A DNA stretch of 32,000 nt from Pseudomonas aeruginosa. Lineage in GTDB: Bacteria; Pseudomonadota; Gammaproteobacteria; Pseudomonadales; Pseudomonadaceae. This document shows positions 1 through 32,000 of this stretch, piece by piece. The stretch lies in assembly GCF_001457615.1 (NCBI RefSeq), contig NZ_LN831024.1, positions 150,001 to 182,000 on the forward strand, written 5' to 3'. The position numbers and the translations under genes are program-made. The first letter of the stretch is position 1, and the number at the start of each line of letters is the position of its first letter. The notes under the pieces were generated by a model. The model worked only from the letters and a program-made list of their open reading frames with translations, searched no databases and was not told where the DNA came from.

Positions 1-663
1 GGCGATGTTCGAGGCGTCGTGCAGTTCGATCAGCTTGAGCAGCTCGTTGGCCAGCTCGACGCCGCCGGTCTGGGCCATCCCGCGGGTGAACGCCATGCCC
101 GGTTGAAGGGTGTGCGGCAGATGGTCGACGTCCATCAGCTGGCCGAACATCTTGCGGTTGCCACCGATCCCGCCGAGGCTGGTGCCGGCGACGTTGACCC
201 CGTGGTAGCCGCGGGCGCGGCCGATCAGCTTGGTCTTCTGCGGCTGGCCTTTCAGGCGCCAGTAGGCGCGGGCCATCTTGATCGAGGTGTCGGCGCACTC
301 GGAGCCGGAACCGGTGAAGAACACGTGGTTCAGTTCGCCTGGCAGCAACCCGGCGATCTTCTCGGCCAACTGGAAGGACAGCGGATGGCCGTACTGGAAG
401 CCCGGCGAGTAGTCGAGGGTGCCGAGCTGGCGAGCCACCGCCTCCTGGATTTCCTTGCGCGAGTGGCCGGCGCCGCAGGTCCACAGGCCGGACAGGCTGT
501 CGTAGACCTTGCGGCCCTTGTCGTCGGTCAGCCAGCTGCCTTCGGCGGCGACGATGATCCGCGGGTCCTTCTGGAAGTTGCGGTTGGCGGAGAAGGGCAT
601 CCAGTGGGCGCGCAGGTTGAGTTCGCTGGAAACCGGCGGGGCCACGTTGAGCGGCTGGTTCAT
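1..663 (-). CDS. bauA: beta-alanine--pyruvate (omega-amino acid) aminotransferase, first 221 codons; the 3' end lies beyond the window start
   Basis: Absent from the ORF track because it has no stop in the window. My minus-strand translation from the ATG (cat at 661-663) reads MNQPLNVAPPVSSELNLRAHWMPFSANRNFQKDPRIIVAAEGSWLTDDKGRKVYDSLSGLWTCGAGH...HVFFTGSGSECADTSIKMARAYW...GYHGVNVAGTSLGG. This is a class-III PLP aminotransferase N-terminus. It stays in frame to position 1. The 19..750 + ORF is its antisense shadow. Confidence 0.85.
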   Translation of the reverse strand, partial: MNQPLNVAPPVSSELNLRAHWMPFSANRNFQKDPRIIVAAEGSWLTDDKGRKVYDSLSGLWTCGAGHSRKEIQEAVARQLGTLDYSPGFQYGHPLSFQLAEKIAGLLPGELNHVFFTGSGSECADTSIKMARAYWRLKGQPQKTKLIGRARGYHGVNVAGTSLGGIGGNRKMFGQLMDVDHLPHTLQPGMAFTRGMAQTGGVELANELLKLIELHDASNIA

Positions 664-746
664 CGTTCGATCCTCGGGCTTTCTTGTTGGAAGGTTCCGC
701 GCACGCGGCGGCGGAGCGTTGGATCAAGCTTGGCCCTGACGAAAGG

Positions 747-761
747 TTAGATAAAGCTTAT
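747..761. promoter_or_regulatory. candidate LysR-type (T-N11-A) box in the bauA/bauR divergent promoter
   Basis: TTAGATAAAGCTTAT contains TAGATAAAGCTTA (T-N11-A) with an ATAA-N3-TTAT partial dyad. It lies in the 134-bp divergent intergenic region next to a LysR gene. Motif-only call. Confidence 0.3.
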
Positions 762-797
762 TCTTCTCACGTTTAGTTTCGACTGGGTAAAACAATA

Positions 798-1715
798 ATG
801 GCCAAATCCCGCAACCCGTCGCTCGGCCAGGTCAGCGATTTCGATATCCGCCTGCTGCGCATCTTCAAGACCATCGTCGAGTGCGGCAGTTTCTCCGCCG
901 CGGAGAGCACTCTCGGCCTCAGCCGCTCGGCGATCAGCCTGCACATGGGCGACCTGGAGAAGCGCCTGGGCATGCGCCTGTGCCAGCGCGGCCGCGCCGG
1001 CTTCGCCCTGACCGACGAGGGCCGCGAGGTCTATCGCGCGACCCAGACCCTGCTGGCGGCGCTGGAGGGGTTCCGCGCCGAGGTCAACGACCTGCACCAG
1101 CACCTGCGCGGCGAACTCAACATCGGCATCATCAACAACCTGGTGACCCTGCCGCAGATGCGCATCACCCACGCTCTCAGCGCGCTCAAGGGGCAGGGAC
1201 CGCAGGTGCGGATCAACATCGGCATGACCACCCCCAACGAGATCGAACTGGGCGTGCTCGACGGCCACCTGCATGTCGGCGTGGTGCCGTTGATCAGTCC
1301 GCTGTCGGGGCTCGAGTACCTGCCGCTGTATGACGAGCACGCGCAGCTCTATTGCAGCCGCGGCCACGCACTGTTCGAGCGCGCCGACGGCGATATCGCG
1401 GTGGACGAGGTGCTCGCCGCGGACGCCGTGGCGCCCAGCTACCGCCTGCCCGCCGAAGCCCAGGCGCGCCACCAGGAGCTGAACAACAGCGCCAGCGCCT
1501 CGGACCGTGAGGGCATGGCATTCCTGATCCTGACCGGCAACTTCATCGGCTACCTGCCGTCGCACTACGCTGCCGACTGGGTCGCCGCCGGGATGCTGCG
1601 GCCCCTGCTGCCGGAGCGTTTCCACTATGCCATCGCGCTGACCATCGTGACCCGCAAGGGACGCCGGCCGAACCTGGTGCTGGAGCGCTTCCTGGAGGCG
1701 GTGGCGGTGTCGTGA
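798..1715 (+). CDS. bauR: LysR-family transcriptional regulator, divergent from the aminotransferase
   Basis: 305-aa ORF. N-terminal LysR HTH (IRLLRIFKTIVECGSFSAAESTLGLSRSAISLHMGDLEKRLGMRLCQR) followed by a substrate-binding domain of typical length. ATG at 798. The symbol comes from remembered PAO1 synteny (PA0133). Confidence 0.85.
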   Translation: MAKSRNPSLGQVSDFDIRLLRIFKTIVECGSFSAAESTLGLSRSAISLHMGDLEKRLGMRLCQRGRAGFALTDEGREVYRATQTLLAALEGFRAEVNDLHQHLRGELNIGIINNLVTLPQMRITHALSALKGQGPQVRINIGMTTPNEIELGVLDGHLHVGVVPLISPLSGLEYLPLYDEHAQLYCSRGHALFERADGDIAVDEVLAADAVAPSYRLPAEAQARHQELNNSASASDREGMAFLILTGNFIGYLPSHYAADWVAAGMLRPLLPERFHYAIALTIVTRKGRRPNLVLERFLEAVAVS

Positions 1716-1741
1716 GGGCGCGGATGGAGTAACGCGAGCTT

Positions 1742-1773
1742 CGGCCGCCCGCCGAACGGCGTCTTTTCTCTAC
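1742..1773. terminator. hairpin plus T-rich tract between convergent bauR and guanine deaminase
   Basis: TTCGGC-cgccc-GCCGAA stem-loop (1742-1758), followed a few nt later by TCTTTTCTCT. It sits in the 112-bp convergent gap. Confidence 0.45.
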
Positions 1774-1827
1774 GGCGCGAGGAGGTGGCATGCAGCGACG
1801 GGCCGAGCCAACGCGGGAAAGAGACTC

Positions 1828-3126
1828 TCACCCCTTCACATGGCGCCGCTCCCCCATCACCCAGGTCTCCGCCACCGCGCGGTCGTCGCCCAGGGTGTTC
1901 AGCACGAACAGGGTATCGGCCAGGCCGCGCGCATGCTCCATGCGCTGGGCGATCATCGGCGTGGCGGCCAGGTCGAGGGCGACGAAGTCGGCTTCGCGGC
2001 CGGGCAGGAAGTTACCGACCAGGCCGTCCAGGTCGAGCGCCCTGGCGCCGCCGAGGGTGGCCAGGTAGAGCGCCTGGAACGGATCGAGGCTGGTGCCGCG
2101 CAATTGCTGGATCTTGTAGGCGTCGGCGAGGTTGGCCAGCAGCGACAGGCTGGTGCCGCCGCCGACGTCGCTACCGATGCCGACGCGGATGCCGTATTGC
2201 TGGGCGCGGCCAAGGTCGAACAGGCCGGAGCCGATGAACAGGTTGGAACTGGGACAGTGCGCCAGCGCCGCGTTCTTGTGCGCCAGGCAGCGGCATTCGC
2301 GTTCGGAGAGATGGATGCCATGGGCGAACACGCTGCGTTCGCCGACCAGGCCGGCGCGATGATAGACGTCCAGGTAGTCCTGCGCCTGGGGAAACAGCTC
2401 GCCGACCCAGGCGACTTCCTTGAGGTTCTCCGAAAGATGGGTGTGCAGGTAGACGCCGGGATACTCGTCCAGCAGGCGCGCCGCCGCGGCCAGTTGCTCG
2501 GGCGAGGAGGTCGGCGCGAAGCGCGGGGTGACCGCGTATTGCAGGCGCCCGTTGCCGTGCCAGCGCTCGATCAGCGCGCGGCTCTCGGCGTAGCCACTGG
2601 CCGCGGTATCGCACAGCGCCGGCGGCGCGTTGCGGTCCATCAGCACCTTGCCGGCGATCATCCGCAGGCGGCGCTTCTGCGCGGCCTGGAAGAATGCCTC
2701 GGCGGATACCGCATGGACCGTGCCGAACACCAGCGCGGTAGTGGTGCCGTGGCGCAGCAGTTCGTCGAGGAACAGCTCGGCCTGGGCGGCGGCGTAGCCG
2801 GCATCGGCAAAGCGCTGCTCGGCGGGAAAGGTGTGGGTTTCCAGCCAGTCCAGCAGTTGGGTGCCGTAGGAGGCGATCACTCCGAGTTGCGGGTAATGCA
2901 CATGGCAGTCGACGAAGCCGGGCAGCAGCAGGCGCTGCGGATGGTCCTCCAGCGGCAGGTCGGCGGGCAGTTGCGGCAGCAGGTAGGTTGCGTGATCGAG
3001 CGCGCGCACGTGGCCGTGTTCGATCCACAGCAGGCCGTCCTCGAAATACTCCCAGGCCTTGTCGCCGAGTTTCGCCGGGTCGCCGAGGAAATGCAGGATC
3101 CGCCCGCGATGGGCCGAACTGCTCAT
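1828..3126 (-). CDS. guaD: guanine deaminase (amidohydrolase superfamily)
   Basis: The ORF 1828..3198 shows strong colinear similarity, by recall, to E. coli GuaD: PGFVDCHVHYPQ (HxH), TALVFGTVH, RMIAGKVLMDRNAP, AVTPRFAPTSSPEQL, HTHLSEN, HCPSSNLFIGSG, GIGSDVGGG, LATLGGA. I prefer the internal ATG at 3126 (MSSSAHRGRILHF), which has GGCGGGAG upstream and aligns with the GuaD N-terminus. The 3198 start would add 24 unconserved residues. Confidence 0.9.
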   Translation of the reverse strand: MSSSAHRGRILHFLGDPAKLGDKAWEYFEDGLLWIEHGHVRALDHATYLLPQLPADLPLEDHPQRLLLPGFVDCHVHYPQLGVIASYGTQLLDWLETHTFPAEQRFADAGYAAAQAELFLDELLRHGTTTALVFGTVHAVSAEAFFQAAQKRRLRMIAGKVLMDRNAPPALCDTAASGYAESRALIERWHGNGRLQYAVTPRFAPTSSPEQLAAAARLLDEYPGVYLHTHLSENLKEVAWVGELFPQAQDYLDVYHRAGLVGERSVFAHGIHLSERECRCLAHKNAALAHCPSSNLFIGSGLFDLGRAQQYGIRVGIGSDVGGGTSLSLLANLADAYKIQQLRGTSLDPFQALYLATLGGARALDLDGLVGNFLPGREADFVALDLAATPMIAQRMEHARGLADTLFVLNTLGDDRAVAETWVMGERRHVKG

Positions 3127-3308
3127 CGCGCTCCCGCCGTGGTCGGAGTGCAGGATAAGTGGGGGGACGAAGTTGCCAGCAGGTACTGCATCGTTCATCT
3201 CCTCTGCTGCCGGAATGGCGCTTTCGCCTCTTTAGTCCGGGAAATCGACGGAAATATCCCGTCTTTGGCGCGTGATCTCGCTTCCGCCATTATGCACTGT
3301 GCGCATGC

Positions 3309-4076
3309 TGTGGATAAGTCTGTGTGTAGCGCGTGTGCGGAAAGATTGCACGAGCCATTGCGGGATGTGCCCATCTGGCTGCCGGCAGGCGATCCGCGGA
3401 AAGCGTTCCGGCACCTTGAATCCGCCTTGCGAAATGCCCGGTCGGCAACTGGCGCTTCTGTGGGTTTGTCTGTGGAAAAGCTGTTCGCATTCCCCGTTGA
3501 AAAAATGCCTTCGGCGGTCGAGGGAAAGGCATTGGACGGGGCCGCAGGATTTCTCCCGATTGGCGAAAGAGCCAGAGAAAAAGCGCTGTGGAATGCGCCA
3601 CGACAGTGCATCGCGAAACTGTGGACAGCGGATCCACCCATGGCGCCGCCGAGCATGCTTCCGTCGATCGCCGCGGACTTTCCTGGAAAGCCGGAAAACC
3701 CAGTATTCATGGGCATCATGGCGTCTAAAGGGGAAGTCCTGGAGACATTTTCACGGGCATTCCCGTTCCGCGGGTTTCCTGTGGAAAAGCTGTTGGCAAA
3801 CTGTGCCGGAAGCGGGCCGCCGGGGCTGCCCCAGGGATTCGGCCGACCCGTGGCTTGGCCGGGAGAGATCGTCCTGCCGTGCTCCTCCGAACGGCTGTCG
3901 ATATCTTGTGGATAAAGCTGTTGGCAAAGTGTTGGAAAAAATGCCTTGCCAGGTCGCGCCCATGGCCTGCCGGGTTGGCTGTTTTCTGTCCATCGCCATG
4001 TTGCGAAAATCGCCGGGACGATCGGCGCGGGAGGCTTCCCAAGGTCCCGGATGGGCTCCCGACACGCTGTGGATAA
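3309..4076 (+). promoter_or_regulatory. cluster of co-oriented DnaA-box motifs (TGTGGATAA, which is TTATCCACA on the minus strand) in an ORF-free gap
   Basis: Perfect 9-mers at 3309-3317, 3907-3915 and 4068-4076. 8/9 matches (TGTGGAAAA) at 3471-3479 and 3780-3788. A 7/9 match (TGTGGACAG) at 3620-3628. All are on the same strand. I found no other perfect copy in the 32 kb. Confidence 0.6.
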
Positions 4077-4307
4077 CTCTGTGAGCAAGGTGGTGATGAC
4101 TGTTTTGCGACAAATGCTCACGCGGGTGCGCCGCAGGGTTGCCCGCAAATGTGCCGCGGCGTCCCAGGCGTGCCCCGGCTTGGTGCCGCTCGGCGCGGGA
4201 GCCTGGCCCGTGGCTCCCGGTGCAAGCCGCGTTCCAGGGCTTTCCTGACCTCCTGGCCAGGTATTTGCACCGGCCGCCGCATCGTCGAGCAACCGATCGG
4301 GTCCGCC

Positions 4308-5879
4308 ATGTCCGCACCTTCCTCTTTCGCGCCGCCGCGCCTCGAACTGCGCGGGATCAGCAAGCGTTATCCGGGTTGCCTGGCCAACGACCGCATCGAC
4401 CTGTGCATCGACGCCGGCGAGATCCACGCCCTGCTCGGTGAGAACGGCGCCGGCAAGAGCACGCTGATGAAGATCATCTACGGCGTGACCCGTCCCGATG
4501 CCGGCGAGATCCGCTGGCAGGGCGAGCCGGTGCAGGTACGCGACCCGGCTCGCGCCCGGGCGCTGGGGATCGGCATGGTGTTCCAGCATTTCTCCCTGTT
4601 CGAGACGCTCAGCGTGGCGGAGAACATCGCGCTCGCCCTCGGCGCCGAGGCGGGCAGCCCGCGTCGGTTGGAGGCGCGTATTCGCGAGGTGTCGCAGCGC
4701 TACGGCATGCCGCTGGAGCCTCGCCGGTTGGTCCATGGGCTGTCCATCGGCGAGCGCCAGCGGGTGGAGATCGTGCGCTGCCTGATGCAGGACATCCGCC
4801 TGCTGATCCTCGACGAGCCGACCTCGGTGCTGACCCCGCGCGAGGCCGAGGATCTCTTCGTCACCCTGCGCCGTCTTGCGGAGGAGGGTTGCAGTGTCCT
4901 CTTCATCAGCCACAAGCTGGCCGAGGTCCGTGCGCTCTGCCAGCGCGCCACGGTGCTGCGCGGCGGACGGGTGGCCGGACAGTGCGTGCCGGCGCAATGT
5001 TCCGATCTCGAGCTGGCGCGGCTGATGGTGGGCGACGCCGAGGGCCTGGCGGCGGAGTATCCGAAGGCTACCGGCGGCGCGCCTTTCCTCCAGGTGCGCG
5101 ACCTGCACTGGCGCAACCCGGACCCCTTCGGCGTGTCCTTCACCGGCCTCGACCTGGAGGTGCGCAGCGGCGAGATCCTCGGTATCGCCGGGGTCGCCGG
5201 CAACGGCCAGGACGAGTTGCTCGCTCTGCTCAGCGGCGAAGTGCGCCTGCCGCGCGCCCAGGCCGAGCGCATCCGCCTCGGCGGCTGCGCCGGCGCGCAC
5301 CTGGCGCCGGATGCGCGGCGCCGCGCCGGCCAGGCCTTCGTGCCCGCCGAGCGGCTGGGGCACGGCGCGGTGCCGGAGATGAGCCTGGCGGACAATGCGC
5401 TGCTCACCGCCTTCCAGCAGGGTCTGGTGAAGCGCGGGTTGGTCCGGCGGCGCAAGGTGCTGGCGCTGGCCGAGGAGATCATCCGCCGTTTCGCCGTGAA
5501 GACCCCGGGTGCCGGGGCGCCGGCACGCAGCCTTTCCGGCGGCAACCTGCAGAAGTTCATTCTCGGCCGCGAGATCCTCCAGGCCCCGCGCCTGCTGGTG
5601 GCGGCGCATCCCACCTGGGGCGTGGACGTCGGCGCGGCGGCGCTGATCCACCGCGCGCTGATCGCCTTGCGCGATACCGGTACGGCGATCCTGGTGGTCT
5701 CCGAGGACCTCGACGAGCTGTTCCTGCTCAGCGACCGCATCGCCGCGCTGTGTTCGGGTCGGCTGTGCCCGGCGGTCGCCACCGCGAGCGCTTCGCCGCA
5801 GCAGGTCGGCGGCTGGATGGCCGGTCAATTCGAGGCGCCGGCGGCGGTCGCCGGCGCCGTTGCCCAAGGGAGCCTGTGA
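4308..5879 (+). CDS. ABC transporter ATP-binding protein with duplicated ATPase domains (sugar/nucleoside CUT2-type, BMP-family importer)
   Basis: Frame of ORF 4149..5879. The ATG at 4308 (MSAPSSFAPPRLELRGISKRYPG) gives 523 aa. Two Walker A motifs (GENGAGKST, GVAGNGQDE) and two signature motifs (LSIGERQRV, LSGGNLQKF). The residues upstream of 4308 are Arg/Cys-rich and do not look like protein. Confidence 0.9.
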   Translation: MSAPSSFAPPRLELRGISKRYPGCLANDRIDLCIDAGEIHALLGENGAGKSTLMKIIYGVTRPDAGEIRWQGEPVQVRDPARARALGIGMVFQHFSLFETLSVAENIALALGAEAGSPRRLEARIREVSQRYGMPLEPRRLVHGLSIGERQRVEIVRCLMQDIRLLILDEPTSVLTPREAEDLFVTLRRLAEEGCSVLFISHKLAEVRALCQRATVLRGGRVAGQCVPAQCSDLELARLMVGDAEGLAAEYPKATGGAPFLQVRDLHWRNPDPFGVSFTGLDLEVRSGEILGIAGVAGNGQDELLALLSGEVRLPRAQAERIRLGGCAGAHLAPDARRRAGQAFVPAERLGHGAVPEMSLADNALLTAFQQGLVKRGLVRRRKVLALAEEIIRRFAVKTPGAGAPARSLSGGNLQKFILGREILQAPRLLVAAHPTWGVDVGAAALIHRALIALRDTGTAILVVSEDLDELFLLSDRIAALCSGRLCPAVATASASPQQVGGWMAGQFEAPAAVAGAVAQGSL

Positions 5880-6976
5880 TGCTGTTGTCCCTGGAACCGC
5901 GCGGCCGGCAGTCGCGCTGGATGCTGCTGGCCTCTCCGCTGCTGGCGGGGTTGCTGACCCTGGTCTGCGGCGCGCTGCTGTTCGCCTGTCTCGGCCACGA
6001 TCCCTGGCAGACCCTGCATACCGTGCTGGTACAGCCGCTCAGCGACCTCTATGGGCTCGGCGAGCTGCTGGTCAAGGCCATGCCGATCCTGCTCTGTGCC
6101 CTCGGCCTGGCACTGGCCTACCAGGCGCGCGTGTGGAACATCGGCGCGGAGGGCCAGTTGCTGGTCGGCGCCCTGGCCGGCAGCGCGGTGGCGATCCAGT
6201 TGCTCGACTGGCAGAGCCGCTGGGCGCTGGCCTGGGTGCTGCTCGCCGGCACCGCTGCCGGGGCGCTCTGGGCCGGGTTCGCCGCCTGGCTGCGAACGCG
6301 CTTCAACGCCAACGAGATCCTGACCACCATCATGCTCAACTACATCGCGCTGAACCTGCTGCTGTACGGCGTGCACGGGCCGTTGAAGGACCCGGATGGC
6401 TTCAACTTCCCGCAGTCGGCGCTGTTCGGCGAGGCCAGCCGCCTGCCGGCGCTGTTCGAGGACAGCCGGGTGCACCTTGGCGCATTGTTCGGCCTGCTGG
6501 CGCTGGCGGCGGTCTGGGTGCTGGCGCAGCGCAGCTTCCTCGGTTTCCAGGTCCGCGTGCTCGGCCTCGACCGCCGCGCCGCCGGTTTCGTCGGTTTCCG
6601 CGAGAAGCGCCTGGTCTGGTTCGTGCTGCTGTTCTCCGGCGCGCTGGCAGGCCTGGCCGGCGTCTGCGAGGTCGCCGGGCCGATCGGCCAACTGGTGCCG
6701 CAGGTCTCGCCGGGCTACGGCTATGCGGCGATCACCGTGGCCTTCCTTGGCCGTCTCAATCCGTTCGGCATCCTCTGCGCCAGCCTGCTGATGGCGTTGC
6801 TCTACCTCGGCGGCGAGGCCGCGCAGATGAGCCTCAACCTGCCGTTGGCGCTGACCGGGCTGTTCCAGGGGATGATGCTGTTCTTCCTCCTCGCCTGTGA
6901 CGTGCTGATCCTCTACCGCCCACGTTTGCACGGACGCTGGCGCAAGCGCCCGGCGCTGCGCGACGCCCTGGCCTGA
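5879..6976 (+). CDS. ABC transporter permease (BPD_transp_2 / RbsC-like)
   Basis: Lies in the frame of ORF 4889..6976. The start ATG at 5879 overlaps the ATPase stop (TGATG). It reads MLLSLEPRGRQSRWMLLASPLLAGLLTLVCGALLF... and is a multi-TM hydrophobic protein of 365 aa containing NIGAEGQLL. The part of the track ORF upstream of 5879 is an out-of-frame shadow of the ATPase gene. Confidence 0.88.
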   Translation: MLLSLEPRGRQSRWMLLASPLLAGLLTLVCGALLFACLGHDPWQTLHTVLVQPLSDLYGLGELLVKAMPILLCALGLALAYQARVWNIGAEGQLLVGALAGSAVAIQLLDWQSRWALAWVLLAGTAAGALWAGFAAWLRTRFNANEILTTIMLNYIALNLLLYGVHGPLKDPDGFNFPQSALFGEASRLPALFEDSRVHLGALFGLLALAAVWVLAQRSFLGFQVRVLGLDRRAAGFVGFREKRLVWFVLLFSGALAGLAGVCEVAGPIGQLVPQVSPGYGYAAITVAFLGRLNPFGILCASLLMALLYLGGEAAQMSLNLPLALTGLFQGMMLFFLLACDVLILYRPRLHGRWRKRPALRDALA

Positions 6977-6997
6977 CCGAACCGCCGAGGAACCACG

Positions 6998-7924
6998 ATG
7001 GATATCGATCTGCTCGACAACCTGCTGTTCGCCATGGTCCGCACCGGTACTCCGCTGCTGCTGGTGGCCCTGGGCGAACTGGTCTGCGAGAGAAGCGGAG
7101 TGCTCAACCTGGGCCAGGAGGGGATGATGCTGTTCGGCGCGGTGATCGGCTTCATGGTCGCCTTCTCCAGCGGCAGCCTGTGGCTCGGCGTGCTCCTCGC
7201 GGTGCTCGCCGGCATGCTGCTGGCGGCGCTGTTCGCCGGGGTCGCCCTGTACCTGAACGCCAACCAGGTGGCCTGCGGCCTGGCGCTGACCATCTTCGGC
7301 GTCGGCCTTTCGTCGTTCGTCGGCGCCGCCTGGGTCGGCAAGCCGCTGCAAGGGTTCGCCCCGCTGGCGCTGCCGGTGCTGGGCGAGTTGCCGCTGCTCG
7401 GGCGCATGCTGTTCGCCCAGGACGCGCTGGTCTACCTGAGCCTGGCGCTGTTCGCCGCGGTCGCCTGGATGCTCCTGCGCAGCCGCGCCGGGCTGGTTCT
7501 CCAGGCGGTCGGCGAGAACCCTGACGCGGCCAGCGCGATGGGCCTGCCGGTGCTGCGCGTGCGCACCCTGGCGGTGCTCTTCGGCGGCGCCATGGCCGGC
7601 CTGGCCGGTGCCTACCTGTCGCTGGCCTACACGCCGATGTGGGCGGAGAACATGACCGCCGGACGCGGCTGGATCGCCCTGGCGCTGGTGGTCTTCGCCA
7701 GTTGGCGGGTGTTCCGCGTGCTGCTCGGTGCCTGGTTGTTCGGCCTGGCCAGCATCCTGCACCTGGTGGCCCAGGGGATCGGGCTGTCGATTCCGGCCAA
7801 CCTGCTGGCGATGCTGCCCTATGCGGCGACCATCCTGGTGCTGGTCCTGCTCTCCCGCGATGCCCTGCGCACCCGGCTGTATGCCCCGGTTTCCCTGGGC
7901 CAGCCGTGGAAGGCCGGGCACTGA
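6998..7924 (+). CDS. ABC transporter permease (second membrane subunit)
   Basis: 308-aa ORF. Hydrophobic multi-TM protein containing GELVCERSGVLNLGQEGMMLFGA, typical of CUT2/BMP-type permeases. Starts 21 nt after the previous gene. Confidence 0.88.
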   Translation: MDIDLLDNLLFAMVRTGTPLLLVALGELVCERSGVLNLGQEGMMLFGAVIGFMVAFSSGSLWLGVLLAVLAGMLLAALFAGVALYLNANQVACGLALTIFGVGLSSFVGAAWVGKPLQGFAPLALPVLGELPLLGRMLFAQDALVYLSLALFAAVAWMLLRSRAGLVLQAVGENPDAASAMGLPVLRVRTLAVLFGGAMAGLAGAYLSLAYTPMWAENMTAGRGWIALALVVFASWRVFRVLLGAWLFGLASILHLVAQGIGLSIPANLLAMLPYAATILVLVLLSRDALRTRLYAPVSLGQPWKAGH

Positions 7925-7973
7925 CGAGGGCAGGTTCTTCGATTAGTTGTTTTAACTATTTATATATTCTTCG

Positions 7974-8010
7974 ATAGATTTAGATAATTTCACTGATGGC
8001 CTAAATCAAT
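7974..8010 (+). promoter_or_regulatory. candidate OxyR operator in the AT-rich ahpC promoter
   Basis: ATAG-N7-TAAT-N7-ATGG-N7-CAAT at 7974-8010 fits the OxyR pattern ATAG-N7-CTAT-N7-ATAG-N7-CTAT. It lies inside a strikingly AT-rich island (about 7940-8010) directly upstream of ahpC. OxyR control of ahpC in P. aeruginosa is established knowledge. Confidence 0.5.
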
Positions 8011-8088
8011 GGGGCATTTTTGCCGAACCCCGTTAAGATTCTCCCAGTCGATTTGAAACACCCCATTCAACTGAGAGAGGAACGACTG

Positions 8089-8652
8089 ATGTCCCTGATC
8101 AACACTCAAGTCCAACCGTTCAAGGTCAACGCTTTCCACAACGGCAAGTTCATCGAGGTGACCGAGGAATCCCTGAAGGGCAAGTGGTCGGTCCTGATCT
8201 TCATGCCGGCTGCCTTCACCTTCAACTGCCCGACCGAGATCGAAGACGCCGCCAACAACTACGGCGAGTTCCAGAAAGCCGGTGCCGAGGTCTACATCGT
8301 GACCACCGACACCCACTTCTCGCACAAGGTCTGGCACGAAACCTCCCCGGCAGTCGGCAAGGCCCAGTTCCCGCTGATCGGCGACCCGACCCACCAGCTG
8401 ACCAACGCCTTCGGCGTGCACATCCCGGAAGAAGGCCTGGCCCTGCGCGGTACCTTCGTGATCAACCCGGAAGGCGTGATCAAGACCGTCGAGATCCACT
8501 CCAACGAGATCGCCCGTGACGTCGGCGAGACCGTGCGCAAGCTGAAGGCCGCCCAGTACACCGCCGCCCACCCGGGCGAAGTCTGCCCGGCCAAGTGGAA
8601 GGAAGGCGAGAAGACCCTCGCTCCGTCCCTGGACCTGGTCGGCAAGATCTAA
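8089..8652 (+). CDS. ahpC: alkyl hydroperoxide reductase subunit C (typical 2-Cys peroxiredoxin)
   Basis: ATG at 8089, preceded by GAGAGAGG. 187 aa: MSLINTQVQPFKVNAFHNGKFIEVTEESLKGKWSVLIFMPAAFTFNCPTE...GEVCPAKWKEGEKTLAPSLDLVGKI. The peroxidatic and resolving Cys motifs are both present. The track ORF start at 8020 is an upstream extension. Confidence 0.97.
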   Translation: MSLINTQVQPFKVNAFHNGKFIEVTEESLKGKWSVLIFMPAAFTFNCPTEIEDAANNYGEFQKAGAEVYIVTTDTHFSHKVWHETSPAVGKAQFPLIGDPTHQLTNAFGVHIPEEGLALRGTFVINPEGVIKTVEIHSNEIARDVGETVRKLKAAQYTAAHPGEVCPAKWKEGEKTLAPSLDLVGKI

Positions 8653-8686
8653 GACCGCGCCGGCGGCATTCGCCGCCAGCCTCTCC

Positions 8687-8715
8687 GGCGGACGATCCCT
8701 CGCGGATCGTCCGCC
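8687..8715 (+). terminator. perfect 12-bp hairpin between ahpC and ahpF (partial terminator or attenuator)
   Basis: GGCGGACGATCC-ctcgc-GGATCGTCCGCC. No T-tract follows (CTTCACCC), so I expect read-through into ahpF. A second small hairpin, GGCGGC-attc-GCCGCC, lies at 8662-8677. Confidence 0.45.
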
Positions 8716-8796
8716 CTTCACCCAGCCAACGCGCCGTGCAGGGCGGATGTCCCATCCGCCGGGGATACGTTTGCCCGAATTTCGAGGAGCTGAACC

Positions 8797-10362
8797 ATGT
8801 TGGACGCCAATCTTAAAACCCAGTTGAAGGCCTACCTGGAAAAGGTCAGCCAGCCGTTCGAGATCGTCGCGTCCCTCGATGACAGCGACAAATCCCGCGA
8901 GCTGCTGGGCCTGCTGCAAGACATCGTCGGCCTGACCGACAAGATCACCCTGAAGACCGACGGCAGCGATGCGCGCAAACCGTCGTTCTCGTTGAACCGC
9001 CCCGGTGCGGACATCGGCCTGCGCTTCGCCGGTATCCCCATGGGCCACGAATTCACCTCGCTGGTGCTGGCCCTGCTGCAGGTAGGCGGCCACCCCTCCA
9101 AGCTCGACGCGGACGTGATCGAGCAGGTCAAGGGCATCGAGGGCACCTTCGAGTTCGAAACCTACTTCTCGCTGTCCTGCCAGAACTGCCCGGACGTGGT
9201 CCAGGCGCTGAACCTGATGGCCGTGCTCAACCCGAACATCCGTCACGTCGCCATCGACGGCGCGCTGTTCCAGGATGAGGTCGAGGCGCGCCAGATCATG
9301 TCGGTGCCGAGCATCTACCTCAACGGCGAAGTCTTCGGCCAGGGCCGCATGGGCGTGGAAGAGATCCTCGCCAAGATCGACACCGGCGCCGCCGCCCGCG
9401 ACGCCGAGAAGCTGACCGCCCGCGACGCCTTCGACGTGCTGGTGGTCGGCGGTGGCCCGGCCGGAGCCGCGGCGGCGATCTACGCCGCGCGCAAGGGCAT
9501 TCGCACCGGCGTCGCCGCCGAGCGCTTCGGCGGCCAGGTGCTGGACACCATGGCCATCGAGAACTTCATCTCGGTGCAGGAGACCGAAGGGCCGAAGCTG
9601 GCACGGGCGCTGGAAGAGCACGTGCGTCACTACGAGGTCGACATCATGAACCTGCAGCGCGCCAGCAAGCTGGTTCCGGCGAAGAACGCCGGCGAGTTGC
9701 ACGAGGTGCGGTTCGAGAGCGGCGGCAGCCTCAAGGCCAAGACCCTGATCCTCGCCACCGGCGCTCGCTGGCGCGAAATGGGCGTGCCCGGCGAGCAGGA
9801 ATACAAGGCCAAGGGCGTGTGCTTCTGCCCGCACTGCGATGGCCCGCTGTTCAAGGGCAAGCGCGTGGCGGTGATCGGCGGCGGCAACTCTGGCGTCGAG
9901 GCGGCCATCGACCTGGCCGGCATCGTCGCCCACGTGACCCTGCTGGAATTCGACAGCAAGTTGCGCGCCGACGCCGTGCTGCAACGCAAGCTCTACAGCC
10001 TGCCGAACGTTGAGGTGATCACCAGTGCTCTGACCAGCGAAGTGAAGGGCGACGGCCAGAAGGTCACCGGCCTGGTGTACAAGGACCGCAACTCCGAGGA
10101 GTTCAAGTCGATCGAGCTGGAAGGCATCTTCGTGCAGATCGGCCTGCTGCCCAACACCGAGTGGCTCAAGGGCAGCGTCGAGCTGTCGCCGCGTGGCGAG
10201 ATCATCGTCGACGCCCGTGGCGAGACCTCGCTGCCCGGCATCTTCGCCGCCGGCGACGTGACCACGGTGCCGTACAAGCAGATCGTGATCGCCGTGGGCG
10301 AGGGCGCCAAGGCTTCGCTGAGCGCCTTCGACCACCTGATCCGGACCTCCGCGCCGGAGTGA
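8797..10362 (+). CDS. ahpF: alkyl hydroperoxide reductase subunit F (NADH-dependent AhpC reductase)
   Basis: 521-aa ORF with GAGGAG 8 nt upstream. N-terminal thioredoxin-like CQNCP. FAD/NAD motifs [19 protein letters not shown] and [12 protein letters not shown]. Redox-active CPHCDG. Confidence 0.97.
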
Positions 10363-10392
10363 CCCGGCCAGCGACCGTCGAACCAGGGACGC

Positions 10393-10425
10393 CCGGAGCG
10401 CGAAAGCGCCCCGGACGTTTTCGTT
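10393..10425 (+). terminator. intrinsic terminator after ahpF
   Basis: CCGGAGCGC-gaaa-GCGCCCCGG (8 of 9 bp paired, GAAA tetraloop), followed by ACGTTTTCGTT. It sits in the 79-bp convergent gap with ppk2. Confidence 0.6.
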
Positions 10426-10441
10426 GGCGCGACCGCCCGCC

Positions 10442-11514
10442 TCAGGCCGGGATATCCAGGTTCGCGTGGCCCGGCGCGGCGGCCGCCTCGGCGTAGACCT
10501 TCTCGTCCTCCTCGATCACCCGCGAGGCCGGCCCCACCAGCAACGGGTCGGGCTCATGGGCGATGCGCCGGTCCTTGTCCGGGTAGTCCAGCGAGTGCAG
10601 GAAGTGGCGGATGCAGTTGAGTCGCGCGCGCTTCTTGTCGTCGGACTTGATGACCGTCCACGGCGCGTCGGCGGTGTCGGTATGGAAGAACATCGCCTGC
10701 TTGGCGGCGGTGTAGTCGTCCCACTTGTCCAGAGACTTGATGTCGATGGGCGACAGCTTCCAGTGCTTGAGCGGATCGTCGCGGCGCGAGATGAAGCGCC
10801 GCAGTTGTTCCTCGCGGCTCACCGAGAACCAGTACTTGAACAGCAGGATGCCGCTGTTGGTGAGCATACGCTCCAGCTCCGGCGCCTGGCGCATGAACTC
10901 CAGGTATTGCAGCGGCGAACAGAAGCCCATGACCCGCTCGACGCCGGCGCGGTTGTACCAGGAGCGGTCGAAGAAGACCATCTCGCCGGCGGTGGGCAGA
11001 TGTTGGATGTAGCGCTGGAAATACCACTGGCCCTGCTCCTGGGAGGACGGTTTCTCCAAGGCTACGATCCGCGCGCCGCGCGGGTTCAGGTGTTCCATGA
11101 AGCGCTTGATGGTGCCGCCCTTGCCGGCGGCGTCGCGGCCTTCGAACAGGACCACCACGCGCTGGCCGGTCTCCTTCACCCAGCTCTGCACCTTGAGCAG
11201 TTCGATCTGCAGGTCGTGCTTGGCCTTCTCGTACTCGTTGCGGCGCATCCGCGTGTGATAGGGATAGTTCGCCGGCAGGCTCGCCGAGGTGCTGTCCTCG
11301 CTGCTGCCGTGGGGCGCACTGGCGACCTGCAGGGCCACCGGCTTCTGGCTGATTGCCTGGATCTCCTCGCGGGCCTTCTGCGCCGGGCTGGCCACTCGCG
11401 GGCGGCGGGTCGCCGGCTTGCGCGGGCGCGGCGGGCGGCTGGCCGGGCCGGCTTGGCCGGCTGCGCGGCGGGTTGCTCGGGGGAGGGGGGACTGACAGTG
11501 GGTTCTTCGCTCAT
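10442..11514 (-). pseudogene. ppk2: polyphosphate kinase 2 (polyP:NDP phosphotransferase) with an apparent -1 frameshift in the 5' region. The catalytic domain (10442..11395) is intact.
   Basis: ORF 10442..11395 (GTG start, no SD) encodes a complete PPK2 domain: Walker A GRDAAGKGG, FDRSWYNRAGVE, WKLSPID. The well-placed GGAAGGAG-N6-ATG at 11514 (MSEEPTVSPPSPEQPAAQPAKPARPAARRA...) is in a different frame. The distance from that ATG to the stop is 1073 nt, which is not a multiple of 3. One extra C in the run at 11424-11426 (GGG on the + strand) would give a 357-aa protein. Confidence 0.6.
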
Positions 11515-11794
11515 GCGGGACTCCTTCCGTTCTACGTTTTCAGCTATGCAGTCCCCCACTCTATGCCCCTGCCGGGAGGCGTCCGTTGACCCCCATCAAA
11601 CCGCGCCCGGCCGCCACCGGGAGGAAAGCCTTACACCTCTCCAGAAATCCCTTGTAGGATATCGCCACGCGAGTGGCGCCCCGTCGTCGCCCCGCGGACC
11701 TGGATCAGCAGACAGGGTGAACACTGAGCTGGCTCTCATCAACCGAGGGCCGGCAGCGTTCGCGCCGGCCCGCCGATCCGACGAAGGTCCGCAC

Positions 11795-13143
11795 ATGTCC
11801 CGCACCTGGATTCGCAATCCCCTCGCCATCTTCACCGCCAACGGTCTCGACGCCGCCGGCGGCCTGGTCGTCGAAGACGGCCGCATCGTCGAGCTGCTCG
11901 GCGCCGGCCAACAGCCCGCGCAGCCCTGCGCCAGCCAGTTCGACGCCAGCCGGCACGTGGTGTTGCCGGGGCTGGTCAACACCCATCACCACTTCTACCA
12001 GACCCTCACCCGCGCCTGGGCGCCGGTGGTCAACCAGCCGCTGTTCCCCTGGCTGAAGACCCTCTACCCGGTCTGGGCGCGGCTGACCCGGAGAAACTCG
12101 CACTGGCCACCAAGGTGGCGCTGGCCGAGCTGCTGTTGTCCGGCTGTACCACTGCCGCCGACCACCACTACCTGTTTCCCGGCGGCCTCGAACAGGCCAT
12201 CGACGTGCAGGCCGGGGTGGTCGAGGAACTGGGCATGCGCGCCATGCTCACCCGCGGCTCGATGAGCCTCGGCGAGAAGGACGGCGGCTTGCCGCCGCAG
12301 CAGACGGTGCAGGAAGCCGAGACCATCCTCGCCGACAGTGAGCGACTGATCGCCCGCTACCACCAGCGCGGAGACGGTGCCCGGGTGCAGATCGCCCTGG
12401 CGCCCTGCTCGCCGTTCTCGGTGACTCCGGAGATCATGCGCGCCAGCGCCGAAGTGGCGGCGCGCCACGACGTACGCCTGCACACCCACCTGGCGGAGAC
12501 CCTCGACGAGGAAGACTTCTGCCTGCAGCGCTTCGGCCTGCGTACCGTGGACTACCTGGATAGCGTCGGCTGGCTCGGCCCGCGCACCTGGCTGGCCCAC
12601 GGCATCCACTTCAACGCCGAGGAGATCCGCCGGCTCGGCGAGGCGGGCACCGGTATCTGCCATTGCCCGAGTTCGAACATGCGCCTGGCCTCGGGCATCT
12701 GCCCGACCGTGGAGCTGGAGGCGGCCGGCGCGCCGATCGGCCTGGGAGTCGATGGCTCGGCCTCCAACGACGCCTCGAACATGATCCTCGAGGCGCGCCA
12801 GGCCCTGTACCTGCAACGCCTGCGCTACGGCGCCGAGCGGATCACCCCGGAACTCGCCCTGGGCTGGGCCACCCGTGGCTCGGCACGCCTGCTCGGGCGC
12901 AGCGACATCGGCGAGCTGGCCCCCGGCAAGCAGGCCGACCTGGCCTTGTTCAAGCTCGACGAGCTGCGCTTCTCGGGTAGCCACGACCCGCTCTCGGCGC
13001 TGCTGCTGTGCGCTGCCGACCGTGCCGACCGGGTAATGGTCGGCGGCGCCTGGCGAGTGGTCGACGGTGCCGTGGAAGGGCTCGACCTGGCCGCCCTGAT
13101 CGCCCGCCACCGCGAGGCGGCGAGCGCCCTGATCGCCGGGTGA
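11795..13143 (+). pseudogene. 8-oxoguanine deaminase-type amidohydrolase (TRZ/ATZ / SsnA-like), split by a -1 frameshift near 12087-12089
   Basis: The N-terminal part, from the ATG at 11795, reads MSRTWIRNPLAIFTANG...LPGLVNTHHHFYQTLTRAWAPVVNQPLFPWLKTLYPVWARLT, then degenerates (RRNSHWPPRWRW...) and stops at 12265. The frame of ORF 12115..13143 reads upstream as PEKLALATKVALAELLLSGCTTAADHHYLFP and continues through HTHLAET, HCPSSNMRLASG and GLGVDGSASND to a normal C-terminus. CTGACCCGGAG at 12083-12093 would need CCCC to stay in frame. Confidence 0.8.
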
Positions 13144-13151
13144 GGCGGGCG

Positions 13152-13184
13152 CCGACAGAGGAGGCGCCAGGCTTCCTCTGTCGG
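13152..13184 (+). terminator. strong hairpin after the amidohydrolase gene
   Basis: CCGACAGAGGA...TCCTCTGTCGG is an 11-bp perfect stem, extendable to about 14 bp, starting 9 nt after the stop. The T-tract is weak (TTCGCA). Confidence 0.5.
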
Positions 13185-13250
13185 TTCGCATAGGTCGGCG
13201 CGTGGCCCGCAACTGGCTAGACTGTGGCATTCCCCACCAGGAGCCGCCCC

Positions 13251-14303
13251 ATGTCACGCGCCGCCCGCCCATGCAATCGCTTTTGCAGCCTTCTGCTAGG
13301 ACTCGCCCTGCTGATGCCCGCCAGCCTTCCTCTGTCCGCTGCCGAAACGGTGGCGCCGCCATTGCCGCGGACGCTGATCATCGACACCGATCCGGGCGCC
13401 GACGATGTGATCGCCCTGCTGTTCGCCATGGCCTCGCCGAAGGAGCTGAAGATCCAGGCGCTGACCACCGTCGCCGGCAACGTGCCGCTGGAAAAGACCG
13501 CGCGTAACGCCCGGCTGGCCCGCGAGTGGGGCAAGCGCCCGGATATTCCGGTCTACGCCGGCGCCCCGCGACCGCTGCTGCGCACGCCGATCTACGCCGC
13601 CGACGTGCACGGCAGCGAAGGCATCAGCGGCGTCGAGGTGCATGAGCCGAAGCAGCCGCTGGCCGAAGGTAACGCCGTGGACTACCTGATCCGCACCTTG
13701 CGTGCGGCGCCGGAGAAGAGCGTGACCCTGGCCATGCTCGGCCCGGAGACCAACCTCGCGCTGGCCCTGACCCAGGCCCCGGACATCGTCAAGGGCATCC
13801 GCGAGATCGTGATCATGGGCGGCGCCCACTTCAACGGCGGCAACATCACCCCGGCCGCCGAATTCAATATCTTCGCCGACCCCCACGCGGCGGAAATCGT
13901 GCTCAAGAGCGGGGCGCCGATCACCATGCTGCCGCTCGACGTGACCCACAAGATCCTCACCAGCCCCGAGCGCATCGCCAAGCTGCGCAACCTCGGCAAC
14001 CAGGCCGGCAAGACCGTCGCCGACATCCTCGACGCCTACGTCCAGTACGACATCAAGTACTACGGCCTGAAGGGCGGCCCGGTGCACGACGCCACGGTGG
14101 TCGCCTACCTGCTCAAGCCCTCGCTGTTCAAGGGCAAGCGGATCAACGTGCAGGTCGACAGCCGCGAGGGCATCACCTTCGGCCAGACCGTGGCCGACTG
14201 GTACGGCGGCCTCAAGCAGCCGGCCAACGTCGAGTGGATCAACGAGGGCGACGCCCAGGGGTTCTTCGACCTGCTCACCGAGCGTATCGCCCGCCTGCCC
14301 TGA
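13251..14303 (+). CDS. nuh: inosine/uridine-preferring (nonspecific) ribonucleoside hydrolase with an N-terminal signal peptide
   Basis: ATG at 13251 with AGGAG 8 nt upstream; 350 aa. The N-terminus MSRAARPCNRFCSLLLGLALLMPASLPLSAAE looks like a Sec signal. The IUNH fingerprint IIDTDPGADD follows. The track start at 13224 lacks an RBS. Confidence 0.9.
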   Translation: MSRAARPCNRFCSLLLGLALLMPASLPLSAAETVAPPLPRTLIIDTDPGADDVIALLFAMASPKELKIQALTTVAGNVPLEKTARNARLAREWGKRPDIPVYAGAPRPLLRTPIYAADVHGSEGISGVEVHEPKQPLAEGNAVDYLIRTLRAAPEKSVTLAMLGPETNLALALTQAPDIVKGIREIVIMGGAHFNGGNITPAAEFNIFADPHAAEIVLKSGAPITMLPLDVTHKILTSPERIAKLRNLGNQAGKTVADILDAYVQYDIKYYGLKGGPVHDATVVAYLLKPSLFKGKRINVQVDSREGITFGQTVADWYGGLKQPANVEWINEGDAQGFFDLLTERIARLP

Positions 14304-14330
14304 GTCTCTCGTCGTACGGCCGGCGCCGGG

Positions 14331-14957
14331 TCAGCCGTGGCGCCGGCTGGCGAGTTGGCGCAGGGCCTGCTCGGCGTCGCCGACGACTAGCGTTGCCGGC
14401 ACCGCCAGCATCAGATTGAGCGGCAGGCCGAACTCTTCCAGGGTCATGCCGTCGCGGTCGCGGGTCGGATCCTCGCCGATCAGCTCCGGGGCGTGCCGGC
14501 GGATTCGCTCGGCGTAGCTGCCGGCGTCGTCGACGTAGCCATAGACCGGCTTGCCGAGGGCGGTGGCATAGCCGACCTCGAAGGCGGTGCCGCTGTCCGG
14601 CTCGGCGCCGCGGAAGAAGTTCAGGTTGGCCAGCACCGCGTCGGCGCGTTCGATCAGGCCGATGTTGGCGCGGTAGATCCAGGCCGCCTGTTCGCGCGGC
14701 TCGGCGAGCTGTTTCGGCAGCGCGTTGTCCAGCGGGTAGAGGCCCTCGAAACCGTAGCGTGCGCACAGTGCCTTGAGTGCTTCGCCGTGGGCGACGGCGT
14801 CGGCGCGGAACACATCGGGACCGGCCAGATAGAGTTTCCGCGGCCTGGCCGCGGCGCGTACACCCGGCAGGCTGCCGAGCAGGGCGCCGGCGGGCAGCAG
14901 CAGGGCTGCCAGGCGCAGGAAGGTACGACGGCTGCTGGAACCCTTGGATCGGTTCAT
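14331..14957 (-). CDS. nucleoside 2-deoxyribosyltransferase-family protein with a twin-arginine (Tat) signal peptide
   Basis: 208-aa ORF with AGAGG 6 nt upstream of the ATG. The N-terminus MNRSKGSSSRRTFLRLAALLLPAGALLGSLPGVRAAA carries an SRRxFL Tat motif. NDT-family motifs LYLAGPDVF and EPDSGTAFEVGYA are present. Confidence 0.85.
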   Translation of the reverse strand: MNRSKGSSSRRTFLRLAALLLPAGALLGSLPGVRAAARPRKLYLAGPDVFRADAVAHGEALKALCARYGFEGLYPLDNALPKQLAEPREQAAWIYRANIGLIERADAVLANLNFFRGAEPDSGTAFEVGYATALGKPVYGYVDDAGSYAERIRRHAPELIGEDPTRDRDGMTLEEFGLPLNLMLAVPATLVVGDAEQALRQLASRRHG

Positions 14958-15078
14958 CGGATGCCTCTTGCAGGCCGGCCTCCCGGATGGGGCCGTTGTT
15001 GTCCAGCATTATGGCCGGCAAGCGACAGGCCGGGCGGCGGCTATCTGCCAGCAGCTAGGCGACGGCCTTCCCGCGATG

Positions 15079-15594
15079 TCAGGCGCGCTCGAGTTCCTCG
15101 GCGAGGCGTCGCAGAGCCTCGCGCGGGCCGCCGGCGACCAGCCGCGAAGGCACCGCCAGCATCAGGTTCAATGGCAGGCCGAAACCCTCCAGTTGCCAAC
15201 CGTCGCGGTCCTCGCCGGGGTGCTCGCCGAGCCATTCCGGGGCCAGCCGGGCGAGGCGCTCGGTGTAGGCGCCGGCATCGCTGAGGTAGGCATATACCGG
15301 CTTGCCCAGGGCCAGGGCGTAACCCACTTCGAAGGCGGTGCCGCTGTCCGGCTCGCTGCCGCGGAACGGTTCGAGGTTGGCCAGCACGCAGTCGGCGCGC
15401 TCGATCAGGCCGACATTGGCGCGGTAGATCCAGGCGGCCTGTGCGGCTGGCTCGCGGATGTCGGCGGGCAGGGCGTGGTCGAGCGGGTAGAGGCCGACGA
15501 AGCCGAACTCGGCGCAGAGCGCCTTGAGGGTTTCGCCATGGGCTTCGGCGTCGGGGCGGAAGACGTCCGGCCCGGCCAGGTAGATCGCGGTCAT
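15079..15594 (-). CDS. nucleoside 2-deoxyribosyltransferase-family protein (cytoplasmic paralog, no signal peptide)
   Basis: 171-aa ORF, MTAIYLAGPDVFRPDAEAHGETLKALCAEFGF...EPDSGTAFEVGYALALGKPVYAY. By eye it is roughly two-thirds identical to the mature part of the upstream paralog. Confidence 0.85.
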   Translation of the reverse strand: MTAIYLAGPDVFRPDAEAHGETLKALCAEFGFVGLYPLDHALPADIREPAAQAAWIYRANVGLIERADCVLANLEPFRGSEPDSGTAFEVGYALALGKPVYAYLSDAGAYTERLARLAPEWLGEHPGEDRDGWQLEGFGLPLNLMLAVPSRLVAGGPREALRRLAEELERA

Positions 15595-15832
15595 CGCGTG
15601 CGTGCCTTGTTACGGAAAGCCAGCGCCCATGGTAGCGCCATCGTGGCGGCGCCGGCATGCACCAAGCGATGGCGCGCTGCACCGTCCTGCAGCCGCGCCG
15701 GCATGACGCGGCGCGCAGAAGCGCGAGCTTGAGCGGAGTTGTCCGGGTGGTCAGGTAATTGCATCGGCGGGCGGGCTGAACGCGAAGCCACGCCCGATGG
15801 CCAACCCTGCACTCACCGGAGCACGCCCATCC

Positions 15833-16930
15833 ATGAAACACCGTCGCACGCAATCCCGCATGTCCGTCCTGCGCCGCCTTGCCGCCGTCCTCGGCCTCGG
15901 CGCCTGCGCTCTCGCCGCCGAGGCCGCCGAACCACTGAAGATCGGCTTCGTCTATGTCGGCCCGGTCGGCGACCACGGCTGGACCTACCAGCACGAACTG
16001 GGCCGCCGCGAACTGGTGGAGCACTTCGGCGACAAGGTGAAGACCAGCTTCGTCGAGAACGTCGCCGAGGGCGCCGACGCCGAGCGGGTCATCCGCAACC
16101 TGGCGAAAGACGGCTACGGCCTGGTCTTCACCACCTCCTTCGGCTACATGAACCCTACCGCCAAGGTGGCCCGGCAGTTTCCCAAGGTGACCTTCGAGCA
16201 CGCCACCGGCTACAAGCGCGACAGGAACCTCGGCACCTACCTGTCGCGCTCCTACGAGGGACGCTACGTCGGCGGCTTCCTCGCGGCGAAGATGACCCGC
16301 AGCCACAAGATCGGCTACATCGCCTCGTTTCCGATTCCCGAGGTGATCCGCGACATCAACGCGATCCAGCTGGCGCTGGACAAATACGACCCGCAGGCCG
16401 AACTCAAGGTGATGTGGGTGAGCACCTGGTTCGATCCGGGCAAGGAGGCCGACGCGGCCACCGCGCTGATCGACCAGGGCGTCGACGTGGTGTTCCAGCA
16501 CACCGATAGCCCGGCGCCGATCCAGGCCGCCGAGCGTCGCGGGGTGTACGCCGTGGGCTACGCCTCGGACATGCAGCACTTCGGTCCGAAGACCGTGCTC
16601 ACCTCGATCGTCAACGACTGGGGCCCGCACTATATCCGCTCGGCCCAGGCGGTGATGGACGGCACCTGGAAATCCGAGGACTTCTGGGGTGGCCTGGCCG
16701 AGAGTACGGTGGTCCTGCCGCTGAACCAGGAGGTGCTGCCGGCGCCGGTGCGGGAAGAGGCGGGCAGGCTGATCGAGTCGATCCGCAGCGGAGCCTTCCA
16801 CCCCTTCACTGGGCCGATCCGCGACCAGTCCGGCAAGGAGCGTTTCGCCGCCGGCGTCAGCGCGACCAATGCCGACCTGGCGTCGATGAACTATTACGTG
16901 GAAGGCATCAAGGCCGACCTGCCGAAGTGA
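15833..16930 (+). CDS. BMP-family (PnrA/Med-like) ABC transporter substrate-binding protein, probable nucleoside-binding lipoprotein
   Basis: Frame of ORF 15797..16930. I prefer the ATG at 15833 (MKHRRTQSRMSVLRRLAAVLGLGACALAAEAAEP), which has GGAG 11 nt upstream. The signal peptide has a possible LGAC lipobox. BMP-family core: LKIGFVYVGPVGDHGWTYQH...FTTSFGYM...GYIASFPIPEV. Alternative starts at 15797 and 15860. Confidence 0.85.
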   Translation: MKHRRTQSRMSVLRRLAAVLGLGACALAAEAAEPLKIGFVYVGPVGDHGWTYQHELGRRELVEHFGDKVKTSFVENVAEGADAERVIRNLAKDGYGLVFTTSFGYMNPTAKVARQFPKVTFEHATGYKRDRNLGTYLSRSYEGRYVGGFLAAKMTRSHKIGYIASFPIPEVIRDINAIQLALDKYDPQAELKVMWVSTWFDPGKEADAATALIDQGVDVVFQHTDSPAPIQAAERRGVYAVGYASDMQHFGPKTVLTSIVNDWGPHYIRSAQAVMDGTWKSEDFWGGLAESTVVLPLNQEVLPAPVREEAGRLIESIRSGAFHPFTGPIRDQSGKERFAAGVSATNADLASMNYYVEGIKADLPK

Positions 16931-17002
16931 GCCCTGGCCTTGTATGGAAAAAGTCGCCGAGCGCAGGCACTTTCCGTACAGGACCCATCGAGGAGAGCGC
17001 GA

Positions 17003-17965
17003 TTGGACCGTCTACCCATCATCGACATCGCCCCGCTCTACGGCGCCGACCGTGGCGCCTGGAACGACGTGGCGCGGCGGATCGACCAGGCCTGCCGCGA
17101 GTGGGGCTTCTTCTACATCGCCGGACACCCGCTGCCGGCCGCGCGCTTCGAAGCCCTGTTGGCGGCGGCGCGGGAGTTCTTCGCGCTGCCCGTCGAAGAG
17201 AAGCTGAAGATCGATATCACCCGTAGCCGCAATCATCGCGGCTATGGCGCGATCGCCACCGAGCAGCTCGACCCGGCGTTGCCCAGCGACTTCAAGGAGA
17301 CCTTCGACATGGCCCTGCACCTGCCGGCGGAGCATCCCGACGTGCGCGCCGGCAAGTCCTTCTACGGGCCCAACCGACACCCCGACCTGCCCGGCTGGGA
17401 GGCCCTGCTGGAAGGACACTATGCCGACATGCTGGCGCTGGCCCGTACCGTGCTGCGCGCCCTGGCCATCGCCCTGGGGATCGAGGAGGACTTCTTCGAT
17501 CGCCGCTTCGAGCAGCCGGTCAGCGTGTTCCGCCTGATCCACTATCCGCCGGCCTCGGCCCGGCAGAGCGCCGACCAGCCCGGCGCCGGCGCGCACACCG
17601 ACTACGGCTGCGTGACCCTGCTCTACCAGGACGCCGCCGGTGGCCTGCAAGTGCAGAACCGCCAGGGCGAATGGATCGACGCGCCGCCCATCGACGGCAC
17701 CTTCGTGGTCAACATCGGCGACATGATGGCGCGCTGGAGCAACGACCGTTACCGCTCGACCCCGCACCGGGTGATCAGCCCGCGCGGGGTGCACCGCTAC
17801 TCCATGCCGTTCTTCGCCGAACCGCACATGGACACCGAGATCCGCTGCCTGCCGGGCTGCTTCGACGCGGACAACCCGCCGAAGTATCCGCCGACCACCT
17901 GTGGCGATTGGCTGACCTCGCGCTTCGCGCAGACCTATGCCTATCGGCGCGGCGAAACGGCCTGA
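17003..17965 (+). CDS. 2-oxoglutarate/Fe(II)-dependent oxygenase (isopenicillin N synthase-like family), substrate unknown
   Basis: Frame of ORF 16940..17965. There is no ATG near the 5' end. The TTG at 17003 has AGGAG 7 nt upstream and gives MDRLPIIDIAPLY..., the usual N-terminus for this family. The facial triad is HTD (GAHTDYG) plus H (STPHRV), with RYS for 2OG binding. The TTG at 16940 is the alternative start. Confidence 0.8.
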   Translation: MDRLPIIDIAPLYGADRGAWNDVARRIDQACREWGFFYIAGHPLPAARFEALLAAAREFFALPVEEKLKIDITRSRNHRGYGAIATEQLDPALPSDFKETFDMALHLPAEHPDVRAGKSFYGPNRHPDLPGWEALLEGHYADMLALARTVLRALAIALGIEEDFFDRRFEQPVSVFRLIHYPPASARQSADQPGAGAHTDYGCVTLLYQDAAGGLQVQNRQGEWIDAPPIDGTFVVNIGDMMARWSNDRYRSTPHRVISPRGVHRYSMPFFAEPHMDTEIRCLPGCFDADNPPKYPPTTCGDWLTSRFAQTYAYRRGETA

Positions 17966-18054
17966 GCCGCCCGTCGCGCGCGGGAGCGGCTCGCGGGTTT
18001 GCCGCGGGCCTGACTCCCGGGACAGGTTAAACTTGCCGGCCAAGACCAGCCTGA

Positions 18055-19020
<966 letters not shown>

Positions 19021-19026
19021 GGGGCG

Positions 19027-19049
19027 GCGTGCCGGGTAGCCCGGCGCGC
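19027..19049 (+). terminator. GC-rich hairpin after the deaminase gene
   Basis: GCGTGCCGGG-tag-CCCGGCGCGC forms about 10 bp including one G-U pair. It starts 7 nt after the stop. No T-tract. Confidence 0.35.
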
Positions 19050-19086
19050 GACCCGCAAGGCGTTTCGTCGTCGCTGGCTTCTCGGC

Positions 19087-19105
19087 ATTGATGATAAGCA
19101 TTATC
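19087..19105. promoter_or_regulatory. Fur box upstream of the ECF sigma gene
   Basis: ATTGATGATAAGCATTATC matches the 19-bp Fur consensus GATAATGATAATCATTATC at 15 of 19 positions. It lies about 70 nt upstream of the sigma-factor start. Confidence 0.7.
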
Positions 19106-19174
19106 ATTTGAAGGCCTGCTCAGCATTCCCATGGCGCCGCCCCGGCGCCGGCTTTCGTGCAGCCGTCCTCACCG

Positions 19175-19762
19175 ATGCCCGACCGCGACCTACCTCCCGG
19201 CCCGCGCCCGGATGCCTTGCCGGCAGACGGCGAGGCGGCGCGCCGCGCGGATCTCCTCAAGGCCTTCCTGGCCCAGCGCCAGCGCATGGAAAGCCTGGTC
19301 AGCCGCTGGGTCGGCTGCCGGGCGACCGCCGCCGACCTGGTCCAGGAACTGTTCCTGCGCTTCTGGCGGCGCCCGGCCGCCCCGGTGGAGGAGCTTGGCA
19401 GCTACCTCCTGCGCAGCGCGCGCAACCTGGCCATCGACCACTTGCGTGGCGAAGGATCGCGGCAACGGCAACTGGACGACTGGCTGCCGGAGCAGCGCCA
19501 GGGCGAGCCGGTCGGTCCCGAGCAGGCGCTCGAGGCCGGCGACCAGTGGCGCCGGGTCGAGGCCGCCTTGCGCGGCCTGCCCGAGCGCACCCGGCGGATT
19601 TTCCTGCTCAATCGCATCCACGGCCGCACCTACGCGGAGATCGCCCAGGCCATGCAGCTTTCCCAAAGCGCCGTGGAAAAACATATGATGCGCGCCCTCG
19701 ACGCCTGCAAGGCGAGCCTGGCCGGCCCGGCCGGCGAGCAGGCAAGGAGCGCCCAGCCATGA
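19175..19762 (+). CDS. ECF (FecI-type, iron-starvation) RNA polymerase sigma factor
   Basis: Frame of ORF 19157..19762 (GTG). I prefer the ATG at 19175. Region 2 (DLVQELFLRFW) and region 4 HTH (RTYAEIAQAMQLSQSAVEKHMMRAL) are present. A Fur box lies upstream and a FecR-like gene overlaps downstream. Confidence 0.88.
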   Translation: MPDRDLPPGPRPDALPADGEAARRADLLKAFLAQRQRMESLVSRWVGCRATAADLVQELFLRFWRRPAAPVEELGSYLLRSARNLAIDHLRGEGSRQRQLDDWLPEQRQGEPVGPEQALEAGDQWRRVEAALRGLPERTRRIFLLNRIHGRTYAEIAQAMQLSQSAVEKHMMRALDACKASLAGPAGEQARSAQP

Positions 19763-20754
19763 CCCGACCCGATAGCGACGCCGCGCCCTACGAGCCCGTC
19801 CTCGAGCAGACCGCACAGGCCTGGCTGGTGCGCCTGCGCGGTACGCCGGATGCGGCGACCCGGCGGGCCTTCGAGGACTGGCTGGCGCAGCGGCCGGCGC
19901 ATGCCGAGGCCTATGCCCGCGCCGAGGCGCTCTGGCGCCTGACGGAAATACCGGCGAGCCGCCTGGCCATCGAAGAGGCCGATGCCCTGGAAGCCTACCT
20001 GCGGCCGCGCCGAGCGTCGCGCAACCCGCGGCGCTGGGCCTACCCGCTGGCCAGCGTCGCCTGCCTGCTGGCGATGCTCTGGCTGGGCGGCTGGTGGCAG
20101 CCCGGCGACTGGCTGCAGGACTGGCGTGCCGACTATGTCGCCGCGCCGGGACAGGTCGCCGAATGGAAGCTGGCCGATGGCTCCTACCTGAGCCTGGACG
20201 CCGGCAGCGCGGTGCGCGTGCGTATCGACGGCGGCCAGCGGCGGGTCGAACTGCTGCGCGGCGCCGCCGCGTTGTGGGTGAAGCGCGACGCGCTGCCATT
20301 CGTGGTCGAGGCCGGCGAAGGTCGGGCGCGGGTACTGGGCACCGAGTTCGAGGTCCGTCGCGGCGCCGGGGCGACCCGCGTCACCGTGTTGCAAGGGCGG
20401 GTCGCGGTGAGCGCCGGCACCGGTGCGGGCGCCGCCGAGGAAGTGCTGGGCGCCGGCCAGCAGGTCGGCTTCGCCGACGGCAAGCTGGGCCGGCCCGTGG
20501 CCATCGACGCCGCCGCCGCGCTGGCCTGGCGCCAGGGTTGGCTGAGCTTCTACCGGCGGCCGCTGGCGGAAGTGCTCGACGAACTCGCTCGCTACTACCC
20601 CGGACGCATTCTCCTGCTCGACGACGCGCTCGGCCGCCAGCCGGTCAGCGGCAGCTTCCGCAGCGACGATCCCGAAGCCGCGCTGAAGTCGCTGCAGGCG
20701 GTGCTCGGCTATCGCCAGCAGATCCTGTTCGGACGCCTGGTGGTGATTCGCTGA
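19759..20754 (+). CDS. FecR-family transmembrane anti-sigma factor / signal transducer
   Basis: The ATG at 19759 overlaps the sigma stop (ATGA), with AAGGAG 9 nt upstream. 331 aa: the N-terminal anti-sigma domain (AQAWLVRLRG...AFEDWLAQRPAHAEAY), one TM segment (PLASVACLLAMLWLGGWW) and a periplasmic FecR domain (VLGTEFEV). The track ORF 19108..20754 is an out-of-frame 5' extension across the sigma gene. Confidence 0.88.
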   Translation: MTRPDSDAAPYEPVLEQTAQAWLVRLRGTPDAATRRAFEDWLAQRPAHAEAYARAEALWRLTEIPASRLAIEEADALEAYLRPRRASRNPRRWAYPLASVACLLAMLWLGGWWQPGDWLQDWRADYVAAPGQVAEWKLADGSYLSLDAGSAVRVRIDGGQRRVELLRGAAALWVKRDALPFVVEAGEGRARVLGTEFEVRRGAGATRVTVLQGRVAVSAGTGAGAAEEVLGAGQQVGFADGKLGRPVAIDAAAALAWRQGWLSFYRRPLAEVLDELARYYPGRILLLDDALGRQPVSGSFRSDDPEAALKSLQAVLGYRQQILFGRLVVIR

Positions 20755-20901
20755 CGGCGGCCCCGCTCCGTTTGGCCGCAGGAATCTTTCCCGGCGAAGA
20801 ATTTTTTTGCGCTGGGGGGTGAGGTAAATCCGGCGCCGCTTCGTGTAGTGCTCATGACCGCGATTGATTCGCATTAGAAAAGCGACCGACACGAGCAACC
20901 C

Positions 20902-23289
20902 ATGACCCCCTTCCCGCGCTTCGCCCTGCGTACTCTCCCCGCCCTGTTCCTCAGCCTCGGCTGTCTCGCCGCCACCGCGCAGGCCGCCGAGGCGGTTCGC
21001 TACCGCTTCAGCCAGGCTGCCGCGCCGCTGGCCCAGGCGCTCAACGCGTTCAGCCGGGCCAGCGGGCAGACGCTGCTCTACACCGCCGAGCTGCCGCCGC
21101 AGGCGACCGCCCCGGCATTGCACGGTTCGCTGGACGCGGAGGAGGCGCTGCAACGCCTGCTGCAGGGCAGCGGCCTGCGCGCGCGGCGGATCGACGAGCG
21201 CACCCTGACCCTGGAACCGATCCCCGCCAGCGGCGCGCTCGACCTCGATGCCACGACGGTCTCCGCCGCCGCCCCGGCGCAGGGCTACCGGCCGGCGGCC
21301 AACGCCTCGATCAGCCGCGGCGATGCGCCGCTACTGGATATCCCCCAGGCGATCAGCGTGGTCCCGGCACAGGCGCTGCAGGACCAGCGCCCGCGCAACC
21401 TTGACGACGCGCTGGGCAACATCAGCGGCATCACCCAGGCCAACACCCTTGGCGGTACCCAGGACGCGGTGATGAAGCGCGGCTTCGGCGACAACCGCGA
21501 CGGCTCGATCATGCGTGACGGCATGCCCTCGGTGCAGGGCCGCAATTTCACCGCCACCGCCGACCACGTCGAGGTGCTGAAGGGGCCTGCATCCCTGCTC
21601 TATGGCATCCAGGACCCGGGCGGGGTGGTCAACGTGGTGAGCAAGAAGCCGCAACTGCAACAAGCCAACGCCCTGACCCTGCGTGGCTCGGCCTACGCCC
21701 ACGGGCGCAACGGCAGCGGCGGCCAGCTCGACTCCACCGGCCCGCTGGGCGACAGCGGACTGGCCTACCGGATGATCCTCGATCATGAGGACGAGGATTA
21801 CTGGCGCGACTTCGGCAAGAGTCGCGAGACGCTGGTGGCGCCCTCGCTGGCCTGGTACGGCGAGGACACGACGGTCAACCTGAGCTACGAGCACCGCGAG
21901 TTCACCACGCCGTTCGACCGTGGCACGGCCATCGACCCGCGTACCAACCGCCCGCTGGACATCCCGCGCAGCCGGCGCCTGGACGAGCCCTTCAACATCA
22001 CCGAGGGCCGTTCCGAGCTGACCCGCCTGGATCTCGAACGGCAGCTCGACGACACCTGGAAGGCCCACTTCGGCTACGGCTACAGTCGCGAGACCTACGA
22101 CGACAACCAGGCCCGGGTGATGGCCGTGAATGCCGACGGCACCCTGACCCGGCGCATGGACGGCACCCACGGCGCGGTCAGCAGCGACAGCTTCGCCACC
22201 CTCGACCTGAGCGGAACGCTGCAACTGGCCGGGATGCAACATGACCTGCAATTCGGCATGGACCACGAGAAGCGCAAGATCTTCCGCGCCGACCTGCTGC
22301 GCGACAGCAAGACCAGCCGCTTCGACTACCTCGACCCGGTCTATGGCCAGGTGGTGCCGTCGACCCGGGTGGTCGCCGGCGACAGCGACCAGACCGACAA
22401 GCTGCGCAGCGACTCGCTGTACTTCCAGGACTCGATCCACCTGGACGAACGCTGGATCCTGGTCGGCGGCGCGCGCTACCAGATCTACGACCAGCTCGCC
22501 GGGCGCGGCCGGCCGTTCAACGCCAACACCGATATCAACGGGCAGAAATGGGTGCCGCGCGGCGGCCTGGTCTACCGCCTGAGCGACGAGGTTTCGCTGT
22601 ACGGCAGCTACACGCGCTCGTTCAAGCCGAACTCGACCATCGCCCCGCTGAGCACCGGCGAGACCATCGATTCGGCGATCCTGCCGGAGGAGGCGACCTC
22701 CTGGGAGCTGGGCGCCAAGCTGGATGTGCCGGGGCGTCTCAGCGGCACCCTGGCGCTGTTCGACATTCGCAAGAAGAACGTGCTGGTCAACGAACTCGAC
22801 GGTGCCGGCAACAGCAGCGTGCGCGCCGCCGGCCGGGTCCGCTCGCGCGGCCTGGAGCTGGACCTCACCGGCCAGCTCAGCGAACGCTGGAGCCTGATCG
22901 GCAGCTACGCCTGGCTCGCCGCGGAAGTCACCGAGGACCCGACCCTGGAGGGCAAGCGCCTGCAGAACGTGGCGCGCAACACCGCGTCGCTGTCGGCGGT
23001 CTACGAACTCGGCCAGCTCTTCGGCGGCGACCGCCTGCGCCTGGGCGGCGGCGCGCGCTACGTCGGCAAGCGCCCGGGCGACCCGGCCAATTCCTTCGAC
23101 CTGCCGTCCTACACCGTGGCCGATGCCTTCGCCAGCTACGACACCCGCTTCGGCGGGCACGGCGTGAAGTTCCAGCTCAACGTGAAGAACCTGTTCGACC
23201 GCACCTACTACCCGTCCAGTGCCAATCGACTGTACGTGGCGATGGGCGAGCCCCGGCAGTTCCAGGTGTCGACGACGGTGGAGTTCTGA
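20902..23289 (+). CDS. TonB-dependent siderophore-type receptor with an N-terminal signalling (STN) extension (transducer)
   Basis: 795-aa ORF. Signal peptide ...CLAATAQA. STN-like segment (FSQAAAPLAQALNAFSRASGQTLLYTAE...LLQGSGLRARRIDERTLTLEP). Plug domain (VEVLKGPASLLYG). Beta-barrel ending ...QFQVSTTVEF with a terminal Phe. Confidence 0.92.
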   Translation: MTPFPRFALRTLPALFLSLGCLAATAQAAEAVRYRFSQAAAPLAQALNAFSRASGQTLLYTAELPPQATAPALHGSLDAEEALQRLLQGSGLRARRIDERTLTLEPIPASGALDLDATTVSAAAPAQGYRPAANASISRGDAPLLDIPQAISVVPAQALQDQRPRNLDDALGNISGITQANTLGGTQDAVMKRGFGDNRDGSIMRDGMPSVQGRNFTATADHVEVLKGPASLLYGIQDPGGVVNVVSKKPQLQQANALTLRGSAYAHGRNGSGGQLDSTGPLGDSGLAYRMILDHEDEDYWRDFGKSRETLVAPSLAWYGEDTTVNLSYEHREFTTPFDRGTAIDPRTNRPLDIPRSRRLDEPFNITEGRSELTRLDLERQLDDTWKAHFGYGYSRETYDDNQARVMAVNADGTLTRRMDGTHGAVSSDSFATLDLSGTLQLAGMQHDLQFGMDHEKRKIFRADLLRDSKTSRFDYLDPVYGQVVPSTRVVAGDSDQTDKLRSDSLYFQDSIHLDERWILVGGARYQIYDQLAGRGRPFNANTDINGQKWVPRGGLVYRLSDEVSLYGSYTRSFKPNSTIAPLSTGETIDSAILPEEATSWELGAKLDVPGRLSGTLALFDIRKKNVLVNELDGAGNSSVRAAGRVRSRGLELDLTGQLSERWSLIGSYAWLAAEVTEDPTLEGKRLQNVARNTASLSAVYELGQLFGGDRLRLGGGARYVGKRPGDPANSFDLPSYTVADAFASYDTRFGGHGVKFQLNVKNLFDRTYYPSSANRLYVAMGEPRQFQVSTTVEF

Positions 23290-23574
23290 GTCGGCGCTCG
23301 CTCCAGGTGGGGTTCCCCGGCGTCCTCCTGGACGTGGAGGCCCCCCTGAAGGGCGAAGGGTCGGCGCGATGCTGCCCGACCATGCTCCATCTGGTTCCTT
23401 CTTCCCCAGGGAAGGGATTGCCCGGCGCGTGAGTCGTTCCGCCATCCAGTGCCTTCTCCCTTTGGGGAAAGGAAGGCGGAGAACCGCCTGGCACGACCTC
23501 GCCGCACGCCACACCTCGTTCCCAACCCGCCCGTTGGGTACCATGCCCGCACCACTCGCCGCCACGGCCGCCCC

Positions 23575-24492
23575 ATGAACCTCGACAACCGCATCAAGTT
23601 CCGCCACCTCGCCTGCTTCCTCGAAGTCGCCCGCCAGCGCAGCTTCGCCAAGGCGGCGGATGCCGTGGCGGTGTCGCAGCCGGCGATCTCCAAGACCCTC
23701 AAGGAACTGGAGGAAATCCTCGGCGCGCGCCTGTTCGAACGGAGCAAGGCCGGCGCCGAGCTGACCGAGGCGGGCGTGACCTTCCTGCGCTATGCCGGCC
23801 CCTGCGTGCAGGCCCTGCGCGACGGGGTGAACACCCTGCGCGGCCACGAGGCGCAGGTCGAGACGGTGCGGGTCGGCGTGCTGTCGACGGTGGAGAGCCT
23901 GGTGGTGCCCGAGGTGATCCGGCGCCTGCACCGGCGCCACGGTGCGCTGGTGGTCAGCGTCGCCACCGGACCCAGCGCCTACCTGCTGGCGCAACTGAAG
24001 GTCGGCGAGCTGGACCTGGTGGTCGGGCGGATGACCGATAGCCCGGACATCCAGGGCCTGACCTTCGAGCACCTGTACAGCGAGTCGATGATGCTGGTGG
24101 TGCGTCCCGGCCACCCCTTGCTCGCCGCGCCCCTCGGCGACCCGCAGCGGCTGGCCGAATTCCCGCTGGTGCTGCCGCTGGCCGGCACCACCATCCGCCG
24201 CCACGCCGACAGCCTGTTCGTGCAATGGGGCATCCCGCTCGCCGGACAGCGCCTGGAAACCCTCTCGCCGACCCTCAGCCGCAGCTATGTGTTGCGCAGC
24301 GAGGCGATCTGGGTGGCGCCGCGCGATGCCGTGCGCCTGGACGTCGGCAACGGCGAGCTGGCCGAGCTGGACCTGGGTATCCGCGAACCGGGCGGTTCGG
24401 TCGGGCTGTGCCACAACGCGGCCTTGCCGTTGCCGCTGGGGGCGCAATGGTTCAGCGCGGTGTTGCGCGAGGTGGCCGCCGAGTTGCACTGA
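23575..24492 (+). CDS. pcaQ: LysR-family regulator of protocatechuate dioxygenase genes
   Basis: Frame of ORF 23449..24492. The ATG at 23575 gives MNLDNRIKFRHLACFLEVARQRSFAKAADAVAVSQPAISKTLKELEEILGARLFERS (LysR HTH), 305 aa. It lies directly upstream of pcaHG, with a PcaQ-type box downstream. Confidence 0.88.
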   Translation: MNLDNRIKFRHLACFLEVARQRSFAKAADAVAVSQPAISKTLKELEEILGARLFERSKAGAELTEAGVTFLRYAGPCVQALRDGVNTLRGHEAQVETVRVGVLSTVESLVVPEVIRRLHRRHGALVVSVATGPSAYLLAQLKVGELDLVVGRMTDSPDIQGLTFEHLYSESMMLVVRPGHPLLAAPLGDPQRLAEFPLVLPLAGTTIRRHADSLFVQWGIPLAGQRLETLSPTLSRSYVLRSEAIWVAPRDAVRLDVGNGELAELDLGIREPGGSVGLCHNAALPLPLGAQWFSAVLREVAAELH

Positions 24493-24498
24493 TAAAGC

Positions 24499-24514
24499 AT
24501 AACCAAATGGTTAT
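24499..24514. promoter_or_regulatory. PcaQ-type operator, ATAACC-N4-GGTTAT perfect dyad
   Basis: ATAACCAAATGGTTAT begins 7 nt after the pcaQ stop and lies 113 nt upstream of the pcaH ATG. From memory, the PcaQ site in rhizobia is ATAACC-N4-GGTTAA. Confidence 0.6.
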
Positions 24515-24626
24515 GTATGGGGCCGGATAATTCACTGTCCCCGTCCCGCCTCCTGCGCAAGACTTCGTTTTCCATGCCTGAATCCACAAGCCTGGCGACC
24601 GATAACGCGAATAACAGGAGCCCGAC

Positions 24627-25346
24627 ATGCACGACGCCGAAAGCCGTCGTTTCGTCATCCGTGACCGAAACTGGCACCCCAAAGCCTTGACCCCCGACTA
24701 CAAGACCTCCGTGCCGCGCTCGCCGAGCCAGGCGCTGGTGAGCATCCCGCAATCGCTCTCGGAAACCAGCGGGCCGGACTTCTCCCACCTCAGGCTCGGC
24801 CGCCACGACAACGACCTGCTGCTCAACTTCGACCACGGCGGCCTGCCCCAGGGCGAGCGCATCATCATGTTCGGCCGGGTCTTCGACCAGTACGGCAAGC
24901 CGGTCCCGCACACCCTGGTGGAGATGTGGCAGGCCAACGCCGGCGGGCGCTACCGGCACAAGAACGACCGCTACCTGGCGCCGCTCGACCCGAACTTCGG
25001 CGGCGTCGGCCGGACCCTCACCGACAGCGAGGGCCACTATTACTTCCGCACCATCAAGCCCGGGCCCTATCCCTGGCGCAACGGCCCCAACGACTGGCGC
25101 CCGGCGCACATCCACGTGTCTGTCAGCGGCCCGGCGATCGCCGCGCGGCTGGTCACCCAGATGTACTTCGAGGGCGACCCGCTGATCCCCAAGTGCCCGA
25201 TCATCCGCACCCTTGCCGACCCGGAGGCGGCGCAGAGCCTGATCGGCCGGCTCGACATGAGCATGGCCAACCCGATGGACTGCCTGGCCTACCGCTTCGA
25301 CATCGTCCTGCGCGGGCAGCGCAAGACCTTCTTCGAGAACGCCTGA
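24627..25346 (+). CDS. pcaH: protocatechuate 3,4-dioxygenase beta subunit
   Basis: 239-aa ORF with AGGAG 7 nt upstream. Intradiol dioxygenase motifs [21 protein letters not shown] and RPAHIHVSV. Confidence 0.96.
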
Positions 25347-25356
25347 GGAGCCGACC

Positions 25357-25962
25357 ATGAGCCACGAACTGCTGCGGGAAACCCCTTCCCAGACCGCCGG
25401 TCCCTATGTCCACATCGGCCTGGCGCTGGCCGCCGCCGGCAACCCGACCCGTGACCTGGAGATCTGGAACCGCATGGCCCGCGAAGACGCGCCGGGCCAG
25501 CACATCCTCCTGCTCGGCCACGTCTACGACGGCAACGGCCACCTGGTGCGCGACTCGTTCCTGGAGTTCTGGCAGGCCGACAGCGAAGGCCGCTACCAGG
25601 AGCGCTACGATCCGGAGCGTCCGTTCAACAGCTTCGGCCGCACCGCCACCACCTTCGATGCCGGCGAGTGGACCCTGCACACGGTCAAGCCGGGGGTGGT
25701 GCGTAACGCCCAGGGCGTGCCGATGGCGCCGCACATCAACGTCTCGCTGTTCGCCCGCGGCATCAACATCCACTTGCAGACCCGGCTGTACTTCGATGAC
25801 GAGACCGAGGCCAACGCCGCCTGTCCGGTGCTCAACCTGATCGAGCAGGCGCCGCGTCGCGACACCCTGCTCGCGCAGCGCTGCGAAGTGGACGGACAGC
25901 TCGCCTACCGTTTCGACATCCGCATCCAGGGCGACAACGAGACGGTGTTCTTTGACTTCTAG
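25357..25962 (+). CDS. pcaG: protocatechuate 3,4-dioxygenase alpha subunit
   Basis: 201-aa ORF with GAGGAG upstream, starting 10 nt after pcaH. It reads MSHELLRETPSQTAGPYVHIGL...TVKPGVV...APHINVSLFARGI. Confidence 0.96.
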   Translation: MSHELLRETPSQTAGPYVHIGLALAAAGNPTRDLEIWNRMAREDAPGQHILLLGHVYDGNGHLVRDSFLEFWQADSEGRYQERYDPERPFNSFGRTATTFDAGEWTLHTVKPGVVRNAQGVPMAPHINVSLFARGINIHLQTRLYFDDETEANAACPVLNLIEQAPRRDTLLAQRCEVDGQLAYRFDIRIQGDNETVFFDF

Positions 25963-25989
25963 GCGCATCGATCGCGCGGGAAGGAAGGG

Positions 25990-26014
25990 CGCCCTTGCCG
26001 GAGCGGCAAGGGCG
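25990..26014 (+). terminator. 10-bp perfect hairpin after pcaG
   Basis: CGCCCTTGCC-ggagc-GGCAAGGGCG, 28 nt after the stop. No T-tract. Confidence 0.45.
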
Positions 26015-26104
26015 TACCCAGAACCCGCCGATGGGTACCTGACATTACTCCCGGAGGGCGATGGGTAGCCCCGACAGTACTACAGTCGGAGGCGCTCCGG
26101 TCAA

Positions 26105-26138
26105 TTGCGATGATCGAACGAGTGTCCGATAATCGGCG
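26105..26138. promoter_or_regulatory. candidate PcaR (IclR-type) operator overlapping the pcaR promoter
   Basis: TTGCGATGATCGAAC (26105-26119) and GTGTCCGATAATCGGCG (26122-26138) resemble, in opposite orientations, the remembered P. putida PcaR 15-mer GTTCGATAATCGCAC. They lie 30-60 nt upstream of the pcaR start. Confidence 0.45.
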
Positions 26139-26168
26139 AGCCTTTCCGTGACCCGAGCCCGAACGTCC

Positions 26169-27008
26169 ATGAGCGAACTCCCGGAACACCCCGCCACCCT
26201 GGCGCCGCCGACCGTCCTTTCGCCGGCCAAGCGCATCGAGGCCTTCACCGGCGATCCCAACTTCATGACCTCGCTGGCCCGTGGCCTGGCGGTGATCCAT
26301 GCGTTCCAGGAGCGCAAGCGGCACCTGACCATCGCCCAGATCAGCCACCGCACCGAGATACCCCGCGCCGCCGTGCGTCGCTGCCTGCACACGCTGATGC
26401 AGCTTGGCTACGCCACCACCGACGGGCGCACCTACTCGCTGTTGCCGAAGGTGCTCACCCTCGGCCACGCCTACCTGTCGTCGACGCCGCTGGCGATCAC
26501 TGCGCAGCCGATCCTCGACCGCCTCAGCGAACAGCTCCACGAAGCCTGTTCGATGGCCACCCTGGAGGGCGACGACGTGCTCTACATCGCCCGTTCGGCC
26601 ACTCCCCAGCGGCTGATTTCGGTGGACCTCAACGTCGGCAGCCGGCTGCCCGCCTATTGCACCTCGATGGGCCGCATCCTCCTCGCCGCGCTGGACGACG
26701 ACGCGCTGCACGCCTACTTCGGCGGAGTGGAGATGCAGGCCAAGACCAGCCGTACCCTGTATACCCCCGAGACCCTGCTGCCGTGCCTGGTGGAGATTCG
26801 TCGCCAGGGCTGGTGCATCGTCGACCAGGAGCTGGAAGTCGGCCTGCGCTCGCTGGCGGTGCCGGTACGCGACTCCGCCGGCCATGTGCTCGCCGCGCTG
26901 AACGTCGGCACCCATGCCGGGCGGGTCTCCCGCGCCGAACTGGAAAGCCGTTTCCTGCCGTTGCTGCTGGAGGCCAGCCGCGAGCTGAGCGCGCGCCTGT
27001 TCACCTGA
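26169..27008 (+). CDS. pcaR: IclR-family regulator of beta-ketoadipate pathway genes
   Basis: Frame of ORF 26148..27008 (GTG). The ATG at 26169 gives MSELPEHPATLAPPTVLSPAKRIEAFTGDPNFMTSLARGLAVIHAFQERKRHLTIAQISHRTEIPRAAVRRCLHTL..., which by recall is near-colinear with P. putida PcaR. The choice between 26148 and 26169 is uncertain. Confidence 0.9.
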   Translation: MSELPEHPATLAPPTVLSPAKRIEAFTGDPNFMTSLARGLAVIHAFQERKRHLTIAQISHRTEIPRAAVRRCLHTLMQLGYATTDGRTYSLLPKVLTLGHAYLSSTPLAITAQPILDRLSEQLHEACSMATLEGDDVLYIARSATPQRLISVDLNVGSRLPAYCTSMGRILLAALDDDALHAYFGGVEMQAKTSRTLYTPETLLPCLVEIRRQGWCIVDQELEVGLRSLAVPVRDSAGHVLAALNVGTHAGRVSRAELESRFLPLLLEASRELSARLFT

Positions 27009-27160
27009 CGCCGGAGGCGATCCCCTCCACAAGTTTGGAAAAGGAACCCCCGCTTCCATCTGATAGTCGCAATCCTTGGGGACGCGGCTAGAATCCCTGC
27101 CAATTCTGGGAGTTTCCGGCCGGATCGGCCGGTATCTGTATGGATCGCGAAGGGGAAGGC

Positions 27161-28312
27161 ATGTCAGACGCCAGAGGCGCTTTTCATTCCAAAGGTCGCT
27201 GGTCGCGGATGGCGCTGCCCGCCATCCTGTGCGCCGGCCTGCTTGTCGGTTGCGGCGCCGAGCCGCCCGCCGAGGAACACGTCCGTGTGCTGGCGCAGAC
27301 GGTGAAGATGGCCGAGTTCGCCTCGGCCACCTCGATCACCGGCGACATCCAGGCACGGGTACAGGCCGACCAGTCGTTCCGTGTCGGCGGCAAGATCGTC
27401 GAGCGCCTGGTCGATGTCGGCGACCACGTCGCGGCTGGCCAGGTGTTGGCGCGGCTCGACCCGCAGGACCAGCGCAGCAACGTGGAGAACGCCCAGGCGG
27501 CGGTCGCCGCGCAGCAGGCGCAGTCGAAGCTCGCCGACCTCAACTACCAGCGGCAGAAGGCGCTGCTGCCCAAGGGCTACACCAGCCAGAGCGAGTACGA
27601 CCAGGCGCTGGCCTCGGTGCGCAGCGCGCAGAGTTCGCTGAAGGCCGCCCAGGCGCAGTTGGCCAACGCCCGCGACCTGCTTTCCTATACCGAGCTGCGT
27701 GCCTCCGACGCCGGGGTCATCACCGCCCGCCAGGCCGAGGTCGGCCAGGTGGTGCAGGCCACCGTGCCGATCTTCACCCTGGCCCGCGACGGCGAGCGCG
27801 ACGCGGTGTTCAACGTCTACGAGTCGTTGTTCAGCCACGATGTCGACGGCCAGCGGATCACCGTCAGCCTGCTCGGCAAGCCGGAAGTCACCGCCAGCGG
27901 CAAGGTCCGCGAGATCACCCCCACGGTGGACGAGCGCAGCGGTACGCTGAAGGTCAAGGTCGGCCTCGACTCGGTGCCGGCGGAAATGAGCCTCGGCAGC
28001 GTGGTCAACGCCAGCGTCGCCGCGCCGGCCGAGCACAGCGTGGTGCTGCCCTGGTCGGCGCTGTCCAAGGTCGGCGAGCAGCCGGCGGTCTGGTTGCTCG
28101 ACCAGCAAGGCAAGGCGCGTCTGCAACCGGTGCGGGTGGCACGCTACGCCAGCGAGAAGGTGGTCATCGACGGTGGCCTGGAGGCGGGCCAGACGGTGGT
28201 CACGGTGGGCGGCCAACTGCTCCATCCGGGCCAGGTGGTCGAGGTGGCCCAGCCGCCGCAGCCGACCCAGAGCACCGCCAGCCGCGACGCCGTGGGCGGA
28301 GGCCAGCCATGA
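27161..28312 (+). CDS. triA: RND efflux membrane fusion protein (first of two MFPs)
   Basis: Frame of ORF 27140..28312. The ATG at 27161 has GGGGAAGG upstream. 383 aa with lipobox LLVGCG. Biotinyl-lipoyl and coiled-coil MFP architecture (VGDHVAAGQVLARLDPQD...AQLANARDLLSYTELRA). Confidence 0.9.
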   Translation: MSDARGAFHSKGRWSRMALPAILCAGLLVGCGAEPPAEEHVRVLAQTVKMAEFASATSITGDIQARVQADQSFRVGGKIVERLVDVGDHVAAGQVLARLDPQDQRSNVENAQAAVAAQQAQSKLADLNYQRQKALLPKGYTSQSEYDQALASVRSAQSSLKAAQAQLANARDLLSYTELRASDAGVITARQAEVGQVVQATVPIFTLARDGERDAVFNVYESLFSHDVDGQRITVSLLGKPEVTASGKVREITPTVDERSGTLKVKVGLDSVPAEMSLGSVVNASVAAPAEHSVVLPWSALSKVGEQPAVWLLDQQGKARLQPVRVARYASEKVVIDGGLEAGQTVVTVGGQLLHPGQVVEVAQPPQPTQSTASRDAVGGGQP

Positions 28313-29379
28313 AGCCGTTTTCCCTCGCCGGCCTGTTCGGCTTCGTCCTGCTCCTCTCCGGCTGCGGCGACGAGCCGCCGCCGGCACCGCCGCGGCCGGT
28401 GCTGACGGTGACCGTGAAGACCCTGAAGAACGACGACCTCGGTCGCTTCGCCGGGAGCATCCAGGCGCGCTACGAGAGCGTGCTCGGCTTCCGCACCAAC
28501 GGACGGATCGCCTCGCGCCTGTTCGACGTCGGTGACTTCGTCGGCAAGGGCGCGCTGCTGGCGACCCTCGACCCCACCGACCAGCAGAACCAGTTGCGCG
28601 CCAGCCAGGGCGATCTGGCCAGCGCCGAGGCACAGTTGATCGACGCCCAGGCCAATGCCCGGCGCCAGGAAGAACTGTTCGCCCGCAGCGTCACCGCCCA
28701 GGCGCGCCTGGACGATGCGCGGACCCGCCTGAAGACCAGCCAGGCCAGCTTCGACCAGGCCAAAGCGGCGGTGCAGCAGGCCAGGGACCAGCTTTCCTAC
28801 ACGCGCCTGGTGACCGATTTCGACGGCGTCATCACCACCTGGCACGCCGAGGCCGGGCAAGTGGTCAGCGCCGGCCAGGCGGTGGTCACCCTGGCCCGGC
28901 CCGAAGTGCGCGAGGCAGTCTTCGACCTGCCCACCGAGGTCGCCGAGAGCCTGCCGGCCGACGCGCGCTTCCTGGTCAGCGCCCAGCTCGACCCGCAGGC
29001 CAGGACCACCGGCAGCATCCGCGAGCTGGGTCCGCAGGCCGACGCCTCGACCCGCACCCGTCGCGTGCGCCTGAGCCTGGCGCAGACGCCGGAGGCGTTT
29101 CGCCTCGGTTCGACCATCCAGGTCCAGCTGAGCAGCGCCGGTAGCGTGCGCAGCGTGCTGCCGGCCAGCGTGCTGCTGGAGCGGGACGGCAAGACCCAGG
29201 TCTGGGTCGTCGATGGGAAACAGTCCAGCGTGGCCCTGCGCGAGGTACAGGTGCTCAGCCGCGACGAACGCCAGGTGGTGATCGGACAGGGCCTGGCCGA
29301 CGGCGACCGGGTGGTCCGCGCCGGAGTCAACAGCCTCAAGCCCGGCCAGAAGATCAAACTCGACGAGGATGCGCGATGA
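28309..29379 (+). CDS. triB: RND efflux membrane fusion protein (second MFP)
   Basis: The ATG at 28309 overlaps the triA stop (ATGA). 356 aa, MKPFSLAGLFGFVLLLSGCG (lipobox), then VGDFVGKGALLATLDPTDQ...ARDQLSYTRLV. The 5' part of track ORF 27076..29379 is an out-of-frame shadow of triA. Confidence 0.9.
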   Translation: MKPFSLAGLFGFVLLLSGCGDEPPPAPPRPVLTVTVKTLKNDDLGRFAGSIQARYESVLGFRTNGRIASRLFDVGDFVGKGALLATLDPTDQQNQLRASQGDLASAEAQLIDAQANARRQEELFARSVTAQARLDDARTRLKTSQASFDQAKAAVQQARDQLSYTRLVTDFDGVITTWHAEAGQVVSAGQAVVTLARPEVREAVFDLPTEVAESLPADARFLVSAQLDPQARTTGSIRELGPQADASTRTRRVRLSLAQTPEAFRLGSTIQVQLSSAGSVRSVLPASVLLERDGKTQVWVVDGKQSSVALREVQVLSRDERQVVIGQGLADGDRVVRAGVNSLKPGQKIKLDEDAR

Positions 29380-32000
29380 AGGGCGGTTTCAACCTGTCGG
29401 ACTGGGCCCTGCGCCACCAGTCCCTGGTCTGGTACCTGATGGCGGTATCGCTGGTGATGGGCGTGTTCTCCTACCTCAACCTGGGGCGCGAGGAGGATCC
29501 CTCGTTCGCCATCAAGACCATGGTCATCCAGACCCGCTGGCCGGGCGCCACGGTGGACGACACCCTGGAGCAGGTCACCGACCGCATCGAGAAGAAGCTC
29601 GAGGAGCTGGACTCGCTGGATTACGTGAAGAGCTACACGCGACCCGGCGAATCGACGGTCTTCGTCTACCTGAAGGACACCACCAAGGCCGGCGACATCC
29701 CGGATATCTGGTACCAGGTGCGCAAGAAGATCTCCGACATCCAGGGGGAATTCCCCCAGGGCATCCAGGGACCGGGTTTCAACGACGAGTTCGGCGACGT
29801 GTTCGGCAGCGTCTACGCCTTCACCGCCGACGGCCTGGACTTCCGCCAGCTGCGCGACTACGTGGAGAAGGTGCGCCTGGACATCCGCTCGGTGAAAGAC
29901 CTGGGCAAGGTGCAGATGATCGGTGCGCAGAACGAGGTCATCTACCTCAACTTCTCCACCCGCAAGCTGGCCGCCCTCGGTCTCGACCAGCGCCAGGTCG
30001 TGCAGAGCCTGCAGGCGCAGAACGCGGTGACCCCGTCCGGCGTGGTCGAGGCCGGCCCCGAGCGCATCTCGGTGCGCACCTCAGGCAACTTCCGTTCGGA
30101 AAAGGACCTGCAGGCGGTCAACCTGCGGGTCAACGATCGTTTCTACCGGCTGTCCGACCTGGCCAGCATCAGCCGCGATTTCGTCGACCCGCCGACCTCG
30201 CTGTTCCGCTACAAGGGCGAGCCGGCCATCGGCCTGGCGGTGGCGATGAAGGAGGGCGGCAATATCCTCGAGTTCGGCGAGGCGCTCAATGCGCGCATGC
30301 AGGAGATCACCGGCGAACTGCCGGTTGGCGTCGGCGTGCACCAGGTGTCGAACCAGGCCCAGGTGGTGAAGAAGGCGGTCGGCGGTTTCACCCGGGCGCT
30401 GTTCGAGGCGGTGGTGATCGTCCTCATCGTCAGCTTCGTCAGCCTCGGCCTGCGCGCCGGGCTGGTGGTGGCCTGCTCGATCCCGCTGGTGCTGGCGATG
30501 GTCTTCGTGTTCATGGAATACACCGACATCACCATGCAGCGGGTTTCCCTCGGCGCGCTGATCATCGCCCTCGGCCTGCTGGTGGACGATGCCATGATCA
30601 CCGTGGAGATGATGATCACGCGCCTCGAACTGGGCGACTCGCTGCACGACTCGGCGACCTACGCCTACACCTCGACGGCCTTCCCGATGCTCACCGGGAC
30701 CCTGGTGACGGTGGCCGGCTTCGTGCCCATCGGGCTCAACGCCAGCTCCGCCGGCGAGTACACCTTCACCCTGTTCGCAGTGATCGCCGTGGCGCTGCTG
30801 CTGTCGTGGATCGTCGCGGTGCTGTTCGCCCCGGTGATCGCCGTGCACATCCTGCCGAAGACTCTCAAGCACAAGTCGGAGCAGAAGAAGGGCCGCATCG
30901 CCGAGCGTTTCGACAGCCTGCTGCACCTGGCGATGCGCCGGCGCTGGACGACCATCTTCCTCACCGCGCTGCTGTTCGGCGTGTCGCTGTTCCTGATGAA
31001 GTTCGTCCAGCACCAGTTCTTCCCGTCTTCCGACCGTCCGGAACTGCTGGTCGACCTCAACCTGCCGCAAAACAGCAGCATCCACGAGACCAGGGCGGTG
31101 ATGGACCGCCTGGAAGCGACGCTGAAGGACGACGAGGACATCGACCACTGGAGCGCCTACGTCGGCGAAGGCGCGATCCGCTTCTACCTGCCGCTGGACC
31201 AGCAGTTGCAGAACAACTTCTATGGCCAGCTGGTGATCGTCACCAAGGACCTGGAGGCCCGCGAGCGCGTCGCCGCGCGCCTGCGCGATCGCTTGCGCAA
31301 GGACTACGTCGGCATCAGCACCTACGTGCAGCCGCTGGAGATGGGGCCGCCGGTGGGACGGCCGATCCAGTACCGGGTCAGCGGACCGCAGATCGACAAG
31401 GTCCGCGAGTACGCCATGGGCCTGGCCGGCGTGCTCGACGGCAACCCGAACATCGGCGATATCGTCTACGACTGGAACGAGCCCGGGAAGATGCTCAAGA
31501 TCGACATCGCCCAGGACAAGGCGCGCCAGCTCGGGCTTTCCTCCGAGGACGTGGCGCAGATCATGAACAGCGTGGTGACCGGCAGCGCGGTGACCCAGGT
31601 GCGCGACGACATCTACCTGGTGAACGTCATCGGCCGCGCCGAGGATAGCGAGCGCGGCTCGCTGGAGACCCTGGAGAGCCTGCAGATCGTCACGCCCAGC
31701 GGCACCTCGATCCCGCTCAAGGCGTTCGCCAAGGTCAGCTACGAGCTGGAGCAGCCGCTGGTGTGGCGCCGCGACCGCAAGCCGACGATCACGGTGAAGG
31801 CGTCGCTGCGCGGCGAGATCCAGCCCACCGACCTGGTCGCCCGGCTGGCGCCGGAGGTCAAGCGCTTCGCCGACGGCCTGCCGGCGAACTACCGGATCGA
31901 AGTGGGCGGCACGGTGGAGGAGAGCGGCAAGGCCGAGGGCCCGATCGCCAAGGTGGTGCCGCTGATGCTGTTCCTCATGGCGACCTTCCTGATGATCCAG
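29376..32000 (+). CDS. triC: RND (AcrB/HAE1-type) inner-membrane efflux transporter, first 875 codons; continues past the window end
   Basis: Not in the track because it has no stop in the window. I translated it by hand from the ATG at 29376, which overlaps the triB stop (ATGA): [62 protein letters not shown]...[14 protein letters not shown]...[18 protein letters not shown]. It is in frame through 32000 with no stop. The 29369..31648 + ORF is a +1-frame shadow. Confidence 0.9.

Follow-up and report, generated by a model that had tools for sequence, protein, structure and literature searches.

A conserved array of co-oriented DnaA boxes in a non-coding gap between purine-salvage genes of Pseudomonas aeruginosa

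Why should a group of DnaA boxes lie between two purine-salvage genes, away from oriC? A preliminary description of the window, the whole 32,000-nucleotide stretch of P. aeruginosa DNA analysed here, had raised this question for a gap of about 1.1 kb and had offered a DnaA-titrating or DARS-like locus, a cryptic origin and a DnaA-controlled promoter as answers. We have examined the gap by box scans, shuffling and comparison with related loci. The core of that description stands, since the cluster is real, non-coding, co-oriented, conserved and away from oriC; the second ARS, the cryptic origin, a strict DARS and the datA anatomy do not. In a complete genome record, the locus occupies 154.9-163.6 kb of 6.43 Mb, which is origin-proximal only if the record starts at dnaA. 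Our literature search found no DnaA-binding data for the locus, no P. aeruginosa DnaA ChIP data and no published description of the array; the per-box list of the 129 boxes of PMC13438810 lies outside that search.

The box array and its gap

The exact box TGTGGATAA occurs at 3309, 3907 and 4068, always on the plus strand, and has no other copy on either strand of the 32 kb window, as had been claimed; the shuffle mean is 0.02, and none of 100 shuffles reaches three. With one mismatch allowed, the only further sites are the copies of TGTGGAAAA at 3471 and 3780, which share the plus strand and the gap. All five boxes with at most one mismatch in the 32 kb (1.08 expected; 0 of 100 shuffles reach five) thus fall within 770 bp of the gap 3199-4307, in one orientation. 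A sixth site, TGTGGACAG at 3620, is a 7/9 match. The window scan bears out the positions, the strand and the grades (three perfect, two 8/9, one 7/9) given in the preliminary description, as well as its two spacings, 162 bp from 3309 to 3471 and 161 bp from 3907 to 4068.

That description had missed the longer double- and triple-box modules around these 9-mers. The strong boxes (9/9 and 8/9) each sit in a double or triple box with 2-3 bp spacers, so that five of the six modules combine a 9/9 or 8/9 box with co-oriented weaker neighbours (5-6/9). The main 9-mers of the six modules match the DnaA consensus at 9, 8, 7, 8, 9 and 9 of 9 positions, and the modules are 127-162 bp apart. When a double box is defined as two co-oriented 9-mers with 2-3 bp between them and at least 14/18 matches, a scan of both strands of the 32 kb places all seven double boxes inside the gap and on the plus strand, against 0.002 in gap shuffles. 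In E. coli, this 2-3 bp double-box spacing is required in vivo at nearly all DnaA ChIP-seq targets (PMC11317965). The context of the main box in module 6, the 11-mer CTGTGGATAAC, is identical to that of box II in E. coli DARS1 and DARS2. The features are as follows.

1828..3198, minus strand: guanine-deaminase-like amidohydrolase (guaD; Amidohydro_1), the left flank, transcribed away from the gap
3199..4307, no strand: non-coding gap holding the whole array, together with box-free conserved islands at 3423-3441, 3537-3556 and 3961-3992
3290..3329, plus strand: module 1, TTATGCACT (inverted, 3290-3298) abutting TGTGCGCAT-gc-TGTGGATAA (3309-3317, perfect)-gtc-TGTGTGTAG
3459..3490, plus strand: module 2, TGTGGGTTT-gtc-TGTGGAAAA (3471-3479, 8/9)-gc-TGTTCGCAT
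3618..3630, plus strand: module 3, lone 7/9 box TGTGGACAG (3620-3628) without a good partner, the weakest module
3780..3810, plus strand: module 4, TGTGGAAAA (8/9)-gc-TGTTGGCAA-ac-TGTGCCGGA
3896..3938, plus strand: module 5, TGTCGATAT-ct-TGTGGATAA (3907-3915, perfect)-agc-TGTTGGCAA-ag-TGTTGGAAA
4068..4099, plus strand: module 6, TGTGGATAA (4068-4076, perfect)-ctc-TGTGAGCAA-gg-TGGTGATGA
4254..4269, plus strand: sigma54-type promoter-like element TGGCCAGGTATTTGCA (GG-N10-GC), 54 nt upstream of the ABC ATPase ATG
4308..5879, plus strand: ABC ATPase of a nucleoside or purine type importer, the right flank, followed by permease genes
15857-16927: Bmp-family binding-protein gene

Both flanking genes are as previously described, and so is the lack of a coding frame between them. 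In every frame of the gap, the three codon positions have similar GC contents of about 0.55-0.65, compared with 0.73/0.45/0.87 in guaD, and the candidate ORFs have no Pfam match. Substitutions relative to the PA7-like ortholog are spread evenly over the codon phases (68/61/60) and are accompanied by three 1-bp indels, which shift the frame; in addition, the hypothetical ORFs called in the gap differ from strain to strain. On these grounds we rejected a coding gene. A decayed remnant of yigZ, TetR or Bmp, whose genes border the element in other species, was also rejected, since tblastn of these proteins gave a best E of 0.5, as was the remnant of a plasmid or phage origin (no blastn match in 72,556 plasmids and 50,697 phage records). 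A search of the gap against Rfam gave no match at the gathering threshold and a single meaningless one at E < 1, and sigma70 promoters and terminators in the gap do not exceed those in shuffles.

The modules are under purifying selection. Two other P. aeruginosa strains have the same five boxes in a gap of 98% identity. The selection test itself uses a single pair of clades: P. aeruginosa and the PA7-like clade agree at 53 of the 54 positions of the six 9-mers and at 67% of the remaining gap, which indicates that selection maintains the boxes. Blocks from -13 to +31 around the boxes are 85% identical versus 67% (Fisher p = 4e-9), and modules are contained in seven of the ten longest identical runs. 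For example, the longest identical run in the gap, 37 nt at 3455-3491, covers module 2, and one of 31 nt at 3776-3806 lies at module 4. In module 1, 3297-3324 is identical, and the inverted box is degenerate in the PA7-like clade (TTATGCGCT). Module 3 keeps ACTGTGGACAGCG, module 5 has one change in its 9-mer (TGTTGATAA) with 3918-3943 identical, and module 6 is identical over 4066-4083 and 4085-4105. The preliminary description had made its reading depend on conservation in related strains, and the boxes are conserved in the PA7-like gap. With several boxes, far above chance, in non-coding DNA outside oriC, the locus is by its sequence a non-origin DnaA-box cluster in the generic sense (B. subtilis DBC type).

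Twin triplets in other Pseudomonas species

We compared the array with the corresponding intergenic region of other species. In seven protein-selected Pseudomonas loci, this region contains perfect boxes within triplets of the form box(-)-N5-box(+)-N3-box(+). Each locus has two such triplets, about 200 bp apart, with the exact core geometry of E. coli DARS1 and DARS2. A composite score of at least 20 is reached only at the Pseudomonas triplets and the E. coli DARS loci, at 15 of 357,000 positions. Within that intergenic region, conservation peaks at the triplets, with a column identity of 0.85-0.87 versus 0.57. The inverted partner box reads TTRYCCACA beside the same perfect 9-mer, and in metagenome matches the five positions of the inverted box that were left unspecified in the query still read T-T-R-Y-C.

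Some lineages (L128 and L139) retain the twin triplets without an ABC operon downstream, and the P. putida group has the same triplet architecture at an unrelated locus. Whatever the gene order, the box clusters adjoin purine-salvage genes, namely those for guanine deaminase, the ABC importer, a xanthine permease and a TetR_C_3 regulator. Loci of the fluorescens, syringae and furukawaii types have a third box, inverted, that either directly adjoins the sigma54 -12 element or comes after it (TTGCTTTATCCACAGG). In QL9, P. knackmussii, P. citronellolis, P. panipatensis and A. alcaligenes, the gap upstream of the orthologous operon is 205-214 bp long and contains no boxes, and these box-free gaps in close relatives show that the element is dispensable at this position.

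Module 1 looks like a derivative of triplet 1 of the other Pseudomonas species that lacks the 5-bp spacer between boxes I and II. The P. aeruginosa array as a whole seems to have arisen by remodelling and expansion of a twin-triplet element with DARS-core geometry, of the kind present in this neighbourhood in other Pseudomonas species.

Candidate function as a DnaA sink, and competing explanations

Our leading reading, held tentatively and with slightly less than even confidence, is that the gap is a chromosomal, non-origin DnaA-binding array that sequesters or regulates DnaA, and perhaps also tunes the purine promoters. We infer DnaA binding from the box anatomy: each double or triple module would nucleate a short head-to-tail DnaA oligomer, and the modules would jointly form a high-capacity binding locus about 155 kb from oriC that is duplicated soon after initiation. 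The main role of the array would then be to take up free DnaA, probably in its ATP-bound form, as a sink or negative buffer, and the array's predicted effect on initiation would be restraining. Its function would resemble that of the B. subtilis oriC-proximal DnaA-box clusters or the titration side of E. coli datA. Secondarily, DnaA occupancy may affect the divergent promoters of guaD and of the sigma54-driven ABC operon.

The B. subtilis clusters (DBCs; Okumura et al. 2012, as cited in PMC13438810) are likewise intergenic, non-origin clusters of consensus boxes near oriC, if the record coordinate holds for our locus. Neither they nor the array have an unwinding element or an IHF need, and both are proposed to retain DnaA and keep initiation in check. 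They differ in belonging to another phylum; P. aeruginosa has six evenly spaced, co-oriented modules derived from tandem duplication, at a single locus within the 32 kb window.

The resemblance to datA is partial. Both are non-origin, origin-proximal loci of about 1 kb with some five DnaA boxes, including close pairs, and the array is a candidate for the same negative control of initiation. The E. coli datA locus (L216) has boxes at 678, 745, 907 and 919, with TTATCCACA at 745 and TTATTCACA-agc-TGTGGATGA at 907-927. In datA, however, the boxes lie in both orientations around an AT-rich IHF site that is essential for hydrolysis, whereas those of the P. aeruginosa array share one orientation, with 57-63% GC in 300-nt windows and no IHF consensus. 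The datA arrangement of box 2, IHF site and the opposite-oriented pair box 7-box 3 is absent, as all strong and double boxes are co-oriented, and the gap has no datA-like AT-rich stretch. The IHF site WATCARNNNNTTR, searched with the E. coli consensus only, has no match in the whole window.

The strongest competitor, a serious alternative that we nevertheless consider unlikely, is that DnaA would act here as a transcription factor only. The boxes would make guaD and the sigma54-dependent ABC importer respond to the level or nucleotide state of DnaA, without replication feedback, on the model of E. coli purH, guaB and nrdAB. The E. coli DnaA regulon is compact, rich in nucleotide-synthesis genes and built on double boxes (PMC11317965). 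The constant vicinity of the clusters to purine-salvage genes, despite changed gene order, fits a purely transcriptional role as well, and module 1 is 100-170 bp from the guaD start. The third option of the preliminary description, a DnaA-controlled promoter, is possible.

The sigma54-type element is a neighbour and a possible target of the array. Its pattern TGGC-N7-8-TTGCW precedes the ABC match or start by 28-87 nt in each of the 16 tabulated Pseudomonas, Stutzerimonas and related loci, at about -54 wherever the ABC start codon is known, and also in three other Gammaproteobacteria loci; the element is unchanged in the PA7-like ortholog. The third, inverted box at the -12 element of the fluorescens-, syringae- and furukawaii-type loci could block this promoter. 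However, P. aeruginosa has no promoter-proximal box, and about 180 bp separate its last module from the sigma54 element downstream. No promoter needs nearly as many as five or six conserved modules along 800 bp. Five TTWTNCACA boxes within 770 bp, when the entire 6.3 Mb genome has 129 (PMC13438810), represent a capacity that speaks against a purely transcriptional role. Retention of the twin triplets without a downstream ABC operon in L128 and L139, and the same architecture at the unrelated P. putida group locus, also argue against it.

A DARS-type function is a decidedly unlikely reading. In this case, ADP-DnaA would assemble on the modules and shed ADP to yield ATP-DnaA, a role hinted at by the putative ancestral triplets. 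The DARS core consists of three DnaA boxes, of which I and II are in opposite orientation and 5 bp apart, and in E. coli ADP release requires this head-to-head pair (PMC6868365). Boxes II and III should share one orientation at a distance of about 3 bp, and at least one box should match the full consensus; this half is present in three modules: TGTGGATAA-gtc-TGTGTGTAG in module 1, TGTGGATAA-agc-TGTTGGCAA in module 5 and TGTGGATAA-ctc-TGTGAGCAA in module 6. These modules thereby share the TGTGGATAA-N3-TGTGnnnnn half with DARS1 and DARS2. At least seven other Pseudomonas loci have two exact DARS-core triplets, the full I-N5-II-N3-III, in the orthologous region, and TTATGCACT of module 1 resembles box I of E. 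coli DARS1 (TTATCCACT).

Strict DARS membership fails, however, because P. aeruginosa has no inverted box I at 5 bp from box II. No module has a box-like inverted 9-mer 5 bp upstream (2-4/9 matches). The sole inverted box, TTATGCACT at 3290, lies 10 bp from the perfect box and abuts the weak TGTGCGCAT, and besides this misplacement it is degenerate in the PA7-like clade. A composite scan for box(-)-N5-box(+)-N3-box(+) gave a best P. aeruginosa score of 19/27 at 4054, where 'box I' is GGCTCCCGA (4/9), compared with 24 for E. coli DARS1 and 20-22 for the DARS2 region. There are two further differences: the perfect box is box III in other Pseudomonas species and box II in E. coli DARS1, and no IHF or Fis regulatory region is recognisable. 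The earlier link to datA and DARS was reasonable and gains support from the triplets of related species, but the strict anatomy of either is absent in P. aeruginosa.

That the locus is not a DnaA element at all seems to us very unlikely. It could be a decaying tandem duplication that resembles the DnaA box by chance, or a set of direct-repeat sites (CTGTG every 11-12 bp) for another regulator, for example one of the OmpR/PhoB family. The six units do share ancestry, as seen in repeat families D1-D5 and in a unit alignment with a common core of about 40 nt. A weakly shared GCCGCAGGRTT follows several boxes at 50-70 bp, so that the copies are not independent; the motif is not significant window-wide (8 found, 6.9 expected). 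The CTGTG-N6-7-CTGTK periodicity also recalls the direct-repeat sites of winged-helix regulators, that is, sites of the Pho-box type. A strict tandem repeat was not found, and TRF reports only an 11-nt, 2.6-copy stretch within module 5. Yet outside the core the units agree at only about 48%, while their 9-mers stay at seven to nine of the nine DnaA consensus positions, and these 9-mers are almost unchanged between clades on a 67% background. Nor does a direct-repeat regulator explain an inverted TTRYCCACA partner in unrelated intergenic sequence, or its T-T-R-Y-C reading at unspecified query positions in metagenomes.

Lastly, the published second ARS had been considered. According to PMC13438810 and bioRxiv 10.1101/2025.08.05.668638, Yee and Smith's two ARS fragments correspond to oriC1 (rpmH-dnaA) and to oriC2, which lies upstream of gidA and overlaps it, and the second ARS is also named pae301, oriC2 or oriCII in these sources. 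It therefore maps to gidA, while the window contains guaD, the ABC operon, ahpC and ahpF, and the suggested identity falls. oriCII is comparable as a DnaA-box cluster outside the primary origin of the same species, and its boxes, to which DnaA binds in vitro, modulate the promoter next to them (PMC13438810). It differs in lying at gidA next to the oriC region and in replicating autonomously, whereas the array is about 155 kb away. The cryptic-origin option finds no AT-rich unwinding element in the gap: GC falls no lower than 43% over 60 bp and 35% over 40 bp, and both of these minima lie within module 5. Although the box number is comparable to that of oriCI and oriCII (five each in the original descriptions, according to PMC13438810), a cryptic or secondary origin, whether the second ARS or a third, is extremely improbable given the mapping of the ARS fragments to rpmH-dnaA and gidA, the lack of an unwinding element and of an IHF consensus site in the window, modules spread 127-162 bp apart rather than in a single compact oligomerisation region, and no similarity to plasmid or phage records.

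Pseudomonas as a possible setting for DnaA-control loci

A wider reading, speculative and in our judgement rather unlikely as a whole, is that Pseudomonas carries cis-acting DnaA-control loci. Most species would have twin triplets of DARS-core geometry downstream of yigZ, usually ahead of the nucleoside ABC operon, and the P. putida group a further triplet at an unrelated locus, all serving to reactivate DnaA; in P. aeruginosa and P. paraeruginosa, the head-to-head pairs would have been lost and six head-to-tail modules gained, turning a reactivator into an origin-proximal sink between purine-salvage genes. If true, Pseudomonas would provide the first DARS/datA-type control system to be defined beyond the enterobacteria, and a case in nature where one type of control locus evolved into the other.

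Non-origin DnaA loci (datA, DARS1/2 and the B. subtilis clusters) have been worked out in few model organisms only, and the literature searched contained no description of one for Pseudomonas, a genus of major importance as a pathogen and as a workhorse, whose dual-origin region is unusual. In P. aeruginosa, the array offers a precise, conserved and easily deleted target of 800 bp. Together with the genus-wide element of DARS geometry, it makes it testable whether DARS- or datA-type regulation reaches past enterobacteria. Comparison of the array with the triplets makes it testable whether it is the head-to-head box pair that makes the difference between a DnaA reactivator and a sink, and the constant purine-salvage neighbourhood suggests a testable link between nucleotide supply and DnaA.

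A minor observation concerns the left flank: in another strain, the gene caller chose an alternative guaD start, at 3126.

Box content and coding potential of the gap

The gap at 3199–4307 lies between a guanine-deaminase-like gene and the gene for an ABC ATPase, which shows 99% identity to P. aeruginosa entries.

Genes flanking the gap
1828–3198, − strand: guanine-deaminase-like amidohydrolase (guaD)
4308–5879, + strand: ABC ATPase, followed by two permeases, ahpC and ahpF

A Bmp-family substrate-binding protein gene is found at 15857–16927, ∼9 kb downstream in P. aeruginosa with ahpC, ahpF and other genes intervening, and adjoins the permeases directly in M. furukawaii and P. putida.

A motif search of the 32 kb confirmed the box inventory of the preliminary description (three perfect, two 8/9 and one 7/9 copies on one strand). 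The 9-mer TGTGGATAA occurs exactly at 3309, 3907 and 4068 on the + strand, with no other copy in the 32 kb; shuffled sequence has 0.02 copies on average, and three were reached in 0 of 100 shuffles. Allowing one mismatch adds only TGTGGAAAA at 3471 and 3780, on the + strand inside the gap, so that five boxes are observed in the window versus 1.08 expected. The 7/9 box TGTGGACAG is positioned at 3620.

The gap is non-coding. Its GC content is 57–63% compared with 67–72% in the flanking genes, and codon-position GC is flat in all of its frames; the longest ORF (3272–4084) gives 0.55/0.61/0.63 versus 0.73/0.45/0.87 for guaD. Set against the PA7-like clade's orthologous gap (L081, whose ABC ATPase is 94% identical), this ORF has substitutions distributed 68/61/60 by codon phase, with 1-bp indels between the two gaps at 3346, 3999 and 4053. 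The flat codon-position GC, the lack of a Pfam match for the candidate ORFs, the phase-neutral substitutions and the 1-bp indels bear out the earlier view that no credible coding frame exists here, and the hypothetical ORFs called in the gap, which differ between strains, also speak against a coding gene. Searches of the gap gave no Rfam family and no remnant of the genes flanking the element in other species; sigma70 promoters and terminators are not in excess, and nothing resembling the gap was found in plasmid and phage collections.

Module anatomy and conservation

The boxes are arranged in six modules, in which co-oriented box-like 9-mers recur around the anchors at −11/−12, +11/+12 and +23/+24.

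Modules of the gap
Module 1: TGTGCGCAT-gc-TGTGGATAA-gtc-TGTGTGTAG
Module 2: TGTGGGTTT-gtc-TGTGGAAAA-gc-TGTTCGCAT
Module 3: lone TGTGGACAG
Module 4: TGTGGAAAA-gc-TGTTGGCAA-ac-TGTGCCGGA
Module 5: TGTCGATAT-ct-TGTGGATAA-agc-TGTTGGCAA-ag-TGTTGGAAA
Module 6: TGTGGATAA-ctc-TGTGAGCAA-gg-TGGTGATGA

When a double box is defined as two co-oriented 9-mers with 2 or 3 bp between them and at least 14/18 matches, both strands of the window contain seven, all on the + strand within the gap, versus 0.002 in gap shuffles. The P. aeruginosa double boxes share this spacing with the in vivo DnaA sites of E. coli, where both of the paired boxes, 2 or 3 bp apart, are required and one base added to the spacer abolishes binding (Stringer et al., PMC11317965). 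The successive units are spaced by 162, 149, 160, 127 and 161 bp. They share a common core of ∼40 nt, yet are only ∼48% alike overall, which argues that they are old tandem duplicates.

Loss of the boxes in related strains, which the preliminary description had named as counting against a DnaA element, is not what we observe. In the alignment with the PA7-like gap, 53/54 positions of the six 9-mers are identical, the sole change converting box 5 to TGTTGATAA, and two further P. aeruginosa strains, with gaps 98% identical, carry the same five boxes. In the PA7-like alignment, identity is 67% (552/822) over the remaining gap without the promoter, 85% over the modules from −13 to +31 (Fisher p = 4e-9) and 82% over the module flanks minus the 9-mers (p = 2e-5). 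Of the ten longest runs of identity, seven correspond to modules (3297–3324, 3455–3491, 3776–3806, 3918–3943, 4066–4083 and 4085–4105) and the promoter (4251–4269). P. aeruginosa and the PA7-like clade also share three box-free stretches of 19–32 nt (3423–3441, 3537–3556 and 3961–3992) without a difference; a GCCGCAGGRTT-like motif, not significant window-wide, is present in two of these three islands and recurs 50–70 bp past several boxes. Near the guaD-proximal end of the gap, 50 bp are inserted in the PA7-like clade (L081:2921–2970, relative to 3276 in the window).

Box triplets in other Pseudomonas and in metagenomes

We gathered the regions upstream of orthologous ABC ATPases from genomes picked solely by protein similarity. 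Every collected region (L001–L010, L081–L092 and L217), like the window (4254–4269), has a sigma54-type element, TGGCCAG-N4-TTGCW, ∼54 nt upstream of the ABC ATPase start codon. The regions comprise Pseudomonas, Stutzerimonas, Marinobacter and Oceanospirillales loci, and the conservation of the element before the nucleoside-type ABC importer operon is an independent finding. A conserved TCCTGAC precedes this element.

Boxes are present in the corresponding region of M. furukawaii, P. chlororaphis, two fluorescens-like strains, P. tremae, strain MMS21 and P. solani; those gaps that could be delimited measure 500–740 bp. On the left, M. furukawaii and P. chlororaphis have yigZ (Impact_N) next to the gap, and two extra genes separate yigZ from it in P. 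solani. Two perfect boxes lie on the + strand of each box-bearing locus, 199–206 bp apart (a single one in MMS21). No boxes were found in the 205–214 bp gaps of QL9, P. knackmussii, P. citronellolis, P. panipatensis and A. alcaligenes, and aligning the other-species region to the P. aeruginosa gap gave nothing beyond boxes and promoter. A perfect CCTGTGGATAATC inside the xanthine-dehydrogenase small subunit (xdhA-like) gene of QL9 and P. knackmussii (L085:3161; L087, 840 nt before the ABC start) may be there by chance.

In the box-bearing species, every perfect box takes third place in a triplet, e.g. TTGCCCACA-tctgc-TGTGCACCC-ggc-TGTGGATAA for one and TTGCGCACA-aatac-TGTGGAGCA-atc-TGTGGATAA for the other. 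The genomes with such twin triplets were chosen only via ABC-ATPase or YigZ similarity.

Triplets and promoter-proximal boxes in compared loci
L002:5480–5716, L003:5480–5716, L004:5475–5711, L086:3529–3762, L090:2514–2750, L217:5916–6156: twin triplets
L010:5666–5700: single triplet
L002:5930–5938, L003:5930, L004:5944, L086:3980: inverted box directly past or close to the sigma54 −12 element (TTGCTTTATCCACAGG), in fluorescens-, syringae- and furukawaii-type loci

In box geometry, the Pseudomonas triplets match the DARS1 and DARS2 cores of E. coli exactly. In E. coli K-12, DARS1 is TTATCCACT-attcc-TGTGGATAA-cca-TGTGTATTA (L093:1108), and the DARS2 region contains TTATCCCAG-ctttc-TGTGGATAA-cat-GGTGTAAGA (L094:1452) and a second triplet arranged identically, TTATTCACC-ttttc-TGTGGATAG-agt-TGTGAAGAA (L094:1136–1170, rppH–mutH intergenic). 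The DARS1 and DARS2-region triplets fit the published definition, in which boxes I and II are opposed and 5 bp apart and boxes II and III are co-oriented (PMC6868365). A composite box(−)-N5-box(+)-N3-box(+) score of at least 20 is reached at 15 of 357,000 positions, all of them E. coli DARS or Pseudomonas triplets, the latter scoring 21–23. The conserved islands of the intergenic region are the triplets and the promoter, with a column identity of 0.85–0.87 versus 0.57. We regard the twin triplets as candidate DARS-like loci; a literature search of incomplete coverage found no description of them in Pseudomonas. In most box-bearing loci, an inverted DnaA box abuts or lies just past the sigma54 −12 element, and DnaA bound there might obstruct the promoter. 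P. aeruginosa lacks this box.

A metagenome scan with CACA-N4-CTGTG-N7-CTGTGGATAA matched at least 120 loci (L095–L214) with GC contents of 32–70%. Among the matches listed, the five free positions before CACA are T (107/121), T (108), R (114), Y (114) and C (79), and the free positions complete an inverted TTRYCCACA box plus a TGTGGA second box. Since the inverted TTRYCCACA is completed at positions that the pattern left unspecified, the triplet architecture is, judged from these matches, real and widespread, and the DARS-type triplet seems to extend far outside enterobacteria. The listed matches also hint at a fourth box, TGnG, 2 bp past the third. In some loci (L128, L139), twin triplets follow TetR–yigZ and precede a short-chain dehydrogenase and guanine deaminase; the ABC operon is not downstream, so the element is not simply the operator of that operon. 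A separate family of at least 26 metagenome loci, at an unrelated location, has one triplet each, e.g. TTGTGCACA-atgac-TGTGGAACC-gcc-TGTGGATAA in L111:6780–6809 (others include L096, L098, L103 and L112). A histone-deacetylase-family gene carries the triplet at its 3′ end, and ∼110 bp beyond it a TTTTCCACA box precedes a TIGR03862 flavoprotein gene; among proteins, those of the P. putida group match best.

Apparent derivation and possible role of the array

No inverted box-like 9-mer is found 5 bp upstream of the P. aeruginosa modules (2–4/9 matches), and their best composite triplet score is 19. Module 1 has an abutting inverted box, TTATGCAC followed directly by TGTGCGCAT-gc-TGTGGATAA, and aligns to triplet 1 of the other species if the 5-bp I/II spacer is deleted and the II/III spacer is made one base shorter; the PA7-like clade has a degenerate copy of this inverted box. 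Module 2 (TGTGGGTTT-gtc-TGTGGAAAA) parallels the box II–III portion of triplet 2. This pattern, short of demonstrating homology, suggests that the array of the P. aeruginosa/PA7 lineage descends from the twin element, through loss of the head-to-head pairs and of the promoter-proximal box and growth of the head-to-tail part into six modules. Non-origin DnaA-box clusters are known as a kind of element; the architecture and the apparent derivation from an element of DARS geometry are new, and our literature search (DnaA control loci of Pseudomonas and locus tags, coverage incomplete) did not find the array described.

DnaA probably binds the array. The reading we favour, tentatively, is that the array acts as a sink or buffer for DnaA and may secondarily affect the divergent purine-salvage promoters. 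From what is established for low-affinity box arrays at oriC and from the paired sites of E. coli (PMC11317965), each double or triple box is proposed to nucleate a short head-to-tail oligomer. Five or six modules would then provide a DnaA capacity well above a promoter's need, and we consider a purely transcriptional role less likely. The whole P. aeruginosa genome contains 129 TTWTNCACA boxes (PMC13438810), and five boxes of this type fall within 770 bp of gap sequence. The locus is placed at 154.9–163.6 kb of 6.43 Mb in a complete genome record. Its genes are presumably PA0134–PA0140 of PAO1, which agrees with the record position, as does the positive + strand GC skew. Provided that the record begins at dnaA, replication would reach the array early, which would fit a post-initiation sink.

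DARS-type reactivation, weakened by the lack of box I, is improbable, and that the array is no DnaA element at all, set against its box counts and conservation, is slightly less probable again. E. coli datA has both box orientations around an AT-rich IHF site; no IHF consensus site was found anywhere in the P. aeruginosa window, and a datA-like anatomy was rejected. The cryptic origin suggested earlier is hardly credible, as the lowest GC content over 60 bp is 43%, within a module. Nor is this the second ARS that had been considered: the Yee and Smith fragments are oriC1 (rpmH–dnaA) and oriC2 (gidA), at other loci, and later work has treated oriCII as a promoter region under DnaA regulation (PMC13438810; bioRxiv 10.1101/2025.08.05.668638).

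Follow-up and report, generated by a model that had tools for sequence, protein, structure and literature searches.

Genomic Context

The window, i.e., the whole stretch of 32,000 nucleotides of Pseudomonas aeruginosa DNA that was analysed, carries a purine-salvage and oxidative-stress neighbourhood of the PAO1 type, which includes guanine deaminase, a nucleoside ABC transporter, ahpCF, ppk2, the deaminase described here, and nuh, together with two nucleoside deoxyribosyltransferase-like genes, a Bmp-family binding protein, and an adenosine deaminase. The gene order ppk2, deaminase, nuh is the same in all the fetched loci, and in the other complete genomes the deaminase gene sits roughly 150-165 kb into the record. 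In particular, ppk2 (PA0141) is located on the minus strand at 10442..11514, divergent from the deaminase, and the ATG of its 357-aa form is at 11514-11512; the downstream neighbour of the deaminase, nuh, lies on the plus strand at 13251..14303 and encodes an intact nucleoside hydrolase of 350 aa, which served as a lineage marker for the fetching of related loci. Between the deaminase stop codon and nuh, an inverted repeat (CCGACAGAGGAGG…CCTCTGTCGG) spans positions 13150-13190; it looks like a terminator or a REP-like hairpin, and it is not called by a simple terminator scan because it has no T run.

Reading Frames of the Deaminase Gene

As written, the deaminase gene, the orthologue of PA0142, is divided between two reading frames of the plus strand. 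Frame A starts at the ATG in 11795-11797 and contains the first 98 codons of the enzyme (11795..12088; MSRTW...NTHHHFYQ...YPVWARLT, ending LVNTHHHFYQTLTRAWAPVVNQPLFPWLKTLYPVWARLT), including the HxH zinc motif with H64 and H66. The frame then continues into an out-of-frame tail of 58 codons (RRNSHWPPRWRW..., 12089..12265, plus strand) that has no homology to the enzyme and is closed by a TGA at 12263-12265, the product of frame A as written being of 156 aa. The remaining 351 codons, i.e., codons 99-449 of the enzyme, are found at 12088..13143 in frame B, which is -1 with respect to frame A, (12115-11795) mod 3 being equal to 2, and is open from 11728 to the stop codon at 13141-13143. From base 12088, this frame reads PEKLALATKVALAELLLSGCTT...HTHLAET...HCPSSNMR...GVDGSASND, so that the second part of the enzyme begins with PEKLALATKV and carries H232, H269, and D320. 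The earliest possible start in frame B is a GTG at 12115, which gives an ORF of 342 aa corresponding, by exact protein look-up, to the deposited protein CKG65353.1.

The two frames meet in the junction CTGACCCGGAG (12083-12093), within which the CCC run at 12087-12089 on the plus strand lacks one base, and this deficit causes the change of frame. The original prediction, made from the letters of the window, had placed a -1 shift at this run, and it is borne out in the position of the junction as well as in the partition of the codons. At 12262-12265, the sequence ATGA makes the TGA of the out-of-frame first ORF overlap with a frame-B ATG, which would start a C-terminal fragment of 293 aa; this arrangement resembles a coupling junction but is a by-product of the frameshift.

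Identity of the Repaired Enzyme

The addition of one C to the CCC run restores, as anticipated, a protein of 449 aa, which in a collection of 15 billion proteins is an exact match to the commonest 8-oxoguanine deaminase allele of P. aeruginosa, with at least 1000 contigs and 8174 index blocks containing it. The arrangement is not due to chance, since the two frames encode, at 100% identity, adjoining halves of a single known protein. The anticipated identity as an 8-oxoguanine deaminase is likewise confirmed by the NCBIfam profile NF006055 (8-oxoguanine deaminase), to which the protein aligns with 703.3 bits over profile positions 4-452 of 455, only after the insertion of the C, against a curated equivalog cutoff of 532 bits. 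With respect to P0002, the representative of a P. aeruginosa cluster of 1891 members, 444 of 449 residues are identical and no gaps occur across the junction. Each of the 120 orthologues among the matches listed is a single protein, with a length of 449-453 aa in every case but one and an overall range of 449-478 aa; the alternative considered at the outset, that orthologues could naturally be arranged as two ORFs with the same junction, finds no support among them.

The repaired protein aligns over residues 21-447 to 3HPA (E = 4e-121), which we take to be a homologue from an environmental sample, and to the isocytosine deaminase VCZ, 7WW2 (6e-116). Both structures are homologues, not the same protein, and were used solely for mapping the ligands onto the fragments; the repaired protein retains their HxH, His, and Asp ligands as well as the catalytic His. 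In VCZ (PDB 7WW2), the Zn ligands are His68, His70, His234, and Asp322, with His271 acting on the catalytic water (PMC10481359). In the alignment of the repaired protein, His68 and His70 correspond to H64 and H66, which belong to the first fragment, and the counterparts of His234, His271, and Asp322 are H232, H269, and D320, which belong to the second, so that a complete mononuclear zinc site with the catalytic His in one polypeptide is absent from the sequence as written and present in the repaired one. The ligands being divided between two ORFs, neither ORF alone could form the metal site, in agreement with what had been predicted for the fragments. The amidohydrolase 3HPA is named as Pa0142 in PMC10481359, and, in the same article, Pa0142 is the 8-oxoguanine deaminase attributed to Hall et al. 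2010, as stated in the original prediction, acting on 8-oxoguanine, guanine, isocytosine, and ammeline. In comparison with Pa0142, the repaired translation is the commonest allele while the ORF of the window is broken after codon 98. Judged from its sequence, the gene is an ordinary, normally uninterrupted 8-oxoguanine deaminase (PA0142 orthologue), a zinc amidohydrolase placed in a purine-salvage neighbourhood.

Two peculiarities were observed among the database relatives of the enzyme. The protein P0001 (478 aa, from an 8.5-kb contig of P. aeruginosa) contains a perfect tandem duplication of 29 residues, MLTRGSMSLGEKDGGLPPQQTVQEAETIL (twice), after residue 150, which may be real or an assembly artefact. 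In addition, the 90%-identity cluster of P0002 also contains the downstream nucleoside hydrolase (350 aa), presumably through some public record whose gene call, fused or read through, bridges the deaminase and nucleoside hydrolase families.

Search for the Lesion in Other Genomes

A total of 42 loci were fetched, some of them repeats of the same contig, and the nearest relatives were reached by exact look-ups of window proteins with clone-specific alleles. The site is covered in 36 P. aeruginosa loci, all of which have CCCC and are in frame there; the survey of other P. aeruginosa genomes proposed with the original prediction was thus carried out and recovered the lesion in none of them. Three of these loci show 0 substitutions with respect to the window and carry CCCC: L024 (JGI sample 3300045367), aligned to 9761-30754 (20,994 nt); L042 (GCA_008629785.1), aligned to 11710-28804 (17,095 nt); and L033 (GCA_021592175.1), aligned to 11634-21130 (9.5 kb). 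They are independent assemblies from three projects. The only differences between L024 and the window are one-base gaps at 11424 and 12087, the missing C is the single difference in L042, and L033 shows one gap. Other close relatives with CCCC are L030 (GCA_051208255.1; 1-15877, 15.9 kb) with 2 substitutions, L034 (ENA ERZ28589904; 11634-21130, 9.5 kb) with 2, L037 (GCA_025130255.1; 11634-21130, 9.5 kb) with 3, and L025 (GCA_028435685.1; 9760-30754, 21 kb) with 5. The original prediction had named resequencing to CCCC as the result that would overturn it, and such a result is available by proxy in the three assemblies without substitutions.

The 156-aa frameshift product has no exact match in the protein collection and no relative at 90% identity or above among 5.8 billion clusters; its full-length matches are just fragments with 52-71% identity, none of them named P. 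aeruginosa, that break at other positions. The C-terminal ORFs of 342 aa and 312 aa are instead present in the protein collection by exact look-up. L001 (CP083353.1) and L002 (Logan SRR23032943) were considered as instances of the lesion and rejected, since CCCC is intact in both and their fragments derive from other indels. In particular, the exact 342-aa fragment is recorded on two contigs only, and L001, which is one of them, has CCCC and a different lesion; no Logan assembly is among the sources of this fragment, though the FecR allele of the clone occurs in Logan.

Single-base indels are frequent in some of the fetched loci (9 in 7 kb in L001, 6 in 2 kb in L002, and 32 in ~21 kb in L022, GCA_020180815.1), where several genes are broken. 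The deaminase fragments are of 342 aa in L001 and L022 and of 312 aa in L002, with CCCC intact in each; since these fragments stem from other lesions, the deaminase fragments found in databases are mostly assembly noise.

Scans of two contig collections carry no weight for the question. In genome_contigs, the CCC junction gave 0 matches, and a P. aeruginosa representative is seemingly absent or masked there; in metagenome_contigs, the CCC and CCCC junctions both gave 0 matches despite the presence of CCCC in the JGI contig L024. A conserved 36-mer just upstream of the window, present in 5/5 loci (L027-L031), matches only P. paraeruginosa ATCC 9027 in genome_contigs.

A Second Contraction and Other Private Differences

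A further one-base contraction is located 663 bp upstream of the C-run deficit, at 11424..11426 on the minus strand, where the window has GGG and all the other covering loci (28/28) have GGGG. L024 is the only assembly without substitutions that reaches this position and it has GGGG, as does L030 (2 substitutions in 15.9 kb). Across the ~30.7 kb covered by loci of the same clone, the private indels of the window are exactly two, those at 11424 and 12087, both in four-base G/C runs.

The contraction at 11424 puts the first ~30 codons of polyphosphate kinase 2 (PA0141) out of frame in its 357-aa form, the one present in UniProt as PK21A_PSEAE, and shifts the start of the reading frame: at the PPK2 start, L024 reads MSEEPTVSPPSPEQPAAQPAKPARPAARRAPRKPATRRPRVASPAQK… and the window switches frame after …ARRA. 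The starts of the 317-aa and 298-aa PPK2 forms lie downstream of the contraction, are unaffected by it, and are still open.

Two other differences are intergenic and lie in the 1.1 kb that separate guaD (1828-3198) from the ABC transporter gene (4308). One is a deletion at 3998, where the window has CCATG and most strains have CCAATG or CCGATG; at first seemingly private, it is common to L030 and therefore represents a true polymorphism of the lineage. The other is a G at 3381, where all the other covering loci, L030 included, have T. This is the sole private substitution found in the window, and on its account the strain of the window is not strictly identical to L030, the only near relative that covers the position.

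Probable Assignment to the Type-Strain Clone

The proteins of the window find exact matches in two accession series: the ABC-transporter ATPase (4308-5879) in AKO84342.1 and CKG65177.1, the PA0146 protein in AKO84351.1 and CKG65508.1, and the FecR protein in AKO84355.1 and CKG65646.1. On the strength of these accessions, the type-strain clone (DSM 50071/NCTC 10332) appears to be the source of the window. The 342-aa C-terminal ORF has a single deposition, CKG65353.1, whose number falls within this CKG range. The CKG series is presumably that of NCTC 10332 (LN831024), a further assembly of the type strain made from SMRT/PacBio data only. PMC12843653 identifies LN831024 as NCTC 10332, and the DSM 50071T genome, CP012001, was sequenced on PacBio RS II alone at 843x (PMC4543509).

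Between the ABC-transporter ATPase gene and PA0146 there are 9 genes, for which the AKO numbering has room for 8 identifiers, so that one of the nine is probably a pseudogene in the independent 843x assembly of DSM 50071T as well. If that pseudogene were PA0142, the lesion would be common to two assemblies, and it would then be genuine in the type strain or else reflect a systematic, context-dependent error.

Origin of the Missing Base

The missing C is best explained, with a probability of about 0.65, by a consensus (assembly) error due to the under-calling of a G/C homopolymer rather than by biology. One C of the four-C run would have been lost when the genome consensus was built, as long-read-only assemblies tend to do, the source presumably being the PacBio-only assembly of the type strain; both contractions, at 11424 and 12087, would then be technical and not biological, and the organism itself would keep an intact, functional deaminase gene. 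The deficit is in fact private to this record even with respect to assemblies that are otherwise identical base for base, and it has the features by which a homopolymer consensus error is recognized, i.e., a single-base length change in a mononucleotide run, a second such change nearby, and no excess of substitutions. Real divergence normally gives many more substitutions than indels, and the two indels against 0 substitutions found with L024 are the opposite of the usual ratio, which fits the pattern of long-read errors; the occurrence of the second private homopolymer contraction at such a short distance also points to a consensus error over biology. Long-read errors are described as fragmenting genes through frameshifts in PMC12007338, and the window shares with the homopolymer indel errors considered there the single-base deletion in a G/C run, its privacy, the second deletion nearby, and the lack of substitutions. 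From this likeness we infer the assignment of the window to errors of this kind. The sequence-level statements of the original prediction hold, while the loss of the enzyme in the strain that it implied is doubtful, CCCC being present in the assemblies with 0 substitutions.

A less probable explanation, which still has an appreciable share, is a genuine one-C deletion private to this culture-collection stock or type-strain lineage, in which PA0142 would be a true pseudogene; the 156-aa product would bear the HxH ligands only, no full-length enzyme would be made, and the deletion in the G run of ppk2 would be a second real event or derive from the same error-prone repair tract. Slippage in homopolymers is frequent among real mutations, the deaminase gene is probably dispensable, the substitution at 3381 shows some real private divergence, and the gap in the AKO numbering suggests that the 843x assembly of DSM 50071T is also without a protein for one of the nine genes. 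Against a genuine deletion stand the CCCC of three assemblies with 0 substitutions against the window over 9.5-21 kb, the unlikely coincidence of two real indels in 663 bp without a substitution in 21 kb, and the distribution of the exact 342-aa fragment, whose two contigs include L001 with its intact run and whose sources include no Logan assembly. The lesion resembles an ordinary strain-private frameshift pseudogene in that slippage in a mononucleotide run would have inactivated a probably dispensable catabolic gene; it differs in that it occurs in no other examined genome, including three without substitutions, and is in this respect more artefact-like. That both deletions are real and arose together in the type-strain stock, for example through error-prone repair synthesis favouring -1 deletions in G:C runs, is improbable.

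Programmed -1 ribosomal frameshifting or transcriptional slippage at ACC-CGG, restoring the full-length enzyme, has a negligible likelihood: a -1 slip right after Thr98 (ACC) would indeed read CCG GAG, i.e., the wild-type ...LTPEK..., but the junction CUG ACC CGG AGA has no X XXY YYZ slippery heptamer, a tRNA-Thr positioned at ACC is unable to re-pair with GAC, the 36 relatives all do without a frameshift, and the orthologues among the matches listed are single ORFs in 120 cases out of 120. A run of three C is, moreover, too short for transcriptional slippage, and an Rfam scan of the whole window gave no family match, with no riboswitch or recoding element. Equally hard to credit is a natural two-gene split enzyme, in which two polypeptides would assemble into an active amidohydrolase, since the coupling-like overlap of the first-ORF stop with the in-frame ATG of the second frame is countered by a first product ending in 58 out-of-frame residues, by a restart at 12262 that would drop enzyme residues 99-156, by a GTG at 12115 with no usable ribosome-binding site at normal spacing, and by the fact that no orthologue among the matches listed is split at this point. 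Both programmed frameshifting and the split enzyme were rejected on these sequence grounds and for the lack of conservation.

Relevance for Annotation

The biological weight of the missing base is small, as nothing is new in the enzyme, in its family, or in its genomic context, and the broken copy is an ordinary private pseudogene if not an artefact. Its practical value is that of a curation flag, because the record appears to derive from the type-strain clone, a reference in use for the species. If the frameshift is false, downstream annotation, pan-genome, and metabolic-model work inherits a spurious fragment annotated as hydroxydechloroatrazine ethylaminohydrolase (CKG65353.1) and lacks the 8-oxoguanine deaminase, and the start of ppk2 is affected likewise. 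If the lesion were true, the type strain would lack 8-oxoguanine deaminase and, with the second deletion also real, PPK2 would need a downstream start codon; the strain would then be a natural null mutant for the in vivo role of the deaminase, near the ahpCF oxidative-stress genes.

A discrepancy of a different kind concerns the guanine deaminase (PA0134 orthologue, 1828-3198, minus strand), whose 456-aa translation has no exact counterpart in the 15-billion-protein collection. Its DNA is identical in L030, where the protein is called from a downstream start as 432 aa, and the difference seems to be a matter of start-site choice, with no lesion.

Follow-up and report, generated by a model that had tools for sequence, protein, structure and literature searches.

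Why would a bacterium carry side by side two genes for the same kind of nucleoside-processing enzyme, one of which opens with a signal for export? This question is raised by two adjacent minus-strand genes in a 32,000-nucleotide stretch of the Pseudomonas aeruginosa chromosome (contig NZ_LN831024.1, positions 150,001 to 182,000; hereafter the window). They occupy positions 14331..14957 and 15079..15594, exactly where the first-pass annotation had placed them, and are the orthologues of PA0144 and PA0145, by which names we refer to them. PA0144 encodes a 208-aa protein of the nucleoside 2-deoxyribosyltransferase (NDT) family with a twin-arginine (Tat) signal, and PA0145 encodes a 171-aa paralog without a signal, which starts directly at the fold with MTAIYLAGP, as had been noted. 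An estimate by eye that the two are about two-thirds identical was close to the BLASTP value of 72% over 164 aa without gaps (E 1e-84), and the motifs reported as typical of NDTs, YLAGPDVF and EPDSGTAFEVGYA, are indeed found in both. The exact sequences of PA0144 and PA0145 are each present on at least 1000 P. aeruginosa contigs, where they are named nucleoside 2-deoxyribosyltransferase. They are two nucleoside deoxyribosyltransferase paralogs of this species.

The family assignment is borne out by both profile and fold. Pfam family PF05014 (Nuc_deoxyrib_tr) covers the two paralogs over its full length (profile positions 1-117 of 117), with E 3.3e-41 and 140.5 bits for PA0144 and E 1e-41 and 141.7 bits for PA0145 at a gathering cut-off of 28.8 bits; NCBIfam holds no equivalog for either. 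The nearest PDB sequences are the trypanosomatid purine 2'-deoxyribosyltransferases (PDTs), which are type I NDTs, from T. brucei (2a0k; E 1e-17) and L. mexicana (6qai; E 4e-17), with 34% identity. An AF2 model of PA0144, with pLDDT above 90 in the core, retrieves the same two structures as its best Foldseek matches (TM 0.77-0.82), and the best 30 PDB matches are all NDT/PDT-family structures (lowest E 3.6e-11). The resemblance extends to six active-site residues, including the cross-subunit Glu and Asn at the motif FGLP(F/L)NLML. PA0144 differs from these enzymes in its 35-residue Tat signal, whereas the solved trypanosomatid chains have no signal peptide and their alignments begin at residue ~4-9, and in an insert before FGLPLNLML that is about 10 residues longer. 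The Lactobacillus type II NDT and type I PTD (1s2d, 9ezk), which are cytoplasmic hexamers, have in common with PA0144 the fold, the Glu nucleophile in G-T-x-x-E and presumably the ping-pong covalent mechanism, but they are far more distant (18-19% identity, E 1e-5 to 1e-4) and are without the FGLPxNLML motif.

Mapping onto the L. mexicana enzyme (LmPDT) gives a predicted PA0144 active site made up of Y43, N98, D121, E127, E174 and N181, which correspond to LmPDT Tyr8, Asn56, Asp79, Glu85, Glu121# and Asn128#. In LmPDT the nucleophile Glu85 is positioned by the N-terminal Tyr8, Asp79 binds the deoxyribose, Asn56 contacts the base, Glu121# comes from the partner subunit and serves as general acid at purine N7, and Asn128# is likewise a cross-subunit residue. 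All six are kept in both paralogs. The putative nucleophile E127 of PA0144 lies in EPDSGTAFE and Y43 in YLAGP, and their counterparts in PA0145 are E89 and Y5. Across a 12-sequence alignment Y43, D121, E127, E174 and N181 are invariant, and the N98 position is N or D, a variation reported for the wider NDT family. Judged by these residues, the PA0144 active site is complete and of the trypanosomatid PDT type, and from the conserved cross-subunit positions we infer an oligomer in which the active site spans subunits. We found no enzymology for PA0144 or PA0145 in the literature searched.

The extra length of PA0144 had been ascribed to an N-terminal extension with a Tat motif, a hydrophobic stretch and a VRA-A cleavage-like site, and all of these elements are present. 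The predicted signal peptide, MNRSKGSSSRRTFLRLAALLLPAGALLGSLPGVRA, comprises residues 1-35 (14853..14957, minus strand) with cleavage predicted after VRA, and is followed by AARPRKL ahead of YLAGP. Its SRRTFLR at residues 9-15 (14913..14933, minus strand) conforms to the S/T-R-R-x-F-L-K consensus at the boundary of n-region and h-region; the 16-residue h-region, AALLLPAGALLGSLPG, is free of charged residues, averages 1.55 on the Kyte-Doolittle scale and leads into the V-R-A-A c-region. In the AF2 model the signal segment is disordered (pLDDT below 50). A later start codon, which would leave the protein without its signal, was considered and rejected: from the preceding stop codon to the fold, ATG codon 1 is the sole start in frame, and the next, GTG codon 49, already lies within the fold. 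The ATG, with an AAGAGG Shine-Dalgarno sequence 6 nt upstream, is on these grounds the genuine start. In P. paraeruginosa the Tat motif is kept as SRRSFLR, and the RR motif, uncharged h-region and AxA-type c-region are kept in both species; the signal diverges faster between them than the mature part does (dN/dS 0.78 versus 0.21).

That this peptide can direct Tat export was published in 2018. Gimenez et al. (2018, Sci Rep 8:11950; PMC6085387) predicted the signal peptide of PA14_01780, which is the same gene as PA0144, with TATFIND and TatP, observed Tat-dependent export of its AmiA fusion in E. coli (listed as 'This work') and included it among 34 proteins whose Tat dependence was validated with the AmiA reporter, an assay in which validated signals complement an E. 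coli delta-ssamiAC strain and Sec signal controls do not. The PA14_01780 signal differs from that of PA0144 only at residues 2 and 5 (MNRSK versus MSRSN), both ahead of the twin arginines, with no change in the RR motif, the h-region or the cleavage site. The export evidence is that of a reporter, the signal peptide having been placed on E. coli AmiA in E. coli (PMC6085387). The same authors class PA0144 under 'other activities' and give it no function (PMC6085387), and the main text of the Tat exoproteome paper mentions neither PA0144 nor Nuh, the product of the neighbouring gene. The first-pass annotation was therefore right about Tat export of PA0144, which was already known; with that result in print and the genes annotated as a matter of routine, the observation is not a discovery.

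What is new here is the restriction of the tandem pair and of its Tat-bearing member to P. aeruginosa and P. paraeruginosa, the placement of PA0144 together with nuh, and the finding of purifying selection on both paralogs. Among 80 species-level loci, the Tat-bearing copy and the tandem arrangement occur only in these two species, and the 78 others have a single PA0145-type gene without a signal-bearing partner. In the genomes sampled, this single gene is found in other pseudomonads, in other gammaproteobacteria (Lysobacteraceae) and in betaproteobacteria. The expectation that export would be unusual for this family holds up well: no other Tat-bearing member was seen in the 80 species loci or in 150 representatives of 50%-identity clusters, and a search for other exported NDT-family proteins that also took in the best 120 matches (90% clustering) returned none. 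A hydrophobic N-terminus was seen in a single candidate (P0174), which is uninformative because its gene begins at base 3 of a 987-bp contig.

PA0145 clusters in trees with its orthologues from P. panipatensis, P. delhiensis, P. jinjuensis and P. nitroreducens, with which it has synteny in common, and it appears to be the ancestral, vertically inherited, cytoplasmic copy. Since it is inherited in this way and is single-copy in 78 other species, it is likely to have a self-sufficient role in the cytoplasm. A recent tandem duplication of PA0145 to give PA0144 is not supported by trees, derived residues or identity windows. In neighbour-joining trees the Tat clade was the exclusive sister of PA0145 in 7% of 200 bootstraps and basal to a clade of the aeruginosa group plus Stutzerimonas in about half of them; we found no shared derived residues, and sliding-window identity revealed no clear gene-conversion tract. 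Dating the event from dS is not feasible because GC-rich codon bias distorts these values too strongly. PA0144 may have arisen by an old duplication or by lateral acquisition.

The surroundings of the two genes point to purine metabolism. The orthologue of nuh (PA0143; 13224..14303, plus strand; PF01156, E 1e-98) encodes a ribonucleoside hydrolase of the IU type whose N-terminus is a Sec-type signal peptide, and it converges on PA0144 with 27 bp separating the stop codons, so that the two form no operon. Nuh cuts the N-glycosidic bonds of purine nucleosides and is described as periplasmic, and both nuh and PA0144, but not PA0145, are reported to be activated by quorum sensing. Nuh is thus like the proposed PA0144 in compartment, regulation and gene location, but its fold is unrelated and its signal is of the Sec type instead of Tat. 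IU-NH enzymes such as Nuh are Ca2+-dependent and ribose-specific. Only P. aeruginosa and P. paraeruginosa have nuh next to NDT genes, and it is in this lineage alone that nuh and PA0144 jointly occupy the interval between PA0145 and the gene for 8-oxoguanine deaminase. The orthologue of the latter (PA0142; 11795..13143, plus strand; NCBIfam NF006055, E 5e-166 over the C-terminal 342 aa) carries a frameshift in the window, caused by a 1-bp deletion at ~12087-12089, as seen from the reading frames and from alignment to L001 and L002; it gives PA0144 and PA0145 a purine-catabolic context. Divergent from PA0145 is the PA0146 orthologue (15797..16930, plus strand; PF02608, E 1.6e-54), a Bmp/PnrA-like ABC substrate-binding protein of a nucleoside-binding family, which is kept beside the single-copy NDT gene in P. 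panipatensis, Stutzerimonas and others. It is followed by genes for a 2OG-Fe(II) oxygenase (16940-17965, plus strand) and an adenine/adenosine deaminase-family protein (18070-19020, plus strand), both conserved purine-cluster neighbours by Pfam and synteny.

The region between PA0145 and PA0144 (14958..15078, minus strand) hardly differs between P. aeruginosa and P. paraeruginosa and contains, besides the AAGAGG ribosome-binding site, a CATAAT -10-like hexamer (15008-15013). A simple promoter and terminator scan found no consensus sigma-70 promoter and no terminator on the minus strand. An imperfect palindrome of 18 bp, CTAGCTGCTGGCAGATAG (15041..15058, minus strand), is invariant in a three-sequence alignment and makes a candidate operator, perhaps one bound by a quorum-sensing regulator of the LuxR type. 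Because its spacing is CT-N14-AG rather than CT-N12-AG we refrain from naming it a las box, and a canonical las/rhl box upstream of PA0144 was accordingly rejected.

Taken together, we think it probable that PA0145 is a cytoplasmic enzyme of the PDT type and that PA0144 is its Tat-exported paralog, which would split or exchange purine 2'-deoxynucleosides in the periplasm as a partner of Nuh. PA0145 would act as a purine-type nucleoside 2'-deoxyribosyltransferase within a cluster for purine and nucleoside uptake and catabolism, and PA0144 would be a paralog that gained a twin-arginine signal peptide. Because its active site is predicted to be built from two subunits, with Glu174 and Asn181 supplied by the partner, PA0144 would fold and dimerise in the cytoplasm before the folded enzyme is exported by Tat and cleaved after VRA. 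Once in the periplasm, Glu127 would attack C1' of a purine 2'-deoxynucleoside to yield a deoxyribosyl-enzyme intermediate and a free base, and the intermediate could then react with water to release deoxyribose, for a net hydrolysis, or with another purine, for base exchange. NDTs are chiefly transferases with usually slow hydrolase activity, and a purely catabolic role for PA0144 is for this reason not assured. Its periplasmic, quorum-sensing-induced role most likely complements that of Nuh, such that the two would form an induced nucleoside-cleaving pair, Nuh for ribonucleosides and PA0144 for deoxyribonucleosides, with the products passing to base and sugar transporters. Its substrates might for example be deoxynucleosides derived from extracellular DNA (eDNA) once EddB and EddA have acted on it: the secreted DNase EddB lets P. 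aeruginosa feed on eDNA, and EddA, a phosphodiesterase/alkaline phosphatase encoded upstream, is itself a Tat substrate.

Other functions for an exported PA0144 have to be weighed against this one. The first-pass annotation had also suggested nucleotide or LOG-like substrates, in which case the protein would be a periplasmic dNMP/NMP N-glycosidase resembling DNPH1/Rcl or a LOG-like phosphoribohydrolase. We consider this unlikely, even though DNPH1, a 2'-deoxynucleoside 5'-phosphate N-hydrolase, belongs to the same fold superfamily, its chains appear in the Foldseek results at rank 31 and lower (E 3e-5 and weaker), and Gimenez et al. quote the GO label 'deoxyribonucleoside monophosphate catabolic process' (PMC6085387). 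The nucleoside-specific PDTs are closest to PA0144 in both sequence and fold, and DNPH1 is a cytosolic nucleotide hydrolase rather than a transferase. In a weak hhalign match (probability 61%, 53 columns), DNPH1 Glu104 and Asp80 align with E127 and N98, but the DNPH1/Rcl-type Ser before the G-x-x-x-E motif, Ser98 in the human protein, is absent from PA0144 and faces D121. That serine presumably contacts or accommodates the 5'-phosphate of the substrate. Because D121 stands in its place and the purine-type residues Glu174 and Asn181 are kept (both PDT-specific and invariant, the latter in FGLPLNLML), nucleotide and LOG-like substrates are disfavoured and a nucleoside seems the better candidate. 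A further reading would keep the substrate and change the purpose: PA0144 might mainly reshape deoxynucleosides by swapping their bases, instead of breaking them down, or might inactivate toxic or host-signalling deoxynucleosides and nucleoside analogues (deoxyadenosine, for example), in the service of defence or virulence instead of nutrition. The family is marked by its transferase chemistry, quorum sensing also controls many virulence factors, and the gene is confined to a pathogen lineage; the catabolic and salvage character of its neighbours (Nuh, the deaminases and the nucleoside-binding protein) nonetheless makes us regard this possibility as improbable.

The location of the enzyme can be questioned as well. 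Tat proofreading may reject some native passengers and might refuse this one, such that the extension would be a non-functional signal in the native protein, or it might act as an uncleaved anchor with the enzyme working at or inside the cytoplasmic membrane. The known export evidence, a reporter fusion in a heterologous host, is compatible with either, but the peptide came through an assay in which 12 of 38 fusion constructs failed, along with the Sec signal-peptide controls (PMC6085387), and its RR motif, h-region and AxA-type c-region have been kept across P. aeruginosa and P. paraeruginosa despite the faster evolution of the signal. An anchor is further at odds with an h-region of moderate hydrophobicity that is interrupted by Pro/Gly, as in cleaved Tat signals, and we therefore give this reading little credence. 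Least likely of all, in our view, is that PA0144 and PA0145 form a heterodimer in the cytoplasm and both reach the periplasm on the one signal. Tat can move complexes with a signal on one partner alone (PMC6085387), and the tandem encoding of a signal-bearing and a signal-less paralog, their 72% identity and the retention of every cross-subunit active-site residue would all suit such hitchhiking. It is countered by the vertical inheritance of PA0145, as a single copy without any signal-bearing partner in 78 other species, and by the report of quorum-sensing activation together with nuh for PA0144 but not for PA0145.

The preferred reading of PA0144 as an exported deoxynucleoside-processing partner of Nuh can be taken a step further, and this extension we offer tentatively, as possible but short of probable: nuh and PA0144 may constitute a lineage-specific, quorum-sensing-controlled periplasmic nucleoside-cleaving module that joined the ancestral cytoplasmic PA0145 in the P. 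aeruginosa/P. paraeruginosa lineage alone. PA0144 would then be the deoxyribose-specific arm that frees, within the periplasm, the purine bases of deoxynucleosides derived from eDNA, a private good and the only known Tat-exported enzyme of the NDT family, with PA0145 perhaps as a hitchhiker.

The genes and the Tat signal were already catalogued, and the locus does not represent a new kind of system. P. aeruginosa seems to stand essentially alone in having an NDT-family enzyme outside the cytoplasm, and quorum sensing induces PA0144 together with Nuh, which sociomicrobiology experiments use as their model 'private good'. Should PA0144 indeed process deoxynucleosides in the periplasm, it would tie the turnover of eDNA in biofilms and at infection sites to quorum-sensing-controlled purine acquisition, and in cheating experiments based on adenosine it would act as a confounder or as another private good.

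The two adjacent minus-strand genes recognised in the first-pass annotation lie exactly where it placed them, and the ORF listing gives both an ATG start, with products of 208 aa (14331..14957) and 171 aa (15079..15594). The products had been judged by eye to be about two-thirds identical, and a gap-free BLASTP alignment puts the figure at 118/164 identities (72%, E 1e-84). Both match PF05014 (Nuc_deoxyrib_tr) over all 117 profile positions (E 3e-41 and 1e-41), neither has a specific NCBIfam model, and each exact sequence is present on at least 1000 contigs with the source label 'nucleoside 2-deoxyribosyltransferase [Pseudomonas aeruginosa]'. The longer gene is the PA0144 orthologue, and the shorter, adjacent to and upstream of it, is taken to be PA0145.

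PA0145 begins MTAIYLAGP, with no extension, and PA0144 carries 41 additional residues ahead of the YLAGP motif: MNRSKGSSSRRTFLRLAALLLPAGALLGSLPGVRA followed by AARPRKL. Residues 9-15 read S-R-R-T-F-L-R, the h-region comprises 16 residues of which none is charged (mean Kyte-Doolittle 1.55), and the c-region is V-R-A before the next A. A downstream start lacking the arginine pair is ruled out because, from the upstream stop to the fold, ATG codon 1 is the sole in-frame ATG, GTG or TTG; the second possible start, GTG codon 49, lies past the catalytic-site Tyr43. A Shine-Dalgarno sequence, AAGAGG, stands 6 nt upstream of the ATG. The corresponding peptide of PA14_01780/PA0144, MSRSNGSSSRRTFLRLAALLLPAGALLGSLPGVRA, is listed by Gimenez et al. 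2018 (Sci Rep 8:11950; PMC6085387, Table 1A) as positive in TATFIND and TatP. In that work candidate peptides were fused to mature E. coli AmiA and scored for rescue of a delta-ssamiAC strain; 26 of 38 constructs passed and 12 failed, as did Sec signal controls. Residues 2 and 5, both before the RR motif, are the only ones at which our signal peptide departs from the tested version. The PA0144 signal is functional in the reporter, and these data on a near-identical peptide contradict absent or Tat-independent export, for a reporter passenger in E. coli rather than native PA0144 in P. aeruginosa. We consider the identity of PA0144 and its export very likely. The original observation is correct and its interpretation sound; the literature and databases already contain both the annotation and the Tat dependence.

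Export of an NDT-family enzyme had been sensed to be unusual, and three surveys bear this out. Among the 120 best matches in a collection of 5.8 billion proteins, the signal-bearing proteins all come from the P. aeruginosa/P. paraeruginosa group; the remainder (65-73% identical, from the Pseudomonas oryzihabitans group, Stutzerimonas, Luteimonas, Pseudoxanthomonas, Stenotrophomonas and others) start 2-5 residues before YLAGP. When one genome per species was scanned and 80 loci were kept, the tandem pair with an RR-bearing copy occurred only in L001 and in the P. paraeruginosa locus, L002, and in-frame sequence upstream of the NDT gene held no signal in the other 78. L001 (NZ_DASWVV010000070.1, 4996 bp) is filed under a 'Devosia sp.' MAG and has nuh, PA0144 and PA0145; the products are 98% (PA0144) and 99-100% (Nuh and 8-oxoguanine deaminase) identical to those of the window, and it is almost certainly a mis-binned P. 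aeruginosa contig. Searching 1.84 billion representatives of 50%-identity clusters yielded 2481 relatives, and the best 150 included no further Tat motif with a hydrophobic stretch after it. The sole other NDT-family representative among them with a hydrophobic N-terminus, P0174 (L081, Logan SRR5245157; SRWRVALIGVSMVLGGLGLGLV), might have a signal anchor, but this N-terminus is unreliable because the gene begins at base 3 of a 987-bp contig. Export within the NDT enzyme family is therefore genuinely rare.

Among solved proteins, the closest in sequence are the purine 2'-deoxyribosyltransferases (PDTs) of Trypanosoma brucei (2a0k, E 1e-17) and Leishmania mexicana (6qai, E 4e-17). An AlphaFold2 model of PA0144, built from a 12-sequence alignment, has a mean pLDDT of 80.5, with block means above 90 across most of the folded domain and residues 1-39 unstructured. 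A Foldseek search of the PDB ranks these two structures first (E 3.6e-11 and 1.7e-9, TM 0.77-0.82, 34% identity), then other NDTs, with DNPH1/Rcl no earlier than rank 31; structure prediction thus agrees with the NDT fold read from the sequence and excludes membership in another family. The PDT active-site residues map by HMMER alignment to Y43, N98, D121, E127, E174 and N181 in PA0144, and the PA0145 numbers are lower by 38. Five of the six are invariant across the 12 gamma- and betaproteobacterial sequences; the exception, N98, is Asn or Asp, matching the family report (bioRxiv 10.1101/2024.11.29.626018), in which Glu121 from the partner subunit of the L. mexicana enzyme protonates purine N7. 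By alignment, the PDT-type catalytic apparatus is complete in both paralogs. A profile alignment with human DNPH1 (query checked against PDB chains) pairs D121 with Ser98 and E127 with the catalytic Glu104. We take Ser98, from the Rcl/DNPH1 literature, to help hold the 5'-phosphate. The Asp kept at this position, together with the PDT-specific FGLPLNLML motif, argues that PA0144 would act on nucleosides rather than on nucleotides or cytokinin riboside phosphates.

Profile matches place the pair in the P. aeruginosa purine region, among genes for an ABC ATPase and permeases, an AhpF-like protein, 8-oxoguanine deaminase and a signal-peptide-bearing IU-type nucleoside hydrolase (nuh), and further for a Bmp/PnrA-type substrate-binding protein, a 2OG-Fe(II) oxygenase and an adenine/adenosine deaminase-family protein; an ECF/FecR/TonB-receptor set also belongs to this neighbourhood. 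When the window's neighbour genes were compared with the 80 loci by tblastn, the single-copy NDT gene of P. panipatensis, Pseudomonas sp. CAN1, Stutzerimonas azotifigens, S. marianensis and others had the same purine neighbours (the Bmp binding protein, 2OG oxygenase, adenine-deaminase-family gene and/or 8-oxoguanine deaminase), and nuh lay beside NDT genes only in L001 and L002. Among these loci, both periplasmic genes are thus confined to one lineage. Because the NDT gene directly abuts the deaminase gene in S. azotifigens, and PA0144 and nuh are interposed between PA0145 and that gene in P. aeruginosa, the two appear to have joined an older cytoplasmic purine cluster. In neighbor-joining trees PA0145 clusters with P. 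aeruginosa-group orthologues. Of 200 bootstraps, about half put the Tat clade at the base of the clade that unites the aeruginosa group with Stutzerimonas, and only 7% make it the exclusive sister of PA0145. We found no shared derived residues and no clear gene-conversion tract bearing on the origin of PA0144, and dS is uninformative for these GC-rich genes. The P. aeruginosa/P. paraeruginosa comparison gives a dN/dS of 0.21 for mature PA0144 and 0.24 for PA0145, and selection maintains both; the ratio is 0.78 in the signal region, where the RR, the uncharged h-region and the AxA-type end are all kept.

Three neighbours have features of their own. The PA0142 orthologue, the 8-oxoguanine deaminase gene (11795-13143, plus strand), has lost 1 bp from a C run at ~12087-12089 (GACCC-GGAG, versus GACCCCGGAG in L001 and L002), so that the frame is shifted after residue ~98 and the ORF covers only the C-terminal 342 aa; we read this as a strain-specific pseudogene or else as a sequencing error. 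The nuh ORF (13224-14303, plus strand) is listed from GTG 13224; read from ATG 13251, nine codons further on, it would begin with a typical Sec-type signal, MSRAARPCNRFCSLLLGLALLMPASLPLSA followed by AE. In the Bmp/PnrA-like protein (15797-16930, plus strand), an RR pair precedes the hydrophobic stretch of the N-terminus (...MSVLRRLAAVLGLGACALAAEA), which also has a possible lipobox, LGAC, and three in-frame Met.

PA0144 is quorum sensing (QS)-co-induced with the periplasmic ribonucleoside hydrolase Nuh; the two genes were the only 2 of 51 lost from QS control yet still highly expressed, and the nuh product was termed periplasmic and a private good (bioRxiv 10.1101/2021.07.01.450773; mBio 2022). 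A CprRS study also lists PA0144 protein, with negative fold-change values, in its proteomic tables of differential abundance. The genes are convergent, with 27 bp between stop codons, and so do not form one transcript. The 121-bp PA0145-PA0144 spacer is nearly invariant between P. aeruginosa and P. paraeruginosa and includes an invariant 18-bp imperfect palindrome, CTAGCTGCTGGCAGATAG (15041-15058, minus strand), 27 bp upstream of a CATAAT hexamer (15008-15013, minus strand). Its spacing departs from the canonical CT-N12-AG las/rhl box, and we therefore grade it only a candidate operator, possibly for a QS regulator. A plus-strand terminator-like hairpin in the spacer (14976-14995), antisense to both genes, is probably due to chance, since the count does not exceed that in shuffled sequence.

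Because the active site would draw residues from two chains, we suspect that PA0144 would fold and dimerise in the cytoplasm before export, which would give a rationale for the Tat route although there is no cofactor. Once exported and processed after VRA, it would form a deoxyribosyl-Glu127 intermediate from periplasmic purine 2'-deoxynucleosides, releasing the base, and water or a second purine would resolve the intermediate. IU-type hydrolases such as Nuh require the ribose 2'-hydroxyl, so a deoxy-specific partner would close an obvious gap. The secreted DNase EddB allows P. aeruginosa to live on extracellular DNA, and EddA, a phosphodiesterase/phosphatase encoded upstream, is a Tat substrate; together they would supply deoxynucleosides to PA0144, and PA0145 would act in the same way on deoxynucleosides imported into the cytoplasm.

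We hold this specific physiological role tentatively, at somewhat less than even chances. The role of PA0144 may instead be one of remodelling or detoxification rather than nutrition. Nucleotide or LOG-like substrates are disfavoured, given that D121, E174 and N181 are kept, and an N-terminus that is non-functional or merely anchoring is unlikely in light of the positive reporter result and the conserved signal features. PA0145 could possibly be co-exported as a hitchhiker with PA0144, but the idea is unsupported, since the PA0145 gene stands alone in 78 other species. With the deoxynucleoside-directed reading still our preferred one, the remaining interest lies in the periplasmic function of PA0144 and in its lineage-specific pairing with nuh.
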